Shown here piece after piece: positions 1 through 64,000 of a stretch of 64,000 bases of DNA (the stretch's first letter is position 1; every line of letters begins with the position of its first letter). The notes beneath the pieces were generated by a model. The model worked only from the letters and a program-made list of their open reading frames with translations. It had not been told where the DNA came from and made no database searches. The position numbers and the translations under genes were made by a program. This DNA is from Vampirovibrio sp. (GTDB lineage Bacteria > Cyanobacteriota > Vampirovibrionia > Vampirovibrionales > Vampirovibrionaceae): NCBI GenBank assembly GCA_027448865.1, contig DAIDMR010000069.1, positions 23,931 to 87,930 of the forward strand, given 5' to 3'.

Positions 1-1
1 G

Positions 2-130
2 TCCGGTCTTAACCCGGACGAAATGTTCCTGCTGGAAAGACAAAGCAAAATATACAAAGGGGACAAAATTAAATACAGGATGATGGATCCCCAAGCTGTA
101 ATCAACAACCTGGAATTGTATGCCAATTAA
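2..130 (+). CDS. 3' end of an upstream gene running off the window edge, probably the periplasmic adaptor (MFP) of the RND pump that follows
   Basis: An open frame runs from the window edge to a TAA stop at 128-130 (...YKGDKIKYRMMDPQAVINNLELYAN*). It sits 18 bp upstream of the RND permease, the usual position of an adaptor gene. Only 43 codons are visible, so the product cannot be confirmed. Confidence 0.3.
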   Translation, partial: SGLNPDEMFLLERQSKIYKGDKIKYRMMDPQAVINNLELYAN

Positions 131-147
131 CTGAGATTTATATCACG

Positions 148-3100
148 ATGTTTCAGAATATACTCAAAAGACCGGTTTTAGGTCTGGTCATCTCAATATT
201 TATCGTATTTTTGGGCTGTCTTTCCATTCAACAACTGCCTATCTCACAGTTTCCACAAATTGCGCCCACAGTCGTCAACGTCTTTATTGCCTACCCGGGC
301 GCCAGTGCAGATGTCCTGACAAAATCCACGTTAATTCCACTGGAGGCGGCCATTAACGGCGTGCCAGGCATGCGCTACATGGCCTCCGACGCGACCAGTG
401 CTGGCGAGGCAACGTTGAGACTGGTTTTTGAACCCGGAACCGATCCAAACCAGGCCGTGGTCAATGTTAAAACACGGGTGGATAGGGTCATGACCTCCCT
501 GCCCGAGTTGGTGCAACGAGAGGGGGTCATCCTATTACCGCTCCAGCCCTCCATGTTGATGTACATCGATTTATATTCTGAATCCAAAAATATCGATCAA
601 AAATACCTTTTTAATTACGCCTACACCAAGCTGATTCCCGAGATTCAACGGATAAACGGGGTGGCCAACGCCAGTTTGCTGGGCACCAGAACCTACTCCA
701 TGAGAATATGGTTAAAGCCGGACAGAATGAGGGCGTACAGCATCTCTCCCGAAGAAGTGGTGAAGGCGGTTAGCGAACAAAGTATTATTGCCCGTCCCGG
801 CAGGTTGGGTCAGAGTTCCGGGAAAAAAGCCCAGTCAACTGAATACGTTCTTGACTATGAGGGTCGATACAATGAGCCCACACAATACGAGAACATCATT
901 ATCAAAAGCTCCGAGTTCGGAGAAATGGTCAAGCTCAGGGATGTCGCCGAGGTTGAACTGGGAAGCGAGTTTTATGACATCTATAACACGCTCGATGGCA
1001 AGCCGTCCGCCTCGCTCATACTAAAGCAAACGCCCAACAGCAATGGGGCAGCCGTCATCAAAAATATTAAGGAAAAGATAAAAGAGCTTGAAAAAGATTT
1101 TCCAGACGGCATCAAAGTCAAGTACAGTTATGATGTTTCCAAATTTCTGGACGCTTCGATTGAGCAGGTAGTGGATACCATCCGAGACGCGTTTATTTTG
1201 GTAACCCTGGTGGTATTTTTATTCCTGGGGGATTGGCGCTCAACCATCATTCCCATTATCGCGGTACCAATTTCACTGATTGGTGCCTTTTTTGTGCTGC
1301 TCTTATTCGGAATGTCCATCAACCTGATTACCCTGTTTGCGGTGGTTCTGGCCATTGGGATTGTGGTGGACGATGCCATAGTTGTGGTAGAAGCCGTCCA
1401 CAGTAAAATGGAGGAAGACCCCACACTTTCTCCCTACGCAGCCACCCAAAAAGCCATGAAGGAATTGGGGGGAGCCATTATTGCCATCACCCTGGTTATG
1501 ATTTCCGTATTCTGTCCGATTGCGTTTATGAGTGGCCCTGTGGGTGTATTTTACAGGCAATTTTCCATTACCATGGCCAGTTCCATTATTATTTCGGGCT
1601 TAGTGGCACTCACTCTGACGCCTGTACTGTGCGCGATGGTTCTCAGAAACCATGGCAGCCACGGCAATCACGCTAGCCACGGCGAAAAAGCCAGCCACAA
1701 AAAATCAAGGAATTTATTGAAACGCGGGATCGATCAATTCAATGTGCTTTTCGATCAATTGACGCAACGATACATGTGGCTCCTGGATAAAATTGTCACA
1801 AAGCGAGTCATAACCTTCGGTGTCATCGTATTATTTGCCATCGGGATTTTTATTTTTAACAAAATCGTCTCCTCAGGTTTTGTACCCAGCGAAGATCAAG
1901 GCACCATCTACGCAATCGTGCAAACGCCTCCGGGATCGACCCTGGAATACACCAATCAGGTCGTGAACCAGTTACAAAAAATTTCCGAAAAAGTAGAGGG
2001 GGTAGAGTCCGTCACCTCAATGGTGGGCTATGAGATTATGACGGAAGGCAGGGGCTCTAATGCGGGCACATGCCTTATCAATCTGAAAAACTGGGAAGAG
2101 AGAAAAGAAAGTGTGCATGACATCATTGAGGCGCTGGAGAAAAAGTCCGAAGCCCTGGGTGCCAAGGTGGAATTTTTTGAACCGCCTGCCATTCCCGGAT
2201 TCGGCACCTCTGGCGGGTTTTCCTTGCGTCTTCTCGACAAATCGGGTGAAACCAATTACCAAGAACTTGAAAAAGTGACCCAGGACTTCATGCGCAATCT
2301 GGAAAAGCGAAAAGAAATTCGAGGTCTGTTTACTTTTTACAACGCCACATACCCTCAATATAAAATCAAAATAGATAACCAATTGGCCATGCAAAAGGGC
2401 GTATCCATTAATAACGCCATGGAAAATTTGAATATTCTAATCAGCGGTTCCTATGAGCAGGGCTTTATCCGGTTTGGTCGCTTTTTCAAAGTGTTTACCC
2501 AGGCGGCTCCGGAGTACAGAAGGAATCTTGATGATCTGAACAATTATTTTGTTAAAAACGATCACGGCGAGATGGTTCCATACAGTTCATTTATGACCAC
2601 TGAAAAAACACAGGGAGCGAATGAGATTACTCGCTATAACCTGTATAACTCTGCCGTCATTCGGGGCTTTCCAGGTAATAACTACACCTCGGGCGATGCC
2701 ATTGACGCCATAAAAGACGTGGCTCTGAAAACCCTTCCCAGAGGCTACGATATTGCCTGGGAGGATCTCTCATACGATCAGGCCAAACGGGGAAATGAGT
2801 TTGCCGTTATCTCCCTGATAGTGGTGCTATTTGTTTATTTGGTATTAGCGGCTCAGTACGAGAGCTTTGTCTTACCCCTGGCAGTGCTATTGTCCTTGCC
2901 CATCGGGATTTTTGGGTCTTACTTCATGCTCAAGCTCATGGGGTTGGCAAACGATGTCTACGCACAGATCGCAATCATCACGCTCATCGGGCTTTTGGGT
3001 AAAAACGCGGTGTTGATTGTCGAGTTTGCGGTGCAAAAGCGCAATGAAGGCTTGTCCATACTGGAGGCTGCGCTTGAAGGGGCAAAAATGCGTTTCAGAC

Positions 3101-3441
3101 CGATTCTGATGACCTCCTTCGCCTTTATAGCCGGACTCCTGCCGCTGGTGTTATCGCACGGCGCGGGCGCGGTGGGAAACAGAACGCTTGGCTCTTCTGC
3201 CATGGGCGGTATGATTTCCGGGACCCTGATTGGCATCGTCATCATCCCCGGATTGTATTTTGCGTTTGCAACCCTGGTCGACGGAAAAAAGCTGTTGCAG
3301 GATGAAACTCAGACAACGTTGACAGAAGCAATCGTTGGCAAAAAGACCAGAAACAAGAAACAGTTCAAAATGCTCAAGCTCATGTTCAGGTTACTCATTC
3401 GTAAACTGAGAACCTCCAGACAAATCAACAAACCGGATTGA
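148..3441 (+). CDS. RND multidrug efflux permease (HAE1 family, AcrB/MexB-like), 1097 aa
   Basis: The length, the 12-TM layout with two large periplasmic loops, and the conserved TM4 segment AIGIVVDDAIVVVE with TM10/11 motifs are typical of AcrB-type pumps. There is an unusual His-rich cytoplasmic insert (HGSHGNHASHGEKASH). Confidence 0.9.
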   Translation: MFQNILKRPVLGLVISIFIVFLGCLSIQQLPISQFPQIAPTVVNVFIAYPGASADVLTKSTLIPLEAAINGVPGMRYMASDATSAGEATLRLVFEPGTDPNQAVVNVKTRVDRVMTSLPELVQREGVILLPLQPSMLMYIDLYSESKNIDQKYLFNYAYTKLIPEIQRINGVANASLLGTRTYSMRIWLKPDRMRAYSISPEEVVKAVSEQSIIARPGRLGQSSGKKAQSTEYVLDYEGRYNEPTQYENIIIKSSEFGEMVKLRDVAEVELGSEFYDIYNTLDGKPSASLILKQTPNSNGAAVIKNIKEKIKELEKDFPDGIKVKYSYDVSKFLDASIEQVVDTIRDAFILVTLVVFLFLGDWRSTIIPIIAVPISLIGAFFVLLLFGMSINLITLFAVVLAIGIVVDDAIVVVEAVHSKMEEDPTLSPYAATQKAMKELGGAIIAITLVMISVFCPIAFMSGPVGVFYRQFSITMASSIIISGLVALTLTPVLCAMVLRNHGSHGNHASHGEKASHKKSRNLLKRGIDQFNVLFDQLTQRYMWLLDKIVTKRVITFGVIVLFAIGIFIFNKIVSSGFVPSEDQGTIYAIVQTPPGSTLEYTNQVVNQLQKISEKVEGVESVTSMVGYEIMTEGRGSNAGTCLINLKNWEERKESVHDIIEALEKKSEALGAKVEFFEPPAIPGFGTSGGFSLRLLDKSGETNYQELEKVTQDFMRNLEKRKEIRGLFTFYNATYPQYKIKIDNQLAMQKGVSINNAMENLNILISGSYEQGFIRFGRFFKVFTQAAPEYRRNLDDLNNYFVKNDHGEMVPYSSFMTTEKTQGANEITRYNLYNSAVIRGFPGNNYTSGDAIDAIKDVALKTLPRGYDIAWEDLSYDQAKRGNEFAVISLIVVLFVYLVLAAQYESFVLPLAVLLSLPIGIFGSYFMLKLMGLANDVYAQIAIITLIGLLGKNAVLIVEFAVQKRNEGLSILEAALEGAKMRFRPILMTSFAFIAGLLPLVLSHGAGAVGNRTLGSSAMGGMISGTLIGIVIIPGLYFAFATLVDGKKLLQDETQTTLTEAIVGKKTRNKKQFKMLKLMFRLLIRKLRTSRQINKPD

Positions 3442-3481
3442 ACATCGAAAACACGGAACCATAGAAAATCAGGAAAACCCT

Positions 3482-4969
3482 ATGAAGTTCATAAAAATAA
3501 TTAGCCTTTTATCGGCACTAACGCTCTTTGTATTGAACACGCAAGAGCCTGTGCTTGCACGGTCCTGGTTTCACCCCCTCAATCTGGTACAAAAAGAGCC
3601 CAAGTTTAATGTTCCTGACAAGTATAGCTATGGCCAGTCCAACGAATACAAGAGCCCAGATGGCTTTGAGAGTGAAGGGCTGGAGAATGCGGCTCATGTC
3701 AGCTGGCGGGAATTTTTCTCAGATCCCTTCCTCATCCGTCTGATCGAAACAGCCCTGTCAAACAATCAGGAATTCAATATCTTTTTGCAAGATATTGAGA
3801 TTGCCAGAAATGAGGTCAAGGAGAAGCAAGCCGAGTACTTGCCCAAAGTAGGCATGGGGATGGGGATTGAAAACTATGCGGTGTCAAAAAATACACGGGA
3901 TGGGGTGTTAGACAAGATTATAGACAGAAACGACTTAACTTCCCGCAATCTGGCTTTGAATATAGGCCCGAACATGACTTGGGAACTGGATATATGGAAA
4001 AAATTAAGAAACGCAAAAGACGCGGCCAGAATGCGTCTCATGGCCCAATACGAGGGCCGGAATTATCTTATCTCACGATTGGTCGCTGAAATCGCCCGCT
4101 GTTATTATGAATTGATGGCTCTGGATAATTCCCTGAAAATATTGGATGAAAATATTCAAATTCAGGAAAAAGCCTTTCTTAAAATGAAGTTGCTGAAAGA
4201 ATATGCCAAAGCCAATAACCTGGCGGTGAATCGGTTTGAAGCACAGTTGTTGAAAACTAAAAGCCAGCGGTTTGAAATAAGCCAAAAAATCGTGGAAAAA
4301 GAAAATCGTCTGAAGTTTTTGTCGGGCATGTACGATAGCGCCCCCATCCCCAGAAACTCCGAAAAACTAATGGCCATGCAGGTTGATGAATTACAGGTCG
4401 GTGTTCCCACTCAACTTTTAGAAAACAGGCCTGATATTCGTCAGGCGGAATTTGCCATCAAGGCGGCAAAACTGGATCTAAAAAGTGTCCAGGCCAGTTT
4501 ATACCCCAGCCTGAGTATTAACGCGACAACTGGTTTTTCAGCGTTTGGCTCCGCTTTGCTGTTCAATCCCAAATCCCTGGTTTACAATTTAATGGGGGAT
4601 TTGACGGCGCCTCTCATCAACAGGAAAGCCATCATCGCCAGAATCGCGATTGCAGACTCTTATCAGACGCAAGTGGTATTAAACTACGAGCAAACCCTTT
4701 TGCAGGCCTACACAGAAGTGCTGAATCAAATGTTAAACATCCGAAACATACAACAAAGTTTTGAGACCAAACAAAGAGAAGTGCGCTTATTGGATACTTC
4801 TGTAGACATTGCCAATAATTTATTTCAATACGCCAAGGCCGATTATGTGGAAGTGCTGCTGACACAAGAAGAAAAACTCAATGCTGAAAAGGAATTGGTG
4901 GAGTTGAAAATGAATTTAATCGGCTCCAAAGTCGATCTGTATCGAGCATTGGGAGGGGGCTGGCGATAA
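3482..4969 (+). CDS. RND efflux outer membrane factor (NodT/OprM/TolC family), 495 aa
   Basis: It lies 41 bp downstream of the RND permease and has an N-terminal signal peptide. The size and the two-repeat helical/beta organisation are typical of OMF proteins (ends ...DLYRALGGGW). Confidence 0.8.
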   Translation: MKFIKIISLLSALTLFVLNTQEPVLARSWFHPLNLVQKEPKFNVPDKYSYGQSNEYKSPDGFESEGLENAAHVSWREFFSDPFLIRLIETALSNNQEFNIFLQDIEIARNEVKEKQAEYLPKVGMGMGIENYAVSKNTRDGVLDKIIDRNDLTSRNLALNIGPNMTWELDIWKKLRNAKDAARMRLMAQYEGRNYLISRLVAEIARCYYELMALDNSLKILDENIQIQEKAFLKMKLLKEYAKANNLAVNRFEAQLLKTKSQRFEISQKIVEKENRLKFLSGMYDSAPIPRNSEKLMAMQVDELQVGVPTQLLENRPDIRQAEFAIKAAKLDLKSVQASLYPSLSINATTGFSAFGSALLFNPKSLVYNLMGDLTAPLINRKAIIARIAIADSYQTQVVLNYEQTLLQAYTEVLNQMLNIRNIQQSFETKQREVRLLDTSVDIANNLFQYAKADYVEVLLTQEEKLNAEKELVELKMNLIGSKVDLYRALGGGWR

Positions 4970-4991
4970 TAGTGCAGGGCCTTACAGAGAT

Positions 4992-6665
4992 CTAACTTCT
5001 TGGGGTAATCAATTCGACCGGGGCCACTTCATAAATTCTTTTACTCACATTGTCGGCCAAAAACAAGCGATGAAGCACCGGATCATAGGTCAGCCCAAAC
5101 TGGCCGGCGGTTCCGGTAGCCGTACTGCCCAAATCGGTGAGGTTAATGGAGAGATACGGGGTCATGGCCAAGCTATAGCTGCCAGTGCGAGGAATCCGGT
5201 ACAGATCCAGGTAATTATTACCACCGGATGCATACACCTGATTGCGCACAATTAGAAAATCACCGGTGGTCGGCTCAATTTCAAAGCCGCCTATTTGCGA
5301 AGCGGTAGCGATGGCGCTGGGTAATTGCCACTTGTTACCAGTTTCGGTCTGGGGCGCGGTGGAGTCCGGGCCGTTCAACTCCACGATTTTGAAAAACCCG
5401 TCATTATCCACCCGTGTAATGTAAAGTCGTCGGTTGTTGGGATTAAAAGCCATAAAAAGCCTGCTGGACTGGGCCGTTACAAAGGTGGCGGCAGCGCCGC
5501 CCGCCACTTCGGTCAGGGGACTGATACTGTTCAGGTTATAGCGATGATAGCGTTCGCTGGTGGTATTACTAATGGCGTGAAGTGTGTTGCCGTCATCTTC
5601 AATGGCCACCCCTCTGGCGGGATATTTTCCGTCATTTAGGGCGTAAGGCTGATTGATAAATACCCCGTTGCGCTCGGTGGTGTAAAGAATGGAATGCGAG
5701 TCACTGCCGATGATCAACCGATCATGGGCGGAATCCCAGGCCAAATCCACAGTGTTAAAGCCAGCGGGCCACATGTTATTGACCGTGCTGTCAAACGAAA
5801 AAGACTGCACCAACTGGGTGTCTTTCACCCCCGGGGCCACCGCCGCCAGATTACTGCGCACCGGGCCCGGGGCCACGGCAATAAAAATATACTGGGGCAG
5901 GGTACGCATCGTTTCGGGTCTACCGGTGCCGGTGGTGAAGTTAAAGTTATTCAATACAACCTTACTGGAATAGGTGGGATTTAAGGAATTGGCGGTTACC
6001 CCGAACCATGAATTTGCAGCGGTACCACAATTCACCTGAGTCTGGGTGGTGTCACCGCTACCCAGCACCCCGTTGGCGTTGTTATCCAAGTAATCAATAC
6101 AATTGTTGGCAGAATGGGCAAACAAAAACCGGGGCCCGCTGGCATTGACCAACCGGTACTTGTTAAAGCCGGAAATGCGGTAAGGGGAGCCCCAGGTGGC
6201 CCCGCCATCGTCGGAACGTTTGAGATAGGGAAACGTCCCTCCGGACTGCTGTAAGGGACAGGTGGTATCGGTACTGGCCGCTTGCACGCTGCTGTAATAA
6301 CAGATGCCGTACACTTTTTTAACCGCATCGCCGGTGCTGGGATCATAGGTGGTGTATTCCAACCGGTTCCGGAAGGAATTGGGACTGATGTAGGCCCCTC
6401 GGTGCAAATCCTCCCGGATGTCATCGATCAGGCTGTGTACTTCGCTGGCCAGCTTGAACCGGTCGTTAAGGGAGACGGAACGAAGATTGGCCCCAAAGAG
6501 CAAGTTCCCCATGGAGAGCAATACAAAGCCCATCAGGGCCATGGCAATCAGCATTTCCACCAGGGTTAAGCCCGGCTGTCTTTTTTGAACCGTCAAACGC
6601 TGAAAGCAGGCCATGGGGTTAAGTCCTTTTCTTAATGGAAAGCGCCTGAATGTAGGGATCGTCAT
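4992..6665 (-). CDS. Type IV pilin-like protein with a prepilin N-terminal methylation motif and a large C-terminal domain (PilV/PilW-class minor pilin or tip-associated protein), 557 aa
   Basis: The N-terminus ...KRQPGLTLVEMLIAMALMGFVLL matches the class III signal peptide/GFxxxE-type motif (cleavage after G, invariant E5). It is the last gene of a minus-strand cluster with two other pilin-like genes. Confidence 0.55.
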   Translation of the reverse strand: MTIPTFRRFPLRKGLNPMACFQRLTVQKRQPGLTLVEMLIAMALMGFVLLSMGNLLFGANLRSVSLNDRFKLASEVHSLIDDIREDLHRGAYISPNSFRNRLEYTTYDPSTGDAVKKVYGICYYSSVQAASTDTTCPLQQSGGTFPYLKRSDDGGATWGSPYRISGFNKYRLVNASGPRFLFAHSANNCIDYLDNNANGVLGSGDTTQTQVNCGTAANSWFGVTANSLNPTYSSKVVLNNFNFTTGTGRPETMRTLPQYIFIAVAPGPVRSNLAAVAPGVKDTQLVQSFSFDSTVNNMWPAGFNTVDLAWDSAHDRLIIGSDSHSILYTTERNGVFINQPYALNDGKYPARGVAIEDDGNTLHAISNTTSERYHRYNLNSISPLTEVAGGAAATFVTAQSSRLFMAFNPNNRRLYITRVDNDGFFKIVELNGPDSTAPQTETGNKWQLPSAIATASQIGGFEIEPTTGDFLIVRNQVYASGGNNYLDLYRIPRTGSYSLAMTPYLSINLTDLGSTATGTAGQFGLTYDPVLHRLFLADNVSKRIYEVAPVELITPRS

Positions 6666-7566
6666 TGGTCGTGTTACTGTTGGGAGCTATCGTGATGTCC
6701 AGATTGCCATCGGTGACCACCACGTCAAACATTTGCACATTGGCGCAAAAAGTTTGGTTGCCACAATATTGGGGGGCAAAATATGGATTACCCGGATTCA
6801 TTAACTTCCCTTCCAGGAAGATGTCCATAAGCCGAAGTACCGCCGCGTTGTTTTCAACAAAATAGAGCTTGACCGTATATAAACCTGTGGATACGGGAGC
6901 AGTATAGGTGATGGAGCCCGTGCTGTTTACCCACCAGCCACCCCGATAAATATCGGCATCCCGGTGAGAGGGCAGGTTAGTGATGGGCTGGGTTGGATAA
7001 TTGGTATACAAGCTGCTGGCGTTATTAATGCCGGGTACCATGGCAGCCCCATTGTAGAGAACCCATGGATTCCACCACTGCCCGGAGGAGTCCATGTAGC
7101 CTGCCTGCGGGGTGTCAAAGCGAACCCGCAGAGTGTTGCGGGTCTGAATGACCTTGGTGCTGTAGCGGGGGGCGTTAGCCGCATCGGCAGCGGTGTTGTA
7201 CAGGTAGTAAAACACCGTTTTCTGGAAGCTGTCCGAGGCCCCGGCATTGGTGGTATCCACCACGGAGCGCCAGGGAATGACCTGCCCGGATTCGGTGGTG
7301 TCGGTATTCATGGCGGCAAGGTTGTATACGGGGACAAAATTATTCCGATCCACGTTCATTTCATCCTGCAGGCTATTCAGCAAAATGCTGCGGGTAGACT
7401 GCAAGTACACGTCGCGGGCGTTTTGGCCGGTTCGGGTCAGCATGAGGGCACAAGGCAGAATGGTGGCCGACAGCATGGTGATCATCAACAGCACTTCCAG
7501 CAGGGAAAGACCCTTGGCGGCCCTTTGGGATGGCCTGGCCTGCTTCAGTGGTGTCTCGATGTCCAT
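6619..7566 (-). CDS. Type IV pilus minor pilin-like protein (prepilin-type N-terminus), 315 aa
   Basis: The N-terminal region AAKGLSLLEVLLMITMLSATIL is a prepilin-like hydrophobic helix with a conserved Glu. Its 3' end overlaps the next pilin-like gene by 47 bp. Confidence 0.5.
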   Translation of the reverse strand: MDIETPLKQARPSQRAAKGLSLLEVLLMITMLSATILPCALMLTRTGQNARDVYLQSTRSILLNSLQDEMNVDRNNFVPVYNLAAMNTDTTESGQVIPWRSVVDTTNAGASDSFQKTVFYYLYNTAADAANAPRYSTKVIQTRNTLRVRFDTPQAGYMDSSGQWWNPWVLYNGAAMVPGINNASSLYTNYPTQPITNLPSHRDADIYRGGWWVNSTGSITYTAPVSTGLYTVKLYFVENNAAVLRLMDIFLEGKLMNPGNPYFAPQYCGNQTFCANVQMFDVVVTDGNLDITIAPNSNTTNDDPYIQALSIKKRT

Positions 7567-7644
7567 GGGTTGCTTGTCCTCTCGACTCCGGTTAAAGGGT
7601 TTGGTAGAGCTTGGTAGAGATTAATGGAGAAGTTTCCTGAAGTG

Positions 7645-10600
7645 TCAGGGGGTGCCGTAGTAACTGCGCTGATCCTGTTCCAGCATAGCCAGTTGAGTCC
7701 CGCTCATGGCGTTGGGATACAGAATGACCTCGCTGACCCCCCCGGCCCAGAGGTCACCGAGGAAGAGAAAGGGCGCCACCCCCAGCCAGAGCCGGTTGAT
7801 GCCGAAGGCACCGCTGCTGGCCACAGAGGTGCCATAGACTCCATTGACGCGAATTTCATGGAAACTGCCGTTAAAAACGGACGTGGCCTGAAAGGGCTGG
7901 TTCAGGGTAAAGGCCGGGGATATGCCCAGCGTGGCGTTATTCCGGTAACTAAACAACTGGTTGGTACTGCCGTAACGGCGCAGAAAGGAAGCCGATTCCG
8001 GCGTGGCGTAATCATAGACGTCCGAACTTTTGTTGCCACCAAACAGCCTGCCAGCAGTACCCGTAGAACCGTCCATGCTGGCCACCACCAGCGCTCTGGC
8101 ATTGGTGCCGGTAAAGTTGAGGGTGCCGGCAGTGTTCATGCAGTTGTTTAAACCGTTAAACTGAATGGCGGGGCGACCCGTTTTTCTATCCAGCCGAATC
8201 ACCGGCTGTAATTCCCGAACGCCTTGCCTGAAATTGAAGCCATTGCCGCTTTGGTCGTACCATGTGGTCACAAAACCGGTGTCCGGAACCTTGTCGTTGA
8301 TGTTGTAATAGGCCATTTGATTGCCTTCCAGACGATTTCGTGTGGCGGTGGTAACGCTGGTGTTATAAATAATCAGTTCTGACATGGCCGCACTGGCACC
8401 GGGATAAAAACCAATCTCGTTATGCCCCAGAACAGCCACTCCCTGTGGGGTAATATCCGTATCGGTGTCCGGTGTGGAAGCATCCACAAGGCCATTGACA
8501 AACAAGCTATAGTCGATCCCCCGGTTTCGTTGAAAGGAAACCAGTTGACCCGTACCATCACTGGGAATGGTATAAGAACCTGTCCGCACAGTTTGATTGG
8601 TTCCATCATTCCGGCGTGTCACAAGCGCAAATTTCCCGGAAGACTTTATTAAACCCACAATTGGATTGCTATTGCCAGCGGGATTACGATCCAGGAAGTT
8701 CGCAGTATCAACACTGCCATAGTCGGCCAGTATAGTGGAATACCACCACCCACCGGTTCCCGCCATGAGATTTGTACCCGACCCCAGCAAAATCCGACTG
8801 CCTATGTTACGCATGGCAGGTCGCCCATTAATGGTATCCAAAACCCCGGCATTCGTAATGCGAGGCTGATTGGCTGCGGTGGGCTGGGTCAGGTGCCGGT
8901 TATTCCCGCTTTGGTCATACCAGATGGAGACAAAACAACTGCTGATGCCGCAAAACTTGAACAAGTTTGCGAGATCCAGATTTCCTTTGGAATCAAAACC
9001 AATAATCTGGGTGCTGTTATCACTGCTGCGACGCACCTGAATAGCTTTATCATCATCAGTTGTCCCGGTATTGTCCGTAATTAATCTGCGTAAGCCGTAA
9101 GCGGCGGTGGCACTGGGTACGGTTACCAGCGGCGGGGTATAGCCCGGGTCCTCCAGAGTGAGCTGGTAATAGCGAGCATCGTCGTTCTCCAGAATTTGCC
9201 GTTCGGCGGTGGTTAAATCAGTCGGGTATTGAATCCATTCCCCCACAGCCCCTTTAAAATAGCCGTAGGGCGCATGGACAGTCGGCGGGCCGCCGATGAA
9301 TACGGGGGTAAATAAATCCCCTCGTAACGATGTAAATCCCACGTCGACCAGTTTACTATTGACAAAGAGAAAAGGCTGCTTGTTGATGTAGTTGTACGAT
9401 ACTATAAGACCATCGTTGTTATTGGGGCTGATGCTGGCGTTGGCAAGGCATGGCATGTAAGAGTTCCCATGCTCATAGACACCCACCCCATTTTCCCCCA
9501 GCGAGATCCCCGAACCGGCGTTGACTGCTCCCCCTTGGGGGGGACTGAGCAGATACTTTTGACCACCAGTCCCCGACGAACCGCTGGTTGCTTTGGACTG
9601 CAAGGTAATGCTTGCCCCGGCGTCCACCTGAGCGACCACAAGATTGAAGGAACTGTTGGCTAAATTGTTGGTGGCTCCAGCAATGGCGTCATCCACACCA
9701 TCAAATCGAAGGGCCACCCGGCCATTGATCATCTCCAGGGCCCCGGCATTCACAATACGGGGTTGCGCGGTCAGTGTGGACTGGGTGGCATTTCGGCCAT
9801 TGCCGCTCTGGTCATACCAGGTGGTTACAAAACAACTATCCGTCTTGCAAAAGCTGAGCAAGGAGGGCGTGTCCAAATCCCCATTGGGCAAAAAGCCGAT
9901 GTTGGTGGTCGTGTCATCGCTACTGCGCCTGACGATAATGGCGTTGCCCGTGTAGGCGGTGTTGATTTTCCTTAAACTATAAGCCCGAAATGCGCCAGTC
10001 ACCCGATCCAGCGGTTTGGGGTAGGTGGTCAGGTTATCATTCAGGAAAGTCATCAAGGCGGGCATGTCCAAATCGCCATTGGGTAAAAACCCGATATCTG
10101 TTTCGGCGTTGTCACTGCCGCGCCGCACCCGAATGGCCCGGGTAATGGCGGCGTCGCTGGTCAGTCGGCGCATGCCATAAGCGGCGGTGGCCCCTGCAAT
10201 GTTGTTGAATGCCATTGGGTAAATGTCGCGCGTCAGGGTCAATAACTGGCTGACGCTGGACTGGCTGCTCCCCACCGTGGCCGTTACCACAACCAGCACG
10301 GTGTTACCATTCACATAACTGACCCGGCTGGTGTAAGAGCCAACCGAGCGGGTAGCCCCAGCCAGACTGTCGGGGCTCTGGGGCATGAGGACATAGGCCG
10401 GATCATTAGTGGAGTTGAAAGAAGCGCCCGCGGCAATGGTTTGCCCGGTATTGTATGAGGTCTGAAGCCGAGCGGTCACCGCCCTCATCCCGCTTTTGGC
10501 CAGTTCCTCTGCCGCCAGGCGGTTCTGGCTGGCGCTGCCCATAACAATGGCTGACAAAGGGCCGCTCATTAATTGCAAAGAGGCGCCAATGGCCATGGTG

Positions 10601-10725
10601 GTTCCTAAAAACGCCAACAACATGGCCAGCCCGTATCCCTTTTTCTTCCCGGGAGAACGACCGGCGGCCTTGAGCCACTGCGCGAACTGAAATCCTGCTT
10701 TACCAGCTTTACCTGTTTTAAACAT
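7645..10725 (-). CDS. PilX_N-domain protein fused to tandem LamG/concanavalin-like lectin repeats (putative type IV pilus tip adhesin), 1026 aa
   Basis: The N-terminus KKKGYGLAMLLAFLGTTMAIGASL resembles the PilX N-terminal domain. About three copies follow of a ~90-aa module (AYGxRRL...VRRSSD...IGFLPNGDLD...) each ending in the WYDQSGNG(R/N) motif characteristic of LamG_3-like jelly-roll domains. There is also one more solo WYDQSGNG module. Confidence 0.55.
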   Translation of the reverse strand: MFKTGKAGKAGFQFAQWLKAAGRSPGKKKGYGLAMLLAFLGTTMAIGASLQLMSGPLSAIVMGSASQNRLAAEELAKSGMRAVTARLQTSYNTGQTIAAGASFNSTNDPAYVLMPQSPDSLAGATRSVGSYTSRVSYVNGNTVLVVVTATVGSSQSSVSQLLTLTRDIYPMAFNNIAGATAAYGMRRLTSDAAITRAIRVRRGSDNAETDIGFLPNGDLDMPALMTFLNDNLTTYPKPLDRVTGAFRAYSLRKINTAYTGNAIIVRRSSDDTTTNIGFLPNGDLDTPSLLSFCKTDSCFVTTWYDQSGNGRNATQSTLTAQPRIVNAGALEMINGRVALRFDGVDDAIAGATNNLANSSFNLVVAQVDAGASITLQSKATSGSSGTGGQKYLLSPPQGGAVNAGSGISLGENGVGVYEHGNSYMPCLANASISPNNNDGLIVSYNYINKQPFLFVNSKLVDVGFTSLRGDLFTPVFIGGPPTVHAPYGYFKGAVGEWIQYPTDLTTAERQILENDDARYYQLTLEDPGYTPPLVTVPSATAAYGLRRLITDNTGTTDDDKAIQVRRSSDNSTQIIGFDSKGNLDLANLFKFCGISSCFVSIWYDQSGNNRHLTQPTAANQPRITNAGVLDTINGRPAMRNIGSRILLGSGTNLMAGTGGWWYSTILADYGSVDTANFLDRNPAGNSNPIVGLIKSSGKFALVTRRNDGTNQTVRTGSYTIPSDGTGQLVSFQRNRGIDYSLFVNGLVDASTPDTDTDITPQGVAVLGHNEIGFYPGASAAMSELIIYNTSVTTATRNRLEGNQMAYYNINDKVPDTGFVTTWYDQSGNGFNFRQGVRELQPVIRLDRKTGRPAIQFNGLNNCMNTAGTLNFTGTNARALVVASMDGSTGTAGRLFGGNKSSDVYDYATPESASFLRRYGSTNQLFSYRNNATLGISPAFTLNQPFQATSVFNGSFHEIRVNGVYGTSVASSGAFGINRLWLGVAPFLFLGDLWAGGVSEVILYPNAMSGTQLAMLEQDQRSYYGTP

Positions 10726-10879
10726 GGGCCAACACCAATCGGCTTTTCAAGTTACTTACGGTTACACGATTCAACATTCAATCAACGCGTTTTGCCTATA
10801 GCGGATATAACTATTTTAAACACTCTTTCTGGATCATCGTTCTGTTTGCCAAAAACTTTAACCCGATTTTCACAATTTC

Positions 10880-11749
10880 CTAAAATCGGACTTTATCCGC
10901 AGACTCTGCCCTCAGAGCGGTAATTTCAGCCCCCACAAAGAAAATCAGCGCTGAATAATAGAGCCAGGTCACCAGGATAATCAGTGCGCCCAGGGCTCCG
11001 TAAACCGGGTTAAACTGGTGCATGTGGTTGACGTACAGACTGAACAGCTCTGAAACGCTGACCCAGGCGATCAGAAAAAAAATGGCGCCGGGTAAGCTGA
11101 CCCGCCAGCGTAATCTTCCTGTTTTCGGGCGCAAAATCAGGGCGTATGTCAAAGTGGTGATTGCGGTAATGCCGCAGCCCAACACCAGCCAGCGGCTGAT
11201 ACGTAACAGGGCCACCACGCTGAAAAGCAAGTGAAAGCGCCCATGCAGCCATGAAATCAGAGCATCGCCAAACAGAATGAGATAAATCGCCACGACCAGC
11301 ATCACGCCCATAAATAATACCAGCACAATGGATACAATCGGCGTGTACCAGAAGGGAAAGTCTTTTTCCGGAATCCCGTAGGCACGTCTCAACCCCTTAA
11401 CAATAACACCGCCACTCCCGGAAGCCGACCACAGCGTCATCAGCATGCCCGCCAGCGTCAGTCCGGTTGTGCTACCCCCAATGGTAGCATCAAGGAGATT
11501 AATCAACAGACTGCCGGTGTGCGCCGGGGCCAGTTCATGGATGAAATCCACGCACAGCGCGTAAAAAACACTGGTTTGCCCCAACAGGCCGAACAGGGCT
11601 ATCAGGAAAAACGTGGCGGGGATGAGGGATTGAATCATGTTAAAGGCCACCTCGGCGGCAAGCCCCTGGCAATCATCCGCATTGATTTTCTGAAATAAGC
11701 CCCTGAGCCACGCCGGAAACCGACGTTTCCGTCCTTCCCCTTCAGTCAT
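10880..11749 (-). CDS. YihY/BrkB (virulence factor BrkB / ribonuclease BN-like) family inner membrane protein, 289 aa
   Basis: It is a six-TM hydrophobic protein of typical YihY size with conserved hydrophobic blocks. Its start overlaps the mgtA 3' end by 8 bp, so the two form an operon. Confidence 0.7.
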   Translation of the reverse strand: MTEGEGRKRRFPAWLRGLFQKINADDCQGLAAEVAFNMIQSLIPATFFLIALFGLLGQTSVFYALCVDFIHELAPAHTGSLLINLLDATIGGSTTGLTLAGMLMTLWSASGSGGVIVKGLRRAYGIPEKDFPFWYTPIVSIVLVLFMGVMLVVAIYLILFGDALISWLHGRFHLLFSVVALLRISRWLVLGCGITAITTLTYALILRPKTGRLRWRVSLPGAIFFLIAWVSVSELFSLYVNHMHQFNPVYGALGALIILVTWLYYSALIFFVGAEITALRAESADKVRF

Positions 11750-14405
11750 AGCCGAACTTCCCGATGAACCAGCGCTTGACCATCTGGATCAGGATGAAGT
11801 AGGCGGCCAGAATACCCATCAGCCATGCAAAATAATGGCCCGGCAGCGTTACGAACCCGAAAAACGGGGCCAGCGGAGAATGTGGCAGATAAATGCCGAT
11901 ACCGATGATGAGCCCAGTCATTACCAGCAGCTGCGGGGCGGCCCAGCTTTGCAGGAATGGAATTCTGGCGGTGCGGATGAAATGTACGATCAGCACTTGC
12001 GACAACAATCCCTCAATAAACCAACCGGTATGGAACAGGGCCTGCCGGTCTACCGTATTGGCCTGAAAAACAAACCACATCACGGCAAACAGGATGTAAT
12101 CAAAAATAGAACTCACCGGGCCGAAGGTCAGCATGAATCGCTCCACGTTGGGAACCTCCCAGCGATGGGGCTTGGCCAGAAACGCTTCATCCACCCGATC
12201 AAAGGGGATGGCTGTTTGCGAGATGTCGTACAACAGGTTCTGGGCCAGGATCTGGATGGGCATCATGGGTAAAAACGGCAACAGAAAGCTGGCACCCATC
12301 ATGCTGAAGACATTGCCGAAATTGGAGCTGGTGGTCATGCGAATGTATTTGATGATGTTGCCAAATACCTTGCGCCCTTCAATCACCCCGTCATTCAGAA
12401 CCAACAGGCTTTGCTCCAGCAGAATCATATCGGCTGATTCCCTGGCGATGTCCACCGCGTTGGCCACGGAAATACCCACATCTGCCCGGTGCAACGCGGG
12501 GGAGTCGTTAATACCGTCTCCCAGAAAGCCCACCACATGGTTTTTTCGTTGAATTGCCTGAATCACCTGTTCTTTGTGTTCCGGGGTCAGCTTGGCAAAA
12601 ATGGTGGTTTGTTCCGCTTTCTCCGCCAGTTGCTCAGGACTCAGCGATTCGATGTCCCGCCCCAGCAGAATGCCTCGAATGGGCAAACCTACCACGGTGC
12701 AGATTTTGCGGGTGACCAGCTCATTGTCACCGGTCAGGATTTTAAGCGCCACGCCCAGCTGGCTTAATTCCTGAATGGCCTGCGCGGTGCTTTCCTTGGG
12801 TGGATCCAGAAAGGCAATGTACCCCAGCAGGGTCAAATCCCGCTCATCTTCAACCGTGTAGGTATTTTGTCGCCCATCCATGTCCTTGCAGGCCACGGCA
12901 ATCGTCCGAAACCCTTCTTCACTCAGTTTTTGCGTATCCTTGTGAATCTGCTCCCGAATGGCCGGGGTGATAGGATATTCCCGCCCCTTATCGTGAATGC
13001 GGGCGCACACGCTCAGCATTTCCTCAATAGCCCCCTTGCAGATCAGCGTGTGTATGGCTTCCCTGGCAATGACCACAGAAAGACGACGGCGTTCAAAGTC
13101 AAAGGGAATCTCATCCACCTTGGCGTAATCGCTTTCAATGTTCAGTGCGTCATCTTGCTCGGCATGGGCCATGATGGCCTCATCCAAAAGATTTTTCAGG
13201 CCTGATTCAAAATAACTGTTGAGGTAGGCCGCTTTGAGAACCTCGATACTTTCTTCGCCATGCAGATTCAGGTGTCGGTAGAGAATGACCTTGTTCTGGG
13301 TCAGGGTACCGGTCTTGTCGGTGCATAGCACGTCAATGGCGCCCAGATTCTGGATGGCGGCCAAACGCTTGACGATCACTTTCTTCTTCGACAGAGCGAT
13401 GGCTCCTCGGGACAGGTTGGTGATGATGATCATGGGAAGCATCTCGGGGGTCAGTCCCACGCCAACGGCCAGGGCAAAGAGTAACGCGGTTAGCCAGTCG
13501 TGCTTGGTCAGGCCGTTGACCAGAAAAATCACCAGAACCATCGCTGTAATAAAGCGAATCAACAGCCAGCTCAGCTTGTTAATCCCCTGATCAAAGCTTG
13601 TGGGCGGCTCATCTTCCACGATTTTTGCGGCCAGATTGCCAAAGTAGGTCTGATCCCCGGTTGCCAGCGCCACGGCCACAGCCATTCCGCTGACCACACT
13701 GGTGCCCATAAAGCAGAGGTTGTCCAGATCAATCAGGTTGCCGCTGGTGTCGTCATCCGGTTCCGCTTTCTTCTCCACCGGAAAGGATTCCCCGCTCAGA
13801 GCGGACTGGTTGATGTGCAAGTCCCGAACTTCAATCAACCGGACATCGGCAGGGATGAGATCCCCCGGGCCCAGGGTCATGATATCGCCCGGAACCAGAT
13901 TTTTCAGGGGGATTTCCTGCAGGTGGCCCTGCAGATCCTGTTCAGTCTGACGCCTGCGGACACTGACCCGGCTGGTGACAAGCGCTTGAAGTTCTTCCGC
14001 CGCTCGACTGGAGCGGGATTCCTGAATAAAGCGCAAGAGCACGCTCAGCAATACCATGATGGCAATCATAATGGCGGACGATCGATTACCGCTGACGTAA
14101 GAGAGAAACCCAAGAACCATCAGCAGGTAATTAAAGGGGCTATTGAACAGTATCATCAAGCGGATCAACCCGGGACGGCGTTTCTTTCGAGTGATCTCAT
14201 TCAGTCCGTACTCAGAAAGACGCGCTTCGGCCTCGGTTTCCGTTAGGCCTGAGGAAGTGCTTTGCAGGTTCTCCAGTACCGCCGCAACCGGTCTGCGGGC
14301 TAAAGCCCGAAAATATTCCAGGCGATGCTCCGGATTGTTTGTTGCGGTCGGCTTTTCGGATTTCAGGCCGGGCATTGGAAGCGGTCTCCTTCGGTCAGCA
14401 TTCAA
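11742..14405 (-). CDS. mgtA: Magnesium-importing P-type ATPase MgtA (type IIIB), 887 aa
   Basis: It carries the P-type motifs CTDKTGTLTQNK (phosphorylation site), TGDN, and GDGINDSPAL. Length and the C-terminal TM organisation match MgtA/MgtB. Confidence 0.9.
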   Translation of the reverse strand: MNADRRRPLPMPGLKSEKPTATNNPEHRLEYFRALARRPVAAVLENLQSTSSGLTETEAEARLSEYGLNEITRKKRRPGLIRLMILFNSPFNYLLMVLGFLSYVSGNRSSAIMIAIMVLLSVLLRFIQESRSSRAAEELQALVTSRVSVRRRQTEQDLQGHLQEIPLKNLVPGDIMTLGPGDLIPADVRLIEVRDLHINQSALSGESFPVEKKAEPDDDTSGNLIDLDNLCFMGTSVVSGMAVAVALATGDQTYFGNLAAKIVEDEPPTSFDQGINKLSWLLIRFITAMVLVIFLVNGLTKHDWLTALLFALAVGVGLTPEMLPMIIITNLSRGAIALSKKKVIVKRLAAIQNLGAIDVLCTDKTGTLTQNKVILYRHLNLHGEESIEVLKAAYLNSYFESGLKNLLDEAIMAHAEQDDALNIESDYAKVDEIPFDFERRRLSVVIAREAIHTLICKGAIEEMLSVCARIHDKGREYPITPAIREQIHKDTQKLSEEGFRTIAVACKDMDGRQNTYTVEDERDLTLLGYIAFLDPPKESTAQAIQELSQLGVALKILTGDNELVTRKICTVVGLPIRGILLGRDIESLSPEQLAEKAEQTTIFAKLTPEHKEQVIQAIQRKNHVVGFLGDGINDSPALHRADVGISVANAVDIARESADMILLEQSLLVLNDGVIEGRKVFGNIIKYIRMTTSSNFGNVFSMMGASFLLPFLPMMPIQILAQNLLYDISQTAIPFDRVDEAFLAKPHRWEVPNVERFMLTFGPVSSIFDYILFAVMWFVFQANTVDRQALFHTGWFIEGLLSQVLIVHFIRTARIPFLQSWAAPQLLVMTGLIIGIGIYLPHSPLAPFFGFVTLPGHYFAWLMGILAAYFILIQMVKRWFIGKFGYD

Positions 14406-14762
14406 TCAGAATACGCTGAATCGATACCATTTGCATCGGATTACGGGGCAAGGTGAGTATTGTCCTTGAGCCAGACACCTCGCTTATGGACTAGTGCCTC
14501 AGGCCCATTCCTTTAGTGCCTGTGGCATTGCACACAAGGTGGCAGGATGGGTTTCATTCAGGCATTGGTTGCGCTGGCATGGCGTTGGTGCTGTTACCAG
14601 GAGAATCAGCCGGGATCCAGGTTTGGATCCTGATACCCAGTGATAAAACAGTCGTTTTGTAAAATATCTGTCGTTGCGCCTCGGGTGGCCAGTCTCCCGT
14701 TATAAAAAAGATCAAATTCAATCACATTTCTATCCGCTCCACCCAGGGATAACCCATCCGGA

Positions 14763-14861
14763 TCAACGGGAACCCAGGACTTTGCCGTTCGGTCGGTTGA
14801 TCTTCAGTGCCTGGAAAGTGCTTTTGAGTATGCGAACTTAAAGCGGGCATTGAAAATTTAA
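14763..14861 (+). pseudogene. Decayed 3' fragment of a hipA-like toxin gene (last ~30 codons) plus a conserved downstream tail
   Basis: Translation gives ...DFAVRSVDLQCLESAFEYANLKRALKI*, against the intact HipA C-terminus ...KFGLRSAEIKRMESAFEHEDLKRALKI* at 30662. The ~65 bp after the stop (to about 14928) also match the sequence after the hipA stop at 30664-30729 at about 85% nt identity. Confidence 0.55.
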
Positions 14862-14947
14862 AAGGCGTTCATTGATTCTCCCGCCATTTTCTCAGTATCT
14901 TTAGCTCGATATTCGGGGAGCAGGCCAACGATGAAATGCAGTCAAAC

Positions 14948-15823
14948 TCAGGCCCGATCTTTCATTTCCTGTTTCAAAAGGGCTAAAAATGCTGCCAGGG
15001 CAGGATTTTTATCGTCTTTTTTCCAGGCGGCGAACACAGACCAGCGGGCCTCCCTGTCCGTTTGTGGATAAAGATTAATGTCGGCAGTGTCCGGACAAAA
15101 GGACGGTGGGAGTATGGAGACGCCCAAGCCCGCTTTCACCAGCGCAAGCACACTCGTCACTTCCGCCACCTCCTGAACAATTCGAGGGTAAAATCCATAG
15201 TTGGCACAGAGTCCTAAAATCTGGTTATGCAGCACGGGGGAGCGCTCTTTCGAGATAATGACAAAGGGAATCTCCGAGCAATCTTCCAGGTGGGTTAATC
15301 TGTTGAAATCGGGATGATGCGGAGTAATCAGTGTTAGCTGTTCACGAACCAGGGGAAGCGTCTCGAATTCAGTTTTGGTCGACAATTTAACAAACCCGAT
15401 ATCCAGCTGCCCGTTTCGCAGGGCTTCAAGCTGCTCATGGGTGGATAGATCCTTGAGTACCAATTCAATGCCGGGTCGATCCTGTCTGAATTTAACAATG
15501 AGAAGCGGGATCATTTCCAGGGCATAATGGCTAAAACCGATGCGCAGCAGCCCTTGTTCGCCGCTGGAGATTTTTTGACCCAGGATACAGAGGTTCTCGT
15601 ACTGGGCCATAAAACCTTGCGCTTCTTTCAAAAACTGTCGTCCAAATGCGGTGAGCTGAGTGGATTTTCGATCCCGTTCAAACAGGGTATTTCCCAAAAA
15701 CGATTCCAGTTTATTGATTTGCTTGCTCAAAGCGGGTTGGGTGATATTCAACAGTTTTGCGGTGCGTCCAAAATGTAAATATTCCGCCAGTAGTACAAAA
15801 GCTTTTATTTCATGAATTTCCAT
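14948..15823 (-). CDS. LysR-type transcriptional regulator (AaeR-like, divergent from the efflux operon), 291 aa
   Basis: It has the N-terminal wHTH LHFGRTAKLLNITQPALSKQINKLE and a C-terminal substrate-binding domain. It is divergently oriented to the OMF-aaeXAB-like operon, as E. coli aaeR is to aaeXAB. Confidence 0.9.
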   Translation of the reverse strand: MEIHEIKAFVLLAEYLHFGRTAKLLNITQPALSKQINKLESFLGNTLFERDRKSTQLTAFGRQFLKEAQGFMAQYENLCILGQKISSGEQGLLRIGFSHYALEMIPLLIVKFRQDRPGIELVLKDLSTHEQLEALRNGQLDIGFVKLSTKTEFETLPLVREQLTLITPHHPDFNRLTHLEDCSEIPFVIISKERSPVLHNQILGLCANYGFYPRIVQEVAEVTSVLALVKAGLGVSILPPSFCPDTADINLYPQTDREARWSVFAAWKKDDKNPALAAFLALLKQEMKDRA

Positions 15824-15980
15824 TTTCTATCTCGCTAGCGATGATCAAGATCGGATTGTAAAGTCTTTTTATGATAACTAAAGGTTATCACAGGCATAAA
15901 CAAAAGTAATTGGCGCAATCAGAAAGGTTTATAGACAATAAGCCTTATCCCCCCTCGCTCTCTGAACGAATGAGTATTCA

Positions 15981-17438
15981 ATGTCACGCCTTACCCCGTT
16001 ACATCGCTTTTGCCTGATTGTTTCCTGTTTCATTTTTGTGTGGCCGTTACCCGTTTATGCCCAGCAAGCCCCGAAGACGCCAGGAAAACCCTGGGATATT
16101 GAGGCCTCGATTCTGTACCAGTCTCAAGAGACTCACAAAAATGAGTGGGCAGACGCGTTATCAACCGATAAGCGCTATACGCTGCCTGAATTGATTAGTT
16201 TGGCAGAAGAACGCAACCCCAAAACACGGCTAGCCTGGGAAAAAGCCAAACAGTTGGCCGCAAAGCTGGGGATTGCCCAAAGTGAGTTGTTTCCAACCCT
16301 GGCGGCTGTGGCCATACTGGAAAATAACAGCTCGGCCCTATTTTTTGAGACCTTCTATACCCAGAACCTGTTTTTATTCAGGCCAGCCATTTCCTTAAGC
16401 TATACGGTTCTAGACTTTGGGGAACGGCGTGGCAAAATTGACGAACAAAAGGCCAGCCTGCTGGCGGCCAATCTGAATTTTAATGATGTCCATCGTCAAG
16501 TGATTTACAGCATGGTGAGCGCCTACTATAAGGTTATGTTGGCTATGAGTCGAAAGGAAGCCGCTGAGGTAACCCTGGCAAACGCCAGAACCGTGCAGGA
16601 TTCTGTGGAAGAACGACTGGAGCAGGGCTTGGCCACCCTACCCGATAAGCTGGACGCACAGGCGGCCTCCGCCAAAGCCGAGTATGAACTGGTCGCCATC
16701 CAGGGCGAGGAGGATATTGCCCGGGGTGAACTGGCCTCTCTATTGCGAGAATCTCCCCAGAAAAAGCTGTCCCTGGAAAGCTTAAACCAAACCACAGGCT
16801 TTAACTTTCTAACGCCAGACGCAACAGCGACCATCGAGGAAGCATTACGGTTCCGTCCGGATTTCCTGGCCAAAATTCAACGTATCAGCGCGGCCCAAGC
16901 AGACATAAAGAGCAAGCGCGCAGCATACTTTCCCAAGCTGACTATTTCGGCCAATTACGGTCGGTTGGCCGCGTATGCCAACCAGGAGCATAGTCCCTAC
17001 GCCTTTGGGCAGATTCCCGTTTATCAATGGCAGGCAAATTTTAACTGGGTTTTATTTGATGGCGGGCGTCGTCGTAATGAATTACGTCTGGCCAAAGCCC
17101 GATACGAAGCAGCGCTCTCAGAGCAGCAAGAAGCCAAAGATCAGATTGAGTTTCAGGTGTGGCAGGCCTACGTCAATCTGGAAACGGCAAAAAAGCAGTT
17201 GGCAGCCTCTGAAAGATTGCTATTGGCCTCTCAAAAATCCTATGAGGCGGCCACGGAGTCCTATCAGTACGGGCTGCGTAATGTCATTGATGTGACCAAC
17301 GCCCAAAAAAACCTGGCCATTGCCCGAAATACCTTTGTGGAAGCGCGTATCAACATACTGGTGGCGATGGCCGAGCTGGCTTTTCAAACCGGCGATCTGG
17401 TTCATATTGGGAATCCTCCGCTTGTTAATCCGCCATGA
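15981..17438 (+). CDS. Outer membrane efflux protein (TolC/OMF family), 485 aa
   Basis: It has a signal peptide and OMF-type repeat architecture, and is the first gene of a four-gene efflux operon. Its stop overlaps the next ORF by 4 bp. Confidence 0.8.
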   Translation: MSRLTPLHRFCLIVSCFIFVWPLPVYAQQAPKTPGKPWDIEASILYQSQETHKNEWADALSTDKRYTLPELISLAEERNPKTRLAWEKAKQLAAKLGIAQSELFPTLAAVAILENNSSALFFETFYTQNLFLFRPAISLSYTVLDFGERRGKIDEQKASLLAANLNFNDVHRQVIYSMVSAYYKVMLAMSRKEAAEVTLANARTVQDSVEERLEQGLATLPDKLDAQAASAKAEYELVAIQGEEDIARGELASLLRESPQKKLSLESLNQTTGFNFLTPDATATIEEALRFRPDFLAKIQRISAAQADIKSKRAAYFPKLTISANYGRLAAYANQEHSPYAFGQIPVYQWQANFNWVLFDGGRRRNELRLAKARYEAALSEQQEAKDQIEFQVWQAYVNLETAKKQLAASERLLLASQKSYEAATESYQYGLRNVIDVTNAQKNLAIARNTFVEARINILVAMAELAFQTGDLVHIGNPPLVNPP

Positions 17439-17776
17439 TGTCCCTGGTACCAATAGAATCACCCTACCCTTTCATACTACTTGGAGTACCGTTCATGAAG
17501 TCATTGTTTGAACCGAGGTCTCTGTCCGCAGTTTTGCTGTTGGTCGGCATTTGTCTTGCGATGTCGGGGTGTCAAAGAAGTCCTTCTATTGATATTTTCG
17601 GTTCTTTTTTCCCGGTATGGTTTTTTTGCATGCTGGGCGGACTGCTGATCACATTTGTGATTCGGTATTTCCTCAGACGTCTGCGGCTGGATCAGGAGAT
17701 GGGCCCCCTGGTCATTATTTACCCCTGTATGACCGCGTTGTTCTCTTTTATCCTTTGGCTGGTTTTTTTCCCTTGA
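17435..17776 (+). CDS. DUF1656/AaeX-like small membrane protein (true start probably internal, about 17495 or later)
   Basis: The C-terminal part IDIFGSFFPVWFFCMLGGLLITFVIRYFLRRLRL resembles AaeX (FPVIVVFG...LVRRVL), and it sits immediately upstream of the HlyD-like adaptor as in aaeXAB. A possible lipobox LAMSGC exists. The annotated start is the longest ORF, not necessarily the real one. Confidence 0.5.
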   Translation: MMSLVPIESPYPFILLGVPFMKSLFEPRSLSAVLLLVGICLAMSGCQRSPSIDIFGSFFPVWFFCMLGGLLITFVIRYFLRRLRLDQEMGPLVIIYPCMTALFSFILWLVFFP

Positions 17777-17797
17777 TTTGAAGAATATAGGTGCGTC

Positions 17798-18997
17798 ATG
17801 GTTTTCAGTTTCAATAAAAAAAGAGTCGGTCGGCTTTTAGGTGGCCTGATCATTGGTTCAACGCTGCTTACCGGCGCTGCGGTGTATTGGCGAATCATCA
17901 CCCACCCCCGTACGGATGACGCAGAGGTGTTCGCCAACCTGATCGGCATTGCCCCGGAAGTCAGCGGCCCCATTACCCATATTTACGTGAAAGACAATCA
18001 ATGGGTCAAAAAAGGCACCCTGCTTTTTGAAATCGATCGCGCGCCGTTCCTGTATGCCTGGCAAGCCGCCAAATCTCAACGTGATACGCTGGAAGGCGAA
18101 ATTCGGGACTTAAAGCGGAAAATCATTTCACAGCAAAACTCGGTTCGATCCGCGGATGCTCAAATCAGGGTCTCAGAGGCATCACTGGAAAACAGTGGGG
18201 CTGGCATCAGCGCCGCCATTGCCGGGGTTGAAAACGCCAGGGCGGGTTTGGTTCGCGCCGAAGCCGATTATGTGTATGTCACCGCTAACCTGAAACGGCT
18301 GGAGGCCTTGCTCAAAAAGCAATTTGTCACTGTGGATCAGGTTCAATTGGCTCAGACCGATGTTCGAAATAAAGCAGAAGCGGTTTTACAGGCCCGATCG
18401 CAACTGGCATTTCAACAGGCTCAACTGAGTGCCGCCCGGGCCAGACAGCGAGAAACCAATGCTCAATTAATCCAGAGTCAAGCCCGTCTGGATGAATCCG
18501 TTTACAAAATTGACATTTTGGATCCGCTGGTGGCGCAGAGGCAAAAGAAAATCGCCGAAATTGATACAGCAGCCTATAATTTGTCCCGTTGTCGTATTTA
18601 TGCCCCTTTTGACGCCAGAGTCACCAATTTGATGGTGTCGGAGGGAGAGTATGCGCATGCCGGGCAAAAGGTATTCACACTGATCGACACCCGGAAATGG
18701 TGGGTCATCGCCAATTTCAGAGAATCTCAAGTCAATTACACCCGTCCTGGCACCAAAGCCGATGTGTACCTGATGTCTGAGCCAAGCGTGCGCTATGAAG
18801 GCGTTGTGGAGAGTGTTGGCTATGGTGTACTGCCAGATAGTAATCTGATTGGTAACCTGGATGGCGACTTGCCTGATGTTCGTCGGACGCTCAACTGGGT
18901 TCGTTTGGCCAGTCGCTTTCCGGTCAGGGTTCGCGTTCTGAATCCGGAAAGTGAGCATTTTCGAATTGGGGCTTCCGCCATGGTGGTTATACAGTGA
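17798..18997 (+). CDS. HlyD-family membrane fusion/periplasmic adaptor protein (AaeA-like), 399 aa
   Basis: It has a single N-terminal TM, a long coiled-coil (QQAQLSAARARQRETNAQLIQSQARL), and a C-terminal beta-barrel region typical of HlyD/EmrA/AaeA. Confidence 0.85.
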   Translation: MVFSFNKKRVGRLLGGLIIGSTLLTGAAVYWRIITHPRTDDAEVFANLIGIAPEVSGPITHIYVKDNQWVKKGTLLFEIDRAPFLYAWQAAKSQRDTLEGEIRDLKRKIISQQNSVRSADAQIRVSEASLENSGAGISAAIAGVENARAGLVRAEADYVYVTANLKRLEALLKKQFVTVDQVQLAQTDVRNKAEAVLQARSQLAFQQAQLSAARARQRETNAQLIQSQARLDESVYKIDILDPLVAQRQKKIAEIDTAAYNLSRCRIYAPFDARVTNLMVSEGEYAHAGQKVFTLIDTRKWWVIANFRESQVNYTRPGTKADVYLMSEPSVRYEGVVESVGYGVLPDSNLIGNLDGDLPDVRRTLNWVRLASRFPVRVRVLNPESEHFRIGASAMVVIQ

Positions 18998-19036
18998 GAA
19001 ACAATGAGTGCTAACAGCCTTAACTAATTACAGGAT

Positions 19037-21190
19037 TTGATCATGACCGTGACGAAGCCTTTACAAGTCTGTAATATTCCGGCCAATCAGCCCTGGCTGT
19101 TTGACTTTTTAAAAGATGAGCTGAAACCGTATCCCAACCGTTTTCACACCGTGGCTCGCATGGTGCTTTCCGCCACTCTGACCATGCTGGTGATCATGAC
19201 TTTGCGCAGTCCAAATGGGGCCATTGGCATTTTTTTCGGGTTATTAATTTCCAGAGAGAATCCTGCCAATACTCTGAAAAGCGGTTTGCAGACCATCCTG
19301 GCTTTTATTGCCGGGCTTGTGTATACCCTGCTGGGGGTGACTCTGTCTTTGAACGAACCGCTGCCTCACTTTGTTTTTATCGCGCTGAGTTTGGCGCTGA
19401 TGTTTTTTATCATCCGCACTGTTAAAAGTTTTAGCGCTGCTTTTGGCTTCTGCTTTATTGTGGTGACAACCCTCCCCGTTTGGGAGCCGCCTTTTTCGGT
19501 TAATGCCCAGGTGGATAGCACGCTTTGGTCGGTCTTTGGCGTTATATTGGCCGTGTGCGTCGCAATGACCGTTGAGCTTATCTTTTGCCCCCGGCAGAAT
19601 ACGACAGAGGAGATTCGGAAAGGGGTTAACTATCGCCTAGATGCCATGCAAGCCCTGTTTCAGGCTTATGTGAATGAACAGGTTACTACCGACAGTCCCA
19701 AATTGGAGCGGATTAAGCAGATGGCAAGACTGGGAGCCCGCCAGTTAAAATGGTTTTTGGCCCGTTCCAGCATCGAGGATTCTTTGGGCCTGCGTAAAGC
19801 CCGATGGGGAAGTTATATTTCCGCTGTAGAGCGCTTGGTGGATACGGCTTCAAACCTGGGTATCCCCAGAAAACCCTTAACGGAGGTGGATAAAAGTCGC
19901 CTGCTTGCTTTGCAGAATGCCTGTCGATCCCTGCGACTCGCCAATATCAGCGAAAACATACCCGTACAAAAGATCGGGTCTTTTTCGGAAAATCTTTCAC
20001 GGGCATTGCCGCTGTTGTCGGATCTAGAGCGCCAGTTTGAGCGTCTGCCCCAGTTGTTGAATGAGACCAGCCTTGATGAAAAAAAGACAGAGCCCACACA
20101 ATGGTCTTGGCGACAATTATTTCTAGCAGATGCCTTTGTGAGCGTGGAGTATCTGCATTTCGCGGTGAAGGGCACGCTGGCCGGATTGGCCTGTTATGTG
20201 TTCTATTCCGCTGTCGATTGGCCCGGACTCGGTAACAGCTTGGCGACCTGTGTGATTACAGCACTTTCTACCGTAGGCTCCTCACGACAAAAACAGATTT
20301 TGAGAATGGGTGGGGCCATTTTGGGCGGCTTAATTCTGGGGATCGGTTCCCAAATTTATATTTTGCCTCACCTGGATTCCATTTTAGGATTCACTCTGTT
20401 TTTTGGGATCATAACCGCCCTATCCGCCTGGGTGACCACGGCCAGTCCCCGATTGTCATACTTCGGACTGCAAATGGCCCTTGCCTTTTACCTTATTATG
20501 TTTCAAAGCACCGCAATTCCAACCGATCTCACCATAGGACGCGATCGGGTCATTGGGACCCTACTGGGTCTGGTTGCCATGTGGGGCATTTTCGATCAAT
20601 TGTGGGCCAAACCAGCCATTCAGGAAATGAAAGAGGCCTTTGCCGCCAACATGAAGCACTTGGGGACTTTGAGCCTGGCCATGCTGTCTGTTTCACCCTC
20701 GGTGGAAGCCATGGATATCCTGCGGGAACGTATTAATAACGGTTTTAACAAGATGGATGGAAACGCGGATATGATTCTTTTTGAGTTTGGCAGGGCTCGT
20801 GCTGAGCATTTATATTGGCGATCGCGACTTGAAAATTGGCAAAATACCCAGGAGTCCTTACTTTTGGCCCAATTGGCTGTTAACCACTATCGCTCTCACA
20901 TGCAAATCTCAGATTGGCCCGAGAGTCTGCAAGCCGCACTTTTACAGTTTAATCAGGCTTTGGCAAAAACCTGGTATGAAGTGGGCCTGCGAGTGACCAC
21001 GACCCCTGACTTAGCCCTCAACAACCATGTCCTGGAACCACTGCTTGTAAAACTGAGACAGGAAGTATTCCTTCATTTCGCCTCACGCCCTGATGAGATG
21101 GGCTTCCATAATGCCGAGGCCATACTGGATTTGGATGAGCAGATCGTGCTGATGACGGAAACCCTGATCAAGGAAGTCTCTGCCGCTTGA
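19037..21190 (+). CDS. FUSC (fusaric acid resistance / aromatic acid exporter) family protein, AaeB-like, 717 aa
   Basis: It is duplicated, with two hydrophobic modules each followed by a hydrophilic domain. It sits directly downstream of the HlyD-like gene, reproducing the aaeX-aaeA-aaeB order. Confidence 0.85.
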   Translation: MIMTVTKPLQVCNIPANQPWLFDFLKDELKPYPNRFHTVARMVLSATLTMLVIMTLRSPNGAIGIFFGLLISRENPANTLKSGLQTILAFIAGLVYTLLGVTLSLNEPLPHFVFIALSLALMFFIIRTVKSFSAAFGFCFIVVTTLPVWEPPFSVNAQVDSTLWSVFGVILAVCVAMTVELIFCPRQNTTEEIRKGVNYRLDAMQALFQAYVNEQVTTDSPKLERIKQMARLGARQLKWFLARSSIEDSLGLRKARWGSYISAVERLVDTASNLGIPRKPLTEVDKSRLLALQNACRSLRLANISENIPVQKIGSFSENLSRALPLLSDLERQFERLPQLLNETSLDEKKTEPTQWSWRQLFLADAFVSVEYLHFAVKGTLAGLACYVFYSAVDWPGLGNSLATCVITALSTVGSSRQKQILRMGGAILGGLILGIGSQIYILPHLDSILGFTLFFGIITALSAWVTTASPRLSYFGLQMALAFYLIMFQSTAIPTDLTIGRDRVIGTLLGLVAMWGIFDQLWAKPAIQEMKEAFAANMKHLGTLSLAMLSVSPSVEAMDILRERINNGFNKMDGNADMILFEFGRARAEHLYWRSRLENWQNTQESLLLAQLAVNHYRSHMQISDWPESLQAALLQFNQALAKTWYEVGLRVTTTPDLALNNHVLEPLLVKLRQEVFLHFASRPDEMGFHNAEAILDLDEQIVLMTETLIKEVSAA

Positions 21191-21332
21191 GGCAGTATAC
21201 CCGCTGGCTTCGTTTTTTTGTTCGCCAATCTTGTGCTGAACCGCTTTTTTGTATGCCGATTCAGAACTGCTTAGTCCGAAAGCTAAAGAGCCCCATCTCT
21301 TGGAACAGAAGGGGCCCCTAGCGAAGATCTTT

Positions 21333-21896
21333 TTAACTGATAACCAATTCCCAGGGCTTGGCATTGTTGCTTTTAAAGCCATCGGCCTGATACCCGGCGG
21401 CGGTCAGTTCTGTTTCGTATTGTTCAGGGTGTGCGGCCGCATCAATCATGACCTCAGAGATAATTTGCAGCGCTTCTTCCCAGTTGGCTTTCATCTCATC
21501 AGTCCATTCACCTTCTTTGGACAAATGCTCATCCAATACAGCCACTAGATTCTCTGCCACAGCGCCATAATGGCCGTTTTCCGTTTTATAGGCGATATGC
21601 CGTATGCCCATGGCTCGCAGGTAAGGCAACATAACCTCAGGGTTGGTAACAGATGCCACAATGGCGCCCACGGAAGCCATCAACTTCTTGTGTTGCTCCT
21701 CAGGCGGAGCGGTAAAGAGGTGTCGCACACTGGGATATTTCTCAAATAAACGCTCGTAAAAACGTAATCCTAATGTTCGCAACCCACCATTTTCTTTTTT
21801 GGCGCGATCAAACGATTCTGCAATCAGGGCCACATTCAATGTCATAGGGCGATTCCTTTTCAATTTAGGGGATACGTTTACTCTAGTCCATCCCAC
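21333..21896 (-). CDS. Single-domain bacterial globin (Vitreoscilla-Hb / flavohemoglobin N-domain-like) with a C-terminal extension, 187 aa
   Basis: The globin A-B-C helix pattern ...FDRAKKENGGLRTLGLRFYERLFEKYPSVRHLF... matches the Vgb/Hmp N-domain pattern (FYxxLFxxxPxxxxLF). The proximal region MGIRHIAYKTENGHY has a candidate proximal His. Confidence 0.65.
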   Translation of the reverse strand: MGWTRVNVSPKLKRNRPMTLNVALIAESFDRAKKENGGLRTLGLRFYERLFEKYPSVRHLFTAPPEEQHKKLMASVGAIVASVTNPEVMLPYLRAMGIRHIAYKTENGHYGAVAENLVAVLDEHLSKEGEWTDEMKANWEEALQIISEVMIDAAAHPEQYETELTAAGYQADGFKSNNAKPWELVIS

Positions 21897-21913
21897 CCCT
21901 GAGCCTCATTGAC

Positions 21914-22615
21914 TTAAGTCAAGCTTGCGTCGATGCTGGCCAGTGTCATCAATTGTTCACGCTCTAATAAATGAATCCGGTTTTCCTCGACCCTAATGAA
22001 GCCTTTTTCCGCCAATTTTTTGAAAGTACGGGAAAGTGTTTCAGGAATAGTGCCCAAAATGGATGCCAGTGTTTTCTTATGAATATATATTATCGCTTTG
22101 TCGGGAGAATTCTCACTGACCGACAACAAGTATTTGGCCAGGCGGGAATCCACCGTCCGGAGTGAGAGATCTTCAATAATTTCACTGAATTTATGAAGCC
22201 GTTGGGCAAAAACGCTCAGTAAGCTCAGCGCCAGATCTGGATATTGCTTTACCAGGGCCCGAAAGGCATGACCCTGAATGACCAGCACCTCGGTATCCTC
22301 CGTACAGAGACTGTTGGCGGGATATTTGGGAATACCGCTAAAAACAGGGACTTCCGCAAAAATATCACCCGGCCCAAAAAGGTGCAGAATCATTTCCTTG
22401 CCCTCCCCGGAAATTTTGTAAATCTGCACTTTACCACCCAATACTATAAAAAAGGCGGTGGCCTCTTCCCCCTGGGAGAAGATTAACTCGCCAGCCTGGT
22501 ATTTTTGAATGGTGGAAATAGCGGCCAGCTCATCCAGCTGCTGTTCTTTCAGCAACCGAAAATGAAAAAGGCGCTTGAGGGTACTTTTAACGGTATGTCC
22601 GGTTAAAGCAAACAT
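21914..22615 (-). CDS. Crp/Fnr-family transcriptional regulator (Dnr/NnrR-like; no Fnr Cys cluster), 233 aa
   Basis: It has an N-terminal cNMP-binding beta-roll (GELIFSQGEEATAFFIVLGGKVQIYK) and a C-terminal HTH (KTLASILGTIPETLSRTFKKLAEKGFI). It lies next to the globin gene on the same strand. Confidence 0.85.
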   Translation of the reverse strand: MFALTGHTVKSTLKRLFHFRLLKEQQLDELAAISTIQKYQAGELIFSQGEEATAFFIVLGGKVQIYKISGEGKEMILHLFGPGDIFAEVPVFSGIPKYPANSLCTEDTEVLVIQGHAFRALVKQYPDLALSLLSVFAQRLHKFSEIIEDLSLRTVDSRLAKYLLSVSENSPDKAIIYIHKKTLASILGTIPETLSRTFKKLAEKGFIRVEENRIHLLEREQLMTLASIDASLT

Positions 22616-22622
22616 GCTCTCA

Positions 22623-22961
22623 TTATAGCGACTTAAACTTGAAAACTACAAACACGCAGTCAGTTTCGGCTTCAGCGCCATGAGGTGTGCCCGCTTGCAT
22701 TTCCAGCATTGAGCCTGGATGCATGACATAGGCGTCATCGTTGGCTGTAAACCGGGCTTTGCCACGCAGCCATAAAACCAGAACCTGATCATCGGTCTTG
22801 TGACATTTGAGAGCAGTTCCGGCTTTCAGGGATACGCGTTTGATCTGGGTGTGCCCCACAGCAGCCAAAGGAGTAATGAGAGGTTTATCGACTTCAAAAT
22901 CACAGTGTTCCAGTATATTTTTGTAGTGAACTTCTGAATTAAAAGCAATTGACATATTCAA
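22623..22961 (-). CDS. Cupin-domain protein, 112 aa
   Basis: It is a small beta-rich protein with the cupin-like motif HKTDDQVLVLWLRGKA...HPG...G.PHG. It lies 7 bp downstream of the Crp-family gene. Confidence 0.55.
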   Translation of the reverse strand: MNMSIAFNSEVHYKNILEHCDFEVDKPLITPLAAVGHTQIKRVSLKAGTALKCHKTDDQVLVLWLRGKARFTANDDAYVMHPGSMLEMQAGTPHGAEAETDCVFVVFKFKSL

Positions 22962-23381
22962 ACTCCACTTAGTACGTTCATCCTAAAACAACGTCCTCAA
23001 GATTGCCTTGATTTAAGTCAAGACTACCGGGTCTGTACCGGTGTAACGCAGTGCTGGAAAGACGCCTTCATCATAAAAACTCGCACCCGAATCGTTAATT
23101 TTTCCAACGCGTTATGCATGTGTCGTTCCCAGAAGCTGCCCAAAATCCACTGGTACAAATTACCGTGTTGTGTTTTTATGCAAAAAATATTGTAAGAGGA
23201 TCATGATCGTGGTCTCTGTTTCTGGCGCAACGACTCACCCATTCGCTCAAACCCATCACGCGAACGGTACTAGGCCGACTTCATCTCTAAAACCCGCTCA
23301 CCTCACACGTTTTTCTGGGGGCGGTAACCCAGCCGAAACAGACAAGGCTCCCCCTCGTGGCCTGAAAAAGCTGACCCACCT

Positions 23382-24203
23382 GTGGAGGGCTTTCAGAAAA
23401 AAGTCCTAGAGCTGCTTCGCTGGGCCACCTACAAATTGGGGTTCAAGGAGCAGCACAAGCAATTCCACCTCAAACTCTTCCCCGGCTATCAGGCCATTCT
23501 GGAAAAAGCACAGAAAAACGCCACGATTTCGCTACCAGAGGGGGGCCTCCAGCTTTTGAAACCAGTCTATGACTCCATTGAAAAGAAGATGGTGTACCCT
23601 AAAGGCATGTTATTCCTGGATGGTGTTCCCTATAACCAGCCGGATGATGAGATTCGACAACTGTCAGCCATGCATTTATGGATCAATAGTAATGCCTTTT
23701 ATCCAGATGGTTCTGGAAAAGAAGACAATTATACCCATAAGGCGAATGAGAATACGGTTCACTATTACCTGGGCGAATTGGTGAAGCGAATTCAACCCGA
23801 AGATGCTCTAAGACTTATGAACCAGGAAAAGGATTACTGGACTCATAAAGGTTCTTACGAAGTCCCTCAGTCATCTGCACGGTTAACTTATTTTTTCAGC
23901 CTCTGCTCTAAAGTGGCAGAGAAGCCCGGTCTGTTAAAAATCAACCCCCAATGGTTTATCGGGGAAGATAAAAATGAGGATTATCAACTTAAAGGGCCAT
24001 CAGGGCTTTTAGATGCTTGGGCCAGTGTCAAAGCCCACAGAGCTGACAATGAATATCTGGAATCTATTGGCTATATGCCCATGAGCCAAGCGTTTCAGGC
24101 GTTTAATCTTCCTAGAACGGTACATGTCATTGACAAGCTAGTCCATGAGGGAAAAATCCCAGCAAAGCGTGAAGACCGGAAACCTGCTGAAACATTTAGG
24201 TAA
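23382..24203 (+). CDS. Hypothetical protein (273 aa), effector-like, no recognisable domain
   Basis: It is a long ORF with a coding-like composition. I see no family match. It is adjacent to the ankyrin-repeat protein. Confidence 0.45.
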   Translation: MEGFQKKVLELLRWATYKLGFKEQHKQFHLKLFPGYQAILEKAQKNATISLPEGGLQLLKPVYDSIEKKMVYPKGMLFLDGVPYNQPDDEIRQLSAMHLWINSNAFYPDGSGKEDNYTHKANENTVHYYLGELVKRIQPEDALRLMNQEKDYWTHKGSYEVPQSSARLTYFFSLCSKVAEKPGLLKINPQWFIGEDKNEDYQLKGPSGLLDAWASVKAHRADNEYLESIGYMPMSQAFQAFNLPRTVHVIDKLVHEGKIPAKREDRKPAETFR

Positions 24204-24317
24204 TTCCGCCTCACACCAAGACAATTCTCAAACGACCCTTTTAAGTGACAAACAGCAGGCATTGAAAAAAGAGGAGTGAAACAAACGCTTATTTTTGAAG
24301 CCAGGTTTTTATCCTGA

Positions 24318-26129
24318 TCATTGTCCTTGAGGCTCTTGAATAAGCGCTCTATCTGATTCGGCCTGTTCTTTGCTCGCCTCAAGCAATATTTGAACGGCTT
24401 GAGCCTGATGATGTTGCCGCGCCAGGTCCAATGCGGTTTGGCCGTTCGCATTTTTTTGCCCAAGCGTTTGAGGTGACTTGGCCAAAACCTGCAACATCGC
24501 CAAGTTATTGCGCAATACCGCTTTCATCAAAGCCGTTTCCCCCTTTTTGTCTTTCAGGGTGGTATCAGCTCCTGCCCGGATTAGCAACTGGGTAACATTG
24601 GCTAAATGATTCTTGTAATCGACAAAAGCTCCCTCAGGGACGCGAACTCTCCGCATCGCCGTGATTGCTTTGACCAAGTGGACTCTGAATCGGTCATAGG
24701 TGGACTGCTGGTAGTCTGAGTCCTTTAATTGAGTGAGGGCCATCAAGGCGCTTTGCCCTTCATGATCCTGGATATTTAGATTGACGGGCTGAGCATCGGC
24801 TCTGGAGAAAATGTTGCCTAAGCGTTGTCTACCCCAGGGGGTAAAGAATGCGAATGCCCCTAATAACGTAAGCTCTCCGTTTTCTGCGGCATGAATCAGT
24901 GCTGTTTTCCCGGCTTGGTTTTGATAATTCGGTTGCCGGGACCTGGAAAGCAGAGCAATACTATAGATGCCGTTTGTGAAAGCCAGAGACGATTTCCTCT
25001 TGGCCAGGTACATTAAAGGGGTGTTTTGATCATTGTCGGGAATGTCTGGACTGGCATCGCTCAGGAGCAGAGAGAGCACAAAGGTACTAAAACAGATTGG
25101 ACTTGCCTCCCGGAGTGGAGAATTCGCCAAATGACTTAATGCGGTCTTTCCGTCTTTGTCCTGAACGTTAATCACATCCAGACTCTTTGTAGAAAGCGCC
25201 TGTGATGCACGAATAAAGCCGGGCACTCCAAATTTACCCGATATTAACTTTTTTCCAAGCGTATAAATTGAGCTGCTCGTCCAAGGCTCTACTTTGACGT
25301 TGGTTGTCCAATGCATCAACGCGGTTTTACCCTCTGAATCCTGAGCATTAGCCTGGGCCCCCAGACTTAAAAGCCGAATAATGGCGTAGGGATTACCCCG
25401 CTGAGCAGCCCAGATTAAGGCCGTTTTTCCTTGATGATCTCGACGATTGAGGGCCGCGCCGTTTTCCGTTAACTCATAGGCCGCAAAGTTATTCCCCGCG
25501 CGAAGGGCATTCATCAGCGGGGTGCGCCCCTGGTTATCCGCTGCGTTCACTCTCACCATAGGGCGCTTTGCCAAAGCCTCACCGGGGAGGGATTGGCTAT
25601 AGGGGTAATCCGGAAGCTCCTGGCAATCTTCGGCCTTGGCATGTTTCAGTAACGTCATGAACGACTGGTTGTTTCCCTGGGCGGCAGACAGCGCAAGCCC
25701 GGTACGCCCTTCGGAATCCTTGGCCGAGGGGTCTGCGCCACCTCGCAGTAATTTTTGAATGGCCTTGGGATAATCCCCTTTTTTAGCCGCTTGCAGTAAA
25801 AGCGTGTCCCCTTCACTGTCTTTGGACTCCAAATCAACTCGAAATTGCTCCCGTCCTGACCGACCTTGTTTTTCGCTGGCCAGCAAGGCTGTCATAATGG
25901 CCCCATCATTATGCTCCAGGCTATTGAATAAGAACGGTGAATTTTCAGTGAGTGCTTTTAATACAGGGTACAAGGATCGTGCATTACTGTCACCCGGGTT
26001 CGTATTTTCAGCCGTAGCAGACTCAGATTTCCTTGTTTTGGGTTTAAACGGGAGCCAACTTGTAAGAGACGAGGAGAGAGGAGAGGTCATAGCAAACGCA
26101 GGGCTTTCTTTACTGATTGCGGGGTACAC
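24318..26129 (-). CDS. Ankyrin-repeat protein (eukaryote-like domain; candidate secreted effector), 603 aa
   Basis: It contains at least 8 ankyrin repeats with the classic consensus, for example DxxGxTALMxAxxxGxxxxVxxLLxxGAxxNxxD. Examples are DSEGDTLLLQAAKKGDYPKAIQKLLRGGADPSAKD, NQGRTPLMNALRAGN, DHQGKTALIWAAQRGNPYAIIRLLSLGAQANAQD, and KNANGQTALDLARQHHQAQAVQILL. Confidence 0.85.
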   Translation of the reverse strand: MYPAISKESPAFAMTSPLSSSLTSWLPFKPKTRKSESATAENTNPGDSNARSLYPVLKALTENSPFLFNSLEHNDGAIMTALLASEKQGRSGREQFRVDLESKDSEGDTLLLQAAKKGDYPKAIQKLLRGGADPSAKDSEGRTGLALSAAQGNNQSFMTLLKHAKAEDCQELPDYPYSQSLPGEALAKRPMVRVNAADNQGRTPLMNALRAGNNFAAYELTENGAALNRRDHQGKTALIWAAQRGNPYAIIRLLSLGAQANAQDSEGKTALMHWTTNVKVEPWTSSSIYTLGKKLISGKFGVPGFIRASQALSTKSLDVINVQDKDGKTALSHLANSPLREASPICFSTFVLSLLLSDASPDIPDNDQNTPLMYLAKRKSSLAFTNGIYSIALLSRSRQPNYQNQAGKTALIHAAENGELTLLGAFAFFTPWGRQRLGNIFSRADAQPVNLNIQDHEGQSALMALTQLKDSDYQQSTYDRFRVHLVKAITAMRRVRVPEGAFVDYKNHLANVTQLLIRAGADTTLKDKKGETALMKAVLRNNLAMLQVLAKSPQTLGQKNANGQTALDLARQHHQAQAVQILLEASKEQAESDRALIQEPQGQ

Positions 26130-26272
26130 TAATTCGGTCTAGATTGTCCTTTAATACAAAACGAAGGGCCTCTATTTGATACCAAATTTTGACTCAAAAC
26201 CTGGATAGAGGGAACTGGCTAGAAGAGAAAAACCGATTTAGCGACTTAAACTGGGTTTATTTTACCCGATTT

Positions 26273-28450
26273 TCAAGCTGACTCATTACCCTTTTCCCTG
26301 TCCCAGTCTTCCTTCAACTGTTGCCAATGTGGGAGATTTCCAAAAAACCAGGGATAAATGGCGTCTTCAACCCAGTATTCTTTACCCTGAACCATTTTAA
26401 ATAAAGATCCAATTGCTTCTGGAAATGATTTTTTCGACAAGACGGATCGGTCGATCAAAATGCGATTGTTGTTCTGACTCACTCGCACAAAACTATCCGA
26501 GGCAAGCTCGCCATTTTTGTTCTCTGGCAGAGAGACCACATCAATAGGCAGGGTGGACAATTCCGCTAAGCGATCGACTCTACTGGTAAAGTAACTGTGC
26601 TTGTCTTTATTTTGCCGCTTCACTGTCTCAATCAGCGAATTCAAGCCGGAGGACAACACCTTCAACTGCCTTTGCTCTCTCGGCGTCAAGTGGGTGATCT
26701 TAGTGGCTTTACTTTCTAATAAGGCATTTCGATCCATAAGAATCGCGTGCCCGTCAGGTACACCCAGGTGCTGCAAGGCAGGATTTACCGGAATATAACC
26801 GTCTTTAAACAACTTAGTCAGTTGCTCCTGGCCTTCTTTTCCACGCATCAATTGATAGGGATTAATGGCGACCAATCCCTCCGGAATAAACGCTGGGTTT
26901 GGCGATTCACCTTTTTTTGTGGTTCCCTTTGCAGCTTCGTAGGTTAAAGCCGCGTAATGACTGCACAAAGTTTCCAGCATCATGTTCGCGGCTTTTTTGT
27001 CATCTCCGCGAATGGCTTTGTCTTCCAGCAAGTCTTCAGGTTTCTTGTAGAACCAATGATCTCTGAGAACCTGAATACCCTGAGCCGTTTGTTCCAGAGA
27101 CATTCCTTCCACCACCTTCCTTAAGATGGTCTCAACATCGTGATCTTGAATGGCCACGCGATCACGATCCGTTAAATTGAGGACTTTTTTGTTACTCCAC
27201 AAAATTAAGCCGGGTATGGCATCATAATGACCTTCCTGACCGAAGGTCCTTAGCTGTCCAGCTTCATAGACACGGCCAGGGGCCTTTTTACTGGTTTGTA
27301 ACTTGAAGCCCCCAATCTCGTTTTCATATAGGGGATCCTTGAATATTTCATTGGAAGGGTTGTAGAAAAGCTTATGCCCATCTTTGAGTGACTCTGCAAG
27401 GATTGGATGCGTTGTCTCAAATTCCAGGCTATTGCCTTTAATCGGCGGATTGAGCGGCGTTAACTGAACCATTAGGCCCCGGACTTTATTGTTAGAAACA
27501 AATTGAGAGCCTGGATAATCCAATTTAAAATCCGCCTGCCATTCACCGGAACGGAAAGTGACCTGCTTGGCTCCAAAATCTCTTAATAGCAAGAGGGCCA
27601 TTACTTTTGCGCCCTCACCAAAGCCACCGGCTGTGGAGTCTTTACCCTGCTTGTCTGTCCCCCCCAGGGCCAGTAGCTTGTCAACGTCATAGGTCGCGGA
27701 GGCGGTGATGTTGACCCGATGGCTTCCTGAGCGTGGCTCGCTGACCTGGATGGACACGCCATCCAGGGTCTGGCCTTGCCCGTCGTAGAAGTTTTGCAAG
27801 GCATCCCGCGCTACTTTAAAAGGACTCCACTGGATACCGTAGCTTTCAAGGATGTTAATAAACGTAAAATTGCGGTAATGCCGCATGATTTCATTCTCGG
27901 GGCCAAAGAATCTGGAGGCCCTGGCAACACCTGTTGTTTTTCGCACCTGTCTGGAAAAGTCTATTTTTTTGAGAGCCGGCTGATCCAAAATGGCTTTCAT
28001 TCTCTCTGGCGTCAACTGTCTCAACTGCTTTAGAACCCCTTCAGCCTGGCGTTTACGTAAAAACGAAAAAAATTGCTGAAGGGCATAGGAAGGATTAAAC
28101 CATTTTACGGCGGATTTAAACCAGTTTTTGAGCTTTGCCCAAAGTCCTTTCGGCTTTTGAGGCAGGATGTCCGGAACTTCAGATAGTTTCTGCTTGGGTT
28201 TGAACCGATTGAAAAATGAGCGAAACCAGGATGTTACACGATTCCAAAATTTAGTAAGCGCAGAAGGCTGACTGTTCTTATTATTACTCCCGCTAAATCT
28301 CGTTCTCTCAACTGGAGAGGATGGAACCGAAGGATACGCATCAGGCCTTTGGCCAGTATGTGTTACGCGATTCCTGGAAGACGAAGATAAGGGTCTCTGC
28401 GTATAATTTGGGGTTTCCGGTATGGACATAAGGCCTTCATATCTGAGCAA
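26273..28450 (-). CDS. Large hypothetical protein (725 aa), Ser/Pro-rich N-terminus, possible GHKL-like ATPase motifs; effector-like
   Basis: It is a long uninterrupted ORF. The N-terminal ~90 aa are low-complexity (S/P/R-rich). The central region has ARDALQNFYDGQGQTLDG ... GGFGEGAKV, reminiscent of Bergerat-fold N/G1/G2 boxes. This is a weak match made by eye only. Confidence 0.5.
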   Translation of the reverse strand: MLRYEGLMSIPETPNYTQRPLSSSSRNRVTHTGQRPDAYPSVPSSPVERTRFSGSNNKNSQPSALTKFWNRVTSWFRSFFNRFKPKQKLSEVPDILPQKPKGLWAKLKNWFKSAVKWFNPSYALQQFFSFLRKRQAEGVLKQLRQLTPERMKAILDQPALKKIDFSRQVRKTTGVARASRFFGPENEIMRHYRNFTFINILESYGIQWSPFKVARDALQNFYDGQGQTLDGVSIQVSEPRSGSHRVNITASATYDVDKLLALGGTDKQGKDSTAGGFGEGAKVMALLLLRDFGAKQVTFRSGEWQADFKLDYPGSQFVSNNKVRGLMVQLTPLNPPIKGNSLEFETTHPILAESLKDGHKLFYNPSNEIFKDPLYENEIGGFKLQTSKKAPGRVYEAGQLRTFGQEGHYDAIPGLILWSNKKVLNLTDRDRVAIQDHDVETILRKVVEGMSLEQTAQGIQVLRDHWFYKKPEDLLEDKAIRGDDKKAANMMLETLCSHYAALTYEAAKGTTKKGESPNPAFIPEGLVAINPYQLMRGKEGQEQLTKLFKDGYIPVNPALQHLGVPDGHAILMDRNALLESKATKITHLTPREQRQLKVLSSGLNSLIETVKRQNKDKHSYFTSRVDRLAELSTLPIDVVSLPENKNGELASDSFVRVSQNNNRILIDRSVLSKKSFPEAIGSLFKMVQGKEYWVEDAIYPWFFGNLPHWQQLKEDWDREKGNESA

Positions 28451-28830
28451 TGAGCTGTAAACACTAATCTAAAACCGTTAAAGCTCATTTGTTGCTATCT
28501 TCCTGCAAAGATTACGCCATTTCAGCGACTGTTTTATTGAACCCTGTCACAAAAGTTTGGCGGACTTGAACGGGCTTGATCGCTTAAGTGTCATCAGAAC
28601 GACTGGCGGGCCAAAAACTAGAAAAGCCCCAGTTGGACGTTCATCCTTCTGAGACTTGGGTTTTGTGAAGAAAAGGTTGGTACCCCCAGGGGAATTCGAA
28701 AAGGAGAAATATGGTTTACCGCCCATTACCGGTACCTCCTTAAACCTAACCGTAGAGATGCTTTTGCCCCTATGCTCAAAAAATAAGTGTTTTTATTTTC
28801 TACTGAGATATACCCCCTTTTCCCAACACA

Positions 28831-28893
28831 ATTACTGCAAAATTACTACCAAATTACTGCCAATTACCTCTACATACTGTTGCATATATGTAG
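28831..28893. repeat. Four tandem ~10-11-bp direct repeats (AATTACTGC / AATTACTACC / AATTACTGCC / AATTACCTC) followed by the 7-bp inverted repeat CTACATA-n10-TATGTAG
   Basis: Read directly from the sequence. It is located about 200 bp upstream of hipB. Confidence 0.6.
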
Positions 28894-29086
28894 CGCTGAG
28901 TAAGGATTTTGTTGTTACGGATCGATTCCCCTTGTAACGAAACCTTCACAAATGTCAGTAGAGTTTTTTGAAACTGGACCAGGCAAGCAACTCCTACGGT
29001 AATTGAAGTTATAGAGACTACACATCTTGAATAATGGAAACTACGTGTTACACTAAACACAGATAACGGAATATAAAGGTTCCATT

Positions 29087-29425
29087 ATGCCAACTCCGCA
29101 TCGCCCTCCCTTGACCGTTCGCCGAGCACTCAAGCAGCTTGGGGAGGATATCCGCGATGCACGCCGTCGCAGCGGACTACCCGCTGAGGTGGTTGCTGAA
29201 CGGGCTTTTACTAGCCGTCCTACTCTGAGACGAATTGAGGCAGGAGATTACAGTGTAAGCATAGGTATCTATGCATCGGTTCTGCAAGCTTTGGGACTGC
29301 TGGAGGGGCTTGGCGAGTTGGCAAGTCCGTCCAAGGACAAGTTAGGAATGGCGCTGGCTTCTGAGAAATTGCCTCAGCGGGTGCGTATGCGCCGAACTCA
29401 ACGAAATAAGAACGATGAGCAATAA
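29087..29425 (+). CDS. hipB: HipB-like XRE-family HTH antitoxin, 112 aa
   Basis: It has the XRE HTH RRALKQLGEDIRDARRRSGLPAEVVAERAFTSRPTLRRIEAGD. It overlaps the hipA start by 11 bp. Confidence 0.8.
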   Translation: MPTPHRPPLTVRRALKQLGEDIRDARRRSGLPAEVVAERAFTSRPTLRRIEAGDYSVSIGIYASVLQALGLLEGLGELASPSKDKLGMALASEKLPQRVRMRRTQRNKNDEQ

Positions 29426-30662
29426 CATCGAAGTCCATATCGATTTTGCCTGGGGACAAAAACGGGTGGGAACGCTTTATCGTCATCCCCGTAGTGGTGG
29501 AGAAGCCCTCAGCTTCGAGTACCATCAAGATTGGCTGAACGATAAAGCTGCCCGGTTTTCGTTAGAGCCAGCACTCAGGCTAACACCGGGAGCTTTTGCT
29601 CCTACGGGTGGGATGTCCATGTTTGGTTCCATTGGGGATTCGGCTCCGGACACATGGGGCAGACGACTGATGCAGCGAGCCGAAAGACGACTTGCAGAAC
29701 AGGAAGGGCGGGCTATCCGGACCCTGATGGAAGCCGATTACCTGCTGGGTGTCTCAGATATCTCCCGAAGTGGAGCCTTGCGGTTCCGGCAGCTTGGAGA
29801 ACCTGAATTTCAATCACCTAAAGGCGTACCGCAAATGATAGCTTTGGGAGAATTGCTAGGCATTACCGAGCGAATCCTGCGCGATGAGGATACGGCAGAA
29901 GATCTCCAGCTTATCTTTGCGCCGGGATCTTCGCTGGGGGGAGCTCGCCCTAAGGCATCAGTACAAGATGTTCAGGGTCAGCTTGTGGTCGCCAAGTTTC
30001 CGAAGGAAACCGATGATTATAGCCTGGAGACCTGGGAAGTCATCTCCTTGGAGTTGGCCAAACAAGCAGGGTTAAATATACCTCAAACCAGATTGGAAAC
30101 TGTGGCCGGGAAACCGATATTGCTGTCTTATCGCTTTGATCGCTCTGGAAATACAAGAATTCCATTTCTGTCTGCTCTGTCTTTAATGGGCCTGAAAGAT
30201 GGAGAGCGCGGGAGTTATCTAGAAATAGTGGATGTACTTACTCAATATGGGGCGCAATGCAAAACCGATGCTCAGGAGTTGTACCGGCGGATGGTTTTCA
30301 ATGTACTAATTTCCAACGTGGATGATCATCTTCGTAATCATGGGTTTCTTTGGCAAGGACAAGATGGATGGGTACTCTCGCCGGTCTATGACTTGAATCC
30401 AACGCCTGTTGACGTCAGGCCCCGAATTCTGACTACTAATATCAGTCTGGATGAGGCGACTTGCGATATCGAGCTGGCTTTATCAGTTGCCGAATATTTC
30501 AACTTGTCACAGGGCACTGCAAAAACCATTATTCGGGAAGTCGCGGTAGTAACCTCAACTTGGTCTTTAGTGGCCGGGAAATTCGGCCTTCGTTCTGCCG
30601 AAATCAAGCGCATGGAAAGTGCGTTTGAGCATGAGGACCTGAAGAGGGCACTGAAAATTTAA
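29415..30662 (+). CDS. hipA: HipA-family serine/threonine kinase toxin (type II TA), 415 aa
   Basis: It has a HipA N-terminal coupling domain and the catalytic motif NVDDHLRNHGFL (HipA DxHxKN-type). It is of typical length and is preceded by an overlapping hipB-like gene. Confidence 0.9.
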   Translation: MSNNIEVHIDFAWGQKRVGTLYRHPRSGGEALSFEYHQDWLNDKAARFSLEPALRLTPGAFAPTGGMSMFGSIGDSAPDTWGRRLMQRAERRLAEQEGRAIRTLMEADYLLGVSDISRSGALRFRQLGEPEFQSPKGVPQMIALGELLGITERILRDEDTAEDLQLIFAPGSSLGGARPKASVQDVQGQLVVAKFPKETDDYSLETWEVISLELAKQAGLNIPQTRLETVAGKPILLSYRFDRSGNTRIPFLSALSLMGLKDGERGSYLEIVDVLTQYGAQCKTDAQELYRRMVFNVLISNVDDHLRNHGFLWQGQDGWVLSPVYDLNPTPVDVRPRILTTNISLDEATCDIELALSVAEYFNLSQGTAKTIIREVAVVTSTWSLVAGKFGLRSAEIKRMESAFEHEDLKRALKI

Positions 30663-30771
30663 AAGTCGTTCATTGATTCTCCCGCGATTTTCTCATTATC
30701 TTTGGTAGGATTTCCGGGAGGCAGACCAAAATCTTTACTCTCTATCCCTCGTCGATAATAGCGTCAGTCTT

Positions 30772-32148
30772 TTACAACGAAGAAAAGCTGACTCGGATCA
30801 AAGCTCCCAGCCCTTGGCTCCCTTCGTGGATGGTGACTTGTGCTTGATGTGTTTGAGCAATTTCCCGCACAATCGACAAGCCTAGGCCGCTTCCGGGAAT
30901 GTTGGTGCCATTCAATCTATAGAAACGTTCAAACACCTTTTCTTTTTCCGATTCAGGGATTCCGGGACCTGAGTCTTCCACACTTAAAATAATCTGGGAT
31001 TCTTGTGCTAAACGCACTGTCACTCGGCCACCGGTCGGTGTATAGAGAAGCGCATTGTCAACAAGATTGGATAACAGATCACGTAAGTGATTTTCATGCC
31101 CTTTCAGAATGATTGCTGTTTCCGGTCCTTCATATCCAAAGTCAATTTCCTTTTTAAGCGCTTGCGGAACAAAGAAAGTAACTACTTCTTGCGTCAATGC
31201 GGTCAGATCGACTGGTGGAAAATTCTCAATTTCCAATGCGTTCGGTTCGGCCTTCGCCAATGAAAGAAGCTGTTGAGACAGATGGATCGAACGATCCAGA
31301 CTGACTTGCATTTGTTCAAGCGCGTGTTGTTTTAAAGCCGGATCGGATTGACGCAAAGCCACTTCCAATTGCGTTTGAAGACCGGCCAAAGGGGTGCGTA
31401 GCTGATGAGCGGCATTCGCCGTAAAGCGTTTTTGGGACTCAATGTGCCCAGAAACACGTTTCATCAAAGCGTTGATGGTGCCCGTCAACGGCCTTACTTC
31501 CTGCGGAATATATTCGTCTTGGAGGCTTCTTAAATCATTCGGGGTTCTCTTTGCAAGCTCTTGTCTCAGGCGCTCCAATGGAATTAACCCACGTGTCACG
31601 CCCAGCCAGACAAAGATGGTTGCCAGTAAAGCTAAAAATAATTGATGGGCAATGGTTGTGATTAAAACCTGATTTGCCAGGATGGATCGCTCTTTCAAAG
31701 TTTCAGCCAATTGGATCAACATGAACGACTGATGTTGATCATGCTTGAGCGGTATTTTAAGTGTGACAACACGGACAGGCTCACCGTGCATGCGCTTATC
31801 CGAAAAAGCCGGATATTTTGATGTAGGGAGAGGCAGGCCGAGTAGCTCTTCCCCGCCGATGAACTCCCCTTTTGGACCGGTAATCAAGAAATAAACTTTG
31901 TCTTGGGAATTGTGACTATAGGACTCACGGGACAGTTGAGGAGAGGCCAAGGTCCATTGATCATTCTTGTAAACCACATGACCCGCCAAACCTTTGGCGT
32001 TTTCCTCCAATTCCGTATCAAAAGCGATGTCTGCAAAATGGGAAGCCAGATAATAACTGGAAAAAATACTGAGAATAATAATGCAAAGAATCGGAATCAA
32101 CAGCCAGAGCAACAACTGTTTGCGGATGGATTTTTGGCGGCTCTTCAT
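30772..32148 (-). CDS. Two-component sensor histidine kinase (CusS/CzcS-like heavy-metal sensor), 458 aa
   Basis: It has two TM segments flanking a periplasmic domain, HAMP, the HisKA H-box (AAHQLRTPLAGL), and HATPase N/G boxes (NLVDNALLYT, VEDSGPGIP, GSGLGLSIV). It overlaps the response regulator gene by 4 bp. Confidence 0.85.
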   Translation of the reverse strand: MKSRQKSIRKQLLLWLLIPILCIIILSIFSSYYLASHFADIAFDTELEENAKGLAGHVVYKNDQWTLASPQLSRESYSHNSQDKVYFLITGPKGEFIGGEELLGLPLPTSKYPAFSDKRMHGEPVRVVTLKIPLKHDQHQSFMLIQLAETLKERSILANQVLITTIAHQLFLALLATIFVWLGVTRGLIPLERLRQELAKRTPNDLRSLQDEYIPQEVRPLTGTINALMKRVSGHIESQKRFTANAAHQLRTPLAGLQTQLEVALRQSDPALKQHALEQMQVSLDRSIHLSQQLLSLAKAEPNALEIENFPPVDLTALTQEVVTFFVPQALKKEIDFGYEGPETAIILKGHENHLRDLLSNLVDNALLYTPTGGRVTVRLAQESQIILSVEDSGPGIPESEKEKVFERFYRLNGTNIPGSGLGLSIVREIAQTHQAQVTIHEGSQGLGALIRVSFSSL

Positions 32149-32819
32149 AGCTCAGGTGCCACCTCCAAAATATAGCCGATTCCCCGGATGGCGCGAAGTG
32201 AAAGACCATAAGGCTCTAGCTTCCGCCTGACACGGGACAGATAGACTTCAACGGCGTTGGTGGTCAATTCCTCCTGCCAGCCGCACAGGTGTTCAACAAA
32301 TTTAGCTTTACTGACAACCTTCCCCGCATTCATCAGCAGCAATTCCAAAACGTCCGTTTCACGGGAGGAAAGCTCAAGCGGTTGCTGGTTGATGTATACC
32401 CGGCGTCCATTCGTATCAAAACGCATCGCGCCCAGCTTGATTTCGGTTTCGGTGGAAAAATGTCTCCGGCGGATCAAGGCCCTGATTCGTGCTTCCAGTT
32501 CCTGGAGCTTAAAAGGCTTTGTTAAATAGTCATCCGCTCCCAGGTCCAGCCCCTGCACCCGATCTTCCAGGGTATCCCTGGCCGTCAGGATCAGAATCGG
32601 AACGGCGTTCTTCTTGGCCCGGATCTGCTTCAATACTTCTAATCCGTCCTGATCCGGCAAGCCAAGGTCTAGGATTGCCGTGTCGTATTGGGTACAGGAA
32701 AGTAAATGCTCCGCATCAGGCCCGCTTTCGGCATGATCAACCACGTAGCCGCTTTGTCTCAGCGCCTGTATAATGCCATCCGCCAGAACGGTATCATCTT
32801 CTGCCAAAAGAACACGCAC
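32145..32819 (-). CDS. OmpR-family response regulator (CusR/CzcR-like), 224 aa
   Basis: It has a receiver domain (MRVLLAEDD...DLGLPDQDG...K) and a winged-helix output domain. It is divergent from the CBA efflux operon. Confidence 0.9.
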   Translation of the reverse strand: MRVLLAEDDTVLADGIIQALRQSGYVVDHAESGPDAEHLLSCTQYDTAILDLGLPDQDGLEVLKQIRAKKNAVPILILTARDTLEDRVQGLDLGADDYLTKPFKLQELEARIRALIRRRHFSTETEIKLGAMRFDTNGRRVYINQQPLELSSRETDVLELLLMNAGKVVSKAKFVEHLCGWQEELTTNAVEVYLSRVRRKLEPYGLSLRAIRGIGYILEVAPEL

Positions 32820-32854
32820 GAAGAGTTGATTCTCCTCAACAGTTACCTAATGAC

Positions 32855-34420
32855 ATGCTAGCAAAATCCACCCCTTCTCGTCTGTCAAGTTACTGTCAGC
32901 TTCTATCTTTAAGATGGATGAGTCATCGGAATATTGATCCCCAAAATTGGAGTTGTTTCGGGTCCATTATGCAAAACTCAAGGCTCATCCGCATTCTAAA
33001 AATACAGATAGCCATAATCCAGCTTTGTTTGCTGGTTACAGCCATGCCGAGCATTGCAAAGGTTCCAGAGAAAACCTTATCGCCAGCAGAGACGGCCTTG
33101 GAATACGAGAGTAGAAGCTTGAATGATCCGCTCTTCAAGGTATATGTCAAGAAAGTTAAGGGCCAGGAAGCGATCGACTGGTCTCCGAGCGCATGCGACT
33201 TGGAACTTCTGACATTGGCGGCATTTTATTACCATCCGGACTTGGATGTGGCCCGATCCCAGTGGGAAACAACCCTTGGCGGCATTGATAATGCCAGCTC
33301 AAGGCCCAATCCGCTCTTACAGAGCCAAGGACGCTATAGCATCAACCCAGCGCCCGGATTAACCCCTTGGTATCTTCAACTGTTCTCGGGCTTTGTGATT
33401 GAGACGGCAGGAAAGCGGCATCATCGTATTGAACAGGCGAAAGCTTTGTCTGAGGCCAGCCGGGCTCGGATCGGACAATCCGCTTGGCTGGTCAGAAGCC
33501 GGTTACGGAGTAGTCTTGTCAATTATCTCAGCGCATTGGAGCGATTGCAGGTCTTACAGGCGCAACAGCATTATCAACAAGATGTCCTGAAGGGCATTCA
33601 ACATCGGGTAGCTGTTGGAGAATCCTCTCCCCTGGAAGCCACGCAGACACAAATACTCTTGGAGCAAATCCAGCTTCAGATCCAGGAGGCGGAACGGCAG
33701 CGCCGGGAAAATCTGGCGTTAGTCGCCCAGGCCGTTGGGATTCCAGTGGATGCCATGAGTGAATTGCCCTTGACCACAAGCTGGTTTGATTATCGGCAAC
33801 CATTATCCGATGTTTCCCGTATGGCCTTGCGTCGAGAGGCGCTTTTGGGACGAGCGGATATTCTAGCCTTGATGCAAGAGTATCAGGCCAGTCATGAGGC
33901 GTTAAAGCTGGCGATCAGTCAACGCTATCCAGATGTCCGTATCGGCCCCGGCTTCCTGTGGAACCAGGGACAAAAGTTCTGGGCGCTCCCGTTGGATCTG
34001 GCTTTCCCGACGCACCTTAGTACCAAGGGAGCCGTTAAAGAGGCATTGGCACGGCGTAGTGAAGTGGCTGCAAGGTTTACTGCCCTACAAGCCCAAGTCA
34101 TCGCGGAGGTAGACCGGGGCTACACGACCTACGAAGGGGCTCTTAAAAAAGTTTCTGCGGCGGATAGCTTGCTCAGTCAACAAGAACGCCGAAGGCAGAT
34201 TCTTCAAAGACAGCTAGAAGTAGGAGAAGTAGATCGCCTAGCTTTGCGGCTGGCAGAAATAGAATTACAGACGGCCAAACTTAACCAGCTTGACGCTTTG
34301 ACTCAAGCACAACAAGCGCTAGGATTGCTGGAAGATTCGATTCAACGACCACTGACTTCGGTTCGCTCCTCACTGGAAGATTTACAAGCTATTCCCCGTT
34401 TAGGACAAACAGCACCATGA
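32855..34420 (+). CDS. Heavy-metal RND efflux outer membrane factor (CusC/CzcC family); real start likely ATG at 32969
   Basis: It is an OMF-type protein and the first of three translationally coupled genes (stop/start overlaps at 34417-34420 and 35598-35601). The N-terminal 38 codons of the longest ORF lack signal-peptide character, whereas M39 (MQNSRLIRILKIQIAIIQLCLLVTAMPSIA) starts a signal peptide. Confidence 0.8.
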   Translation: MLAKSTPSRLSSYCQLLSLRWMSHRNIDPQNWSCFGSIMQNSRLIRILKIQIAIIQLCLLVTAMPSIAKVPEKTLSPAETALEYESRSLNDPLFKVYVKKVKGQEAIDWSPSACDLELLTLAAFYYHPDLDVARSQWETTLGGIDNASSRPNPLLQSQGRYSINPAPGLTPWYLQLFSGFVIETAGKRHHRIEQAKALSEASRARIGQSAWLVRSRLRSSLVNYLSALERLQVLQAQQHYQQDVLKGIQHRVAVGESSPLEATQTQILLEQIQLQIQEAERQRRENLALVAQAVGIPVDAMSELPLTTSWFDYRQPLSDVSRMALRREALLGRADILALMQEYQASHEALKLAISQRYPDVRIGPGFLWNQGQKFWALPLDLAFPTHLSTKGAVKEALARRSEVAARFTALQAQVIAEVDRGYTTYEGALKKVSAADSLLSQQERRRQILQRQLEVGEVDRLALRLAEIELQTAKLNQLDALTQAQQALGLLEDSIQRPLTSVRSSLEDLQAIPRLGQTAP

Positions 34421-35601
34421 AAAAAACCGTATCAGTTCTGCTCATGTTTATCATCGCCACAAGCCTAACTGGCTGCCACAGTGGTTCTTCAGACTCCCAT
34501 AAAACACCTTCTCCCGCTGAAGTCAAAAACCCTGTACCAGAGAACCAGCTTACGACCATCACGCTAACCGCCCAAGCTGAAAAAAGGCTGGGGATTAAAA
34601 CCACAACGATACAGAGCCAAAACATTTCCAAGTCGCTCACCCAACACGGAGAAGTGCTGGCGATTCCTGGCTTTACAGTAGCCGTTACGGCTCCTTTTGC
34701 GGGAAAACTGACCGGAAACACGCTGGTTGCAGGTCGTACCGTCCATAAAGGACAAACAATTTTTAGTTTGGTTGCATTGCCTAATGACACGAGCGGCTTA
34801 GGGGCGCAACAGGAAGTCACTGTTCGCCAAAAACAATTGGATGCAGCCCAAGCCCAGGTGAACCGCTATCAGCAACTCGTTCAAGATCAGAGCGCCAGTC
34901 AAAGATTATTGCAGGAATCCCAAGTGGCGCTTCAAAACGCGCAGGCCGCTTTAAATGCGGCTCAATCACGGCAGCGTTTTTTAAATGGACATATTACCCA
35001 TTCAGACGCTCCCCAGCTTTCGGTCATGGGTATTAAAGCGCCATTAACCGGGATGGTTCAAAAGATTTATGTCACGCCCAATCAGATTGTCGCGGGGGGC
35101 ACACCCTTGTTTGAGGTCAGCAGCCTGAACCCGGTTTGGATCAGGGTGCCCGTTTATGCAGGTGATTTGTCAAGCGTCAGCAGTTCTCAAACCGCATTGG
35201 TACAGCCGTTGGGCGAAAATGCGGGCAGTGGTTCCAGAGTGGCCCGTTTCGTTCCGGGACCACCTACAGCGAATCCCCAAGCCATTTCAACCGATTTGTT
35301 CTATGAGTTATCCAATAGCGATAATGCCTTTCAAGTCGGTCAAAAAGTCAGTGTCACTTTAACCCAAAAGGGAAGCCAGTCCGGCCTGACGATTCCGTTT
35401 TCCGCTGTTGTCTATGATATTGACGGCGGAACTTGGATATACCGGCAGGCGGCACCACACACGTATGCCCGAAAACGTGTTTTGGTCAGCCGTGTTATGG
35501 GAGACAAAGCCATTCTGGCACACGGTATTGAGCCGGAATCAAAAATTGTCTACAGCGGTGCGGCTGAACTCTTCGGCACCGAGTTTGGAGTTGGAAAATG
35601 A
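34417..35601 (+). CDS. Heavy-metal efflux RND periplasmic adaptor (CusB/CzcB family), 394 aa
   Basis: It has the lipoprotein-type signal TGCHSGS and MFP barrel-sandwich/lipoyl/beta-barrel architecture. It lies between the OMF and the CzcA/CusA-like pump. Confidence 0.8.
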
Positions 35602-38600
35602 TCCGCTGGCTGATTCAAACCTCTCTGCAATTGCGGATTGCCGTCGTTGCAATCACGGTGATTCTCATGTTTTTGGGCAGCCGTACTTTGATGGAATCCA
35701 CCGCTTTTGACGTGTTCCCGGAGTTTGCGCCGCTACTGGTTGAAGTGCAGACGGAAGCACAAGGACTTTCCACCACGGACGTAGAATCACTGATTACAGT
35801 ACCGATTGAAAATGCGCTCAGCGGAGTTGCCAAGCTGGATAAGATCCGCTCCAAATCGGTTTTGGGGCTATCGTCCGTAGTTCTTTATTTCCAGAAAGAT
35901 GCGAACCTAACCCAAGTCCGTCAATTGGTTCAGGAGCGTTTGACCCATCTTTCTGCCACGTTGCCCGTTGCCGCCAAGCCGCCGGTCATCCTATCGCCGT
36001 TATCCTCCACCAGCCGAGTCTTGAAAATCGGTATCTCTTCCAAAACCATGTCTCAGGTAGACATGACCACGCTGGCAAAGTGGACAATCCGGCCCCGGTT
36101 GATGGCCGTTCCGGGCGTGGCGAACGTAGCGATTTGGGGACAACGGGACCGGCAGTTTCAAATTCAGATTGATCCGGAGCGATTGAGAACGCACGGTGTC
36201 AGCGTCGATCAAATCGTGAAAGCGAGCCAGGACGCCTTGAGAATTGAGGGAGGCGGGTTTATTGATACACCGAACCAACGGCTTTCCGTTTCCCACATGA
36301 TGAACCTGAAATCAGCCCAGGATTTGGCAAAAATCCCAGTCGGTCTCAACAACGGTGTTCCTCTGAACCTGGATCGAGTGGCAACACTGACAGAGGGGTT
36401 TCCCCCGCCGATTGGGGATGCGGTGGTGAATCACGGGCCGGGACTTTTGCTCATTGTGGAAAAGCAGCCGTGGGGCAATACCCTGGAAGTGACTCATAAG
36501 GTGGAAGAGGCCCTGGATTCGCTCCGCCCTGGTTTGAAAGGACTGGAAATTGATTCCTCCATTTTCAGACCCGCCACGTTTATTGAAATGTCCTTGCACA
36601 ACCTGAACCATGCCATGTTGCTGGGATGCCTGCTTGTCATTCTAGTGCTGGCCTTTTTCCTGAACAACTGGCGAACCGCGCTAATTAGCGTTTTGGCGAT
36701 TCCAACATCTTTGCTGGTTGCGGCGCTTGTTCTTCAGTATCAAGGCGGGACATTGAACACAATGGTATTGGCCGGGCTGATTATCGCGCTCGGCGAAGTG
36801 GTGGATGACGCCATTATTGACGTGGAAAACATCATGCGGCGTCTGAAGCTGAACAAGGTGAGCGAGAACCCACAATCTGCCTTCATGGTTGTTATGAATG
36901 CTTCTCTTGAAGTCCGGAGCGCCGTTGTTTATGGCAGCGTGATCGTGGCCCTGGTATTGCTTCCCGTCTTGATGCTGGAAGGGGTGTCAGGGTCCTTCTT
37001 CAGGCCATTGGCTTTGTCTTATATGACCGCCATCATTGCTTCCCTGTTTGTGGCGTTGACACTGACACCCGCCTTGGCATTGCTGTTGCTCCCGAAGTCG
37101 GCGGGCGAGCAAAAGGAACCGCCTTTAGTGAATTGGCTCAAGCCTCGTTATGAAAAACACTTAACCCGATTGCTGGATCGCAAAAAGCAGGTCACAGGCA
37201 TCATGACGGCTACCATCATGACGGGGCTTTTGGCCTTGCCTTTTCTGGGAGAGGAGTTTTTGCCCCACTTCAAGGAATACGATTTCCTGATGCACTGGGT
37301 TGAAAAGCCGGGAACATCCATTGATGCCATGCGACGGATTACGATCCAAGTCAGCGATGAGTTGTTGGCAATACCGGGTGTCCGCAATTTCGGGGCACAT
37401 ATCGGACGGGCGGAAGTGGCTGATGAAGTAGTCGGCCCCAACTTTACTGAATTGTGGGTGAGCCTGGACCCAAAGGTGCCGTATGAAGCCACCGTAGCCA
37501 AAATCCAGAATGTGATTGACGGCTATCCGGGGCTATATCGGGATGTATTGACCTACCTGCGGGAACGTATCAAAGAGGTTTTGACGGGTTCCAGTGCAAC
37601 GCTTGTTGTCAGAATTTACGGGGATAACCTGGATGTTCTTCGGGACAAAGCCCAAGAAGTCTATGCCGCGATGAAACCCGTTAAAGGCGTGGTGGATCTG
37701 AAGGTTCAGCCGCAAGTCATGGTACCGCAAGTCGAGGTGCATGTCCGAAACGAAGCGGCTTCCCAATTCGGCATCACCCCCGGCGATATCCGCCGAACCG
37801 CCGGTATTTTCCTCAAGGGGATCAAAGTCGGCGAGTTTCATGAAGACCAGAATTCATTCGATATTGTGGTGACGGGTACACCGTCCATGCGTCAAGATTT
37901 ATCGGCCTTGCGGCAAGTTCTAATCACGACGCCCACCGGGGAAACCGTTCCCCTGAGAGACGTGGCGGATGTCATCATTGCCCCAACGCCCAACTTGATT
38001 TCAAGGGAAATGGCTTCCCGTTATACCGAAGTAACGTGCAACGTCGCCGGGCGGGATCTGGGAGGCGTGGCCCGTGACATTGAACAAAAGCTCAAGTCCG
38101 TCCCATTCGATAAAGGATACCATCCGGAATTGTTGGGCGAATATGCCGCACAGCAGGCTTCCAAAGACCGGCTCATGCTCTTTTCCTTCATCTCCCTGAT
38201 TGGCATCATGATCATTCTGCATGCCGACTTCCGTTCAATTCGCTTAACGCTTTTGATTCTGCTCAGTCTCCCCTTTGCATTGTTTGGCGGGTTAGTCGGC
38301 GTGATTCTGACCGGAGGGGTTTTGTCCTTGGGATCATTGATCGGGTTTGTCACGGTTTTGGGCATTGCCGCCCGGAACAGCATCATGCTCATCAGCCACT
38401 ACCGGCATCTTCAGCTAGAAGAGGGAAAACCGTTTGATGCCGCCATGATTATTCAGGGGGCCAAGGAACGGCTTTCACCTATTTTGATGACCGCATTAGC
38501 CGCCATGCTGGCCCTGTTACCACTGGTTTTCGGTGGTGAGAAGCCGGGACAAGAAATCGAACACCCAATGGCAATCGTGATTGTTGGCGGCTTGATCAGT

Positions 38601-38678
38601 TCAACGATCTTGAACTTGTTTATCCTTCCGGTCATGTATAGCCTTTTCGGTCAGCCGGAAGCGTGTGAAGCTGCATGA
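35598..38678 (+). CDS. Heavy-metal efflux RND pump (HME family, CusA/CzcA-like), 1026 aa
   Basis: It has a 12-TM RND architecture. The TM4 segment [19 protein letters not shown] is HME-RND type and the length matches CusA/CzcA. An adjacent cusRS-like two-component system is present. Confidence 0.9.
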
Positions 38679-39367
38679 TATTGAAAGCCATTATTCTGCG
38701 GGTTTTGTATTTACTGATTGCCTGGGTAAAATCGCGTTACTTTTTCAATACAACCGTATTGATAGTTGCACTCTACAAGTTCCTGGATATTGCCTGGAAT
38801 GTACTGACTAAAGACAAAATCACAATTTACGATGAAATTATCGTGCAGTTTATCAATAAGCTTGCCAGCCCGTCATTTACAGAAGGCGTAGTGTTCATTA
38901 CCAATTTTGGGGGTATGAATATCCTATCGGTTCTTTTGCTGGTTGCAGTAAGCCTTTTGTTGGTTCGGAGGCTTTGGACAGAGGCAATCTTGGTTACAAG
39001 CTCAACACTCGGAGGGACTATCCTCATGTTTGCCTTAAAAAACTTTTTCCATCGGGCAAGACCTGTTGTGGGAACACCCATCATCCGCGAAACAGGTTAT
39101 AGCTTTCCATCTGGTCATACCACAATCTCGATGTGCTTCTATGGAATCCTTCTTTATCTGGTTTTTAGATACTGTAAGCCACTTTGGTTAAAGTACCTAT
39201 TGAGCCTTGCATTGGCCTGTCTGATCGGGATGGTCGGCCTGAGCAGGGTTTACCTTGGGGTACACTATCCTTCCGATGTCTTGGGTGGGTTTCTTTTGGG
39301 TCTCTTTTGGCTCAGTCTCTGCATTTTTGTTTATCAATTATCGTTGGTCAGAGCAGATCATTCATAG
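38675..39367 (+). CDS. PAP2-family membrane phosphatase (undecaprenyl-PP / lipid phosphatase-like), 230 aa
   Basis: It has the PAP2 motifs [16 protein letters not shown], and [13 protein letters not shown]. It overlaps the pump stop by 4 bp. Confidence 0.8.
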
Positions 39368-39835
39368 CCTGGAGGCTTCCAAAATAAAAGAATTTTGTTT
39401 GCAAGAGTTCGTCTTCAGTCTGCAATACTATCTGTATTTGTTACTATCGTGGTGGAAATGGAACAATTGCTCCAAGCTTGAAAGCTCAAAATTAATCAGT
39501 GTTTTCAAGATGTTATGGACCTACTGTTCAATGGTTAGAGTGGTGGACTCATAATCATGCGCTCTACCAACTCCAAAACTGGTTTGTATATTTCTGTATC
39601 TACGGCGATTTTTGCCGCAAAAATGGGCAGTCTTAAACTTCCGAAAATGGCCTTTTAGTAATTCTGACGGAACGTTGAAAATCGATCAAGCGAGTCGAAA
39701 AACGTTAAATACAGAAAAAAATCAATAAAATTTAAACATGGTATACCCAAAGCTTGGAATTATTTGAAGGGGTGAATGGGTGGGCAATATTTCCTGTGTC
39801 TGGTGATTGGGGGTATGTTCAGACTGCAACACCTC

Positions 39836-40765
39836 TTAATCCTGCCGAAGTAATATCGCTTCCAACCGCTCCAGTTGTTGGGCATGTTTTGCAGGAGCCT
39901 GAGTTATCAAGCGCTGAATGTTTTTAAGTTTCCATTGAACAGCGGGTAAATCCTTCAGAGCAGGGACTGGAACCAGTTCCCAATCGGGATTACCTTGCTT
40001 GAAACTGATCAGGAATTGTCGTTCCACTTCGCTGAGCCAGGCGGAAACTTCTTGGAACAGCCTTTCTCGGGTTGATAGATAATCTTCATAACTGAAAGGA
40101 ACCATGGTCATACCAGCAAACTGAGCATGATAAGCGGCTTCCTGGTCTTGATGTCTGGGACTGAGTATTTCATTAATGGGTCTCGGTGAACTGATGAGGC
40201 ATGTAATAAACCCAAGCCGTAGCTCGTCAGACAGCCCTTCATTCTCCAACAGGTAATAGATGTCAAAAAGGTCACGGGGATGTTGTCGATCTAGGGCGGC
40301 ACAGATCTTGCCACCAAACAGCTCGGCATGAGAAACCACGCTAATTGCAGCAAACTTGCCAAACTCCTCTTGAACCTTTTCGCTCACCTGCATAAGCCGA
40401 GATGGCACGATCGCTCCACGAAGAGTGGTATTAACTTCGATTTTAATTTGAGCAGATGGACTCTGGCAGGATAACTTCGCGTGTTGACCATCACTCTGTT
40501 GAACTGGTGTAACACGGACAGCAGGCAGGGTGCTTTCAATTCGGTTCTTGATCCGGCCCAGCGATTCAGTAATTTCCTCAAGTGCCTGCTGCCGGTTGTG
40601 AAAAGGAAGATAGGTTAAATCGATATCGACCGATAACCGTGGTAAATCTCGCACAAATAGATTAATGGCAGTGCCCCCTTTCAGGGCAAAGCACGCTTCG
40701 GTTGCCACATGCGGAAGAACCTGAAGTAGCAGCTCGACTTGTGCTCGGTATACCGCTGAAATCAT
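39836..40765 (-). CDS. AbiEii-like nucleotidyltransferase toxin (type IV TA / abortive infection), 309 aa
   Basis: It has the nucleotidyltransferase-fold motif GGTAINLFVRDLPRLSVDIDL (GSx9-13DxD pattern). It is located 4 bp-overlapped downstream of an AbiEi-like gene. Confidence 0.75.
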   Translation of the reverse strand: MISAVYRAQVELLLQVLPHVATEACFALKGGTAINLFVRDLPRLSVDIDLTYLPFHNRQQALEEITESLGRIKNRIESTLPAVRVTPVQQSDGQHAKLSCQSPSAQIKIEVNTTLRGAIVPSRLMQVSEKVQEEFGKFAAISVVSHAELFGGKICAALDRQHPRDLFDIYYLLENEGLSDELRLGFITCLISSPRPINEILSPRHQDQEAAYHAQFAGMTMVPFSYEDYLSTRERLFQEVSAWLSEVERQFLISFKQGNPDWELVPVPALKDLPAVQWKLKNIQRLITQAPAKHAQQLERLEAILLRQD

Positions 40766-41574
40766 AGCTCGGCCAGCTCCTTCGGGATGGTGATTTGGAA
40801 TTCAGCGTCAAAAACCCCACCTTTCACCAAACTGCGTTTCCCCTTGCCCAGATCAAGCTGCCCGAGGTTGATAAATTGCAACCACTGATGTCCAGCTTTT
40901 TGGGCCATGTAAAGAAAGAGTCGTTTAACCTTGATGGACGTGCAGTACTCCAGCATGTCTTGCAGCAGTTTGGGGCGTAGATTAACCATCCCTTCCATTA
41001 AGTGATAACACTCGACCAGATCCAGGTCATCCGGGGTCAAAAACAGACACTCCAGGATGGCGCGTTCAGGGGCCGATATCCATATATGAAAGGTCTTGCT
41101 TTCATACCTAATCAGGCCGATGTCCGGCGGGAGAAACGACGTTCTGACTGATCGAATGGAAGCCTTCAGGTCTGCCTTTTTGAACCACTGGGGAATATTG
41201 ACGTTTGTGGGGAGGAATAGAAATATCTCCTCTGTACCAGTTCGCAGATAATGGGATAGCCCTTGCATGGATAGGGCTGTAAGAGCACCCGCATGGATGG
41301 ACAAGCACGCCTGTGCCTGGAGGGCATAGAGCGCTCCCTGCCAGTGAAGTTCATCTGCAGGACGCTTGAAGGCTCCGGGGCCGACCGTCTCCAGCCAGCC
41401 GCTCTTTCGATAACGTTTTTGCAAATCTCTGGAGATGCCTAATTCCTCTAGCCAAGAGGCTAGGCAGACTGTGCCTGGTTTATGCTCGTTCAGGAATTGG
41501 TTTAATTTCTGTGATTTTTGGGTACTCATAGTACCAATATACTGGTTTTTATGAACCAACACAAGGCACTTCAT
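40762..41574 (-). CDS. AbiEi-like antitoxin/transcriptional autoregulator; alternative start at 41529 (MSTQ...)
   Basis: It is of AbiEi size and sits immediately upstream of the AbiEii-like nucleotidyltransferase. Two 15-bp palindromes GGTACTnATAGTACC lie at its 5' end, and one of them overlaps an internal ATG. Confidence 0.7.
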   Translation of the reverse strand: MKCLVLVHKNQYIGTMSTQKSQKLNQFLNEHKPGTVCLASWLEELGISRDLQKRYRKSGWLETVGPGAFKRPADELHWQGALYALQAQACLSIHAGALTALSMQGLSHYLRTGTEEIFLFLPTNVNIPQWFKKADLKASIRSVRTSFLPPDIGLIRYESKTFHIWISAPERAILECLFLTPDDLDLVECYHLMEGMVNLRPKLLQDMLEYCTSIKVKRLFLYMAQKAGHQWLQFINLGQLDLGKGKRSLVKGGVFDAEFQITIPKELAEL

Positions 41575-41617
41575 GTGAACAGTTTATTATTGTTGAAATA
41601 CAGGTACTAATAGTACC
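41521..41617 (-). promoter_or_regulatory. Pair of palindromic operator-like sites (GGTACTCATAGTACCAATAT at 41521-41540; GGTACTAATAGTACCAATAT at 41603-41622) upstream of, and overlapping, the abiEi start
   Basis: There are two near-identical 20-bp sites 82 bp apart, each containing a perfect 6+3+6 palindrome. AbiEi proteins are known to autorepress via paired inverted repeats in their promoter. Confidence 0.55.
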
Positions 41618-41816
41618 AATATTAAAGAATATTCAAACCCAACTAAGAAAAGGCAGCCATTTTTATATCTATTCAGAAGAAAAATAGCTGCATAATCCCC
41701 TCACTTAGCCTTCTGCTCATGTGTTAAGCGGATTGTAAATGTCTGAAACATGGTGCTTGCATGATTTTCAGCTAAGCGGCTAGCATGAGCCCACGTTTTT
41801 AAAATAACTTTCGCAA

Positions 41817-42833
41817 GTGGTTTTACAGTCAAGCGCATTGGGTTTCGCGCTTATTTTGAGGCATGTCATTTTGGCACAAGTCATATCTTCTGTGAGGGAA
41901 GAGCAGCATCAACGCTATCAGGCGCGGTTGCGGCAAGATATTCCCAGCTTTATTCAAGACTATATGAGCGATCCGGCCATTATCGAAATCATGGCCAATC
42001 CGGATGGCAGCGTTTGGGTGGATGACTTGCGCTCAGGCCAAAGGTCGGTAGGAACCATTGAAGCCTTTCAGACAGAATCCATTCTGAATGTCATTGCTTC
42101 TTTAAGCGGCACCGCGATTACCCAAGAAAATCCCATTCTGGAATGCGAATTGCCTTACGATGGCTCACGCTTTGCCGGGATGATCCCGCCCGTGGTGGAA
42201 AGGCCTATTTTTAGCATCCGGCGCAAGGCTGTCCAGATTTTTACGTTGGATGACTATGTGGCGGCTGGAATTTTGAGTTCCTCTCAAAAAGCTGTCATTG
42301 ATGCATGGATCAAAGCCAGGAAAAATATTTTGATTGTGGGCGGAACCTCCAGCGGCAAAACCACACTCATCAATGCCGTCATTCAGGCGATAACCGAGCA
42401 CAGCCCCAAACATCGCCTCATTTTGCTGGAAGATACGGTTGAACTTCAATCGACGGCTTCTAATATCGTGGCGATGCGAAGCAGCCGGGATGTTTCTTTG
42501 CAAGCATTGGTTAAAGCAACCTTACGCCATCGACCGGATCGCATCATTGTGGGTGAAGTTCGGGGTAAAGAGGCTTTTGATCTGTTAACGGCCTGGTCAA
42601 CCGGCCATCCCGGTGGTGTCGCGTCTTTGCATGCCAATAGCGCGGAAGGTGCGTTTTTAAGGCTGGAACAGCTTCTGGAACTTGCCACTCAATCCCCCAT
42701 GAAAACGCTCATTGGGGAAGCGGTGGATGCCATTGTCTATATTGAAAAGACTGGGAGTGGGCGCAAAGTGAAAGAGTTATTGACTGTTCAAGGCTACCGG
42801 AATGGCCAGTATCAGACTCAAACGGTTGTTTAA
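41817..42833 (+). CDS. trbB: Conjugal transfer ATPase TrbB (VirB11 family), 338 aa; true start may be internal
   Basis: It has the Walker A GGTSSGKTT and VirB11/PilT-class motifs (Asp box, and a His box near GHPGGVASLHANS). It is the first gene of the trb operon. Confidence 0.85.
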   Translation: MVLQSSALGFALILRHVILAQVISSVREEQHQRYQARLRQDIPSFIQDYMSDPAIIEIMANPDGSVWVDDLRSGQRSVGTIEAFQTESILNVIASLSGTAITQENPILECELPYDGSRFAGMIPPVVERPIFSIRRKAVQIFTLDDYVAAGILSSSQKAVIDAWIKARKNILIVGGTSSGKTTLINAVIQAITEHSPKHRLILLEDTVELQSTASNIVAMRSSRDVSLQALVKATLRHRPDRIIVGEVRGKEAFDLLTAWSTGHPGGVASLHANSAEGAFLRLEQLLELATQSPMKTLIGEAVDAIVYIEKTGSGRKVKELLTVQGYRNGQYQTQTVV

Positions 42834-42859
42834 GAAGTAATGAGAGAGAAGGGGAAACT

Positions 42860-43213
42860 ATGAAACATCATCAAACCCATAACCTGAACCGATGGACACC
42901 CGTCATCCTGGTTGGCAGCTTACTAGCTATTGCCGTCCTCTGCCCAGGTGTTGCTCATGCGGCCACTGCCGGTGGAACTGGCTTACCGTGGGAAACACCT
43001 ATTCAGCGCATTGTGGATAGTTTCTTGGGACCCATTGCCGTGGGTATGTGCCTGATTGGTTTTGTGGCAGGCGTATGGCGTTTTATGACCGGTGGTGAAA
43101 TGGATGGTTTTGTTCGCTCCATGGTGGTAATGGCCTTGTCCGGCTCCATCTTGATAGCCGCACGGCCTTTTATTAATAGCCTCTTTGGGGTGGGAGCCGT
43201 GTTAGGCCAATGA
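42860..43213 (+). CDS. trbC: TrbC conjugative pilin (VirB2 family), 117 aa
   Basis: It has a signal peptide and two hydrophobic helices. Position and size match trbC/virB2. Confidence 0.7.
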   Translation: MKHHQTHNLNRWTPVILVGSLLAIAVLCPGVAHAATAGGTGLPWETPIQRIVDSFLGPIAVGMCLIGFVAGVWRFMTGGEMDGFVRSMVVMALSGSILIAARPFINSLFGVGAVLGQ

Positions 43214-43497
43214 GCAACCTTCGACGGATTCCATTTTCTCGAACCCTGCACAGACCCAATTTGCTATTGGGTGGAGAACGCCCATGGGTGATTTTACTGG
43301 GTGTGATTGCCGCAGGCCTGATTCTTTCTGATATAAGCGTGTTGAAAATTCTAGTGGGCTTGGGCATTTGGACTGTGGGCCTTGGCTTGTTACGGCAAAT
43401 GGCCAAGGTCGATCCGTATCTCAGTCAAGTGTATTTTCGGCGTTTGAAATACCGCCGCTATTATCCGGCCCAGTCCAGGGCTAGATTGACTCGATAG
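43210..43497 (+). CDS. trbD: TrbD (VirB3 family), 95 aa
   Basis: It is a small membrane protein between the pilin and VirB4-like genes. It overlaps the trbC stop (ATGA). Confidence 0.7.
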   Translation: MSNLRRIPFSRTLHRPNLLLGGERPWVILLGVIAAGLILSDISVLKILVGLGIWTVGLGLLRQMAKVDPYLSQVYFRRLKYRRYYPAQSRARLTR

Positions 43498-43532
43498 GAC
43501 GCCATAGAGGGCCAGAGGAAGAAGAGGGACGC

Positions 43533-46019
43533 ATGTTATCCACCAAAGCATTTCAAACGGACTCGCAGGGATTACCAACCCTGCTCAACTATGCCGCCAT
43601 GGTTAAAAGTGGTGTGATGCTGGGAAAAGATGGCTCCCTAACGGCAGCCTTTGAGTGTGAAGGATTGGATATCGCTAGTACCACGCCCGCTCAACGGAAT
43701 TACCAGGCTGAAACCTTAAATAACATTTTAACCCAGCACTTTGGCGGCGGTTGGGTCAGTCATCATGAACTCATCCGAAAACCGTCAGCGGCTTACCCGG
43801 ATGCGGCCTTATCTGCTTTCCCGGATCCCATCAGCCGAGGGATTGAGGCGGAAAACCGTGCCAATTTTCTCAAAGAGGGCAATCATTTTGAAAGCGCCAA
43901 TATTCTGGTGGTGCGCTATAAATCCCCGTCACTTCAAAGCCATCGTTTGAGAAACCTGTTCTATGAGTCACGAAAGCAGGAGCCGGTCAATTCTCTGGAA
44001 GCAGATCTGACCTATTTTGAGCGGCAACTGGAAAATCTGGAAGATGCGTTGTCCAGCACCTTGAAAGTACGGCGGATGCGAGGCTATTCGGTCACGGATT
44101 CATACGGACAGGTTCATCTGCGCGATGATTTGGTGAATTACCTGAATTTCACCATTACCGGTGAATATCACCCCGTCAACTTGCCAGCCTGTGGCATGTA
44201 TCTGGATGGGTATCTGGGCATGCAAGACCTGATTCCTGGTGATACCCCAAAAATCGGCGATTATTTCATCGGCTGTATCAGCCTGACTGGTATGCCAAAT
44301 GAATCCTATCCCAATATTCTGGAAGCATTGAATCACTTACCGCTCGCGTACCGCTGGGTTACCCGCATGATTTATGTGGATGCCCATGAAGCCATTACAC
44401 TGCTCAAAAAGGAGCACCGGGAATGGATTCAAAAGTCGCAAAGCCCCTTTCATCAGATTTTCAAAATGAAGGGCGGCTTGGTGAACCAAGATGCTCTCAA
44501 TATGACACTGGACACCCAAGCGGTTATGACTGAGGTGCATAGCGGGCAAATGGCGTTTGGGTACTGCTCACAAGTCGTGGTCTTAATGAATCCAGATCGA
44601 CAAGCATTACTGGATAATGCGCGGCTGGTCATCCGGGAGATCAAACGGTTGGGCTTTAATTGCAGGCTCGAAACCTTGAATGCCATGGAAGCTTGGCTCA
44701 GCACTTTGCCGGGGCATACCCTGCCCAATATCCGGCGTCCCTTGGTTCATTCCAATCACTTGGCGCATATGATTCCAATTACCAGCATTTGGTCAGGCCG
44801 GGCTTCTTGTCAAAATCCGCTGTTCCCTCCCAATCTGCCCCCTTTAATGCATACCGCTACCACGGGCTCAACGCCTTTTCGGTTAAATCTGCATGTGGGT
44901 GACGTGGGTCATACATTGATTATGGGGCCAACGGGAGCTGGAAAATCGGTATTGCTTTCTACTCTGGCGGCACAGTTTCGACGTTATTCCAATGCCACTA
45001 TAACCGCCTTCGATAAGGGCCGCTCCATGTGGGCCTTGGTGGAAGCCTGTGGCGGCCAGCATTATGACATTGGCGGTGACGACAATGCCAGCTTGTCATT
45101 TGCGCCTCTTGCCCTGATTGATACGGATGCCGATATGGCCTGGGCGGAGGATTGGATCGCCACGGTTTATGAAGCTCGAACGGGAAAAGCCACTACCCCG
45201 CGCCAGAGTCAGGAAATCCACCGGGCCATGGGCATACTGCGGGAAACCAAAAGTCAGCAAGAGCGCTCTTTGTCCGATTTTCTGCTGACGCTGCAACAAT
45301 GTGGGGCGGAGGATGACCTCAAGGCTGCCTTGTCGTTTTACGCACTCAGCGGTCCTTACGGGAGCTTATTGGATGCCAGAACCGATGGACTGAAAGCCAG
45401 TTCGTTTACGGTCTTTGAAATCGAAGAGTTAATGGCCATGAAAGAGCGCATTGCCATCCCGGTACTGTTGTATCTGTTCCGGCAATTTGAACGCAACTTG
45501 CAAGGTCAACCCGCCTTGTTACTGCTGGATGAGGCCTGGGTGATGCTGGGACATCCGGTCTTTCGAGGAAAAATTCGCCAATGGCTGAAGGAACTCAGAA
45601 AGAAGAATTGCGCGGTGGTCTTGGCGACTCAAAGCCTGTCGGATGCCGTGCACTCCCAGATTTATGATGTGTTACTGGAAAGCTGTCCGACAAAAATCCT
45701 GCTGCCCAATGAAGAGGCCGATAAGGAAGGTACCAGTGAACATCCGGGTCCACGTGATCTTTACGCCATGATGGGATTGAATGCCGCTGAGAGTCAGATC
45801 ATTAAAACAGCGACCAAGAAGCGGCAATATTATTACATGTCCCCGGAAGGGCGCAGGCTATTTGATTTGGGGTTGGGGCCACTGGCCTTATCCTTCGTGG
45901 CGGTTTCCGATAAGGAAACTCTGTCACATTTGAGCCAGCTCAAGGCAGAGTACGGGGCAACATGGCCATTTGTTTGGTTGAAAGAGAGAGGAGTGGAGTA
46001 TGACAAATTGGTGGGTTAA
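43533..46019 (+). CDS. trbE: TrbE conjugal transfer ATPase (VirB4 family), 828 aa
   Basis: It has the Walker A GPTGAGKS and Walker B ALLLLDEAW. Size and context match VirB4/TrbE. Confidence 0.9.
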   Translation: MLSTKAFQTDSQGLPTLLNYAAMVKSGVMLGKDGSLTAAFECEGLDIASTTPAQRNYQAETLNNILTQHFGGGWVSHHELIRKPSAAYPDAALSAFPDPISRGIEAENRANFLKEGNHFESANILVVRYKSPSLQSHRLRNLFYESRKQEPVNSLEADLTYFERQLENLEDALSSTLKVRRMRGYSVTDSYGQVHLRDDLVNYLNFTITGEYHPVNLPACGMYLDGYLGMQDLIPGDTPKIGDYFIGCISLTGMPNESYPNILEALNHLPLAYRWVTRMIYVDAHEAITLLKKEHREWIQKSQSPFHQIFKMKGGLVNQDALNMTLDTQAVMTEVHSGQMAFGYCSQVVVLMNPDRQALLDNARLVIREIKRLGFNCRLETLNAMEAWLSTLPGHTLPNIRRPLVHSNHLAHMIPITSIWSGRASCQNPLFPPNLPPLMHTATTGSTPFRLNLHVGDVGHTLIMGPTGAGKSVLLSTLAAQFRRYSNATITAFDKGRSMWALVEACGGQHYDIGGDDNASLSFAPLALIDTDADMAWAEDWIATVYEARTGKATTPRQSQEIHRAMGILRETKSQQERSLSDFLLTLQQCGAEDDLKAALSFYALSGPYGSLLDARTDGLKASSFTVFEIEELMAMKERIAIPVLLYLFRQFERNLQGQPALLLLDEAWVMLGHPVFRGKIRQWLKELRKKNCAVVLATQSLSDAVHSQIYDVLLESCPTKILLPNEEADKEGTSEHPGPRDLYAMMGLNAAESQIIKTATKKRQYYYMSPEGRRLFDLGLGPLALSFVAVSDKETLSHLSQLKAEYGATWPFVWLKERGVEYDKLVG

Positions 46020-46752
46020 AGCAGGGCTCGGCATTGCCTTAAGCGTGGTATTGACCACACCTTACCTATTGCCAGCCAAGGCGCAAAATGCGGTCATCTG
46101 TAGCAATTGTGGGACCGAGTGGACGCAACTTATGAATAAAGCCATGATGGCCAAACAACTGGCGACACAAGCCCAGCAACTCAGCACCCAAATCAATCAA
46201 TATAAAGATATGCTGACCAATTCCAACGGGGTATCTACCCATGTTTGGGGACAGGCCATGCAGGATTTTGCAAAGCTCCAGAACTTAATGAGCCAAAGCC
46301 GATCAATGGCTTATTCCGCAAGCAATTTGGATGGGCAATTCTCTAGCCGGTACGAAACTTATGACTCATACCTAAACCGCACTATGGGTGCCAAAGATTG
46401 GCAGAACAAATATACGCAGTGGTCACAAGAAGGCTCGGACAATGCACGCTATGCATTAAAAGGCTTGGGACTACAAGCGTCTCAAATGCAAAATGAACAA
46501 GCCTTGATGCAACAACTGCAATCCATGGCAGGAACCGCACAAGGGCGAATGCAGGCACTGCAAGTGGCTAACATGATGGCTGCTCAAAATGTCGAGCAAG
46601 TTATGAAACTGCGCCAAATGATGATGCTGCAATTGCAAATGCAAGCCAATTACCTGGCCCAACAACAAGATCGAATGGCCGCTCAAGAAGCCGCTCATCA
46701 ACGGTTTATGAATGCGCCGAGAGTCCGTAATGATAATGGCAAGACCTATTGA
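46000..46752 (+). CDS. trbJ: TrbJ (VirB5-like), 250 aa
   Basis: It has a signal peptide, a Q-rich coiled-coil C-terminal region, and sits after trbE. Confidence 0.7.
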   Translation: MTNWWVKAGLGIALSVVLTTPYLLPAKAQNAVICSNCGTEWTQLMNKAMMAKQLATQAQQLSTQINQYKDMLTNSNGVSTHVWGQAMQDFAKLQNLMSQSRSMAYSASNLDGQFSSRYETYDSYLNRTMGAKDWQNKYTQWSQEGSDNARYALKGLGLQASQMQNEQALMQQLQSMAGTAQGRMQALQVANMMAAQNVEQVMKLRQMMMLQLQMQANYLAQQQDRMAAQEAAHQRFMNAPRVRNDNGKTY

Positions 46753-46991
46753 AAGGAACACTTATGAATATCTTTAACCAAGTTTTCACTATGAAGCTAT
46801 GGATGCTTATGAGCTTAATAATAGGCACCGCCATAATATCTACTTGCCTTACAACTGTTTTGTCTAAACCTTCCCAATCTCAAGCACTGGTATGCCCTCC
46901 ATGCAAACCAGTCTCGGCTTCAGACCCAGTAAAACCAAGCCCAAATCGTAAATCGTACAGGGTACCCAATGATAACGGCAAGACTTATTAA
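46722..46991 (+). repeat. About 30-bp imperfect direct repeats (GTCCGTAATGATAATGGCAAGACCTATTGA at 46723-46752; GTACCCAATGATAACGGCAAGACTTATTAA at 46962-46991) flanking the trbK-like gene
   Basis: The repeats match at 24 of 30 nt. Both encode the peptide tail R(V/P)(R/P)NDNGKTY* at the ends of trbJ and the trbK-like ORF. Confidence 0.7.
46749..46991 (+). CDS. TrbK-like small lipoprotein (putative entry-exclusion protein); real start probably ATG at 46764
   Basis: It is a small ORF with a hydrophobic leader and a Cys (IISTCLTT). It lies between trbJ and trbL, the position of trbK in Ti/Tn4371-type trb operons. It is flanked by about 30-bp direct repeats that duplicate the trbJ 3' end. Confidence 0.45.
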   Translation: MKGTLMNIFNQVFTMKLWMLMSLIIGTAIISTCLTTVLSKPSQSQALVCPPCKPVSASDPVKPSPNRKSYRVPNDNGKTY

Positions 46992-48252
46992 CGGAGAAAT
47001 TACTTTAATGCCCAAATCTTGGCTCTTTAGGCATCTTTTGTTTGCAATATTAGGTTTGGTGGTTTTGTTCTTAAACACGACTCATCCATCTTTTGCGCAA
47101 ACCATTAGTGATAACTTTTTGGAGCCAATTGTTGATCAGTATGCTAACCATACGTCTGCATGGGAAGGGCCACTGCAACGCTTTGCCATGAGCATATTTT
47201 GGCTGCTCGTGCTGATCGATGTGGTCTGGACTGGGGCAGAGCTGATTATCCACAAAAGTGATTTGGGGGAGTGGGCCATTACGGTTGCGAAGCAACTCCT
47301 AACCATTGGCTTTTTCTATGCCTTGCTGACTCATTCCTCAGAATGGGCCAATGCGTTGATTCAAAGCTTTCGACTAGCGGGGGATGCGGCCAGTTCGGCT
47401 GCCAGCGGCAGGACTGGCCTGCAACCCTCCGATATTTTTGATTCTGGGGTCAATATTGCGGTGACTTGCATTAAGTCCTTCAAAATAGAAAAGCCCATTG
47501 ACAGTTTGGCAATGGCTTTTGGGGCTATCATCATGCTGATTAGTTTTGCTCTAATCGCGGCATTACAGGTTGTGGCCTTGGTGGAGAGCTACATTTTCAC
47601 CTATGCAGGCATTCTATTCCTGGGTTTTGGGGGAAGTCGTTTTACGCGCGATTTTGCCCAACGCTATCTGGTGGGCATTATAGCCGTTGGGGCAAAACTT
47701 TTTGTAATCCAGCTCATTATTGGATTGGCTGTGGTGCTGGTTAAACAGTGGGATGCCGATATTGATGCTAATCAGGCTATTCTCGATATTGGCCTGGTAC
47801 TCCGCATTGCGGGTGGATCTATCGTTTTCCTGGCATTGGCCAAGATGATTCCATCGATGGTGCAGGGCATGATCAATGGCGCGTCCTATAGTTCTGCTAC
47901 CACCATGATCAACACCACCATGGCCGGAGCCAATGTTGGGGCAGCAGCCGCCAACGGGGTAGGGGCTATTGCCACTGCCGGGCTGGGTGGGCTGTCCAGC
48001 CTGGTTGGACAGCAAGGTTGGGCGGATGGACTTTATAGCGCCTCCGGTGAAATGGCCAACCGGGCCAATCATCATGCGGGAGATGCTTTTAGCCATTCTT
48101 TTGATGCCAGTGCTGGGAGTATGGGCCAATACATGCCAGGCGCTTTTACTCCCGGTAAGTTCGATGAGATGAAGCCTGCGTTTCGAGGGGATGAGTTCGG
48201 TGAGGATGTGGGAAGTGGTGCTCAGGAAGAGCGCAATACCATTGGGGTTTAA
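46969..48252 (+). CDS. trbL: TrbL (VirB6 family) polytopic membrane protein, 427 aa
   Basis: It has multiple TM helices and a Gly/Ala-rich C-terminal segment. Its position follows trbJ/K. Confidence 0.8.
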   Translation: MITARLINGEITLMPKSWLFRHLLFAILGLVVLFLNTTHPSFAQTISDNFLEPIVDQYANHTSAWEGPLQRFAMSIFWLLVLIDVVWTGAELIIHKSDLGEWAITVAKQLLTIGFFYALLTHSSEWANALIQSFRLAGDAASSAASGRTGLQPSDIFDSGVNIAVTCIKSFKIEKPIDSLAMAFGAIIMLISFALIAALQVVALVESYIFTYAGILFLGFGGSRFTRDFAQRYLVGIIAVGAKLFVIQLIIGLAVVLVKQWDADIDANQAILDIGLVLRIAGGSIVFLALAKMIPSMVQGMINGASYSSATTMINTTMAGANVGAAAANGVGAIATAGLGGLSSLVGQQGWADGLYSASGEMANRANHHAGDAFSHSFDASAGSMGQYMPGAFTPGKFDEMKPAFRGDEFGEDVGSGAQEERNTIGV

Positions 48253-48287
48253 ACACAAGAAACAGAAACGATGAAAGAAGAGATTGC

Positions 48288-49019
48288 ATGAACAAACAAA
48301 GAGACTACTCGGCCTCATCAAATTTCGTTGTGCCTTTTTTCAGAGAGGAGCGACGAACCACCGACTCTGAAGCTGTAATGGCGATGCACCATTTAGCCCA
48401 GAAACGCTGGAATGAAGAGTTTGGCGGCTTTATTCATGAAAAGAAAGTTTGGCAACGGGTCGCGCTTATTAGTTTGACTGTAAACCTTCTAGCCATCGCT
48501 GGCATTGCCTATATTGGTGCTCAAAACAAGATGGTGCCCTATGTGGTGGAAGTCGACAAATTGGGAGCGGCGGTTGCCGTGCAACGGGCTGATACACCCA
48601 TGGTCCCAAACACATCCGCCATTAAAGCCCATCTGGCTCGGTGGATTCAAAATACCCGCAGTATTTACCTGGATGTAGCGGCTGAAAAGCAGGCATTAAA
48701 AGAAGCCTATGCGTCGATCAACAACCATGGCCCAGCTTTGGCCACGTTGAACGACTATTTTCAAACTCATGAGCCATTTAAACAGGCAGAAAATGAATCC
48801 GTCAGTGTGCAAGTGGAATCCGTTCAGCCAATTAGTGAAAAAACCTGGCGCATTGAATGGCATGAAGATCATCGAGCTAGAGACGGTCGCGTCATTAACA
48901 GCATGCAACAGCAAGCCACTGTTTCGATTGTGATCAGCCCGCCATCGGATGAAGCCACCATTTTAATGAACCCGCTGGGAATCTATATCGATTCCTTCAG
49001 TTGGTCGCAACGATTGTAG
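48288..49019 (+). CDS. trbF: TrbF (VirB8 family), 243 aa
   Basis: It has a single N-terminal TM plus a periplasmic NTF2-like domain. Position is consistent with trbF. Confidence 0.8.
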   Translation: MNKQRDYSASSNFVVPFFREERRTTDSEAVMAMHHLAQKRWNEEFGGFIHEKKVWQRVALISLTVNLLAIAGIAYIGAQNKMVPYVVEVDKLGAAVAVQRADTPMVPNTSAIKAHLARWIQNTRSIYLDVAAEKQALKEAYASINNHGPALATLNDYFQTHEPFKQAENESVSVQVESVQPISEKTWRIEWHEDHRARDGRVINSMQQQATVSIVISPPSDEATILMNPLGIYIDSFSWSQRL

Positions 49020-50002
49020 AGGGAGAGTCATTGATGAAGCGTTATACATTCGGGATCCTTTTGGGTGTCACCCTATTGAGTGCCAGTCTGACAGTGGCTT
49101 TGGCTCAAGATCTTTCCGGCATTGAGAATATCAGCGTGCATTACATGCCGGGTAGCTATCAACCCATCCCGGTCAACAAAACCTATTTCAACTATCAGCC
49201 AAAAACACAGGCTCAGCCAGTAAAGGTTGTACCCTTAGAGTCCAAGATGAAACCAGCCAGTGAAACGCCTTTAGTCGAGAAGAGACAACAGCAAACAGAT
49301 TCACCAATTCTCAGTCCAAATGGAAGTCTCATTTTTCCCTTCGGAGCCAATCTACCCAATGTCATTTGTGCCCCTTTGCACGTTTGTGAAGTCAGCCTGC
49401 AACCGGGGGAAACCATTCAGCAAATCGATGTGGGCGATACACTCCGTTGGCAAGTGAAACTGGCCCGAAGTGTTCGAGATGGGGTGGAAACTTCTCACTT
49501 GATCATTAAACCGACTGAAGTGGGCATTGTGAGTAATTTGGTAGCCATTACAGACAGGCGCACCTATACCATTCAGTTGGTTAGCCGAAAAGAGCGGATG
49601 TGGATGCCCAAAGTGGCTTTTTCGTACCCGGATGATATGCAGGCCAACTGGAATGCTTATTTTGCCCAATCGAAGCACAACTCAGCGGTTACTTTGGCAA
49701 GCAACGGCCTATCCACTTCGCCGCTTGATTTTAAATACCAACTTAAAGGCGATAAACCGGTTTGGCGGCCTATGCGGGTTTATACCGATCACGTCAAAAC
49801 TTACATTGACTTGCCACCGGCTGCAAAAAACGAGGAGATTCCCGCCTTGGTGTTGCTTGGCCCAGGCTCGACTGAACAACTGGTCAACTACCGCTTGGAT
49901 GGCAATCGGTTCATCGTGGATAAAGTGATCCACCGGGCCTCTTTGATTAGCGGGGTCGGACGCAATCAGGAACGGGTCGATATCGTGAGAGAGGGGAGCT
50001 AA
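49001..50002 (+). CDS. trbG: TrbG (VirB9 family), 333 aa
   Basis: It has a signal peptide, the VirB9 C-terminal beta-domain motifs, and fits the trb gene order. Confidence 0.85.
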   Translation: MVATIVEGESLMKRYTFGILLGVTLLSASLTVALAQDLSGIENISVHYMPGSYQPIPVNKTYFNYQPKTQAQPVKVVPLESKMKPASETPLVEKRQQQTDSPILSPNGSLIFPFGANLPNVICAPLHVCEVSLQPGETIQQIDVGDTLRWQVKLARSVRDGVETSHLIIKPTEVGIVSNLVAITDRRTYTIQLVSRKERMWMPKVAFSYPDDMQANWNAYFAQSKHNSAVTLASNGLSTSPLDFKYQLKGDKPVWRPMRVYTDHVKTYIDLPPAAKNEEIPALVLLGPGSTEQLVNYRLDGNRFIVDKVIHRASLISGVGRNQERVDIVREGS

Positions 50003-50008
50003 CGGATC

Positions 50009-50788
50009 ATGCGGCATTGGATATCCCTGTTTCTACTAAGCAGCCTACTAACCGGCTTCTCTAGCCCAGCGAATGCAACGACGCCTTACCATAGCAAGGC
50101 ACACACCACTTATCGGAAGCCTGCACAACGGAAAACGCCACCCAGGGTACAGCAGCACTATTCCTTTATTCCACCCAGACAACCCTCTGAAATCATTCAG
50201 CGGCTTCAAGCTCCGCTTCAAGGCCGCGTTGTTCAAGAGCAGGTAAATCCGACATCCACCACAAGCACACCGCCTGCCGCTCCAATCAGTGAACCATTAC
50301 CGGTTACCACGCGGCTTAAAAAGCCTATACCCAAAAGACTTGGGCTTTGGGAGAGTATGAAAAACCGGATTCGATCCAGTCACTCTTTGCCAGAACGGAT
50401 TACCCCACAAAACTCCTGGATTGAACACCTCTCGGATTCGGAAACTGCCTCTCTGAGTGAGATTGTTGCTCAAGTGATTCAAGCCCAAATTGCCAGCCCA
50501 CAAGCTACGCTAGTATTGGCTGATCCGCCTCAAGCCCAGCTCAAGAGCCACTTTATTCCCAGCTTGATCTATGCGCTTCAAAAACGGGGCTATGCCTTTG
50601 CCGGAAAGAATGACAGTGTGCAGAATACCTATTGGATTCGCTGCCGTATCCGGGCCTTTGAGCAAGGCCTGCTCGTTCAAATTAAAATCAACGGGCAAGA
50701 AACAAGCCGGTTGTATGCACGCTCTCAAACAGGGGCACTGGTGGCGGCTTCACCCATGACTCGTCTGGGAATAGGAGGTCAGCCCTAA
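50009..50788 (+). CDS. TrbH-like Pro-rich protein (VirB7 functional position), 259 aa
   Basis: It has a signal peptide, a Pro/Thr-rich linker, and sits between trbG and trbI. It is longer than canonical TrbH and no lipobox Cys was seen. Confidence 0.45.
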   Translation: MRHWISLFLLSSLLTGFSSPANATTPYHSKAHTTYRKPAQRKTPPRVQQHYSFIPPRQPSEIIQRLQAPLQGRVVQEQVNPTSTTSTPPAAPISEPLPVTTRLKKPIPKRLGLWESMKNRIRSSHSLPERITPQNSWIEHLSDSETASLSEIVAQVIQAQIASPQATLVLADPPQAQLKSHFIPSLIYALQKRGYAFAGKNDSVQNTYWIRCRIRAFEQGLLVQIKINGQETSRLYARSQTGALVAASPMTRLGIGGQP

Positions 50789-52305
50789 TGGATTCAGAAA
50801 TGCAGAGTTCTAGCCCATCCAAGCAGAACGAGACAACGCCTCATGCACCAGTCTCATCGGAACATTCGAATGAAACTCCAGCGGATAAGGCCGCCAGAAC
50901 CATTCCCAATGAAACATATCGCCTATCCGCATCCAAACCAATACCACAGGCAGATCCAGCAAGCCCTTCAGATACTAGAAGTTATAGTCATACGCCTTAT
51001 CAAGCCAAGCTCAAAGGGTTGGAACCCAACGGACTTTCAACCCATATGGCCCAATCACATCCTTTCAATGACCAGCTCAGTAAATGGCCAATCGTTGTCG
51101 GAAGCACCTTGGTTGCCCTGGCACTTTGCACGATTTTATATAACTGGATTGTACCGAAGCCTGCAATGAGTGCACAAAGTGGCGGTCCTGCACAGCAGAA
51201 GCCTGGTCCCGGTGCACCAACGCATCTGTTAGAAAAAGCACCAAACAGTGTATTGGTAGACCACTCGGCGCAGTCTACGCTCAAGGAAGAGCCTTTGATA
51301 CCGGAATCCTCGCCGCGCAGTAATAATCCTGATGCGATTAACACGAATGCGTATTCAGCGGCAGAACCCGTCGATTACCAAGCCCAGGCACAATTACAAC
51401 GTCAGCTTCAACAGGAACAAGAGGCCGCCCAACGAGAGGCGGCTCGATTAGCCCGCTTGCAAAGTGCCAAAGAATCCAACTCTACGGTTTATTCTGCGGC
51501 TTCATCCAATCAATCTTATTCATCCCAGGGCCAGCAAACTACAGCTGGACTGAACTCAACAGATACTTCCACTATCCTAGAGGCTAGCAATAATCGGCCT
51601 TCTGGCCCGGTTTTAAAAGGGCATTTAAATACTCTGGAAGGCTCGAACTATCTGCCGAATACCCGAGTTCCAGCTATTTCGCCTTATGAGGTTAAAGCAG
51701 GAACCGTCATTCCCTCGATTATGATTAGCGGTATTAACAGCGAGCTACCGGGGCAACTGATCGCGCAAGTAGTCCAGAATGTGTATGATTCGGCGACCGG
51801 TCGCTACCTACTCATACCGCAAGGGGCAAAACTGGTTGGAGCATATGATCATCAGGTTTCAACGGGTCAAAAACGGGTTTTAATTGTCTGGAACCGGATT
51901 ATCTACCCAGATTCATCTTCTTTGGATTTGGGCGCAATGGCGGGACTGGACCAGAGCGGCTATGCCGGATTTAACGACAAAACTAATAATCATGTCTGGC
52001 CCACCTTTAGAAACGCGTTGCTTTTATCCGCTATTACCGCAGGCGTACAACTCTCTCAACCGAGAGCCCAACAGGGAAATTATGCCTATTCCAGCCAGCA
52101 AATGATCGCAGGCTCGTTGGGTATGCAGCTCAATCAACTGGGCCTCTCCAGTTACCAGAACCAGGTCAATATGGCTCCCACGCTGACCATCCGGCCTGGC
52201 TACCGTTTCAATGTAATGGTGTCCAAGGATATGGTATTACCGCCATGGTCTACCAATGGGAATACCATTTCAACCGGCACGCTACAAACCGCCCAACAGT
52301 GGTGA
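50788..52305 (+). CDS. trbI: TrbI (VirB10 family), 505 aa
   Basis: It has an N-terminal cytoplasmic segment, a TM, a Pro/Gln-rich linker, and a conserved C-terminal beta-barrel (…YDHQVSTGQKRVLIVWNRIIYPD…). It is the last trb gene. Confidence 0.85.
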   Translation: MDSEMQSSSPSKQNETTPHAPVSSEHSNETPADKAARTIPNETYRLSASKPIPQADPASPSDTRSYSHTPYQAKLKGLEPNGLSTHMAQSHPFNDQLSKWPIVVGSTLVALALCTILYNWIVPKPAMSAQSGGPAQQKPGPGAPTHLLEKAPNSVLVDHSAQSTLKEEPLIPESSPRSNNPDAINTNAYSAAEPVDYQAQAQLQRQLQQEQEAAQREAARLARLQSAKESNSTVYSAASSNQSYSSQGQQTTAGLNSTDTSTILEASNNRPSGPVLKGHLNTLEGSNYLPNTRVPAISPYEVKAGTVIPSIMISGINSELPGQLIAQVVQNVYDSATGRYLLIPQGAKLVGAYDHQVSTGQKRVLIVWNRIIYPDSSSLDLGAMAGLDQSGYAGFNDKTNNHVWPTFRNALLLSAITAGVQLSQPRAQQGNYAYSSQQMIAGSLGMQLNQLGLSSYQNQVNMAPTLTIRPGYRFNVMVSKDMVLPPWSTNGNTISTGTLQTAQQW

Positions 52306-52364
52306 ATCGAGTGTGATCTGATACGCGTAATCAATTTCAAATTTGAAAAGAGGAGGAAAAAATA

Positions 52365-52556
52365 ATGAACATTCATCAACCGAATCAACCTGTAATCAGT
52401 CGTGATATGACAGATTTTGGGGTTCCCGGCGTGGTAATTGAGGTGGATCCGATTGAAGCTGAAGCCTGGGGATCCTTTGAGGAAACCGCCATTACCGAAC
52501 AAGACGCCATTGACTCAGAAATAGATGTTGAATTGGATGTGGAGGCTGCCCAATGA
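52365..52556 (+). CDS. Small highly acidic protein (63 aa) translationally coupled to the ArdC-primase gene
   Basis: It has a plausible RBS (aggaggaaaaaataATG), a C-terminal half that is almost pure D/E (EAEAWGSFEETAITEQDAIDSEIDVELDVEAAQ), and a stop that overlaps the downstream start (ATGA). Confidence 0.4.
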   Translation: MNIHQPNQPVISRDMTDFGVPGVVIEVDPIEAEAWGSFEETAITEQDAIDSEIDVELDVEAAQ

Positions 52557-54757
52557 GCGATTACGCCAAAACCGTGTCTGAATCTATCATTAGGCAACTA
52601 CAAGAGGGAACCGCCCCATGGCTACGACCCTGGCAAACTGGAGAACGTTATCTTCCGTTTAACCCAACCACGGGCAATGCATATAAGGGCATTAACGCCA
52701 TTTGGTTGCTCTCTATTACGGAAGCCAGAGGCTATGGGGATACCCGCTGGATGACCTATAAGCAAGCGAGCAGTCTGGACGCTCAAGTGAACAAAGGCGA
52801 AAAAGGAACCATGATCCAGTTCTGGAAGTGGCACGATGAAATTCTGAAGCGGGATGATGAAGGCAAGCCAGTTTTGGATGAAAATGGTAATCCAGCCAAA
52901 GTTTTGATACGCCTACAATGCCCTAAAGTTCGTACTGCAATCGTCTTTAATGCCCAGCAAATCAACGGTTTACCGGCTATTGAAAACAAAGCCCTCCTCA
53001 CTGAGTGGGAGCGCCACCTGGAAGCCGAAGCCATCTTGAAGGATTCCCAAGCCAGGATTGAGCACGTACCAGGAAACCGGGCCTTTTACCGGCCATCCAG
53101 CGATAGCATTACACTGCCACTCAGAGAGCAATTTCCTACGGCAGATAATTATTATGCAACCGCTCTGCATGAATTGGGCCATTGGACCGGGCATGAGTCC
53201 AGGCTGAATCGTGACATCAAGCATCCGTTTGGTTCGGAGGCTTATGCCAAAGAAGAATTGCGGGCGGAAATCGCGTCCCTGATGCTGGGTGAAAAACTCA
53301 GTATCGGGCACGATCCAGGGCAGCATGTTGCCTATATTGGATCCTGGATCAAGGCGTTAGAGGAAGACCCGCGAGAAATTTTCAGGGCGTCAGCCGATGC
53401 TGAAAAAATCACCCAGTATCTTCTGGGCCGTGAAATGCAAAAGGTCCAGAGCCAAGACATTGAAGAACAGGCAAAAATTCAAGTGCCTGTATTAAAAATT
53501 CAGGAGGAGAGTGCATTGAGAACTACGCCTGAGCGGGTCTATTTGGATGTCCCCTATGCCGAAAAAGAGGCAGTCAAGAAACTAGGAGCCAAGTGGGACC
53601 GACAGGAGAAATCCTGGTATGTTCCGGCAGGCATTGCGTTAGAACCCTTGAAACAATGGTTAAAGAGTCAAAATACGGTTTCCAAGGATCCACAGGCCGA
53701 GTTTGCCTCAGCACTGCAAGAGGCAGGCTTACAGTTGAAAGGCTTACCCATTATGGATGGAAAGCTGCATCGAGTCCCTGTAGAAGGTGATAAGCACGGT
53801 CAAAAGAATGGCGGGTATGTTGGCTTTATGGACGGGCATCCTGCAGGCTACATCAACAACTACAAAACAGGTCTGGAAACCACTTGGAAATCAGAACAGC
53901 CGGTGAATCGTTTAAGTGACAGTGAGCGCTTGCGTCTGGAGCAAGAAGCTACGCAACGGCAATTGAAACGGGCACAGGAAAGAGAGGAGCTTCAAACTCA
54001 AACTGCGGATTTGGTGGCCGATTGCTGGCTGAACGCTGCCCCCGCGCAAAATCACCCGTATTTGGACCGAAAAAGTGTTCAAGCCCATGGCTTAAGAGTC
54101 AATACCTGTGGCTCGGTGGAAATTGGTCATGCTCAGCCTGATGAGCCCGCCCAGCAATGGAGTGGTCATGGAGAATTGCTCATCCCCATTGTCGACATCA
54201 ATGGCCGCTTCTGGGGTGCCCAATCCATTGATGATCAAGGGCGTAAGAGTTTCCCTCGGGGTGGCCGGATTCAGGGCGGGCACCACGTGTTAGGGCATAT
54301 CCAAGAGGGGCAGCCCATTTTAATTGCAGAAGGGTACGCCACTGCCGCGACGGTGCATGAATCTTCGGGACTGCCGGTTGTGGTGGCGTTTAATTCTGGA
54401 AACGTGCCGGTTGTCGCGCAAGCGTTTCGAGACAAGCACCCAGCCAGCACATTGGTAATTGCCGGGGATAACGATCACAGCAAACCAATTGAGAAGAATG
54501 TCGGACTCCAGAAAGCCCAAGAGGCCGCTCAAAAGGTGGATGGTCATCTGCTACTGCCTGAATTTGAAAAAGGCTCAACAGGAACAGACTGGAATGATTT
54601 GGCTCAGGAAAAGGGAAAAGATGCAGTTCGGCTTCAGTTGCAAGTAGGTATATCGCTCATCAAGGCGCAAGCCAAGCCGTTCATACAACAAGTCTCATCC
54701 GCTCTTGAGGCGAAAGTCAATCTCACTCCCACGAAGCCTCAGGCCTTGACGCGATGA
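52553..54757 (+). CDS. ArdC-like antirestriction/ssDNA-binding N-domain plus zincin-like metallopeptidase plus C-terminal TOPRIM primase domain (TraC-like), 734 aa
   Basis: It has an ArdC N-terminal domain and the HExxH metallopeptidase motif ALHELGHWTGH. The C-terminal region has Toprim-like acidic motifs (LIAEGYATAATV..., VIAGDNDH). The fusion architecture is common on conjugative elements. Confidence 0.75.
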   Translation: MSDYAKTVSESIIRQLQEGTAPWLRPWQTGERYLPFNPTTGNAYKGINAIWLLSITEARGYGDTRWMTYKQASSLDAQVNKGEKGTMIQFWKWHDEILKRDDEGKPVLDENGNPAKVLIRLQCPKVRTAIVFNAQQINGLPAIENKALLTEWERHLEAEAILKDSQARIEHVPGNRAFYRPSSDSITLPLREQFPTADNYYATALHELGHWTGHESRLNRDIKHPFGSEAYAKEELRAEIASLMLGEKLSIGHDPGQHVAYIGSWIKALEEDPREIFRASADAEKITQYLLGREMQKVQSQDIEEQAKIQVPVLKIQEESALRTTPERVYLDVPYAEKEAVKKLGAKWDRQEKSWYVPAGIALEPLKQWLKSQNTVSKDPQAEFASALQEAGLQLKGLPIMDGKLHRVPVEGDKHGQKNGGYVGFMDGHPAGYINNYKTGLETTWKSEQPVNRLSDSERLRLEQEATQRQLKRAQEREELQTQTADLVADCWLNAAPAQNHPYLDRKSVQAHGLRVNTCGSVEIGHAQPDEPAQQWSGHGELLIPIVDINGRFWGAQSIDDQGRKSFPRGGRIQGGHHVLGHIQEGQPILIAEGYATAATVHESSGLPVVVAFNSGNVPVVAQAFRDKHPASTLVIAGDNDHSKPIEKNVGLQKAQEAAQKVDGHLLLPEFEKGSTGTDWNDLAQEKGKDAVRLQLQVGISLIKAQAKPFIQQVSSALEAKVNLTPTKPQALTR

Positions 54758-54983
54758 TGTTGACTGACGCTCACCTAATTTTTTCGTCTCTCAATTCCAT
54801 CTCTCTTAATCTTCTTGGTTCACAATCAGGACATGATGAATGGATATATCCGGTGTATAAGCATTCGGGTTTACTTTTTGATTTCAGTTGAATTAATTGG
54901 TAGAAGGCTTTCTAATCTGCTTTGCGCAGATCTGGAAAAAGTCCTATGCATCAAATAAACTCTGCTGTAAAATGCCTTAATCG

Positions 54984-56111
54984 TTGATTAGACCAGAGAG
55001 GCTTCGAGTGGCTGGGGAAATTAGAAATAGCCAAGATGCTTTTACGTTCCAGGATATACCCGAGCCAAACAGTGTTATTGCTACCGCTGCAAAGATTCAA
55101 TTTGGGAAGCCCATCCCTCCTCAGCAGCAGGTCTTCCTATATAGCGCTGATGAATGGGAGTATTTCATCGAAGAGTGGGTGCATAGCCAGAAACAAAATT
55201 ATACAAAGGTTCGTCGATATGCTGGCGCTAATGACATGGGCATTGACGTTGCTGGATTTGTTGATGATACTGGTCTCCAAAGTGATTGGGACAATTTTCA
55301 ATGTAAGCACTATGATGGTGCACTAGCCCCCAGTACAGCAGCGGCTGAGGTGGCAAAAATTCTTTGGCATTCATTTCAAGGTAAATATATACCCCCACGC
55401 GCTTACTATTTTATAGCTCCTAAAGGTTGCGGGACTAGTCTCTCCAGGCTTTTAGACAACCCATCAAACTTGAAGAAGCATATTATAGAGAAGTGGGATA
55501 AGCAGTGTGCAAAGGCAATCACTGCAACACGAGTGATCCTTCTTGAAGAATCCTTTCTTGCCTATATAAACAATTTTGATTTCTCAATATTTAAGGCTCG
55601 CACTTTATTGGAGATTATCGATGACCATCGCAAGACTCCCTATTATGCTAATAGATTTGGAGGTGGATTGCCCGATAGGCCCATAGTGAAACGGCCTCCT
55701 GAGAATCTGGCAGATGGAGAAAGTCGTTATATTGAGCAACTTTTTGAAGCCTATAGCGATCATACAAAAAGTGAAGTCACACACCTGGAAAGTTTGAGGA
55801 GCGATCTGATTGATCATTATCATCGGCAACGAGAAACGTTTTATCACGCCGAAGCCCTGCGGAATTTCTCACGAGATACTGTTCCACCTGGCACGTTTGA
55901 GCAACTACAAGATGAGGTTCATGCCGGAGTGATTGACATTGAGGGACTTTTACACGCCGATGGGTATGCTCGTTTAAATGAAATCCTCAAGTCAGCCACG
56001 CAGCTTCAAATGACCTCAAATGCCCTGATGAGTGTTGTGAAAATCCAGGATAGAAAAGGAATCTGTCATCAGCTCTCTAACGAAGACCGTTTGCGCTGGA
56101 GGAAGCCATGA
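54984..56111 (+). CDS. Putative effector of a Lamassu/ABC-3C-like defence cassette: N-terminal PD-(D/E)xK-like nuclease motifs plus C-terminal helical domain, 375 aa (TTG start; GTG at 55008 is an alternative)
   Basis: It has the E-D-QxK pattern (DEWEYFIEEW ... GIDVAGFVDD ... DNFQCKHY) with restriction-endonuclease-fold spacing. Its stop overlaps the next gene by 4 bp, and its GC is lower than the flanking trb/tra genes. Confidence 0.5.
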   Translation: MIRPERLRVAGEIRNSQDAFTFQDIPEPNSVIATAAKIQFGKPIPPQQQVFLYSADEWEYFIEEWVHSQKQNYTKVRRYAGANDMGIDVAGFVDDTGLQSDWDNFQCKHYDGALAPSTAAAEVAKILWHSFQGKYIPPRAYYFIAPKGCGTSLSRLLDNPSNLKKHIIEKWDKQCAKAITATRVILLEESFLAYINNFDFSIFKARTLLEIIDDHRKTPYYANRFGGGLPDRPIVKRPPENLADGESRYIEQLFEAYSDHTKSEVTHLESLRSDLIDHYHRQRETFYHAEALRNFSRDTVPPGTFEQLQDEVHAGVIDIEGLLHADGYARLNEILKSATQLQMTSNALMSVVKIQDRKGICHQLSNEDRLRWRKP

Positions 56112-56602
56112 AAGCTGCAAATCATTTGAGCCCTTTCAATGGACCACTAGAGGCTGGGATTCGAGCACTGGGCATTCTCCTTCCCGCATTTCCTCGTTCT
56201 TTTGACTTGCAACGTCTGGTAGCACTTGACCACTTGGTTGTGCATACCGGAGATGTAGGAGGACCAGAGAGCCTTCACCCTCCACTTCCTCTTCGCTCTG
56301 CGGAGCTGACTATCCGTCGCTCTGTAGTCGAGCGAGGCATTCTGCTTATGGTGAATCGAGGATTAATTGAACGAGTTATGGATGATACGGGGCTAAGCTA
56401 TCGTGCTGGAGATTTAGCACAAACATTCATGTCAACTCTATCTGCCGATTATCTCATTGCCCTTCAAGAGCGTGGTGAATGGGTAGTTTCCACTTTTGCA
56501 GATCTGGATGATGATCAACTTCGCCAAACCATAGGTGATCTGTTTGGACGCTGGATTGAGGAGTTTCAGGCAACACAGCGCAGCATGGCATTAGGAGTAT
56601 AA
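56108..56602 (+). CDS. Small helical middle component (LmuC / ABC-3C MC-like), 164 aa
   Basis: It is translationally coupled on both sides (ATGA overlap upstream, 4-bp gap downstream). Its size and helical character match ABC-3C middle components. Confidence 0.45.
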   Translation: MKAANHLSPFNGPLEAGIRALGILLPAFPRSFDLQRLVALDHLVVHTGDVGGPESLHPPLPLRSAELTIRRSVVERGILLMVNRGLIERVMDDTGLSYRAGDLAQTFMSTLSADYLIALQERGEWVVSTFADLDDDQLRQTIGDLFGRWIEEFQATQRSMALGV

Positions 56603-56606
56603 CAAT

Positions 56607-58451
56607 ATGCCAACTCGTTTAATACTTCGTCATCTCTGCTTTACAGGACCGGATCAACCACCAGCGATTCTTACATTTGAGCGTGGTCTAAACGTACTTT
56701 ATGGGGCATCAGATACTGGAAAGTCTTTTGTTCTAGAAGCTATTGACTTTATGTTGGGTGGTAAAAAACCCCTTAGAGACATAAAAGAACGGATTGGATA
56801 CGATAAGGTATTTCTTGGCATAGAGACGACGGATGGTTCTATATTTACACTGTATAGAAGTACAAGTGGTGGAAGCTTTTATCTGTTTGAAGGATTGCAT
56901 CAATCATTTCCCCAAGATGTAGAAGCTCTCTCGCTTGCACCGCAGCATAAGAAAGGTAAAGATGATAGTCTGTCTAGCTTCCTGCTAGAAATAGTGGGAC
57001 TTAACGGCAAAAAAATCAGGAAGAATAATAAAGGCATAAACCAACAATTTACCTTCCGTAACCTTGCAAGGTTTTGTGTTGTTGCAGAAGGAGCTATTCA
57101 AGACCAACGCTCTCCTATTGAAAGTGGACAAGCCATTTCAGAAACCGCAGAATATTCAGCATTTAAGCTTCTGCTGACTGGCCTTGATGATAGTGCGATC
57201 ATTCCTGCACAGAAAAATTCTACCCTTTCACAATCTCAAGCAGGCAAACTTGAGATCCTTGATGAAATTCTTTCCAATCTCAAAGAGAAATTTTCTGGTG
57301 CCCTACCTGCCGCTGAGGAACTAGATGAAGCCTTGGCAAAACATGAGTCTATGATTGCTATTGAGTTCCAAAATCTTCAATCATCGGAGAGTGAATACCA
57401 GATACTTGTTTCCCGTAGGGATTCGTTACGCTTTAAGCTTCAAAATGGAGTCGAGCGTCGCGGCGAAATTCAAGACTTGCATACCAGATTTGCTCTGCTT
57501 GATCAACACTACCAATCCGACCTTTCAAGATTGGCTAGTATCCGAGAAGCCGGTTCTCTTATGGCTGTATTGCCAGAGCATACATGCTCGCTTTGTGGTG
57601 CTGAACCTAAGGATCAGCACAAAAAATCTGACTGCGATGGCAATATAGAAGCTGTAGTTTCTGCCTCTGATGCAGAGAGTGCTAAGATACTATTGCTTCG
57701 TAGGGAGCTTAACGATACCATTGCCCAACTAAAACAAGAAGCTGACGGTTTTGACCATTTAATACCAAATCTTCGAGGCGAACTAGCGACGATTGAAGAG
57801 CAGATTAAGCCTTTAAGACCTGCTTTAATAGAGCGTCGGATATACTATGCCAATCTAGTTGATGGAAGGGCAGCTATCCGTAATGAGCTTGCACTGTATG
57901 ACCAGTTAGTAGAACTTCAGACTCGTCGCAGTAAAATCCAAGTTCTACTTGAAGCAGAGGGGAATACGTCTCAACCAACTACTGATTTTCCAATATCAGT
58001 TCTAGATGAATTTGCTCAACAGATAGAGCGAGTGCTCAAAGCATGGCATTTACCCGGAGCCGAACGAGTACAATTCAACGAGACAGACCGTGACCTTATT
58101 ATTGATGGCAGTAGACGAGGAAGCCATGGCAAAGGCATGCGTTCCATTACCCATGCTGCGTTTACAATTGGACTTTTAGAATATTGTAAAAGCAAGAATC
58201 TACCCCACCCTGGCTTCATAGTGCTGGATTCCCCTCTGCTTGCATATCGCCAGCCTGAGGGGGATGAGGATGATCTTCGGGGTACTGATGTGCAAGATCG
58301 ATTCTATGAATATTTAGCACAATGGGAAGATGCTCAAGTGCTAATTATTGAAAACGTTACCCCTCCTGATGCAGTTCAGAAATCACCAACAACCCAAATT
58401 TTCACTGGAAACCATAATTTAGGTCGTTATGGATTTTTTCCAGATCTCTAA
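56607..58451 (+). CDS. SMC/ABC-type ATPase with long coiled-coil and CxxC hook-like apex (LmuB / ABC-3C ATPase-like), 614 aa
   Basis: It has an N-terminal Walker A (LNVLYGASDTGKSFVLEAIDFMLGG) and a C-terminal Walker B-like motif (GFIVLDSPLLAY). About 270 aa of heptad-rich sequence lie between them, with CSLCGAEPKDQHKKSDC at the midpoint. This is Rad50/SMC-like head-coil-hook-coil-head topology. Confidence 0.65.
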   Translation: MPTRLILRHLCFTGPDQPPAILTFERGLNVLYGASDTGKSFVLEAIDFMLGGKKPLRDIKERIGYDKVFLGIETTDGSIFTLYRSTSGGSFYLFEGLHQSFPQDVEALSLAPQHKKGKDDSLSSFLLEIVGLNGKKIRKNNKGINQQFTFRNLARFCVVAEGAIQDQRSPIESGQAISETAEYSAFKLLLTGLDDSAIIPAQKNSTLSQSQAGKLEILDEILSNLKEKFSGALPAAEELDEALAKHESMIAIEFQNLQSSESEYQILVSRRDSLRFKLQNGVERRGEIQDLHTRFALLDQHYQSDLSRLASIREAGSLMAVLPEHTCSLCGAEPKDQHKKSDCDGNIEAVVSASDAESAKILLLRRELNDTIAQLKQEADGFDHLIPNLRGELATIEEQIKPLRPALIERRIYYANLVDGRAAIRNELALYDQLVELQTRRSKIQVLLEAEGNTSQPTTDFPISVLDEFAQQIERVLKAWHLPGAERVQFNETDRDLIIDGSRRGSHGKGMRSITHAAFTIGLLEYCKSKNLPHPGFIVLDSPLLAYRQPEGDEDDLRGTDVQDRFYEYLAQWEDAQVLIIENVTPPDAVQKSPTTQIFTGNHNLGRYGFFPDL

Positions 58452-58509
58452 TTGAACCTCTGTCACATTGTGCCAAAATTAAATTTATATCATTTTAAAT
58501 TTAATTTAC

Positions 58510-58541
58510 ATGCCCTACCTGAGGGCATCTTTGCATCTTTT
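58510..58541 (+). terminator. Rho-independent terminator-like hairpin after the defence cassette
   Basis: The hairpin is ATGCCCT-acctg-AGGGCAT (7-bp stem), followed by the T-rich CTTTGCATCTTTT. Confidence 0.5.
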
Positions 58542-58661
58542 ACCAACGACTTCTAGCAGAAGTAATCACAGGAAACATAGATCCCTATTTAAAATTCTAG
58601 CAAACTAGATACACAAGAAATGACTTCGTTTCTTTCTTCCCATGACTGGTAGGGCTAAAAT

Positions 58662-59270
58662 CTATGAGGGTAATTTCCAGGCTAAATAGCCAATACACTT
58701 TATTTGTTGAAGTGAGATAGGCCCAAAATAACGGCTGTCCAGGCTATTTCTATGGTAAGGCGAAATCAGCCAAACTTCCCCTTGTTTCACCCGATAGTCA
58801 CCGGGATTGAGTTGGGGCAAAGGTAAGCTAGTCCGGCCAAAGCTCTGTGATTGGCTTTTAGGGAGCCACTTCCCATTGATGGCTATACCTTGAGGTGTTA
58901 TTGAAACGATATCGTTTGAAACGGCTGCCACGGGCTTCATAAGATGGCTATAACCACCAGGACAATCGCCATCGGGAATGTAACCTCGTTGCTTGGCGAT
59001 TCGAAAGAAAGGTTTATCTGGCGGGCAAAGCCAGACAAACTGTCCCCTCCGAATAGGGCCATGAATAGGTTCCACCTTCCAAATGCCTGGCGGAACGGAG
59101 GGCGTGGTAATAATTCGGTAGCCTTGAGCATAAAATAGCCCTAGAAAGCTCCCAATGAGGGCAACCGCAATAAAATATCGAATTAACAGCAACTTCATCG
59201 GGCTTGTATTGGCGGTTGTTGGATCCGCTCCAATACCACAGGCTGGACCCGATGTTTGGTAGCAGGGCAT
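58662..59270 (-). CDS. traF: Conjugative transfer signal peptidase TraF (S26 family); likely start at 59198 (MKLLLIRYF...)
   Basis: It has an N-terminal TM, an S26-type catalytic region, and the TraF-specific C-terminal motif (…GDYRVKQGEVWLISPYHRNSLDSRYFGPI…). It is directly downstream of traG. Confidence 0.8.
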   Translation of the reverse strand: MPCYQTSGPACGIGADPTTANTSPMKLLLIRYFIAVALIGSFLGLFYAQGYRIITTPSVPPGIWKVEPIHGPIRRGQFVWLCPPDKPFFRIAKQRGYIPDGDCPGGYSHLMKPVAAVSNDIVSITPQGIAINGKWLPKSQSQSFGRTSLPLPQLNPGDYRVKQGEVWLISPYHRNSLDSRYFGPISLQQIKCIGYLAWKLPS

Positions 59271-61156
59271 GTGGAACTTTCACTTGAAGACGCCAAACCG
59301 CCCGCATGTTTAAGCCGGATTTGCTTGGCATCCAAGATTTTATCTGACTGTTTGGGTGGACCAATTTTGGCGGCTTCCTTAAACCAGGGATCCCGGAAAT
59401 ATAGGATTTGGGTTCCTTTGATGGGGGCATGGCCCGCTGCAAAAATCAGCATTTCTCCTGGGTTTTGGATGTTTCCCAGTCGGTCTTTTCGTGGGGCTTT
59501 TAACCGCATTACCTCATCCGGGGTCATTAGGGGACGCCCTAGGGAGTGAAACGAACGGCTGACTTGCCCTAACATCCCGCTAGAGCGTTTCCCAGAGCTA
59601 GTGTAATCCTCCTTGACCACGGTGGCCTGTCCCAGTAATTTAGATAACCATTCTGCCGTCAGCACGTTATTGGGCGCGTATGCCACTCGGATGTGACAGT
59701 TAGCCAGAATGCTTTCGTTTTGGCCGTATGCGGCCTGAAGTTGGGCGATATCCTGCATGATGAGATAGGCTTTCATTCCATAACCAGCAATGAACGCCAG
59801 AGCCTCTTGAAAGATTTCCAGACGGCCAAAAGTCGGGAACTCATCCAACATTAATAGTAGGCGCTGTTCATAGGATTTGGCAGGCTGGCCGCCTTCAAAC
59901 TTTTGCTCATCACGAGTTAAAACTCGGACAATCTGGTTCAGAATTAGGCGCATTAAAGGTTTCAGCCGGTCTTTATCTGCCGGGCGCACAACCAGATAAA
60001 GTGAAACCGCGTGTTTTTGATGCATCAGGTCATGAATGGAAAAGTCACTGCGGCTAATGTTTCGGGCCACCAACGGATCCCGGTAAATGGTTAAAAAGGC
60101 CTGGGCAGAGGAAAGCACCGAGCCCCGTTCCTGCTCTGGCCGGTTTAGCATATCCTGGCCCGCTGCCGCTACCACTTGCCGAGCCGTTTGGCTGCTGTGC
60201 TGGTTTTCAACCATTTCTTGATACAGCGCATCAATGGGCCGTGTCGGATCCGAGATGGCATAGGCCACCTCTGATAAACTGGCTTTTTTATCAGTCTTGT
60301 AAATCAGATGCAAAATGAGACCGGTTAAAAACGCATGCGCGGTCTTGGCCCAGTGATCCACCAGGCCTTTTCCATCAGGGTCGACAATAATATTGGCCAG
60401 GTTTTGCACATCCCCCACTTCCGTCACGCCTAGGCGTACCTCATCCAGAGGGTTAAAAGCGCAACTGCCTCTTTCAGACGCCGGATCAAACTTCAGAACG
60501 GTACCATTCAGCTCATGTTTTCGGTAACCCGCCGTTAAATTCCAGAGTTCTGCCTTCATATCATTGACCACCACCGAATGCGGCCATGTCAGTAAGGTGG
60601 GAACGACCAGGCCCACACCCTTTCCAGACCGTGTGGGCGCAATGGCTGCAATATGCTCAGGTCCATTGTGCCGTAGGTAATGAAGTCGTTTCTTCTGATC
60701 CATCCAGCCGCCTACATACACCCCGGCGCTGGAGTCATGGGAATTGGGCAATAGGCCGGTGTCTTCAATTTCTTCTTGGGCGGCAAAATGGGCGGTGCCA
60801 TGTACGTCCTGGTGTCCTTGGGGATTTCGTGCCCGTACATTCAACAGGGTCGAGTATGAAAAAATGGTTATTCCCAGCGTTAAAAGCAGGAAAACGTTGA
60901 CCACTGAAAACGTTTGAGGACCATTGTCGGCAAACTGAGCCTGCCAAACTAGCCAATTCCAGGGCGCGTAAAAATGATCAAACCAAGGATTTCCCAGCGC
61001 TAGCTCATAGTGAAAACGCTCGGCCACAAACTGAGTGGCCATTATGCTGGCCAGAAGTAGGACAAAAGCAATGACAGTAAAATCCAGTGACGTCTGAGTT
61101 CTTGTGGCTGCTTTGGTCATCGCCCTCGTCCTTTCGCTTGCCCTTGGCGCTGCCAT
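59195..61156 (-). CDS. traG: Type IV coupling protein TraG (VirD4 family), 653 aa
   Basis: It has two N-terminal TMs and the Walker A APTRSGKGVGLVVPTLL. Size and context follow the relaxase gene. Confidence 0.9.
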   Translation of the reverse strand: MAAPRASERTRAMTKAATRTQTSLDFTVIAFVLLLASIMATQFVAERFHYELALGNPWFDHFYAPWNWLVWQAQFADNGPQTFSVVNVFLLLTLGITIFSYSTLLNVRARNPQGHQDVHGTAHFAAQEEIEDTGLLPNSHDSSAGVYVGGWMDQKKRLHYLRHNGPEHIAAIAPTRSGKGVGLVVPTLLTWPHSVVVNDMKAELWNLTAGYRKHELNGTVLKFDPASERGSCAFNPLDEVRLGVTEVGDVQNLANIIVDPDGKGLVDHWAKTAHAFLTGLILHLIYKTDKKASLSEVAYAISDPTRPIDALYQEMVENQHSSQTARQVVAAAGQDMLNRPEQERGSVLSSAQAFLTIYRDPLVARNISRSDFSIHDLMHQKHAVSLYLVVRPADKDRLKPLMRLILNQIVRVLTRDEQKFEGGQPAKSYEQRLLLMLDEFPTFGRLEIFQEALAFIAGYGMKAYLIMQDIAQLQAAYGQNESILANCHIRVAYAPNNVLTAEWLSKLLGQATVVKEDYTSSGKRSSGMLGQVSRSFHSLGRPLMTPDEVMRLKAPRKDRLGNIQNPGEMLIFAAGHAPIKGTQILYFRDPWFKEAAKIGPPKQSDKILDAKQIRLKHAGGLASSSESSTCPATKHRVQPVVLERIQQPPIQAR

Positions 61157-63081
61157 TGCCCTTTTTCATCCAGTTGAATCGTTTGCCCCACTGAAAGGCT
61201 TCTGAAGTCTTGTAATCGTTGAACAGGTTTCACCAGCATGGCTGCCTGGGTTTCTAGAAGGACTGCTTCAGAGCCATCCGTTAGAGTGCGCCGTCCTTGA
61301 TAAATCACGGTACCTTTATCTTGAGCGGTCCACGCCCGATGGGGTTTTAGGTTCTGGACGCGTTCCCGCACCAGGTTACGCTCGGTGATGTACGCTTGCA
61401 GTGCTGGCGATATTGAGCCATCTGCAAACAAAGAGGACTGCTTCGCTTGTTCTATTAGCTGCTGCCGCTCTTGTTCCAGTGCTTCATCCTTGAAAGTCAC
61501 TGCCATCTGATGTTGAGCGGCCAACTGAACAAGGTGCCGTTTGAAATCCGAGCTGCCTTGTACATCCAGTGGCTGATTCTGGAAGCGTTCAGCGGCCATT
61601 GTCAAAGCCAAAAGTATTGATCCGACGGTTACGGTGCCTACCGATACCAACTGCTTTTCATCGGTCACAGAACCACCATCCTGAACTTGGTAGACCAAAT
61701 CCCCGTTTTTTCGAATATAGGGCTTCAAGTCCTGGTAGATGAGATGCTTGGCTTGAGTCAGGTCATCCGCCGTTAATAGGGCTTTTTCAAAGTTTGCTTG
61801 CCTGGTTTTGCGCTGGCGCAGTAGCTCAAGTGCCTTACTATTCCCCTGCTCCGCCTGCTGAATCAGGAACTGCTCCCAAGTTAGTACGGGATGCTTGGCT
61901 TTTGATGCCTGCTTTTGGTGTTTTATCGATTGACTATGTGTTTGCAAGGCTGATTGTCGAGCTTGGGCCAATTGCTGGTAAGCTAGTCGTTTAGCTTGCC
62001 TACTTTGGCTGGATTGCTTAATTTTTAGGCGCTCTTGAGCATGCCAAGTTTTTAATTGCTGGGCAAATAGTGCTTTTTCCTCTGTTATTCTTTCTTTGAG
62101 CTGGCTTTTGACCAACCAGGCCGCTTGTTTTTGGGATTGAAAGTCAGAATGAAGTGCTTGGGTCGCCTCATCTGTTTGTTTAAGACTTTTTTGGTAAGCC
62201 CTCTTTGGATTTTCCAGCGCTGGATCGGGAGATTGAGAGTTTACAGGTGGTTCATATGGGCCGAAACGCTCCGTCAATGCCTTGAACGACAGGCTTTTAT
62301 CCACGGAACTGGCTTTGACACCCATGGAACCATCGCCAAGGGCAATCACCAGTCCGGCCCCACGGGGTTTTATCATTAAGCCATACTCAGCCATTGCCTG
62401 GTGTAGCCCGTCCCAACTTTTGCCCTCTTTGACAGCCTGAAGCAGGTCTGGTTTGGCCTCCGCCTGTATCCAGCCTAGCAAGGTTTGTTCACCAATATGA
62501 GCCTCAAGGGCATGGGCTTTTCCATACCGTTGCCCCTGCCCCATCCCGTTATCAACCGTCAAGCCGTGTTTATGCTCCAGGGCTCGGCAGGCCTTATCCC
62601 GAATATAGTAATCCCGATAAGGTTCATGGAGTTTAAAAGTCGCTGGATGCACCTTATTGATGGCCAAATGCAGATGAATATTATCTGTATCCTGGTGTAC
62701 CGCACTAATTCGCTGGTGTTCTCCAAAGCCTAATGCGTCGCACATTTGGTCTTCAATGTCTTCCAGTTGCGCTCGGGAAGGCTGCTCGCCTTCCGGGAAT
62801 GAAATCACACAATGATAGGTCTTATCCGCTTGAGAGCGCGTATTCTGGGACTGGGTGACCAGCACTTCTGCGATGGCCATTGCCGGAATTTCAGCCTCGC
62901 AATTGGAAAGTCGGTACCAAAGCACCTTCTCCCCTTCGGTTTCCGCTTTTAGATCCACCACGTATTCTGCGGTTCGGGTCCAAAGTATGGTCGAGGCATC
63001 ATTCTTGGCCTCCAGCACATACCGGCCCAGTCGGTCAAAATCCGAGGTTTTCAGTTTCCGATCAATGCGCTTGGAAATCAT
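61117..63081 (-). CDS. traI: MobP-family relaxase TraI (RP4 TraI-like), 654 aa
   Basis: It has relaxase motif III HQDTDNIHLHLAINKV (compare RP4 HTDTDNLHIHIAINKI) and the N-terminal motif I region with a candidate catalytic Tyr. The C-terminal region is Q/K-rich. Confidence 0.9.
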   Translation of the reverse strand: MISKRIDRKLKTSDFDRLGRYVLEAKNDASTILWTRTAEYVVDLKAETEGEKVLWYRLSNCEAEIPAMAIAEVLVTQSQNTRSQADKTYHCVISFPEGEQPSRAQLEDIEDQMCDALGFGEHQRISAVHQDTDNIHLHLAINKVHPATFKLHEPYRDYYIRDKACRALEHKHGLTVDNGMGQGQRYGKAHALEAHIGEQTLLGWIQAEAKPDLLQAVKEGKSWDGLHQAMAEYGLMIKPRGAGLVIALGDGSMGVKASSVDKSLSFKALTERFGPYEPPVNSQSPDPALENPKRAYQKSLKQTDEATQALHSDFQSQKQAAWLVKSQLKERITEEKALFAQQLKTWHAQERLKIKQSSQSRQAKRLAYQQLAQARQSALQTHSQSIKHQKQASKAKHPVLTWEQFLIQQAEQGNSKALELLRQRKTRQANFEKALLTADDLTQAKHLIYQDLKPYIRKNGDLVYQVQDGGSVTDEKQLVSVGTVTVGSILLALTMAAERFQNQPLDVQGSSDFKRHLVQLAAQHQMAVTFKDEALEQERQQLIEQAKQSSLFADGSISPALQAYITERNLVRERVQNLKPHRAWTAQDKGTVIYQGRRTLTDGSEAVLLETQAAMLVKPVQRLQDFRSLSVGQTIQLDEKGQWQRQGQAKGRGR

Positions 63082-63431
63082 AAGCGCTTTTTCTCAGTCA
63101 TCACAATATGAGCCAATTCCAGTTGAAGCGACTCTATTTGCTGGAGTACCGAACGCACATTGCTTGTGTTCAGACCTTCTCCTTTCCTTTCTGTCAGCCA
63201 AAGTTTGAGCAGCCCTCCCAATCGGCCTTGATCCGCATGGAGTTTAATAAGCATCGCAATGGCCTCTTTATCAAAGGCGCTTTTGGGTTCAAACCCCAAA
63301 GCCAGAGAGCGCATTAAGGTACTGGGAGCCAGCTTGACAGCCTTTGCCCGGTGTTCAATCTCCGCACGTTCGCGAGCGGAAACATAGACTTTGATTGGAT
63401 GTAGGCGGTCTCGGCACTCCCGAACGGCCAT
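63078..63431 (-). CDS. Relaxosome accessory protein (TraJ/MobC-like), 117 aa
   Basis: It is a small basic protein encoded between oriT and the relaxase gene, with a 4-bp overlap with traI, as RP4 traJ is. Confidence 0.55.
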   Translation of the reverse strand: MAVRECRDRLHPIKVYVSARERAEIEHRAKAVKLAPSTLMRSLALGFEPKSAFDKEAIAMLIKLHADQGRLGGLLKLWLTERKGEGLNTSNVRSVLQQIESLQLELAHIVMTEKKRL

Positions 63432-63815
63432 TGTATTTCCCCTTAAAATTTAAACCACTTGAATCACTTGGCGGTAGCCAATCAGGACTCGCGTTGAGGG
63501 GTTCCCCCGAATAAGCGCTTTGTATTGGAGGGGTGCAAGCTGTGCTTGTAGGCCTACAATACCTGTCCTGCCATTTTTATTTATGAAAATCTGTGCAAAA
63601 GTATGCAATATTCATGTCACACCGGTCTTTTTCATGCAACATTTGCATTGTATTGCACTGTTTTGCATAGTTTTTCGGAGTTTTGCGTTGTTTTGCATTC
63701 TTGAAAAGGCCAAACTATGCAAATCTATGCAAACCTTGTCAAAAAATGTATCCCGTGCTATCGTTCGCATGCTTTCGCCAGCACAGACTCTATTTTTCAT
63801 TTCTAGAGGGTTTCA
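63432..63815. promoter_or_regulatory. Putative origin of transfer (oriT) with IncP-like nic motif and phased TGCA-core repeats
   Basis: ACCTGTCCTG/CC at 63561-63572 resembles the IncP nic region ACCTATCCTG/CCC. It is preceded by the imperfect inverted repeat TGCAAGCtgtGCTTGTA (63534-63550). At least 10 TTGCA/ATGCAA-type repeats lie between 63594 and 63733. The region sits between divergent relaxosome genes. Confidence 0.55.
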
Positions 63816-64000
63816 TGAATCAAACAACCAAGGGCCAATATGGCCTGGGACGCATCACGTTTAAAGCACATTTTGCAGAGATTCAGCAAGAAATTGAAGC
63901 GGGTTATCCGCTAACCCAGGTCTACGAAAAGCGAAAAGACAAGCTTGGGATCGCATATACCCAATTTACCCGCTACGTGGGCAAATATATCACGGGAGAA
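63816..64000 (+). CDS. 5' part of a gene divergent from traJ across oriT (TraK-position gene), partial
   Basis: An open frame from ATG 63816 to the window end (MNQTTKGQYGLGRITFKAHFAEIQQEIEAGYPL...) is preceded by the purine-rich stretch agagggtttc. Confidence 0.4.

Follow-up and report, generated by a model that had tools for sequence, protein, structure and literature searches.

The locus analysed here raises the question of what kind of protein carries a long array of lectin-like domains in Vampirovibrio, and how that protein is held at the cell surface. Vampirovibrio has been reported to cause pond crashes in algal mass culture, where its recognition of Chlorella and attachment to it are of practical interest; they also bear on the biology of a lineage that is the non-photosynthetic sister group of Cyanobacteria. 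Type IV pili have been proposed to aid its attachment (PMC4451040). The window, a 64,000-nucleotide stretch of a Vampirovibrio sp. contig, contains a minus-strand open reading frame at 7645-10725 whose translation is a protein of 1026 residues. We infer, with somewhat better than even confidence, that this is a modular minor pilin of the PilX/GspK type and probably a glycan-binding adhesin of the pilus tip.

The features of the locus are collected in Table 1. One NCBI record for the large gene begins at the internal Met35; about 44 homologues retain the basic leader and, ahead of the hydrophobic helix, the invariant GYG, and the long start at 10725 is preferred for this reason. The protein consists of the leader, a pilin-like moiety of ~140 residues, an orphan copy of a short module (the N-module) and three beta-sandwich domains at the C-terminus. 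This is the layout of a modular pilin, with independent globular modules placed C-terminally to a pilin moiety, provided that the N-terminal moiety is indeed a pilin. The family with the anchored N-domain is confined to Vampirovibrio and other Melainabacteria. The full-length AF2 model has a pLDDT of 66.8, falling below 50 in the bodies of domains 1 and 2. Scans for promoters and terminators around the operon did no better than on shuffled sequence.

Table 1. Features of the large gene and its prepilin neighbours (positions in the window).
Feature	Residues	Position	Strand	Description or basis
Gene for modular PilX-like protein	1026 aa	7645..10725	(-)	ORF list, translation, homologue leaders
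Basic leader peptide	1-30	10636..10725	(-)	Sequence; ends ...GKKKG, then Y-G; putative class III (prepilin-type) signal without Glu5
Pilin-like moiety	30-170	10216..10638	(-)	AF2 models; helix aa 31-92, then four beta-strands
Orphan GH54-like N-module	176-242	10000..10200	(-)	AYGMRRL...VRRGSD...IGFLPNGDLD; no WYDQSGN, no sandwich body
Domain 1	243-528	9142..9999	(-)	GH54-like N-module, WYDQSGNG aa 303-310, beta-sandwich body to GEWIQY and helix
Domain 2	536-812	8290..9120	(-)	N-module, WYDQSGNN aa 602-609, beta-sandwich body with weak Laminin_G_3 match
Variable cassette in domain 2 body	~631-795	8341..8835	(-)	blastn of window against locus L007
Domain 3	813-1026	7648..8289	(-)	WYDQSGNG aa 822-829 without N-module, LamG-like sandwich to SEVILY, C-terminal helix
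Partner 1, PilV-like prepilin		6619..7566	(-)	KG|LSLLEV; C-terminal malectin domain; downstream of large gene
Partner 2, PilW-like prepilin	~540 aa	4992..6614	(-)	PG|LTLVEM; large unassigned C-terminal domain; downstream of large gene; start from L007 gene call

The leader reads ...SPGKKKG-YG-LAMLLAFLGTTMAIGASLQLM; like a class III signal it is basic, ends in Gly and runs into ~20 hydrophobic residues. The G13-Y14-G15 triplet of alignment A1 is invariant in all 24 homologues. Glu5 is missing throughout these 24 sequences, and the large protein has Met or Leu at +5 regardless of which Gly is counted as -1. The lack of Glu5 is a known exception of GspK/PilX-type subunits. When the N-domain was modelled alone (AF2, pLDDT 73.7), its top PDB fold match was the Thermus tip pilin ComZ (6QVI; probability 0.87 at a non-significant E of 0.13). 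A profile of this domain retrieved only 74 proteins out of 1.84 billion, among them PilX-like proteins with other C-termini, namely FG-GAP repeats or repetitive Gly/Ser/Thr/Asn-rich tails. The PilX_N-bearing P0174 was reached at E=3e-4 over the whole library, and hhalign of the N-domain family gave a probability of 86% for P0174 and 95% for the PilX-like P0173. P0174 itself scores 25.4 bits on Pfam PilX_N, against a cut-off of 25.5. Neither the large protein nor the 24 family N-termini matched PilX_N (PF14341) at E<=10, and Pfam and NCBIfam gave no pilin family on the whole protein, its N-terminal 175 residues or each domain body. The 24 N-termini yielded stray sub-threshold matches only (ComP_DUS in two, Pilin in one), and the N-domain profile had no match among PDB sequences. 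In its predicted fold, its distant profile relationship and its gene neighbourhood, the N-terminus resembles a pilin anchor of the PilX/GspK type. To that extent the PilX-like start seen in the preliminary description of this DNA holds, but the Pfam model does not recognize it.

Three copies are present of each of the motifs AYGxRRL (aa 182, 248 and 542), VRRxSD (aa 200, 265 and 564) and WYDQSGN (W at aa 303, 602 and 822). The protein had been described as about three repeats of a ~90-residue module, each closed by WYDQSGNG, with a fourth, solo WYDQSGNG module. The three AYGxRRL/VRRxSD modules are real, but WYDQSGN occurs three times rather than four and ends only two of the three ~60-residue N-modules. 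The first module is an orphan copy, 53% identical to aa 244-293 (E=4e-15), and the WYDQSGN at aa 822 has no N-module ahead of it. The true repeat unit is instead a whole domain of 215-290 residues: aa 243-540 align with aa 536-800 over 278 residues at 34% identity (E=4e-30) and with aa 795-1026 over 242 residues at 29% identity (E=1e-14), a similarity far beyond chance. In the DNA, the internal repeats span no more than 47-119 nt, at 68-83% identity. The sole array called by Tandem Repeats Finder is a 9-nt unit present three times in the leader.

By their predicted fold the sandwich domains are ConA/LamG-type jelly rolls. The best PDB match in Foldseek is the GH54 structure 1WD3 (E=1e-9). Next come laminin LG (probability 1.0), neurexin LNS (0.95-0.98), and pentraxins and the trans-sialidase lectin domain (1.0 each); AbnA domain 4 also reaches a probability of 1.0. 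Domain 3 is the best-modelled sandwich (pLDDT 75-91). The LamG-type jelly rolls postulated earlier are therefore supported by fold comparison, but not by Laminin_G_3 (PF13385), whose best score, in domain 2, is 17.7 bits against a cut-off of 27.6 (E=0.004). Precomputed PF13385 matches are present in many homologues. As a whole, the repeated domain is most closely related to structural proteins of phage virions: PHROG 10356, annotated as virion structural protein, aligns with domain 1 over aa 244-529 at E=2e-53, and phage ConA/LamG structural proteins in BFVD reach E values down to 1e-28.

The body of the middle domain is polymorphic. In a strain that is 95-97% identical in the flanking DNA (L007), a stretch of ~490 bp is replaced by unrelated sequence. 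Identity over a sliding 30 nt drops from 70-100% to 23-53% inside this cassette and then returns to 93%; at the protein level it is 8-30% in the cassette against 98-100% upstream. Across the family the body types form a mosaic, and the number of domains ranges from two to four, with two- to four-domain versions in distant relatives; the four closest proteins have three each. Recombination between the internal repeats had been suggested as a source of length variation. For close relatives we reject it as a driver of copy number, because the repeats are short and diverged and the domain count is constant; what distinguishes these proteins is exchange of a domain body for an unrelated cassette.

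The large gene is accompanied by two genes with canonical G|(F/L)(S/T)L(L/V)E prepilin signals. The V-like partner carries a malectin domain (PF11721; 28.1 bits, cut-off 23, E=2.3e-6, profile positions 43-162 of 163) and matches the PilV model TIGR02523 weakly, below cut-off (E=1.8e-4). The W-like partner, whose reading frame has an alternative start at 6665, matches Pfam N_methyl (E=2e-6) and NCBIfam prepilin models. Sequence searches of the PDB gave no useful match for either partner. A V-like gene stands beside the large gene in the window and at nine other loci, and at eight of these nine a W-like gene does too, so that all three adjoin in the window and at eight other distinct loci, in three gene orders. 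The V/W neighbours are missing at 7 of 16 homologue loci. Two PilA-like pilin genes lie near the homologue at one locus (L004), and a glycosyltransferase adjoins it at another (L001). The window contains neither pilus machinery genes nor a fourth minor pilin of the FimT/GspH kind.

Several other readings of the large protein have to be weighed, one of them enzymatic. Pfam places the GH54 catalytic domain (PF09206) on the protein at 75.1 bits, well above the gathering score of 25 (E=6.7e-21), with domain 1 matched over aa 248-318. The best fold match is a GH54 enzyme, as given above, and NCBI names a 90%-identical protein 'arabinofuranosidase catalytic domain-containing protein'. All this would suit an active GH54 alpha-L-arabinofuranosidase, held in three copies on a membrane anchor and digesting arabinans of the algal wall. 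However, of the 315 profile positions only 15-87 are matched. It corresponds to a conserved block, AY..R.L / VRRSSD / IGF / FC...C / WYDQSGNG, that aligns with AkAbfB residues 21-87 (hhalign, 38% identity, probability 96%); WYDQSGNG, previously taken for a LamG signature, thus belongs to the N-terminal part of the GH54 catalytic domain. The phmmer, BLAST and hhalign alignments to AkAbfB (1WD3) all stop at residue ~89 and offer no counterpart of D219, E221 (nucleophile) or D297 (acid/base). The bodies are hypervariable and exchangeable, and 49 type-A bodies have one extra conserved acidic position only and no carboxylate pair. An ABFB/CBM42 arabinose-binding domain, for which a search had been advised, has no Pfam match at E<=1. 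We reject the GH54 enzyme as the main reading because the similarity ends at ~89 and the type-A bodies lack a carboxylate pair; it is very improbable, and the NCBI annotation is misleading. An enzymatic activity is harder to discount for domain 1, as only six close relatives share its body type.

It is also unlikely that the protein is a cell-surface or secreted adhesin unrelated to a pilus, with the N-terminal stretch serving as a Sec signal-anchor that holds the lectin array on the envelope. The failure of all pilin HMMs on the protein would be expected of such an adhesin; anchor-less arrays of the same domains do exist on T9SS-sorted Bacteroidota proteins and on phage proteins, and prepilin neighbours are missing at some homologue loci. 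Against this, the conserved N-domain of ~140 residues exceeds a membrane helix and is predicted to form a helix and a sheet, its profile leads to PilX-like proteins, and the two canonical prepilins are linked to the gene in nine loci despite rearranged gene order. A filament role of another kind, in which the three proteins prime a filament or pseudopilus for polysaccharide secretion or motility and the modules handle the cell's own exopolysaccharide, as in PilX_EPS/HpsA-PilV_EPS, is quite unlikely as well. Vampirovibrionia are sister to Cyanobacteria, whose HpsA is a giant PilX that pairs with PilV (bioRxiv 10.64898/2026.02.12.705559); the W-like protein shows a weak HpsC match (E=0.03), and a glycosyltransferase is the neighbour at the one locus mentioned above. 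Yet that HpsC match reaches 13.9 bits where the cut-off is 200, NCBIfam HpsA, HpsB and HpsD have no match, and the model contains no beta-solenoid. Strain-level cassette replacement and similarity to phage proteins of the receptor-binding type fit recognition of a variable foreign surface better.

The fusion of a lectin array to a minor pilin, already discerned in the preliminary description, is the best reading. According to it, prepilin peptidase would process the large protein, and the V-like (malectin) and W-like prepilins would join it in a priming complex and with it come to lie at the tip of a type IV filament. There the complex would display several modules of carbohydrate-binding type outward, the sandwich domains presumably acting as lectins or receptor-binding modules rather than as GH54 enzymes. 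The likeliest ligand would be a glycan of the prey cell wall, Vampirovibrio being an epibiotic predator of Chlorella, in which case the complex would serve to recognize prey and attach to it and thereby have a role in predation. Specificity may have diversified through exchange of whole domain bodies between alleles. More tentatively, and as a possibility that we hold at well below even confidence, the three core minor pilins of this dedicated set, bearing three jelly rolls, a malectin domain and a large repeat domain, may form a multi-lectin 'head' for algal-wall glycans that resembles phage receptor-binding devices, with prey range re-programmed by cassette swaps and by several paralogous sets per genome. 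The locus is a testable candidate for a recognition device: its three genes form a minor-pilin set, modules of carbohydrate-binding type are present on at least two of the subunits, and the strain-variable cassette could track prey specificity. The analysis also corrects the arabinofuranosidase annotation.

Among known systems, the sandwich domains have a homologous block and the beta-sandwich fold in common with AkAbfB (PDB 1WD3). Unlike AkAbfB, the large protein repeats the domain, fuses it to a pilin-like anchor and has no CBM42, and the remainder of the catalytic domain is not detectably conserved. The same tandem domain arrays occur in phage proteins (PHROG 10356; cyanophages and other tailed phages in BFVD) and in Bacteroidota T9SS surface proteins, but there the pilin-like anchor is absent and attachment is through tail or virion parts or a T9SS sorting domain. 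Many Bacteroidota surface proteins and phage proteins also show a partial PF09206 match of the same kind.

Among pilus components, the PilY1/PilC tip adhesins of diderm type IVa pili have the role proposed here, that of a large adhesive effector on core minor pilins. PilY1 is a non-pilin with a C-terminal beta-propeller and often a vWA domain, to which no similarity was found, whereas the adhesive modules of the Vampirovibrio set are covalently part of the minor pilins. Cyanobacterial PilX proteins bear a bulky domain at the apex and are found together with PilV (bioRxiv 10.64898/2026.02.12.705559); PilX_Com, PilX_EPS/HpsA and Thermus thermophilus ComZ, all bulky core minor pilins of the PilX type, are believed to take the place of PilY1 as a tip 'plug' or effector. 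The likeness extends to the co-occurrence of a PilV-family partner with the large gene and to the lineage, which is the sister group of Cyanobacteria. In cyanobacterial PilX a beta-solenoid interrupts the pilin fold ahead of its last strand, just after the penultimate one (Schuergers et al. 2026), whereas the large protein is modelled with jelly rolls appended after the pilin moiety.

A close parallel in design is with PilC of Streptococcus sanguinis and other modular pilins (Pelicic laboratory), in which modules, including one of ConA-like lectin/glucanase fold, are likewise grafted C-terminally onto a pilin moiety, and for which a tip complex with a GspI-like partner and glycan binding at the tip have been proposed or shown (PMC9934059, PMC8179133). 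Sequence similarity of the large protein to PilC was not detected. PilC, which comes from a monoderm, begins with a canonical class III signal and bears a single Ig-like module and a single lectin module. Unlike it, the large protein combines a PilX/GspK-like anchor lacking Glu5 with three GH54-related sandwiches and an orphan N-module, both of its partner pilins have large C-terminal domains, and the host is a diderm predator. The idea of the modular pilin would thereby extend to a PilX/GspK-type subunit in a diderm.

On the ORF list and in translation, the PilX-like gene is an intact reading frame (see table). Motif counting recovered three WYDQSGN copies rather than the four of the preliminary description. 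Of the N-modules (~60-aa AYGxRRL/VRRxSD blocks), the second and third alone lead into a WYDQSGN. The first (aa 176-242) is an orphan, and no N-module precedes the final WYDQSGN. Pairwise segment BLAST aligned aa 243-540 with aa 536-800 (34% identity, 278 aa, E=4e-30) and with aa 795-1026 (29% identity, 242 aa, E=1e-14). Because these matches span 278 and 242 aa, the true repeat unit is the full domain and not the ~90-aa module first described. Internal DNA repeats measure 47-119 nt and are 68-83% identical. The sole array reported by Tandem Repeats Finder in the gene, a 9-nt unit in three copies, lies in the leader-coding region and encodes ...GKAGKAG...; being in frame, it could make leader length variable, and the homologue P0003 carries the identical copy number.

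The proposed jelly-roll lectin array proved right at the fold level, as judged from Foldseek, viral structure and PHROG matches. A full-length AF2 model built from 31 homologues (pLDDT 66.8) was good for the N-modules and domain 3 and poor for the bodies, the beta-sandwich parts after WYDQSGN, of domains 1 and 2. Foldseek against the PDB placed the GH54 structure 1WD3 first (E=1e-9), followed by laminin LG, neurexin LNS and trans-sialidase lectin domains, pentraxins, botulinum Hc and a cyanophage tailspike. Predicted viral structures gave far stronger matches than the PDB (E down to 1e-28); the matched proteins are structural, with ConA/LamG domains in tandem, and belong to tailed phages, numerous cyanophages among them. 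PHROG 10356 ('virion structural protein') covered the whole domain at aa 244-529 (E=2e-53). Laminin_G_3, suggested as a check, is on record for many homologues and scored below threshold in the 1026-aa protein itself (17.7 versus 27.6 bits). The nearest functional analogues of the domains are surface-recognition proteins, not enzymes.

The rival reading of a true GH54 enzyme draws on database matches. The nearest database proteins are from Vampirovibrio chlorellavorus, and one, 90% identical, is named 'arabinofuranosidase catalytic domain-containing protein', a name that, in the V. chlorellavorus NCBI record P0002, rests on a partial PF09206 match. In the 1026-aa protein, this GH54 catalytic-domain profile scored E=7e-21 over positions 15-87 of 315 only, and phmmer against the PDB aligned aa 251-316 with residues 21-87 of Aspergillus kawachii AbfB (AkAbfB, 1WD3). 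We compared the AkAbfB sequence with its PDB copy and placed the catalytic residues D219, E221 and D297 at 'VDMEN' and 'GGDNS'. BLAST of each domain against AkAbfB was limited to residues ~20-89, as was hhalign of a profile of 58 full family domains against its catalytic domain (probability 96%). Acidic residues are conserved at only three positions in the largest body type, a set of 49 sequences to which domain 3 belongs: the D of WYDQ, a D/E at body position 84 and the Glu of the terminal 'SE-x-x-x-Y' strand, a strand typical of LamG-like domains; the family-wide alignment holds no further invariant carboxylates in the bodies. Since the alignments end near residue 89 and no other carboxylate is invariant, the protein has the N-terminal sub-structure and the sandwich fold in common with GH54, and not the catalytic apparatus. 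For domain 1, whose body type is represented by too small a sample, activity is possible.

The PilX-like N-terminus claimed earlier held as a remote relationship and not as a Pfam match. PilX_N and other pilin HMMs found nothing in the protein or in 24 family N-termini, and an N-domain profile retrieved no PDB sequence. Common to 44 homologues are a basic leader, an invariant G-Y-G, a hydrophobic helix and a conserved ~140-aa domain; the Met35 start of one NCBI record therefore cuts off a conserved signal. Glu5 is absent, as it is from GspK/PilX-type subunits. AF2 predicted a ~60-residue helix and, after it, four strands, with the Thermus tip-pilin ComZ as top, weak PDB fold match (E=0.13, probability 0.87). 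The N-domain profile found just 74 proteins among 1.84 billion representatives, and in distant relatives the anchor is fused to FG-GAP repeats or to repetitive Gly/Ser/Thr/Asn-rich tails. hhalign linked the N-domain to the PilX-like P0173 (probability 95%, E=4e-8) and to P0174 (86%); P0174, a small distant match, scores 25.4 bits on PilX_N (cut-off 25.5). We thus assign the N-terminus with moderate confidence to a remote PilX-type pilin moiety.

Immediately downstream, the same strand carries genes for two canonical class III signal proteins, PilV-like and PilW-like; the 64-kb window has no other canonical prepilin motif. In the PilW-like protein the last ~450 aa match no family. A '...D/N..h.RL(F/Y)(I/L)...' pattern recurs about five times there; from sequence, these repeats look like beta-propeller blades and, if so, would echo the PilY1 propeller. 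Orthologues of both adjoin the PilX-like gene in eight further distinct loci (L001/L014, L002/L011, L004, L005, L007, L008, L009 and L022) in three orders, X-V-W, V-W-X and divergent, which argues for functional linkage of the three genes over mere synteny. Seven loci lack both partners or have the PilV-like gene alone; L004 has two PilA-like pilins close by. The tandem anchored paralogues of L006, a Melainabacteria-type contig, are two-domain proteins without V/W neighbours, which suggests that a V/W pair from another locus may serve additional PilX-like subunits as well. Soo et al. 2015 (PMC4451040) named type IV pili among the proposed aids to attachment and listed 'pilV' and an adjacent 'prepilin-type' gene as V. 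chlorellavorus pilus genes; we found no arabinofuranosidase, GH54 or pilX entry in their supplementary tables.

Anchored homologues were confined to Vampirovibrio and other Melainabacteria in a species-representative genome scan, with two paralogous copies in strain NCIMB 11383 and at least four in one Melainabacteria MAG. Without the anchor, arrays of the repeated domain are found in Bacteroidota, where many have a T9SS sorting domain, and in CPR bacteria, Planctomycetes and Proteobacteria. Over 14.5 kb, the window and the strain carrying L007 align collinearly at a nucleotide identity of 95-97%, a single block of undetectable similarity excepted. Sliding-window comparison placed this block at aa ~631-795, exactly the domain 2 body, with identity per 30 nt of 23-53% inside, 70-100% before and 93% after it; protein identity is 98-100% to aa 560 and 8-30% within the block. 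It is bordered by a conserved 'QPRITNAGVLD' and by the terminal helix ('RxRxEGNQMAYYNIN'), segments that recur inside the gene (repeat families D1 and D5). Each allele is represented among the closest relatives: the window protein, P0002 and P0004 have type F, P0003 and P0005 type A. Family-wide the body types are mosaic, with two, three or four domains per protein. The conserved module borders thus look like places where entire cassettes are exchanged. Because the block is bounded by repeated segments, the idea of repeat-driven length variation survives in altered form, as cassette exchange; copy-number change was not seen among close strains.

Features of the window and of homologous loci (aa, residues of the 1026-aa protein)
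Feature	Position	Strand	Detail
PilX-like gene	7645-10725	-	1026 aa
AYGxRRL-type motif	aa 182, 248, 542		motif count
VRRxSD	aa 200, 265, 564		motif count
WYDQSGN (W of motif)	aa 303, 602, 822		motif count
9-nt leader repeat	10694-10720	+	unit CCTGCTTTA as read on the + strand, three copies
Region compared with P0002	10623-10725		P0002 starts at internal Met35; basic leader and GYG motif lost
Block divergent from L007	8344-8835
PilV-like prepilin	6619-7566	-	KG/LSLLEV; weak PilV-equivalog match; C-terminal malectin domain above threshold
PilW-like prepilin	4992-6614/6665	-	PG/LTLVEM; N_methyl and prepilin-type NCBIfam matches
Tandem paralogues, L006	4666-9244		699 and 747 aa
Ankyrin-repeat protein	24318-26129	-	603 aa
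Ankyrin-repeat protein, L002	3339-5246
Ankyrin-repeat protein, L003	1-791
Efflux-type system	148-4969		RND permease + OEP
Efflux-type system	15981-21190		OEP + HlyD-like + FUSC
Efflux-type system	32855-38678		OEP + MFP + RND
Defence or toxin module	39836-41574	-	AbiEii/AbiEi type IV toxin-antitoxin pair
Defence or toxin module	29415-30662	+	HipA-like kinase
Defence or toxin module	54984-58451	+	ABC-3C-type CTD6 protein, then AAA ATPase
Globin-domain protein	21333-22615	-	adjoins CRP/FNR-type cyclic-nucleotide-binding regulator
Conjugative-type type IV secretion system	41817-61156 and ORF 61117-63081		VirB11-like ATPase, VirB4/TrbE, TrbL/VirB6, VirB8, CagX/VirB9, TrbI/VirB10, ArdC-metallopeptidase-Toprim protein, VirD4/TraG coupling protein

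Elsewhere in the window, the large ankyrin-repeat protein near the pilin set has counterparts near those of L002 and L003; such repeats typify effectors directed at eukaryotic cells. Three separate efflux-type systems and three defence or toxin modules are also present. An OEP/RND or OEP/ABC export operon stands immediately beside the PilX-like gene in L001, L002, L006 and L007, which could reflect either simple synteny or a link in function. The type IV secretion cluster, ~31 kb from the pilin set, may be the predation apparatus proposed by Soo et al. 2015 (PMC4451040), and the globin-domain protein could be related to the globin-coupled aerotaxis sensor noted there.

The preliminary observation is thus confirmed in part and its interpretation partly supported. 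The rival reading of a pilus-independent adhesin draws on the anchor-less arrays and the missing pilin HMM matches, and has the PilX-type N-terminus and the V/W linkage against it; an EPS/motility filament primer is a further, less likely reading. The 64-kb window contains no pilus machinery genes. Best supported is a modular PilX/GspK-type minor pilin, presumably processed and located in the pilus, that would join the PilV-like (malectin) and PilW-like proteins in a tip or priming complex. Such a complex would display several modules of glycan-binding type towards a putative ligand, probably for recognition of the prey (Chlorella) wall in predation. The significance of the modular minor pilin would rise substantially if its glycan binding were demonstrated to be specific to the prey and prey range to depend on the cassette. 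Two known systems resemble it. Streptococcus sanguinis PilC (PMC9934059, PMC8179133) is modular too, and its ConA-like module is proven to work as a lectin at the tip of the pilus; the cyanobacterial PilX (bioRxiv 10.64898/2026.02.12.705559), with a bulky beta-solenoid proposed to replace PilY1, likewise co-occurs with PilV. The 1026-aa protein differs in module type and number, carries its modules C-terminally and not inserted as in the cyanobacterial PilX, and is accompanied by two partner pilins that have large C-terminal domains of their own.

Follow-up and report, generated by a model that had tools for sequence, protein, structure and literature searches.

A short segment of the window (the whole stretch of 64,000 nucleotides of Vampirovibrio sp. 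DNA analysed here), at ~14766-14928, is likely the inert right-end relic of a second, diverged portable hipBA module, as judged by its alignment to the intact hipBA further along the same stretch. We refer to this segment as copy A and to the corresponding end of the intact locus as copy B. When positions 14400-15000 were compared with the whole window by blastn, the sole non-self match joined 14806-14928 to 30607-30729 (82.1% identity over 123 nt, E 1.9e-30). The similarity includes the stop codon and the tail that follows it, and an E value of 2e-30 excludes chance similarity. The 19-mer CGTTCATTGATTCTCCCGC occurs exactly twice in the window, where shuffled sequences would be expected to yield 0 occurrences. 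At the protein level, tblastn with the intact HipA (29415-30662) as query matched 14781-14858 (26 aa, 58% identity, E 7e-5), and 123 HipA homologues searched against 14300-14960 matched only through their last 23-31 residues (HipA residues ~385-415), the earliest match starting at 14766. The nearest to copy A among these 123 homologues was the window's own HipA. These results bear out the original prediction that the fragment is homologous to the HipA C-terminus, and its proposed start at 14763 was about right, the protein similarity beginning at ~14766-14781. The features at copy A are as follows.

14766..14861, plus strand: hipA 3' pseudogene fragment, last ~27-32 codons, ending in DFAVRSVDLQCLESAFEYANLKRALKI before the stop codon (tblastn, ORF list, codon table)
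14862..14928, plus strand: tail copy A, the 67-nt 3' flank of the lost hipA copy (alignment to copy B)
14869..14893, plus strand: tail core in copy A, 25 nt, TCATTGATTCTCCCGCCATTTTCTC (1 mismatch to copy B)
14948..15823, minus strand: lysR, opening the 13.7-kb stretch that separates relic A from the intact module (Pfam)

No other part of a hipBA locus was found at this site. In 14300-14960, tblastn with the 123 homologues found no hipA remnant beyond the C-terminal piece, nor was a hipB remnant found (best HipB tblastn E 0.69). None of the start codons ATG, GTG and TTG opens the frame that ends at 14861, and no listed ORF has its end there. The HipA_C kinase core in an ORF with a start codon that marks a HipA toxin is thus missing from copy A, as is the upstream HTH antitoxin gene of a hipBA operon; the intact locus has such an antitoxin gene, and its hipA (29415-30662) carries the HipA_C domain. 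A former second hipBA that decayed, of which the last ~27-32 codons and the 3' flank survive without a start, is the best supported of the readings put forward at the outset. The gene context described then was also confirmed: the copies bracket lysR, OMF/YtcA/HlyD/FUSC efflux genes, a globin/Crp/cupin group, an ankyrin protein, a 725-aa protein, hipB and hipA, and each copy occupies a gap between convergent genes, copy A adjoining the lysR stop (14948) and copy B the histidine-kinase stop (30772). Tail copy A terminates in CCAA, 19 nt short of the lysR stop codon.

Judged by its boundaries in related genomes, the intact hipBA was shown to be a discrete module of ~2.05 kb (28678-30729, 2,052 bp), made up of a 273-nt non-coding left part, an operator/promoter stretch, hipB, hipA and the 67-nt tail.

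28678..28950, plus strand: left non-coding part of the hipBA module (left boundary common to L002, L093 and L094)
29087..29425, plus strand: hipB, XRE-type HTH antitoxin (Pfam HTH_31 and HTH_3)
29415..30662, plus strand: intact hipA, 415 aa (Pfam HipA_C 4e-46, Couple_hipA; homologues)
30663..30729, plus strand: tail copy B, 3' flank of the intact hipA and right end of the module (synteny starts at 30732-30735 in L007, L008 and L091)
30670..30694, plus strand: 25-nt tail core, TCATTGATTCTCCCGCGATTTTCTC (same in copy B, L002 and L092)
30735..30737, minus strand: ancestral TAA stop of the histidine-kinase gene, junction with the conserved chromosome (alignment to relatives)

On the left, similarity is limited to window position 28678 in L002, L093 and L094 (equivalent to their positions 3783, 1247 and 873, respectively) and to 28695 in L092, and the genes to the left of this boundary differ in each of the four. 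On the right, tail B ends at 30729, ~5 nt or less from the break in synteny with L007, L008 and L091. These three have no hipBA and are 89-92% identical to the window over the kinase, response regulator and RND block; beyond the junction, they carry AsnC, ParB and phage-like genes in place of hipBA. The earlier idea of a modular junction at the hipA 3' end therefore stood, since the left boundary is recurrent and the tail B end lies ~5 nt from the synteny breakpoint. Note that the histidine kinase has 458 aa in the window and 468 aa in L007 and L008: a premature TAA occurs at 30772-30774, where those relatives have CAA, and the former coding end, as far as the ancestral stop at 30735-30737, is now non-coding DNA.

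Several observations were made on the non-coding left part of the module. Its end (28678-28700, minus strand) reads TTCGAATTCCCCTGGGGGTACCA, 23 nt that resemble a tRNA 3' end and can be parsed as TTCGAAT-TCCCC-TGGGGGT-A-CCA (T-loop, T-stem, acceptor 3' strand, CCA). A terminator-like hairpin with a T-run lies beyond it (28620-28677). No complete tRNA was found at the module left end, and ARAGORN at a relaxed threshold gave none there. Judging from its sequence, this end seems to be an old att site, in the form of a displaced tRNA 3' end. Further inside, at 28830-28870, are ~3.5 tandem copies of an 11-nt unit (AATTACTGCAA / AATTACTACCA / AATTACTGCCA), whose periodicity is iteron-like or binding-site-like. 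In the ~60 nt upstream of hipB (29025-29090), an inverted repeat ATAATGGAAAC ... GGTTCCATTAT overlaps the start codon. The stretch upstream of hipB is 76-86% identical in hipBA loci of distant metagenomes and is likely an operator/promoter. This operator/promoter-like stretch reaches distant hipBA loci; the tail is restricted to one lineage.

We then considered how relatives carry the module and the relic. The closest genome after the window's own is Vampirovibrio chlorellavorus NCIMB 11383 (LAPX01000019.1; L002, L010), ~90% identical over 28951-38728, whose genome contains conjugative type IV secretion genes, plasmids and 18 predicted islands (PMC4451040). There, hipBA, the tail and the histidine-kinase gene are preserved, at 92.8% identity over the junction; the DNA on the left side of hipBA is quite unlike that of the window and includes a Cu-ATPase gene, an ars operon, HEPN/MNT and MazEF. 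Copy A is present at the same lysR/P-type-ATPase junction, with 97% identity, in four Logan contigs (L003-L006), which match the window at ~98% identity. In L092, hipBA is 87-90% identical, with an integrase and another hipA upstream, and the tail extends only to ...GATTTTCTC (window 30697), with unrelated DNA beyond. In L001 (HipA 78% aa identity), an integrase stands beside hipB and similarity ends at the stop codon. The family is common on conjugative plasmids of Agrobacterium and Rhizobium, whose homologues are 64-66% identical at the nucleotide level in the coding part only, and HipA proteins of 65-80% identity were found across phyla. These plasmids, this spread and the integrases in L001 and L092 point to a mobile family.

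Some of these loci have features of their own. In L002, a 5.5-kb insertion splits the hipBA module (3783-4085 and 9537-9575 correspond to window 28950-28990); it is flanked by ~28-nt direct repeats TTTTTTGAAaCTGaaCCAGGCAAGC and carries the ars operon, HEPN/MNT, MazEF and a partial second 273-nt element at 6568-6738. In L092, the hipA stop codon is the exact site of a 90-nt MITE-like insertion (5609-5698), which has terminal inverted repeats of 12-13 nt (GGTAACTATCCC) and a target duplication of 8 bp (AAAATTTA); the insertion turns the stop from TAA into TAG and parts hipA from the tail. The further hipA of this contig, 415 aa long and different from the first, lies between the integrase and hipB (2202-3600), with an HTH-like reading (…LGFTQARLAALAGISTPTISRFENKKEDIQL…) past its stop, seemingly running on in another frame; the sequence would fit a HipA-HTH fusion broken by a frameshift, or else a small antitoxin gene of its own. 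A marine hipA lineage (L064, L072, L073, L076, L083 and L057) has a 375-aa gene that overlaps the hipA stop through ATGA; in L064 this gene lies at 7239-8366 and is followed by an 889-aa gene at 8393-11062. The downstream DNA is conserved in this lineage because a third gene directly follows hipA there, and the lineage may represent a three- or four-gene hipBA variant.

The tail was compared with hipA synonymous sites as a neutral yardstick, with the reservation that site numbers are small (27 codons, 67 nt). The ~85% identity reported originally for the two tails agrees with our alignment, which gave 82% ungapped (55/67) and ~85% with two compensating gaps. In raw identity the tail is no better conserved than the coding end, the last 56 coding nt and the tail both being at 82% between A and B; a contrast appears only against synonymous sites. 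Specifically, pS between A and B was 0.57 and pN 0.21 over the 27 codons, and tail divergence was 12/67 = 0.18, which is indistinguishable from the nonsynonymous value (p 0.82) and below the synonymous one (p 0.002). Between B and L002, the tail has 2 substitutions and 1 indel in 67 nt against a pS of 0.22 (p 6e-5; hipA dS 0.26), and the 42 nt adjacent to the tail differ at 7 positions. Between B and L092, the proximal tail differs at 3/36 positions against a pS of 0.29 (p 0.002; hipA dS 0.37). In these three comparisons, tail divergence was 3-7x below that of hipA synonymous sites, which makes it probable that selection maintains the tail as a cis element of the intact cassette. The simplest reading of the values is that the tail of the intact module is constrained about as strongly as amino-acid-changing sites.

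The conservation is uneven. Along 14778-14928 the identity of A and B runs 54%, 82%, 93% and 65%, and the tail itself falls from 93% over its first 41 nt to 65% over its last 26 nt (p 0.008). In five sequences, the 25-nt core shows a single difference, common to copy A of the window and of L003; copy B of the window, that of L002, and L092 are identical. As a calibration within the hipA family, 0 pairs at ~70-80% identity over the last 300 coding nt exceeded 80% over the first 60 downstream nt; the A/B identity over the same 60 nt is estimated at roughly 83%. For copy A itself, the window and L003 differ at ~3% of positions in region A, which is no lower than the ~2% seen around it, and the simplest reading is that fragment and tail have drifted neutrally since truncation. 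The argument from unexpected conservation past the stop of a pseudogene carries little weight for copy A, whose tail is as diverged as its nonsynonymous sites. As for the suggestion that the tail is functional, the constraint of 3-7x below synonymous divergence speaks for it, but the specific roles named with it, a terminator, a small RNA or a recombination hotspot, found no support.

The tail was always found together with hipA sequence. A strict 28-nt tail pattern had 0 matches in genome contigs. A core pattern of ~21-22 nt, searched in 185,579 species genomes, matched the NCIMB 11383 record once (its copy B); the single further match, in a Binataceae MAG, was ascribed to chance and has no hipA around it; the core pattern had 0 matches in JGI metagenomes and 0 in viral contigs. 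In 80 metagenomic hipA loci (65-72% aa identity), no nucleotide similarity was found past the stop, and in the 830 kb of sequence fetched, the 25-nt core occurred only directly after hipA or a hipA relic. In these searches, the tail was found neither outside the Vampirovibrio-like group nor without hipA sequence. On the question raised originally, whether the tail recurs at other hipA loci and at junctions in related genomes, the tail does follow hipA in relatives, but it is absent from other hipA loci (the 80 metagenomic ones and L001), and no occurrence at a junction independent of hipA was seen, every one being attached to hipA or its relic. An interspersed repeat, MITE or REP family was rejected, there being 2 copies in the window and the tail always being attached to hipA.

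Candidate functions of the tail were examined one by one. A consensus scan for an intrinsic terminator (GC-rich stem-loop plus U-tract) found none in either tail on either strand, and a sigma-70 promoter consensus scan found no match in either tail. The proposed terminator was thus not supported, and neither was a structured small RNA: folding energies were no better than those of shuffles (z-scores of -0.03 and -1.5 on the plus strand, +0.9 and +1.0 on the minus strand), the RNAalifold consensus fold reached -4.7 kcal/mol with 0 compensatory pairs, and Rfam gave nothing at the gathering threshold and only two chance snoRNA matches at E<=10. An outer 5-bp stem, UCCCG/CGGGA, is retained in all four tail sequences. 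The CTCCCG ... CGGGAG pair noticed originally around a ~31-nt spacer was found in copy B with a spacer of 30 nt; copy A has CGGGGAG, not CGGGAG.

Five further candidates were set aside. ARAGORN at a relaxed threshold detected nothing tRNA-like in tail A or B. For an integron attC (RYYYAAC ... GTTRRRY), no GTTRRRY was present on either strand of either tail, the only GTT being in GTTCATT. A minus-strand C-terminal ORF (...RK[S/W]RENQ before the stop) lacked both a start codon and an ORF upstream in every copy. Pairing between the tail and hipBA mRNA was predicted at -34.7 kcal/mol, as compared with -30.0 +/- 2.4 for shuffles (6/200 as good), and was dropped because it is based on an 8-nt complement expected by chance. 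A HipB-operator-like half-site in the tail, matching 8/10 positions by eye, was estimated to be at about chance level and is absent in L092. What the tails have in common is a short site containing direct repeats (GATTCTC ... GATTTTCTC), always between convergent genes. Our best guess is a DNA or RNA cis element at the hipA 3' end, acting as a transcript-end/insulator or as a protein-binding site; a junction or recombination role appears less likely than either.

The reading that we prefer, a relic of a second module, can be set out as follows. Two copies of the module would formerly have lain in direct orientation, either through two independent insertions or through a Campbell-type single crossover of a circular DNA bearing a related module and the cargo from lysR to the 725-aa gene (lysR, efflux, globin and ankyrin genes). 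The latter route would yield direct repeats with the same right boundary and would make an integrase unnecessary; it requires homologous recombination between modules that today are only ~80% identical. The redundant left copy would then have been deleted down to its last ~150 nt, with the tail remaining under selection in the intact module, where it is conserved like nonsynonymous sites, and decaying in copy A. The 5.5-kb insertion with ~28-nt direct repeats in the same module of L002 provides a parallel case. The A lineage is old: synonymous sites are near saturation and A- and B-specific bases are fixed in the window and its relatives. No relative was found with an intact hipBA at the ATPase/lysR junction, so that the second locus is one that we infer. 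The uneven A/B identity profile could reflect old short-patch gene conversion.

A more far-reaching version, which we regard as possible but doubtful, is that the 25-41 nt after the hipA stop (TCATTGATTCTCCCGC[G/C]ATTTTCTC) form a selected, hitherto undescribed cis element of the cassette, either a docking/recombination end or a 3' control site, and that copy A is a footprint of the activity of this element, not random debris. A docking-end role, if true, would place the cassette immediately 3' of convergent genes. The tail constraint in the intact cassette is, on the alignments above, a small, real, unexplained signal; copy A as such is ordinary genome debris.

The tail might instead be an autonomous element, a bidirectional terminator/insulator or small RNA, of which copy A was exapted for lysR or the ATPase gene. 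In favour of this, each tail sits in a convergent gap, with 19 nt separating tail A from the lysR stop and 5 nt separating tail B from the ancestral kinase stop; the intact module shows constraint on the tail, whose first 41 nt are far more alike in A and B than its last 26; and the 5-bp stem is kept throughout. However, we think this unlikely: there is no terminator-like site in either orientation, the folds show neither better energies than shuffles nor covariation nor an Rfam family, the divergence of the A tail equals the nonsynonymous divergence of its pseudogene, and region A (~3% different from L003) is no better preserved than its surroundings (~2%).

Rather improbable in our judgement is that A and B are attL/attR-like repeats of a site-specifically integrated 15.8-kb island, from lysR to hipBA, with a core of 19-25 nt as the crossover. 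The repeats are in direct orientation and share an identical 19-nt block, synteny breaks ~5 nt or less from the tail B end, the similarity of L092 to the tail ceases right after the 25-nt core, integrases stand beside hipBA in L001 and L092, and the module left end is like the 3' end of a tRNA, which is a classic att sequence. But Pfam scans of the ORFs in 14929-30729 revealed no integrase, transposase or resolvase, leaving the proposed recombination site of an island without an integrase among the genes between the repeats; ORFs of 273 aa and 725 aa there had no Pfam match. The core has, on inspection, a direct-repeat symmetry, not a dyad, and the repeats are only 82% identical, running 123-150 nt into coding sequence with codon-like divergence. 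L002 shares the hipBA-tail-kinase junction, and there the DNA on the left is wholly different and copy A is absent. An empty site was not observed among the relatives examined: L003-L006 share the arrangement, and L002, L007, L008 and L091 differ on one side only, so the comparison gave no presence/absence polymorphism of the 14.9-30.7 kb segment among them.

Ongoing or recent gene conversion that keeps a ~100-nt patch of A and B alike, with the hipA 3' end as a recombination hotspot, would account for the identity peak around the stop codon and the lower values on both sides. It is nevertheless very improbable. A-specific bases are common to the window and L003 and B-specific bases to the window and L002, which indicates that no A/B exchange has occurred since the lineages split. 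The longest identical A/B run is 19 nt, a length below the usual minimum for efficient RecA recombination, and the present-day hotspot considered originally was discounted on this ground.

Finally, a coding tail, as a HipA read-through extension or a small downstream ORF (K[S/A]FIDSPAIFS[L/V]SL...), is hardly credible: the post-stop frame is open and similar in A, B and L092 with several synonymous differences (pS 0.29 vs pN 0.14), but it has no start codon, a 1-nt insertion in L002 shifts it out of the hipA phase, all inspected HipA homologues end at the same position, 0 of 5.8 billion proteins share three 5-residue words with its translation, and it is unlike the third gene downstream of hipA in the marine lineage.

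With respect to known systems, the intact locus (29087-30662) is canonical among type II hipBA modules (PMC8262856): hipB overlaps hipA, HTH_31 and HipA_C domains are present, there is likewise a conserved operator/promoter-like stretch, and homologues occur on plasmids and beside integrases. Copy A differs in that it has only the last ~30 codons and cannot encode a kinase. Remnants of Campbell-type or tandem accretion are alike in having direct repeats around cargo with one copy intact and one truncated; here, however, no recombinase, empty site or second full copy was seen, and the repeats are old (82%). To the att sites of islands at tRNA 3' ends, the hipBA left end is similar in its 23-nt tRNA 3' end with CCA and the terminator-like hairpin, but the window has no intact tRNA partner and the tail has no tRNA-like features. 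We know of no conserved 3' non-coding tail described as part of hipBA modules. If the tail is a true 3' control or junction element of the HipA module, this well-studied toxin-antitoxin family would gain a new feature that lends itself to experiment. Relic A is of little importance in itself; it joins other signs of a patchwork of mobile modules (hipBA, AbiE, a truncated tRNA-Met, type IV secretion) and helps to date and order the mobile-module events in the region.

Minor observations were made elsewhere in the window. The Logan relatives (98% identical; L003 810-1613) have an extra ~800 nt with a Peptidase_M24 gene, between the 273-aa gene and the ankyrin-repeat gene, which the window (24203-24318) does not have. 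A tRNA-Met at 39516-39556 consists only of the 5' 41 nt, up to the anticodon loop; in L007 it is intact (2569-2643), with an inverted partial copy after it. Immediately beyond the truncated tRNA-Met, 39836-46019 carries an AbiEii/AbiEi toxin-antitoxin pair and type IV secretion genes (VirB11-like and VirB4-like), and this gene order suggests a conjugative element joined at tRNA-Met. The only match in the window at the Rfam gathering threshold is a traJ-II RNA motif at 63476-63573 on the minus strand (50.7 bits, E 1.5e-6), consistent with the context of a conjugative element.

Follow-up and report, generated by a model that had tools for sequence, protein, structure and literature searches.

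A C-terminal tail shared by TrbJ and a TrbK-like protein in a Vampirovibrio trb operon, and its possible role in entry exclusion

The trb operon and the small gene between trbJ and trbL

The window analysed here, a stretch of 64,000 nucleotides from a Vampirovibrio sp. contig, carries a P-type conjugation operon, trbB-C-D-E-J-(small ORF)-L-F-G-H-I, at positions 41817-52305 of the plus strand, as read from Pfam and NCBIfam matches. Pfam models matched TrbB, C, D, E, L, F and G, the TrbI subfamily model NF010405 gave 250.2 bits, under its 386-bit cut-off, and matches to TrbH were weak. Gene order and family-level HMM matches together identify a P-type (Trb) T4SS operon, in agreement with a first-pass annotation of the same DNA, which had placed the small ORF in the trbK slot of an operon of this type. 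The genes and motifs around this slot are the following:

46000..46752 (+): trbJ, between trbE and trbL, encoding a VirB5-like minor pilin/stalk-tip protein of 250 aa
46720..46749 (+): TrbJ tail RVRNDNGKTY, repeat copy 1, followed by the stop codon at 46750-46752
46753..46757 (+): ribosome-binding site AAGGA, 6 nt before the ATG of the small ORF
46764..46991 (+): small TrbK-like ORF, 75 aa from the ATG, with an in-frame TTG at 46749
46794..46862 (+): hydrophobic segment K11-L33 (KLWMLMSLIIGTAIISTCLTTVL) of the small-ORF protein, read as a signal-anchor membrane helix
46893..46904 (+): CPPC motif, C44-C47, with C44 near-invariant and CPPC present in close relatives
46959..46988 (+): small-ORF tail RVPNDNGKTY, repeat copy 2, followed by the stop codon at 46989-46991
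47008..48252 (+): trbL, VirB6-like (Pfam PF04610); an upstream ATG at 46969, if used as the start instead, would make trbL overlap the small ORF

Both neighbours of the small gene scored above the cut-offs of their families: TrbJ with 188.5 bits against 100.55 on NCBIfam TIGR02780 (TrbJ_Ti), and TrbL with 222.5 bits against 128.85 on TIGR02783. A database TrbJ 100% identical to that of the window exists (P0002). The C-terminal consensus of the TrbJ family is [DN]-G-[KREQ]-x-[YF]. An AF2 model of TrbJ, obtained with a 70-sequence alignment, had a pLDDT of 47.6, which is too low to support a fold search or to position the tail; in this low-confidence model, the tail comes after the last predicted helix. 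No Rfam match was found at E ≤ 1 in 46400-47300, no plus-strand promoter or terminator was detected inside the region, and a scan of viral contigs gave no relatives of trbJ.

The small gene lies between the virB5 homologue trbJ and the virB6 homologue trbL, which is the position of TrbK-type exclusion proteins. In an alignment of 13 members, its family is laid out as a short N-terminus, a hydrophobic segment, a cysteine, a variable proline-rich linker and the tail; the hydrophobic segment, 22-23 residues following Lys11, is kept as KLWxLxxxxxGTAxxS. The protein is thus predicted to have its N-terminus in and its C-terminus out. It had initially been described as hydrophobic or lipoprotein-like, and the lipoprotein reading was rejected, as the cysteine of its ISTC motif (Cys28) is missing in 11 of the 12 other aligned members (L001 alone keeps it), which leaves the family without a lipobox. 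The absence of conservation of Cys28 therefore points to a single-pass, signal-anchored membrane protein like the TrbK of Ti plasmids, and not to a lipoprotein like the TrbK of RP4.

No match to the small-ORF protein was found in Pfam or NCBIfam, and the models TIGR04361, PF10907, TIGR04359 and NF033894 failed to match it even at E = 10. Ti TrbK scored 97.4 and 74.3 bits on the TIGR04361 and PF10907 models. Similar proteins form one cluster only in a database of 5.8 billion proteins; a homologue 80% identical to the small-ORF protein fills the same slot in two metagenome contigs, and gene callers overlooked the equivalent ORF in two other loci (L105 and L110). The small-ORF protein belongs to the TrbK type, a functional kind already known, in which it forms a new sequence family, and we infer that it acts in entry exclusion.

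Comparison with characterised proteins agrees with this assignment. Ti TrbK (TIGR04361; PF10907 DUF2749) occupies the trbJ-trbL slot, has ~75 aa and a hydrophobic N-terminal anchor without a lipobox, and is reported to exclude together with TrbJ. The window ORF differs from it by having no detectable similarity in sequence, an NDNGKTY tail, the CPPC motif, a proline-rich linker, and a Melainabacterium rather than a proteobacterium as host. The TrbK of the IncP-1 plasmids RP4 and R751 (TIGR04359) shares the slot and a similar size; it lies at the inner membrane towards the periplasm, a location that is predicted for the window ORF too, and cannot do without its C-terminus. Unlike the window ORF, which has neither a conserved lipobox nor a match to the model, it is a lipoprotein (LVAGC).

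The feature that drew attention to the small gene is a direct DNA repeat. The two copies, 46720-46750 and 46959-46989, are spaced by 239 nt and identical in 25 of their 31 nt. The coordinates and sequences first given for them hold, the match then being counted as 24 of 30. The 3′ end of trbJ, at 46752, reads ...AGA GTC CGT AAT GAT AAT GGC AAG ACC TAT TGA, and that of the small ORF, at 46991, reads ...AGG GTA CCC AAT GAT AAC GGC AAG ACT TAT TAA. Both proteins consequently end with RV-x-NDNGKTY, the ...NDNGKTY ending of the first-pass annotation being borne out by the translations and by BLASTP, in which 9 of 10 residues are identical, both C-termini are anchored and E = 5e-4. Between the copies, ~208 nt encode the small ORF and nothing else. 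Nowhere else in the 64-kb window, on both strands, does a 31-mer match the trbJ copy at 21 or more of 31 positions, and its six reading frames contain no strong peptide match besides the two ORF ends. Chance is excluded because the 31-mer and the peptide match are both unique, and because the arrangement recurs in dozens of independent loci, as described below.

TrbJ and TrbK tails change together across P-type systems

A metagenome scan with the TrbJ alignment contributed 80 loci. Where 150 nt or more separate trbJ from trbL, 71 of 74 trb loci had a small ORF whose tail matched that of TrbJ, while tails of non-cognate partners match in 1.2%. For 65 distinct pairs, in which the small ORF was picked blind, by position and length, tail identity averaged 5.3 of 10 residues between cognate partners and 1.3 of 10 between non-cognate ones; in none of 10,000 permutations was the observed mean reached.

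The match is kept when the tail itself changes. Among close relatives, whose TrbJ proteins are 86-97% identical, both proteins end with KTY in the window, L001 and L005, both end with ETF in L003 and L004, and both carry NDDGKTY in L006. More distant loci have MTDLY, DGRKY or DGRKF in both partners, others TPNNNGKGY, RVPNNNGKRF or PYNDGERF, again identical in both, and still others have similar pairs: RHHAKVTQDGY with RHHAKLTKGGW, and LPTKGGKTY with LPTRGGKTY. In octopine Ti plasmids, TrbJ ends with ..IRGGQTMEPRW and TrbK with ..IRGGQEMKPRW. The corresponding ends are ..GQDFKPQW in both proteins of Roseibium, ..SGGQQMQPRW with ..SGGQQMAPRWGDN in Skermanella, ..YEGFKGGSL with ..YEGFKGGTLK in Acidovorax, ..NKGY with ..DKGY in Pseudomonas aeruginosa, and ..YRASPARTW with ..FKPSPKREW in R751. 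In total, the matching spans more than 15 unrelated tail types and crosses phyla. We conclude that the tails of TrbJ and TrbK change together from element to element, and that this rule holds across the P-type trb systems compared, those of Ti and of the IncP-1 plasmid R751 included.

In some systems the resemblance is longer than the tail. With C-termini anchored, BLASTP aligned TrbJ and TrbK over 23-35 residues in Ti (E = 7e-8), Roseibium (E = 7e-11) and R751 (E = 4e-5), and the C-terminus of Ti TrbK matches the last 25 positions of an NCBIfam TrbJ model. trbK could have originated from an ancient partial duplication of the trbJ 3′ end. Loci without a small ORF (L009, L011, L017, L107, L108 and others) retain the TrbJ tail; therefore the tail is a feature of TrbJ that TrbK copies.

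EexN of IncN and IncW plasmids (NF033894) is encoded between virB5 and virB6, as is the window ORF, and it faintly echoes the tail of its VirB5 partner (..ASPSIN / ..NSPKI in R46, ..QGMPTIQ / ..DGMPKIR in R388). EexN proteins differ from the window ORF in being lipoproteins, and are unrelated to it in sequence. The echo is of 4-5 residues and not significant by BLASTP, and for IncN and IncW the rule is a lead only. No description of the shared tail was found in the open-access papers examined on TrbK, TrbJ, VirB5 and entry exclusion.

A variable island, and a candidate docking site for the tail

Comparison of the window with its relative L003 delimits a hypervariable island and locates, within it, a residue of TrbL that may be relevant to the tail:

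46741..47148 (+): hypervariable island, covering the last 3 trbJ codons, the small ORF, and the TrbL signal peptide with the first ~17 mature residues
47134..47136 (+): TrbL Asp43, mature residue 13, candidate contact for tail residue -3 (Lys), by charge covariation

Between the window and L003, mismatches amount to 33-51 per 100 nt inside the island (~46741-47148), against 1-11 in the body of trbJ and 1-16 outside overall. The trbK slot had been described as the most variable part of the operon, and these counts agree. At the trbJ-trbL junctions, whose comparison was suggested at that time, different small ORFs do fill the slot in related elements. The left edge of the island falls within the last three trbJ codons; on the right the island extends some 160 nt past the second repeat, to around residue 47 of TrbL, so that it is not bracketed by the repeats. 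Along TrbJ, ETF loci can be told from KTY loci by two columns only, the two tail positions. The end of the TrbJ tail, trbK and the TrbL N-terminus thus seem to form a unit that moves or evolves together, and it is in this altered form that the earlier proposal of a swap of exclusion specificity can be kept, without its repeat-flanked cassette.

The partner of the tail is suggested by the R388 system. There, the top-scoring co-evolving VirB5-VirB6 pairs use VirB5 residues 207-228, its C-terminal tail, and VirB6 residues 124-147 (Mace et al. 2022, PMC9259494, Supplementary Table 4). Most of these pairs lie within a few Å in the cryo-EM model, the closest all-atom contacts being ~2.3-4 Å (PMC9259494). 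Since the pairs centre on the VirB5 tail, the tail is the VirB6-docking element in R388. The VirB6 region contacted (124-147) differs from the N-terminal segment of TrbL implicated here.

In TrbL, residue 43 lies nine residues ahead of a conserved Trp. Of the 6 loci whose tail is acidic, 5 have a basic residue here, and of the 22 others none has (p = 6e-5, uncorrected for phylogeny); when only the validation loci are considered, which were not used to find the column, the counts are 3 of 4 and 0 of 18 (p = 0.0026). The charges of the two positions are complementary: where tail residue -3 is Glu or Asp, TrbL residue 43 is His in three loci, Arg in two and Ala in one, and where the tail residue is basic or neutral, it is mostly Asp. 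A contact between TrbL residue 43 and tail residue -3 is a lead, as this covariation comes from 6 acidic-tail loci of about 5 lineages, and in the discovery pair it could be due to hitch-hiking inside a recombined island.

TrbJ is a VirB5-like protein that caps the T4SS stalk and pilus. We find it rather likely that the TrbK-type exclusion protein is a membrane-tethered mimic of the TrbJ (VirB5) tail, competing for its docking site, and that site is probably on TrbL (VirB6). The tail would be the part of TrbJ that docks on TrbL. Held by a flexible, proline-rich linker at the side of the inner membrane that faces the periplasm, the identical tail of TrbK would compete for the place where TrbJ docks when the transfer machine of a cognate element comes in, with the consequence that a productive mating channel would be blocked.

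Several published observations would be explained by such a mimic. In Ti plasmids, exclusion depends in part on TrbJ and in part on TrbK, and either protein protects recipients against the RP4 T4SS; the C-terminus of TrbK is essential, and exclusion is element-specific. Under the model, the target in the donor would also belong to the VirB6 family. This is the case in F, SXT and IncC, whose exclusion target in the donor, TraG, is a VirB6-family protein. In the TraS-TraG (F) and Eex-TraG (SXT/R391, IncA/C) pairs, a recipient inner-membrane protein recognises the donor VirB6-family protein in an allele-specific way, as we propose here; the difference is that their determinants are unrelated sequences, cytoplasmic in SXT, with no known mimicry of a third subunit. 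A point against the model is that, for a recipient inner-membrane TrbK to reach the TrbL of the donor, the donor VirB6 protein needs to be exposed in the mating junction, and such exposure has been argued for the TraG proteins of F and SXT.

A second point of comparison is Tpf (XAC2611, DUF4189), a recipient envelope protein giving kin-specific protection through the VirB5 axis: this periplasmic exclusion factor blocks fratricide by the X-T4SS by binding VirB5 (bioRxiv 10.64898/2026.05.09.723464). According to the same May 2026 preprint, exclusion proteins had not been known to interact directly with their T4SS targets until Tpf-VirB5, and its authors ask whether Eex-VirB5 interactions occur elsewhere. 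Tpf is globular, disulfide-rich and binds VirB5, whereas the window protein imitates the VirB5 tail and is predicted to bind the partner of VirB5. As to the wider class of exclusion proteins encoded between virB5 and virB6 homologues, we would suggest with somewhat less than even confidence that as a class they are membrane-tethered mimics of the C-terminal tail of VirB5, by which VirB5 would dock onto VirB6.

The tail could have another use within its own machine. As an assembly or localisation signal, it would bring TrbJ and TrbK to one place in their own T4SS, for instance TrbL, or to a processing enzyme that both use. On this reading TrbK would be an accessory subunit, and contacts of TrbK with TrbK or with other proteins, not competition with TrbJ, would be the source of exclusion. 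The identity of the tails fits this equally well. In R388, the VirB5 tail touches VirB6 within one cell (PMC9259494), and with pKPC_UVA01 donor and recipient both require TrbK, which suggests a part of the donor apparatus and is not predicted by a simple decoy model. However, a plasmid-free recipient is cited as excluding RP4 with nothing more than cloned trbK, so that the partner there must come from the donor. TrbK is moreover dispensable for transfer, and the protection given by TrbJ alone in recipients is simplest if the tail is the active element. We consider a common address of this kind unlikely, and retain TrbK as a tail mimic as the preferred reading.

Selection on the tail peptide and its consequences

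Two further explanations place the cause of the match in the DNA, and codon usage bears on both. In the last 10 codons of the window copies, there are 4 synonymous differences for one replacement (Arg/Pro), and the stop codons differ too. The same was found in eight related loci, from Vampirovibrio and Melainabacteria genomes and metagenomes, with 2-5 synonymous differences and 6-9 of 10 residues identical (9 of 10 in the clade of the window): in the Vampirovibrio-type loci, tails identical at 9 of 10 residues differ synonymously at 4-5 of 10 codons. Over 67 loci with non-identical copies (529 degenerate codons), identical residues use the same codon in 52% of cases, compared to 45% expected from local codon usage. 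For the window, 5 of 9 codons are shared, and for its clade 4-5 of 9, where 4.1 are expected. Codons differ synonymously while residues match, therefore selection acts on the peptide and not on the DNA. We conclude from these comparisons that selection keeps the tail peptides of TrbJ and TrbK matched at the protein level.

These numbers make it very improbable that gene conversion between the 30-nt repeats, at their spacing of 239 nt, produced identity and covariation as a mere effect on the DNA, in the absence of any shared function. Direct repeats this close can recombine, codon sharing is above expectation in a few groups, among them L029, L037, L053 and L064 (8 of 11), and in the two ETF loci each copy has the codons GAA and TTT. 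Conversion would nevertheless erase synonymous differences, and half of the codons differ where 9 of 10 residues are identical; codon sharing stands at 52% where 45% is expected, and the pattern holds over more than 15 tail types and across phyla.

Still less credit can be given to the idea, proposed in the first-pass annotation, that the repeats are the footprint of an insertion, i.e. the scar of a cassette born from a duplication of the trbJ 3′ end, through which recombination swaps exclusion genes. In its favour are the hypervariability of the slot, the elements in which the ORF is missing, and the resemblance of some TrbK proteins to the last 23-35 residues of TrbJ, which fits an ancient partial duplication. 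But the differences between copies are mainly synonymous, where a recent duplication or an insertion scar would have them fall irrespective of coding. The repeat turns out to be a coding motif that TrbK-like proteins and TrbJ conserve, in 71 of 74 loci, an outcome that the first-pass annotation itself had named as refuting its idea. ORF-less elements keep a full TrbJ tail, the variable island runs past the second repeat, and no mobile-element genes or sites lie nearby. A target-site duplication or other insertion footprint was rejected on the synonymous-site pattern and on the generality of tail-matching.

Lastly, that the small ORF is no gene, its end being a decaying pseudo-duplicate of the trbJ 3′ end, might be supposed from its lack of a Pfam or NCBIfam match, its single database homologue and its equivalents missed by gene callers in L105 and L110, but is scarcely credible for a frame with a ribosome-binding site and an ATG, packed tightly between trbJ and trbL, open in every relative despite 40-50% nucleotide divergence, and conserved in its membrane helix, cysteine and tail.

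The most interesting outcome at this locus is the tail-mimicry rule. In the literature examined, e.g. the 2026 Tpf preprint (bioRxiv 10.64898/2026.05.09.723464), the donor-side target and the mechanism of TrbK-type exclusion are undefined, and it is a puzzle why TrbJ, an essential pilus-tip protein, also excludes. The co-varying tail offers, for both questions, one hypothesis that can be tested by mutation, with specificity determinants predicted down to single residues. If such mimicry is true of the whole class, specificity would lie in a tail code of ~3-10 residues carried by TrbJ and TrbK and read by the N-terminal region of TrbL; these three parts would behave as a single module (46741-47148 here) in evolution or recombination, and exclusion in P-, N- and W-type systems would be unified with that of F and SXT, where the donor target is also of the VirB6 family. 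Edits of a few codons could then reprogram exclusion.

The tail match also provides a simple rule for annotating exclusion genes that belong to no sequence family. It would help to predict which plasmids exclude each other, and suggests the design of recipients or peptides that block the transfer of particular resistance plasmids. For Vampirovibrio itself, the Trb system has been proposed to be a predation device. The presence of a complete exclusion module argues that Vampirovibrio elements still take part in conjugation from bacterium to bacterium.

Cysteine motifs and a candidate charge pair

The small TrbK-like ORF between trbJ and trbL shares with TrbJ a C-terminal tail of about ten residues (RV-x-NDNGKTY in the window). 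Further features of these proteins, and one of TrbL, were located:

46099-46110: TrbJ C34-x-x-C37, a CxxC at the mature N-terminus, nearly invariant in the window's TrbJ family
46893-46904: CPPC of the small ORF
46741-46743 (TrbJ copy) and 46980-46982 (small-ORF copy): Lys at tail position -3
47134-47136: TrbL Asp43, candidate charge partner of tail residue -3

The CxxC of TrbJ and the CPPC of the small ORF may be redox-active or disulfide-forming pairs, present in two proteins that share a tail. When tail position -3 was compared with TrbL residue 43 across loci, the charges were found to be complementary: Lys or Arg in the tail is mostly accompanied by Asp, and Glu or Asp by His, Arg or Ala. 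A salt bridge between the two positions may act as a specificity determinant.

The trbL start, the trbH position and the surroundings

Two candidate starts are present for trbL (region 46969-47010). The ATG at 46969, used in the NCBI-derived protein P0122 (427 aa), gives a 23-nt overlap with the small ORF, and the ATG at 47008 is preceded by GGAG and yields a protein with a normal signal peptide. Further features lie along and around the operon:

50009-50788, +: trbH-position ORF (259 aa), which resembles TrbH models only weakly, in its C-terminal part (E about 0.004)
39836-41574, -: AbiEii/AbiEi toxin-antitoxin pair (type IV TA or abortive infection), immediately upstream of the trb operon
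52553-56111, +: fusion of ArdC-N, zincin metallopeptidase, DUF5710 and Toprim, then an ABC-3C CTD6 protein, a short way downstream of trbI
59195-63081, -; 35598-38678, +; 29415-30662, +: TraG/VirD4 coupling protein and MobA/VirD2-type relaxase, with an RND efflux pump and HipA nearby

The trbH-position ORF carries a long, proline-rich N-terminal extension. With both a coupling protein and a relaxase, the element forms a complete conjugative unit. The RND efflux pump and HipA close by recall the efflux genes that have been described from V. chlorellavorus plasmids.

Tail matching in other loci

In the IncW and IncN plasmids, each Eex has a short tail motif in common with its own VirB5:

L112 (R388, IncW) 5206-6113: VirB5/Eex pair, GMPxI
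L102 (R46, IncN) 7471-8419: VirB5/Eex pair, SPxI

The Eex motif differs between R388 and R46 in step with VirB5, a resemblance too short for statistics. Among the trb loci compared, the tail is not C-terminal in the small ORFs of L067, L073, L092 and L095, where a PRW motif is internal and an acidic stretch of some 13 residues comes after it (e.g. PRWGNGEGQGDETPDN). No gene intervenes between trbJ and trbL in L009, L011, L017, L023, L025, L028, L048, L071, L082, L107 and L108, and the TrbJ tail is intact there; such operons are natural variants without the putative exclusion gene. Two tail-matched small ORFs had been overlooked by gene callers:

L105 2253-2507
L110 2244-2479

Unannotated exclusion genes such as these could be recovered by the rule that the small ORF ends like the adjoining TrbJ.

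Follow-up and report, generated by a model that had tools for sequence, protein, structure and literature searches.

Vampirovibrio are non-photosynthetic, predatory Melainabacteria, and the type IV secretion system (T4SS) of this predatory lineage has been suggested to inject DNA into its algal prey. The DNA analysed here, called the window, is a stretch of 64,000 nt from Vampirovibrio sp. (GCA_027448865.1 DAIDMR010000069.1:23931-87930) that carries a P-type conjugative element. Three co-directional, tightly coupled open reading frames lie in it between the gene for an ArdC-primase and traF, and the question is what these genes encode and whether they belong to the conjugative machinery or are carried by it. 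The most probable answer, at about 0.85, is an intact type II ("short") Lamassu/ABC-3C system of the Mrr-nuclease subtype, held as exchangeable cargo in a fixed primase/traF slot. Feature coordinates are given in Table 1.

Table 1. Features of the cassette and its slot; positions are counted from the first nucleotide of the window.
Feature	Position	Strand	Remark
Conjugative-backbone slot with variable cargo	54759-58711	.	Entire Lamassu cassette plus upstream and downstream non-coding DNA
Upstream non-coding region	54759-55007	+	Presumed lmuA promoter and ribosome-binding site
lmuA	55008-56111	+	Effector gene; 367 aa from GTG 55008, 375 aa from TTG 54984
LmuA N-terminal Mrr-type PD-(D/E)xK nuclease domain	55008-55658	+
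LmuA candidate catalytic E51	55158-55160	+
LmuA candidate catalytic D76	55233-55235	+
LmuA candidate catalytic D80	55245-55247	+
LmuA candidate catalytic Q98	55299-55301	+
LmuA candidate catalytic K100	55305-55307	+
LmuA C-terminal helical domain, ABC-3C CTD6	55719-56099	+	Pfam PF20282
lmuC	56108-56602	+	164 aa, MC2 middle component; start codon shares ATGA with the lmuA stop
lmuB	56607-58451	+	SMC/Rad50-like ABC ATPase, 614 aa, short-Lamassu class
LmuB Walker A GASDTGKS	56703-56726	+	Residues 33-40; K39 = 56721-56723
LmuB apical CSLC-x12-C	57585-57635	+	C327, C330, C343; putative zinc hook
LmuB Walker B FIVLDS	58215-58232	+	Residues 537-542; L540 and D541 invariant
Terminator-like hairpin ATGCCCT-ACCTG-AGGGCAT, then CTTTGCATCTTTT	58510-58541	+	Weak

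Gene layout and boundaries of the cargo slot

The open reading frames of the original prediction (54984-56111, 56108-56602 and 56607-58451; 375, 164 and 614 aa) were all reproduced on the plus strand; lmuA and lmuC overlap by ATGA at 56108-56111, and a 4-nt gap, CAAT, separates lmuC from lmuB at 56603-56606, exactly as predicted. For lmuA the frame held, and as its start GTG 55008 is preferred to TTG 54984 because of the database call (P0001, 367 aa) and the N-termini of homologues, with GAGAGG just upstream of the GTG. The choice amounts to 8 codons and leaves the other results unaffected. Ribosome-binding sites precede lmuC (GGAGGA) and lmuB (AGGAG). Alternative-frame or antisense open reading frames at 55036-55326, 55605-55847, 57355-57648 and 58016-58219 lie within conserved genes under purifying selection.

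The slot was delimited by comparison with two related elements, L003 and L004, in which HipA-type toxin modules occupy the same position and both flanks are shared to the nucleotide. Homology to these backbones ends at 54758/54759, directly after the primase stop codon, and picks up again at 58712, within the 3' end of traF; both backbones are without the cassette and otherwise intact and collinear. GC content in the slot is 0.430 versus 0.497 and 0.504 in the flanking backbone, which bears out the predicted AT-richness and makes the slot the lowest-GC 3.95-kb stretch in the 64 kb; GC3 is 0.31-0.39 in the cassette genes and 0.44-0.53 in the backbone. All backbone relatives are Vampirovibrio/Melainabacteria, and one of them, L002, carries the same cassette, with LmuC 93% identical. 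Between these two copies dS is 0.19-0.33 for the cassette versus 0.58-1.08 for the backbone, and each of the three genes has a dN/dS of 0.16-0.17 (lmuC 0.16). The roughly threefold lower dS shows movement of the module from one related plasmid to another. The swap for HipA, the foreign composition and the lower dS together firmly uphold the earlier view of a self-contained cargo. An AbiE toxin-antitoxin/abortive-infection pair adjoins trbB. Among PLSDB plasmids, megablast found nothing that matches 52500-61200.

For the non-coding DNA, the region upstream of lmuA is 93% identical to L002 and includes a perfectly conserved 47-nt stretch that holds a -10-like TAAAAT (54968-54973) and the GAGAGG ribosome-binding site (54997-55002). 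A consensus promoter/terminator scan found nothing above shuffled background and called no promoter upstream of lmuA, so the lmuA promoter is listed as presumed. Downstream of lmuB, the predicted hairpin terminator is borne out in part only: a 7-bp stem (58510-58528) is followed by CTTTGCATCTTTT, in a folded region (58452-58560) with z = -3.1, but the consensus scan made no call there, and in L002, the closest relative, the stem has decayed. A 17-nt inverted repeat brackets the cassette (54928-54944 / 58431-58447, 16/17 bases, about 0.03 expected by chance). Terminal repeats were considered and rejected, and the repeat was treated as chance, because the complementarity is lost in L002. Rfam searches of 54500-59000 returned chance-level matches only.

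Assignment of the three proteins

The original prediction of a Lamassu/ABC-3C cassette with LmuA, LmuC and an SMC-like LmuB finds support in HMM searches, predicted structures and genome comparison. PADLOC models matched all three proteins over their full length, LmuA at 6e-127, LmuC (PDLC03871) at 1.6e-53 and LmuB (PDLC03863, residues 5-612) at 2.7e-181, and Pfam models matched residues 238-364 of the 367 in LmuA (CTD6, PF20282, 9.8e-44) and LmuC (MC2, PF20288, 4.7e-45). LmuA joins an N-terminal effector domain to an ABC-3C C-terminal domain, as Lamassu requires, and the ABC-3C middle component LmuC is encoded between lmuA and lmuB. For LmuC, the sequence search of the PDB gave nothing significant. 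The CTD6 domain is presumed, from the solved Salmonella and Vibrio LmuA (bioRxiv 10.1101/2025.03.14.643221), to be the part that docks onto LmuB/LmuC and brings about oligomerisation.

For the LmuA N-domain, a nuclease constellation of EEW, GIDVAGF and FQCKHY had been proposed. The second and third motifs (D80; Q98 and K100) are invariant in relatives at 32-45% identity. The EEW glutamate is kept in close relatives only, and the invariant helix-1 glutamate is E51 (ADEWE); the corrected, Mrr-type constellation E51/D76/D80/Q98/K100 is invariant in 46 diverse relatives. Pfam Mrr_cat is matched by 28 of these 46, and the LmuA of the window itself scores 14.4 bits, under the 21-bit cut-off (E = 0.043). 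Alignment with one bona fide Mrr_cat_2 domain by hhalign was weak (E = 0.02), with the motifs in register. A profile of the N-domain found 903 matches among 1.84 billion representatives; the 150 listed were all LmuA-like and held no non-Lamassu Mrr, so the link to Mrr is drawn from the Pfam scans of diverse members. No Cap4 match was found in this LmuA or the 46 relatives, and NCBIfam has no model for LmuA. The best PDB matches of the AlphaFold model are solved LmuA structures; PDB searches by sequence, with the single sequence and with the family profile, gave nothing significant, and the connection to the solved structures is therefore one of fold comparison only. Judged from its motifs and the profile scans, the N-domain is a divergent member of the Mrr family of PD-(D/E)xK restriction endonucleases.

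The original prediction had suggested a distinct nuclease subtype here. The sub-threshold Mrr_cat score, the missing NCBIfam model and the empty sequence-level PDB searches would fit an undescribed domain and hence a new Lamassu variant, which we regard as very unlikely: a divergent Mrr-type restriction-endonuclease domain falls in an already described class of Lamassu effectors (Millman et al. 2022, bioRxiv 10.1101/2022.05.11.491447; bioRxiv 10.1101/2025.04.02.646746).

For LmuB, the family profile matched solved Salmonella LmuB (9hqu_A) at 5.9e-13. The predicted structure (AF2, pLDDT 82.9) was closest in Foldseek to LmuB chains, which filled ranks 1-5 (6e-18 to 2e-14) with 9uxh_F (6e-18), 9hqu_A (2e-17) and 9nyg_B at the top, followed by YydD, Rad50, SMC and JetC; the structural likeness expected for the 614-aa protein was thus found. 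With 614 aa, LmuB has the size of about 600 aa expected for short Lamassu, and its GASDTGKS fits the Walker A pattern Gx4GK[S/T]. Walker A residues G33, S35, G38, K39 and S40 are invariant in 25 homologues, and FIVLD-S matches the short-Lamassu Walker B pattern hhhhD[Q/S/T/E] (bioRxiv 10.1101/2025.04.02.646746). Of the three cysteines, C327 and C330 do not vary and C343 is conserved to at least 90%; in the model the cysteine motif is inside the loop 322-346 between two long helices, and its CxxC aligns with the CPMC of Salmonella LmuB. Of the head-coil-hook layout proposed earlier, the motifs and the apical cysteine loop stand, and the coiled coil is about 245 aa (arms 207-321 and 347-450) instead of about 270.

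Relation to known systems and proposed mechanism

The Lamassu identification is correct, and the system belongs to a kind that is known already. Its nearest counterpart is Lamassu-Mrr, the short type II Lamassu whose LmuA effector is of the Mrr family (Millman et al. 2022; DefenseFinder/PADLOC Lamassu family). Homologues of the cassette already have annotations on 147 plasmid records, and 148 of 5426 E. coli genomes contain annotated ones too. The Lamassu-Mrr-type cassette in E. coli pLP50-1-101kb has proteins of 366/161/608 aa versus 367/164/614 here, both in the order A-C-B; the E. coli ABC-3C cassettes share CTD6 and MC2 with the one in the window, and their LmuA is about 47-51% identical over >94% of its length. 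These relatives occur on IncF plasmids and in Nissle 1917, ATCC 25922 and E2348/69, and are named [quoted passage not shown] in RefSeq. Here, unlike in E. coli, the backbone relatives are Melainabacteria/Vampirovibrio and the cassette has a defined slot within a Tra region of P-type. Lamassu-Mrr defends E. coli against phage (Millman et al. 2022, bioRxiv 10.1101/2022.05.11.491447). A link to the tested E. coli SE15 Lamassu-Mrr was not found; the subfamily is absent from plasmid pECSF1 and from the chromosomal site that it occupies in other B2 strains. The A-C-B order is also seen in L001, L002, L007, L011 and L013, and the layout with equal protein sizes recurs elsewhere beside restriction-modification and toxin-antitoxin genes.

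The solved type II complexes, LmuACB of Salmonella enterica (PDB 9hqu, 9hqx, 9hr5) and DdmABC/LmuACB of Vibrio cholerae (9uxh, 9nxx, 9ny5, 9nyg), have a Cap4/DUF4297 effector, whereas the effector here is Mrr-type, and identity is only 8-16%. A Cap4-type (DdmABC-like) assignment was rejected, as the LmuA N-domain has no Cap4/DUF4297 match. V. cholerae LmuB is without a zinc hook (bioRxiv 10.1101/2025.04.02.646746), whereas the apical CxxC here is a putative one. Wadjet JetABCD, Gabija GajA and PARIS AriA have an ABC/SMC-type ATPase fold in common with LmuB (Foldseek JetC, AriA); these systems were rejected, since the partners JetA/B/D, GajB and AriB are absent, and PADLOC matches to them covered about 30-60 P-loop residues at E from 1.8e-5 (AriA) to >1e-4.

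By analogy with precedents for Lamassu (bioRxiv 10.1101/2025.03.14.643221, 10.1101/2025.06.23.660979, 10.1101/2025.04.02.646746), two LmuB would be joined at the coiled-coil apex, here probably via the CxxC zinc hook, and together with one LmuC would sequester the C-terminal helical domain of an LmuA monomer and so keep that LmuA inactive. An invading phage or plasmid would be sensed by the LmuB heads and LmuC through its DNA ends or replication intermediates, and ATP turnover at the Walker A/B site would release LmuA. Free LmuA may then oligomerise via its C-terminal domain, which would pair the Mrr-type nuclease domains into active sites that cut DNA indiscriminately, so that the infection is aborted or the foreign replicon eliminated. 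The LmuA1:LmuB2:LmuC1 complex with DNA-end sensing and LmuA release is known for Cap4-type systems only; since all solved Lamassu complexes carry such an effector, sequestration, release and tetramerisation are extrapolated to the Mrr-type. The cassette is accessory for the element and probably benefits the host, and hence the plasmid, against phage and competing plasmids.

Alternative readings and meaning

The same machine might serve the plasmid first, by eliminating or excluding competing plasmids in the manner of DdmABC or as an addiction/stability module, with the anti-phage function secondary. We hold this to be possible but clearly the lesser option. HipA toxin kinases in the identical slot of sister elements, the AbiE pair next to trbB and the travel between related plasmids that the low dS shows would suit it, as would the 76 conjugative among the 147 plasmid records with the LmuA subfamily and the 58 of 70 near-identical E. 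coli copies that are plasmid-borne; the V. cholerae type II Lamassu (DdmABC) is anti-plasmid, as cited in bioRxiv 10.1101/2022.05.11.491447. However, homologues are equally common on chromosomes, beside restriction-modification systems, no antitoxin-like unstable component is known in Lamassu, and Lamassu-Mrr is validated as anti-phage; both roles can coexist. A further version, rather doubtful, is that the primase/traF junction of conjugative plasmids of the Vampirovibrio type is a dedicated exchange slot, where modules for abortive infection and addiction such as Lamassu-Mrr, HipA and Mrr-TPR-PIN pass among co-circulating plasmids, with Lamassu mainly a plasmid-versus-plasmid weapon or stabiliser. 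If so, this Lamassu copy must tolerate the conjugative DNA ends of its own element.

A DNA-processing accessory of conjugation, in which an SbcCD/Rad50-like complex acts on the transferred strand, is highly improbable. The place between the primase and traF genes and the Rad50/SbcC-like LmuB would invite it, and Lamassu has been proposed to derive from SbcCD. Like LmuB, SbcCD/Mre11-Rad50 combines the head of an ABC ATPase with an antiparallel coiled coil that bears CxxC at its apex, and both systems couple DNA-end recognition to a nuclease. The LmuB arms, however, are much shorter, and the nuclease of SbcCD is the Mre11/SbcD phosphoesterase, whereas Lamassu keeps at its coiled coil a separate protein with a restriction fold; the SbcCD role is repair and the role proposed here is immune. 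A repair complex of this kind was rejected, as the cassette is without a metallophosphoesterase domain, and NCBIfam Rad50 and RecN matches to LmuB covered the P-loop only, far under the cut-offs. The intact L003 and L004 backbones, the foreign composition and lower dS, and the homologues in non-conjugative contexts also argue against a conjugation accessory. Decay to a non-functional remnant, to which the absence of a clear promoter or terminator in the consensus scan could point, deserves equally little credence: all three frames are full length against the HMMs, the catalytic and ATPase motifs are intact, and two copies that stand at dS of about 0.3 show a dN/dS of about 0.16, whereas true decay looks like L001, with its split lmuB.

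With the Lamassu-Mrr reading, a clean, intact example of the system is added from a little-studied lineage, and exact boundaries are given for a slot in a P-type conjugative backbone whose cargo alternates between defence and toxin modules. We know of no structure for an Mrr-type Lamassu effector. The locus leaves the knowledge of Lamassu unchanged and is useful for annotation and for studying the spread of defence systems by plasmid; in practical terms it supplies precise targets for mutation towards a biochemical model of the Mrr-type effector.

Gene layout and component identity

Three open reading frames lie on the forward strand between the ArdC-primase gene and traF with the positions and sizes of the original prediction, the lmuC start overlapping the lmuA stop in an ATGA (56108-56111) and lmuB following lmuC after four bases (CAAT). 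Shine-Dalgarno sequences precede lmuC (GGAGGA) and lmuB (AGGAG), and only the lmuA start needs correction, to an in-frame GTG at 55008 that has GAGAGG ahead of it and at which the homologues start; the database call for the identical protein (P0001) is 367 aa.

PADLOC profiles were matched over their full length by LmuA (6e-127), LmuC (1.6e-53), and LmuB (2.7e-181), and Pfam placed two ABC-3C domains, the C-terminal CTD6 in LmuA (9.8e-44) and the middle component MC2 in LmuC (4.7e-45); in LmuB, Pfam found only AAA_23 and SMC_N, both sub-threshold. LmuB was modeled using AlphaFold2 (pLDDT 82.9), giving a head-arm-apex-arm-head order, and Foldseek returned as top matches the solved LmuB chains of V. 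cholerae (9uxh_F, 6e-18) and Salmonella (9hqu_A, 2e-17) and 9nyg_B, followed by YydD, Rad50, SMC, and JetC. By sequence, a profile of 25 LmuB homologues matched 9hqu_A at 5.9e-13. Invariant positions in the 25-homologue alignment are G33, S35, G38, K39, and S40 of Walker A, L540 and D541 of Walker B (FIVLD-S), and C327-x-x-C330 at the apex, where C343 is conserved in at least 90%. This CxxC lines up with the one in Salmonella LmuB and is probably a zinc hook. In these respects LmuB matches the "short" Lamassu class, whose hallmarks are an LmuB of about 600 aa, a Walker B of hhhhD[Q/S/T/E], and between none and two copies of CxxC (bioRxiv 10.1101/2025.04.02.646746). The profile, domain, and fold matches bear out the Lamassu/ABC-3C assignment made from the sequence.

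Within the LmuA N-domain, E51, D76, D80, Q98, K100, E114, and K117 are invariant in 46 relatives (32-45% identical), and in the model helix 1 contributes E51, strand 2 D80, and strand 3 the Q98-x-K100 pair. Of the E...D...QxK constellation originally proposed, GxD (D80) and QxK stand, and the conserved glutamate is E51 (ADEWE) rather than the EEW pair. The window protein reaches just E = 0.043 against Pfam Mrr_cat, and among the 46 relatives Mrr_cat was found in 28 (best 1.1e-5), Mrr_cat_2 in 4, and Cap4/DUF4297 in none. An hhalign comparison with a bona fide Mrr_cat_2 domain (from L005, a Vampirovibrio chlorellavorus assembly) was statistically weak (E = 0.02) but kept E, GxD, and QCK in register. 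Because of these matches, the lack of Cap4, and the register of the motifs, the effector is classed as a divergent Mrr-type nuclease. The suggestion of a distinct nuclease subtype is unsupported and, given the Mrr evidence, unlikely; Mrr is already among the described Lamassu effector classes (Millman et al. 2022, 10.1101/2022.05.11.491447; 2025 survey, bioRxiv 10.1101/2025.04.02.646746).

Positions of features in the window and in comparison loci (LmuB model segments in residues)
Feature	Sequence	Position	Strand	Description
lmuA	window	54984-56111	+	375 aa before start correction
lmuC	window	56108-56602	+	164 aa
lmuB	window	56607-58451	+	614 aa
LmuB N-terminal head	LmuB model	1-195		
LmuB outgoing arm	LmuB model	207-321		
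LmuB apical loop	LmuB model	322-346		
LmuB return arm	LmuB model	347-450		
LmuB C-terminal head	LmuB model	488-614		
Terminator-like hairpin	window	58510-58528		7-bp stem, then interrupted T-run
Inverted repeat	window	54928-54944 / 58431-58447		17 nt, 16/17 bases
traF 3' end	window	58662-58711	-	contains right slot boundary
Cassette compared	window	55008-58451		
Cassette compared	L002	8402-11845		
Region downstream of traF (slot contents)	L003	11619-15430		HipA toxin kinase, unknown ORFs of 420 and 155 aa
Region downstream of traF (slot contents)	L004	12445-15615		4HBT thioesterase, HipA
Region after traF	L005	12502-21113		1331-aa Mrr_cat_2-TPR-PIN protein, HipA, AAA_14/DUF4143 ATPase
Region after traF	L006	12416-21583		metal resistance: Cu-type P-ATPase, MerR, RND efflux pump
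Split lmuB	L001	11583-13428		150-aa and 398-aa calls
AbiEi/AbiEii pair	window	39836-41574	-	PADLOC 6e-86, 2.8e-123; Pfam AbiEii 1.5e-38
trbB-like ATPase gene	window	41817-42833		
HipA-like toxin kinase	window	29415-30662	+	Pfam HipA_C 4e-46
RND efflux sets (two) and P-type cation ATPase	window	148-4969, 11742-14405, 32855-38678		AcrB-family pumps (1097 and 1026 aa) plus outer-membrane factors
Ankyrin-repeat protein	window	24318-26129	-	603 aa; PADLOC candidate PDC-M72A, 1.4e-32
ORF adjoining ankyrin-repeat gene	window	26273-28450	-	725 aa

Cargo slot in the conjugative backbone

The cassette is preceded by P-type T4SS genes (TrbE/VirB4, TrbL, CagX/TrbG, TrbI) and an ArdC-N/zincin/Toprim primase fusion, and genes for a TraF-like S26 peptidase, a TraG coupling protein, and a MobA/VirD2-type relaxase converge toward it from downstream. 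Species-representative genomes were scanned using TraG, which returned four relatives: a Candidatus Melainabacteria MAG (L003, TraG 96% identical), two V. chlorellavorus assemblies (L004 and L005), and a Vampirovibrio sp. (L006). This set fits the published V. chlorellavorus conjugative plasmids, with their T4SS operons, efflux transporters, and GC content of about 51% (PMC4451040).

On each side of the cassette the window runs collinear with L003 and L004, homology ending at 54758/54759, right after the primase stop codon, and restarting at 58712, within the last traF codons; neither carries Lamassu genes in this 3.95-kb slot. Elements of the Vampirovibrio type have a cargo hotspot downstream of traF. 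Since the right boundary falls inside traF, the last ~17 TraF codons vary among relatives. The 202-aa traF ORF overlaps traG, and a 178-aa call in L002 (a 38-kb Logan contig, the fifth relative) points to the ATG at 59198 as the true start.

GC is 0.430 across 54759-58711 versus 0.497 and 0.504 in the flanking trb and tra genes, in line with the AT-richness noted at the outset, and GC3 is 0.31-0.39 versus 0.44-0.53; no other 4 kb of the window is as AT-rich. L002 shares both the backbone and, in the same slot, this very Lamassu cassette; it is collinear with the window over 17.4 kb (83.5% identity), with nucleotide identity of ~90% in the cassette and ~80% in the backbone. The higher similarity is not mere constraint, because synonymous divergence is also lower: dS is 0.33 for lmuA, 0.19 for lmuC, and 0.30 for lmuB versus 0.58-1.08 for nine backbone genes. 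As cassette dS is about one third that of the surrounding genes, the module was shared after the backbones of these plasmids diverged, implying that the cassette was recently exchanged or recombined between related plasmids. The dN/dS of ~0.16 places the cassette under purifying selection. Together, the dS and GC/GC3 contrasts establish the cassette as exchangeable cargo and, with the sister backbones that have no Lamassu in the slot, uphold the predicted cargo insertion.

No transposase, integrase, or conserved terminal repeat was found marking the slot. The 17-nt inverted repeat either side of the cassette (chance expectation ~0.03) is probably fortuitous, because its complementarity is lost in L002. 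The hairpin read earlier as a terminator does have a stem and T-run, and the region folds more strongly than shuffles (z = -3.1), but it was not called by a consensus scan and its stem is degraded in L002, the closest relative, leaving the terminator assignment weak.

Elsewhere in the window, the AbiEi/AbiEii abortive-infection/type IV toxin-antitoxin pair, directly upstream of the trbB-like ATPase gene, is a second defense or addiction module on the same element. The HipA-like kinase is not the HipA that L003, L004, and L005 carry within or beside their primase/traF slot. The efflux sets match the description of one V. chlorellavorus plasmid with several efflux transporters (PMC4451040). The PDC-M72A match of the ankyrin-repeat protein is probably due to its repeats, and the adjoining ORF had no Pfam or PADLOC match.

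Distribution, proposed action, and significance

A 90%-clustered protein collection yields >2,400 matches to the LmuA family; at 50% clustering, 903 representatives carry the N-domain. A tblastn search of PLSDB with LmuA found 147 plasmids at ~47-51% identity, of which 47 come from E. coli and 76 are predicted to be conjugative. The homologue genes are annotated "ABC-three component system protein", and the same three genes (366, 161, and 608 aa) occur on an IncF plasmid of E. coli. The subfamily is present in 148 of 5,426 complete E. coli genomes, including Nissle 1917, ATCC 25922, and E2348/69. Restriction-modification systems (type I and type III-like) and toxin-antitoxin pairs neighbor the metagenomic homologues, whose cassettes are all in A-C-B order. 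Outside this backbone, the closest metagenomic relative of LmuA (L001, 74% identity) has a T4SS coupling protein and a type III-like restriction-modification system next to it; the lmuB of this locus is split, either as a decaying copy or through assembly error.

The analysis of the cassette itself shows how its domains are arranged, that its ATPase and nuclease motifs are intact, that it is under purifying selection, and that its proteins are related at the fold level to solved Lamassu proteins; the mode of action proposed is modeled on the Cap4-type systems solved from Salmonella and Vibrio. The C-terminal domain of monomeric LmuA would be sequestered by two LmuB protomers together with one LmuC, DNA ends would be recognized by the LmuB head and LmuC, and LmuA release would be accompanied by ATP hydrolysis; in the literature on solved systems, LmuB is enriched in vivo at phage replication origins. 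Freed LmuA would form a tetramer in which nuclease domains pair into active sites, DNA would be degraded, and infection aborted. It is plausible by analogy that an Mrr-type domain is activated like Cap4-type effectors, because restriction-fold nucleases usually must pair to cut duplex DNA.

The same machine may have been selected primarily for a plasmid-centered role, competitor elimination or addiction; the toxin modules in the same slot of relatives and the strong plasmid association of the LmuA subfamily speak for this minority possibility. A part in conjugative DNA processing is unlikely given the sister backbones without the cassette, and so is a decaying remnant, against which the dN/dS and intact motifs argue. 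The system is a short type II Lamassu with an Mrr effector, already covered by PADLOC, Pfam, and RefSeq naming, to which this analysis makes modest additions: the host lineage, a cargo slot with exact boundaries and varying toxin or defense contents, and evidence of recent cassette exchange.
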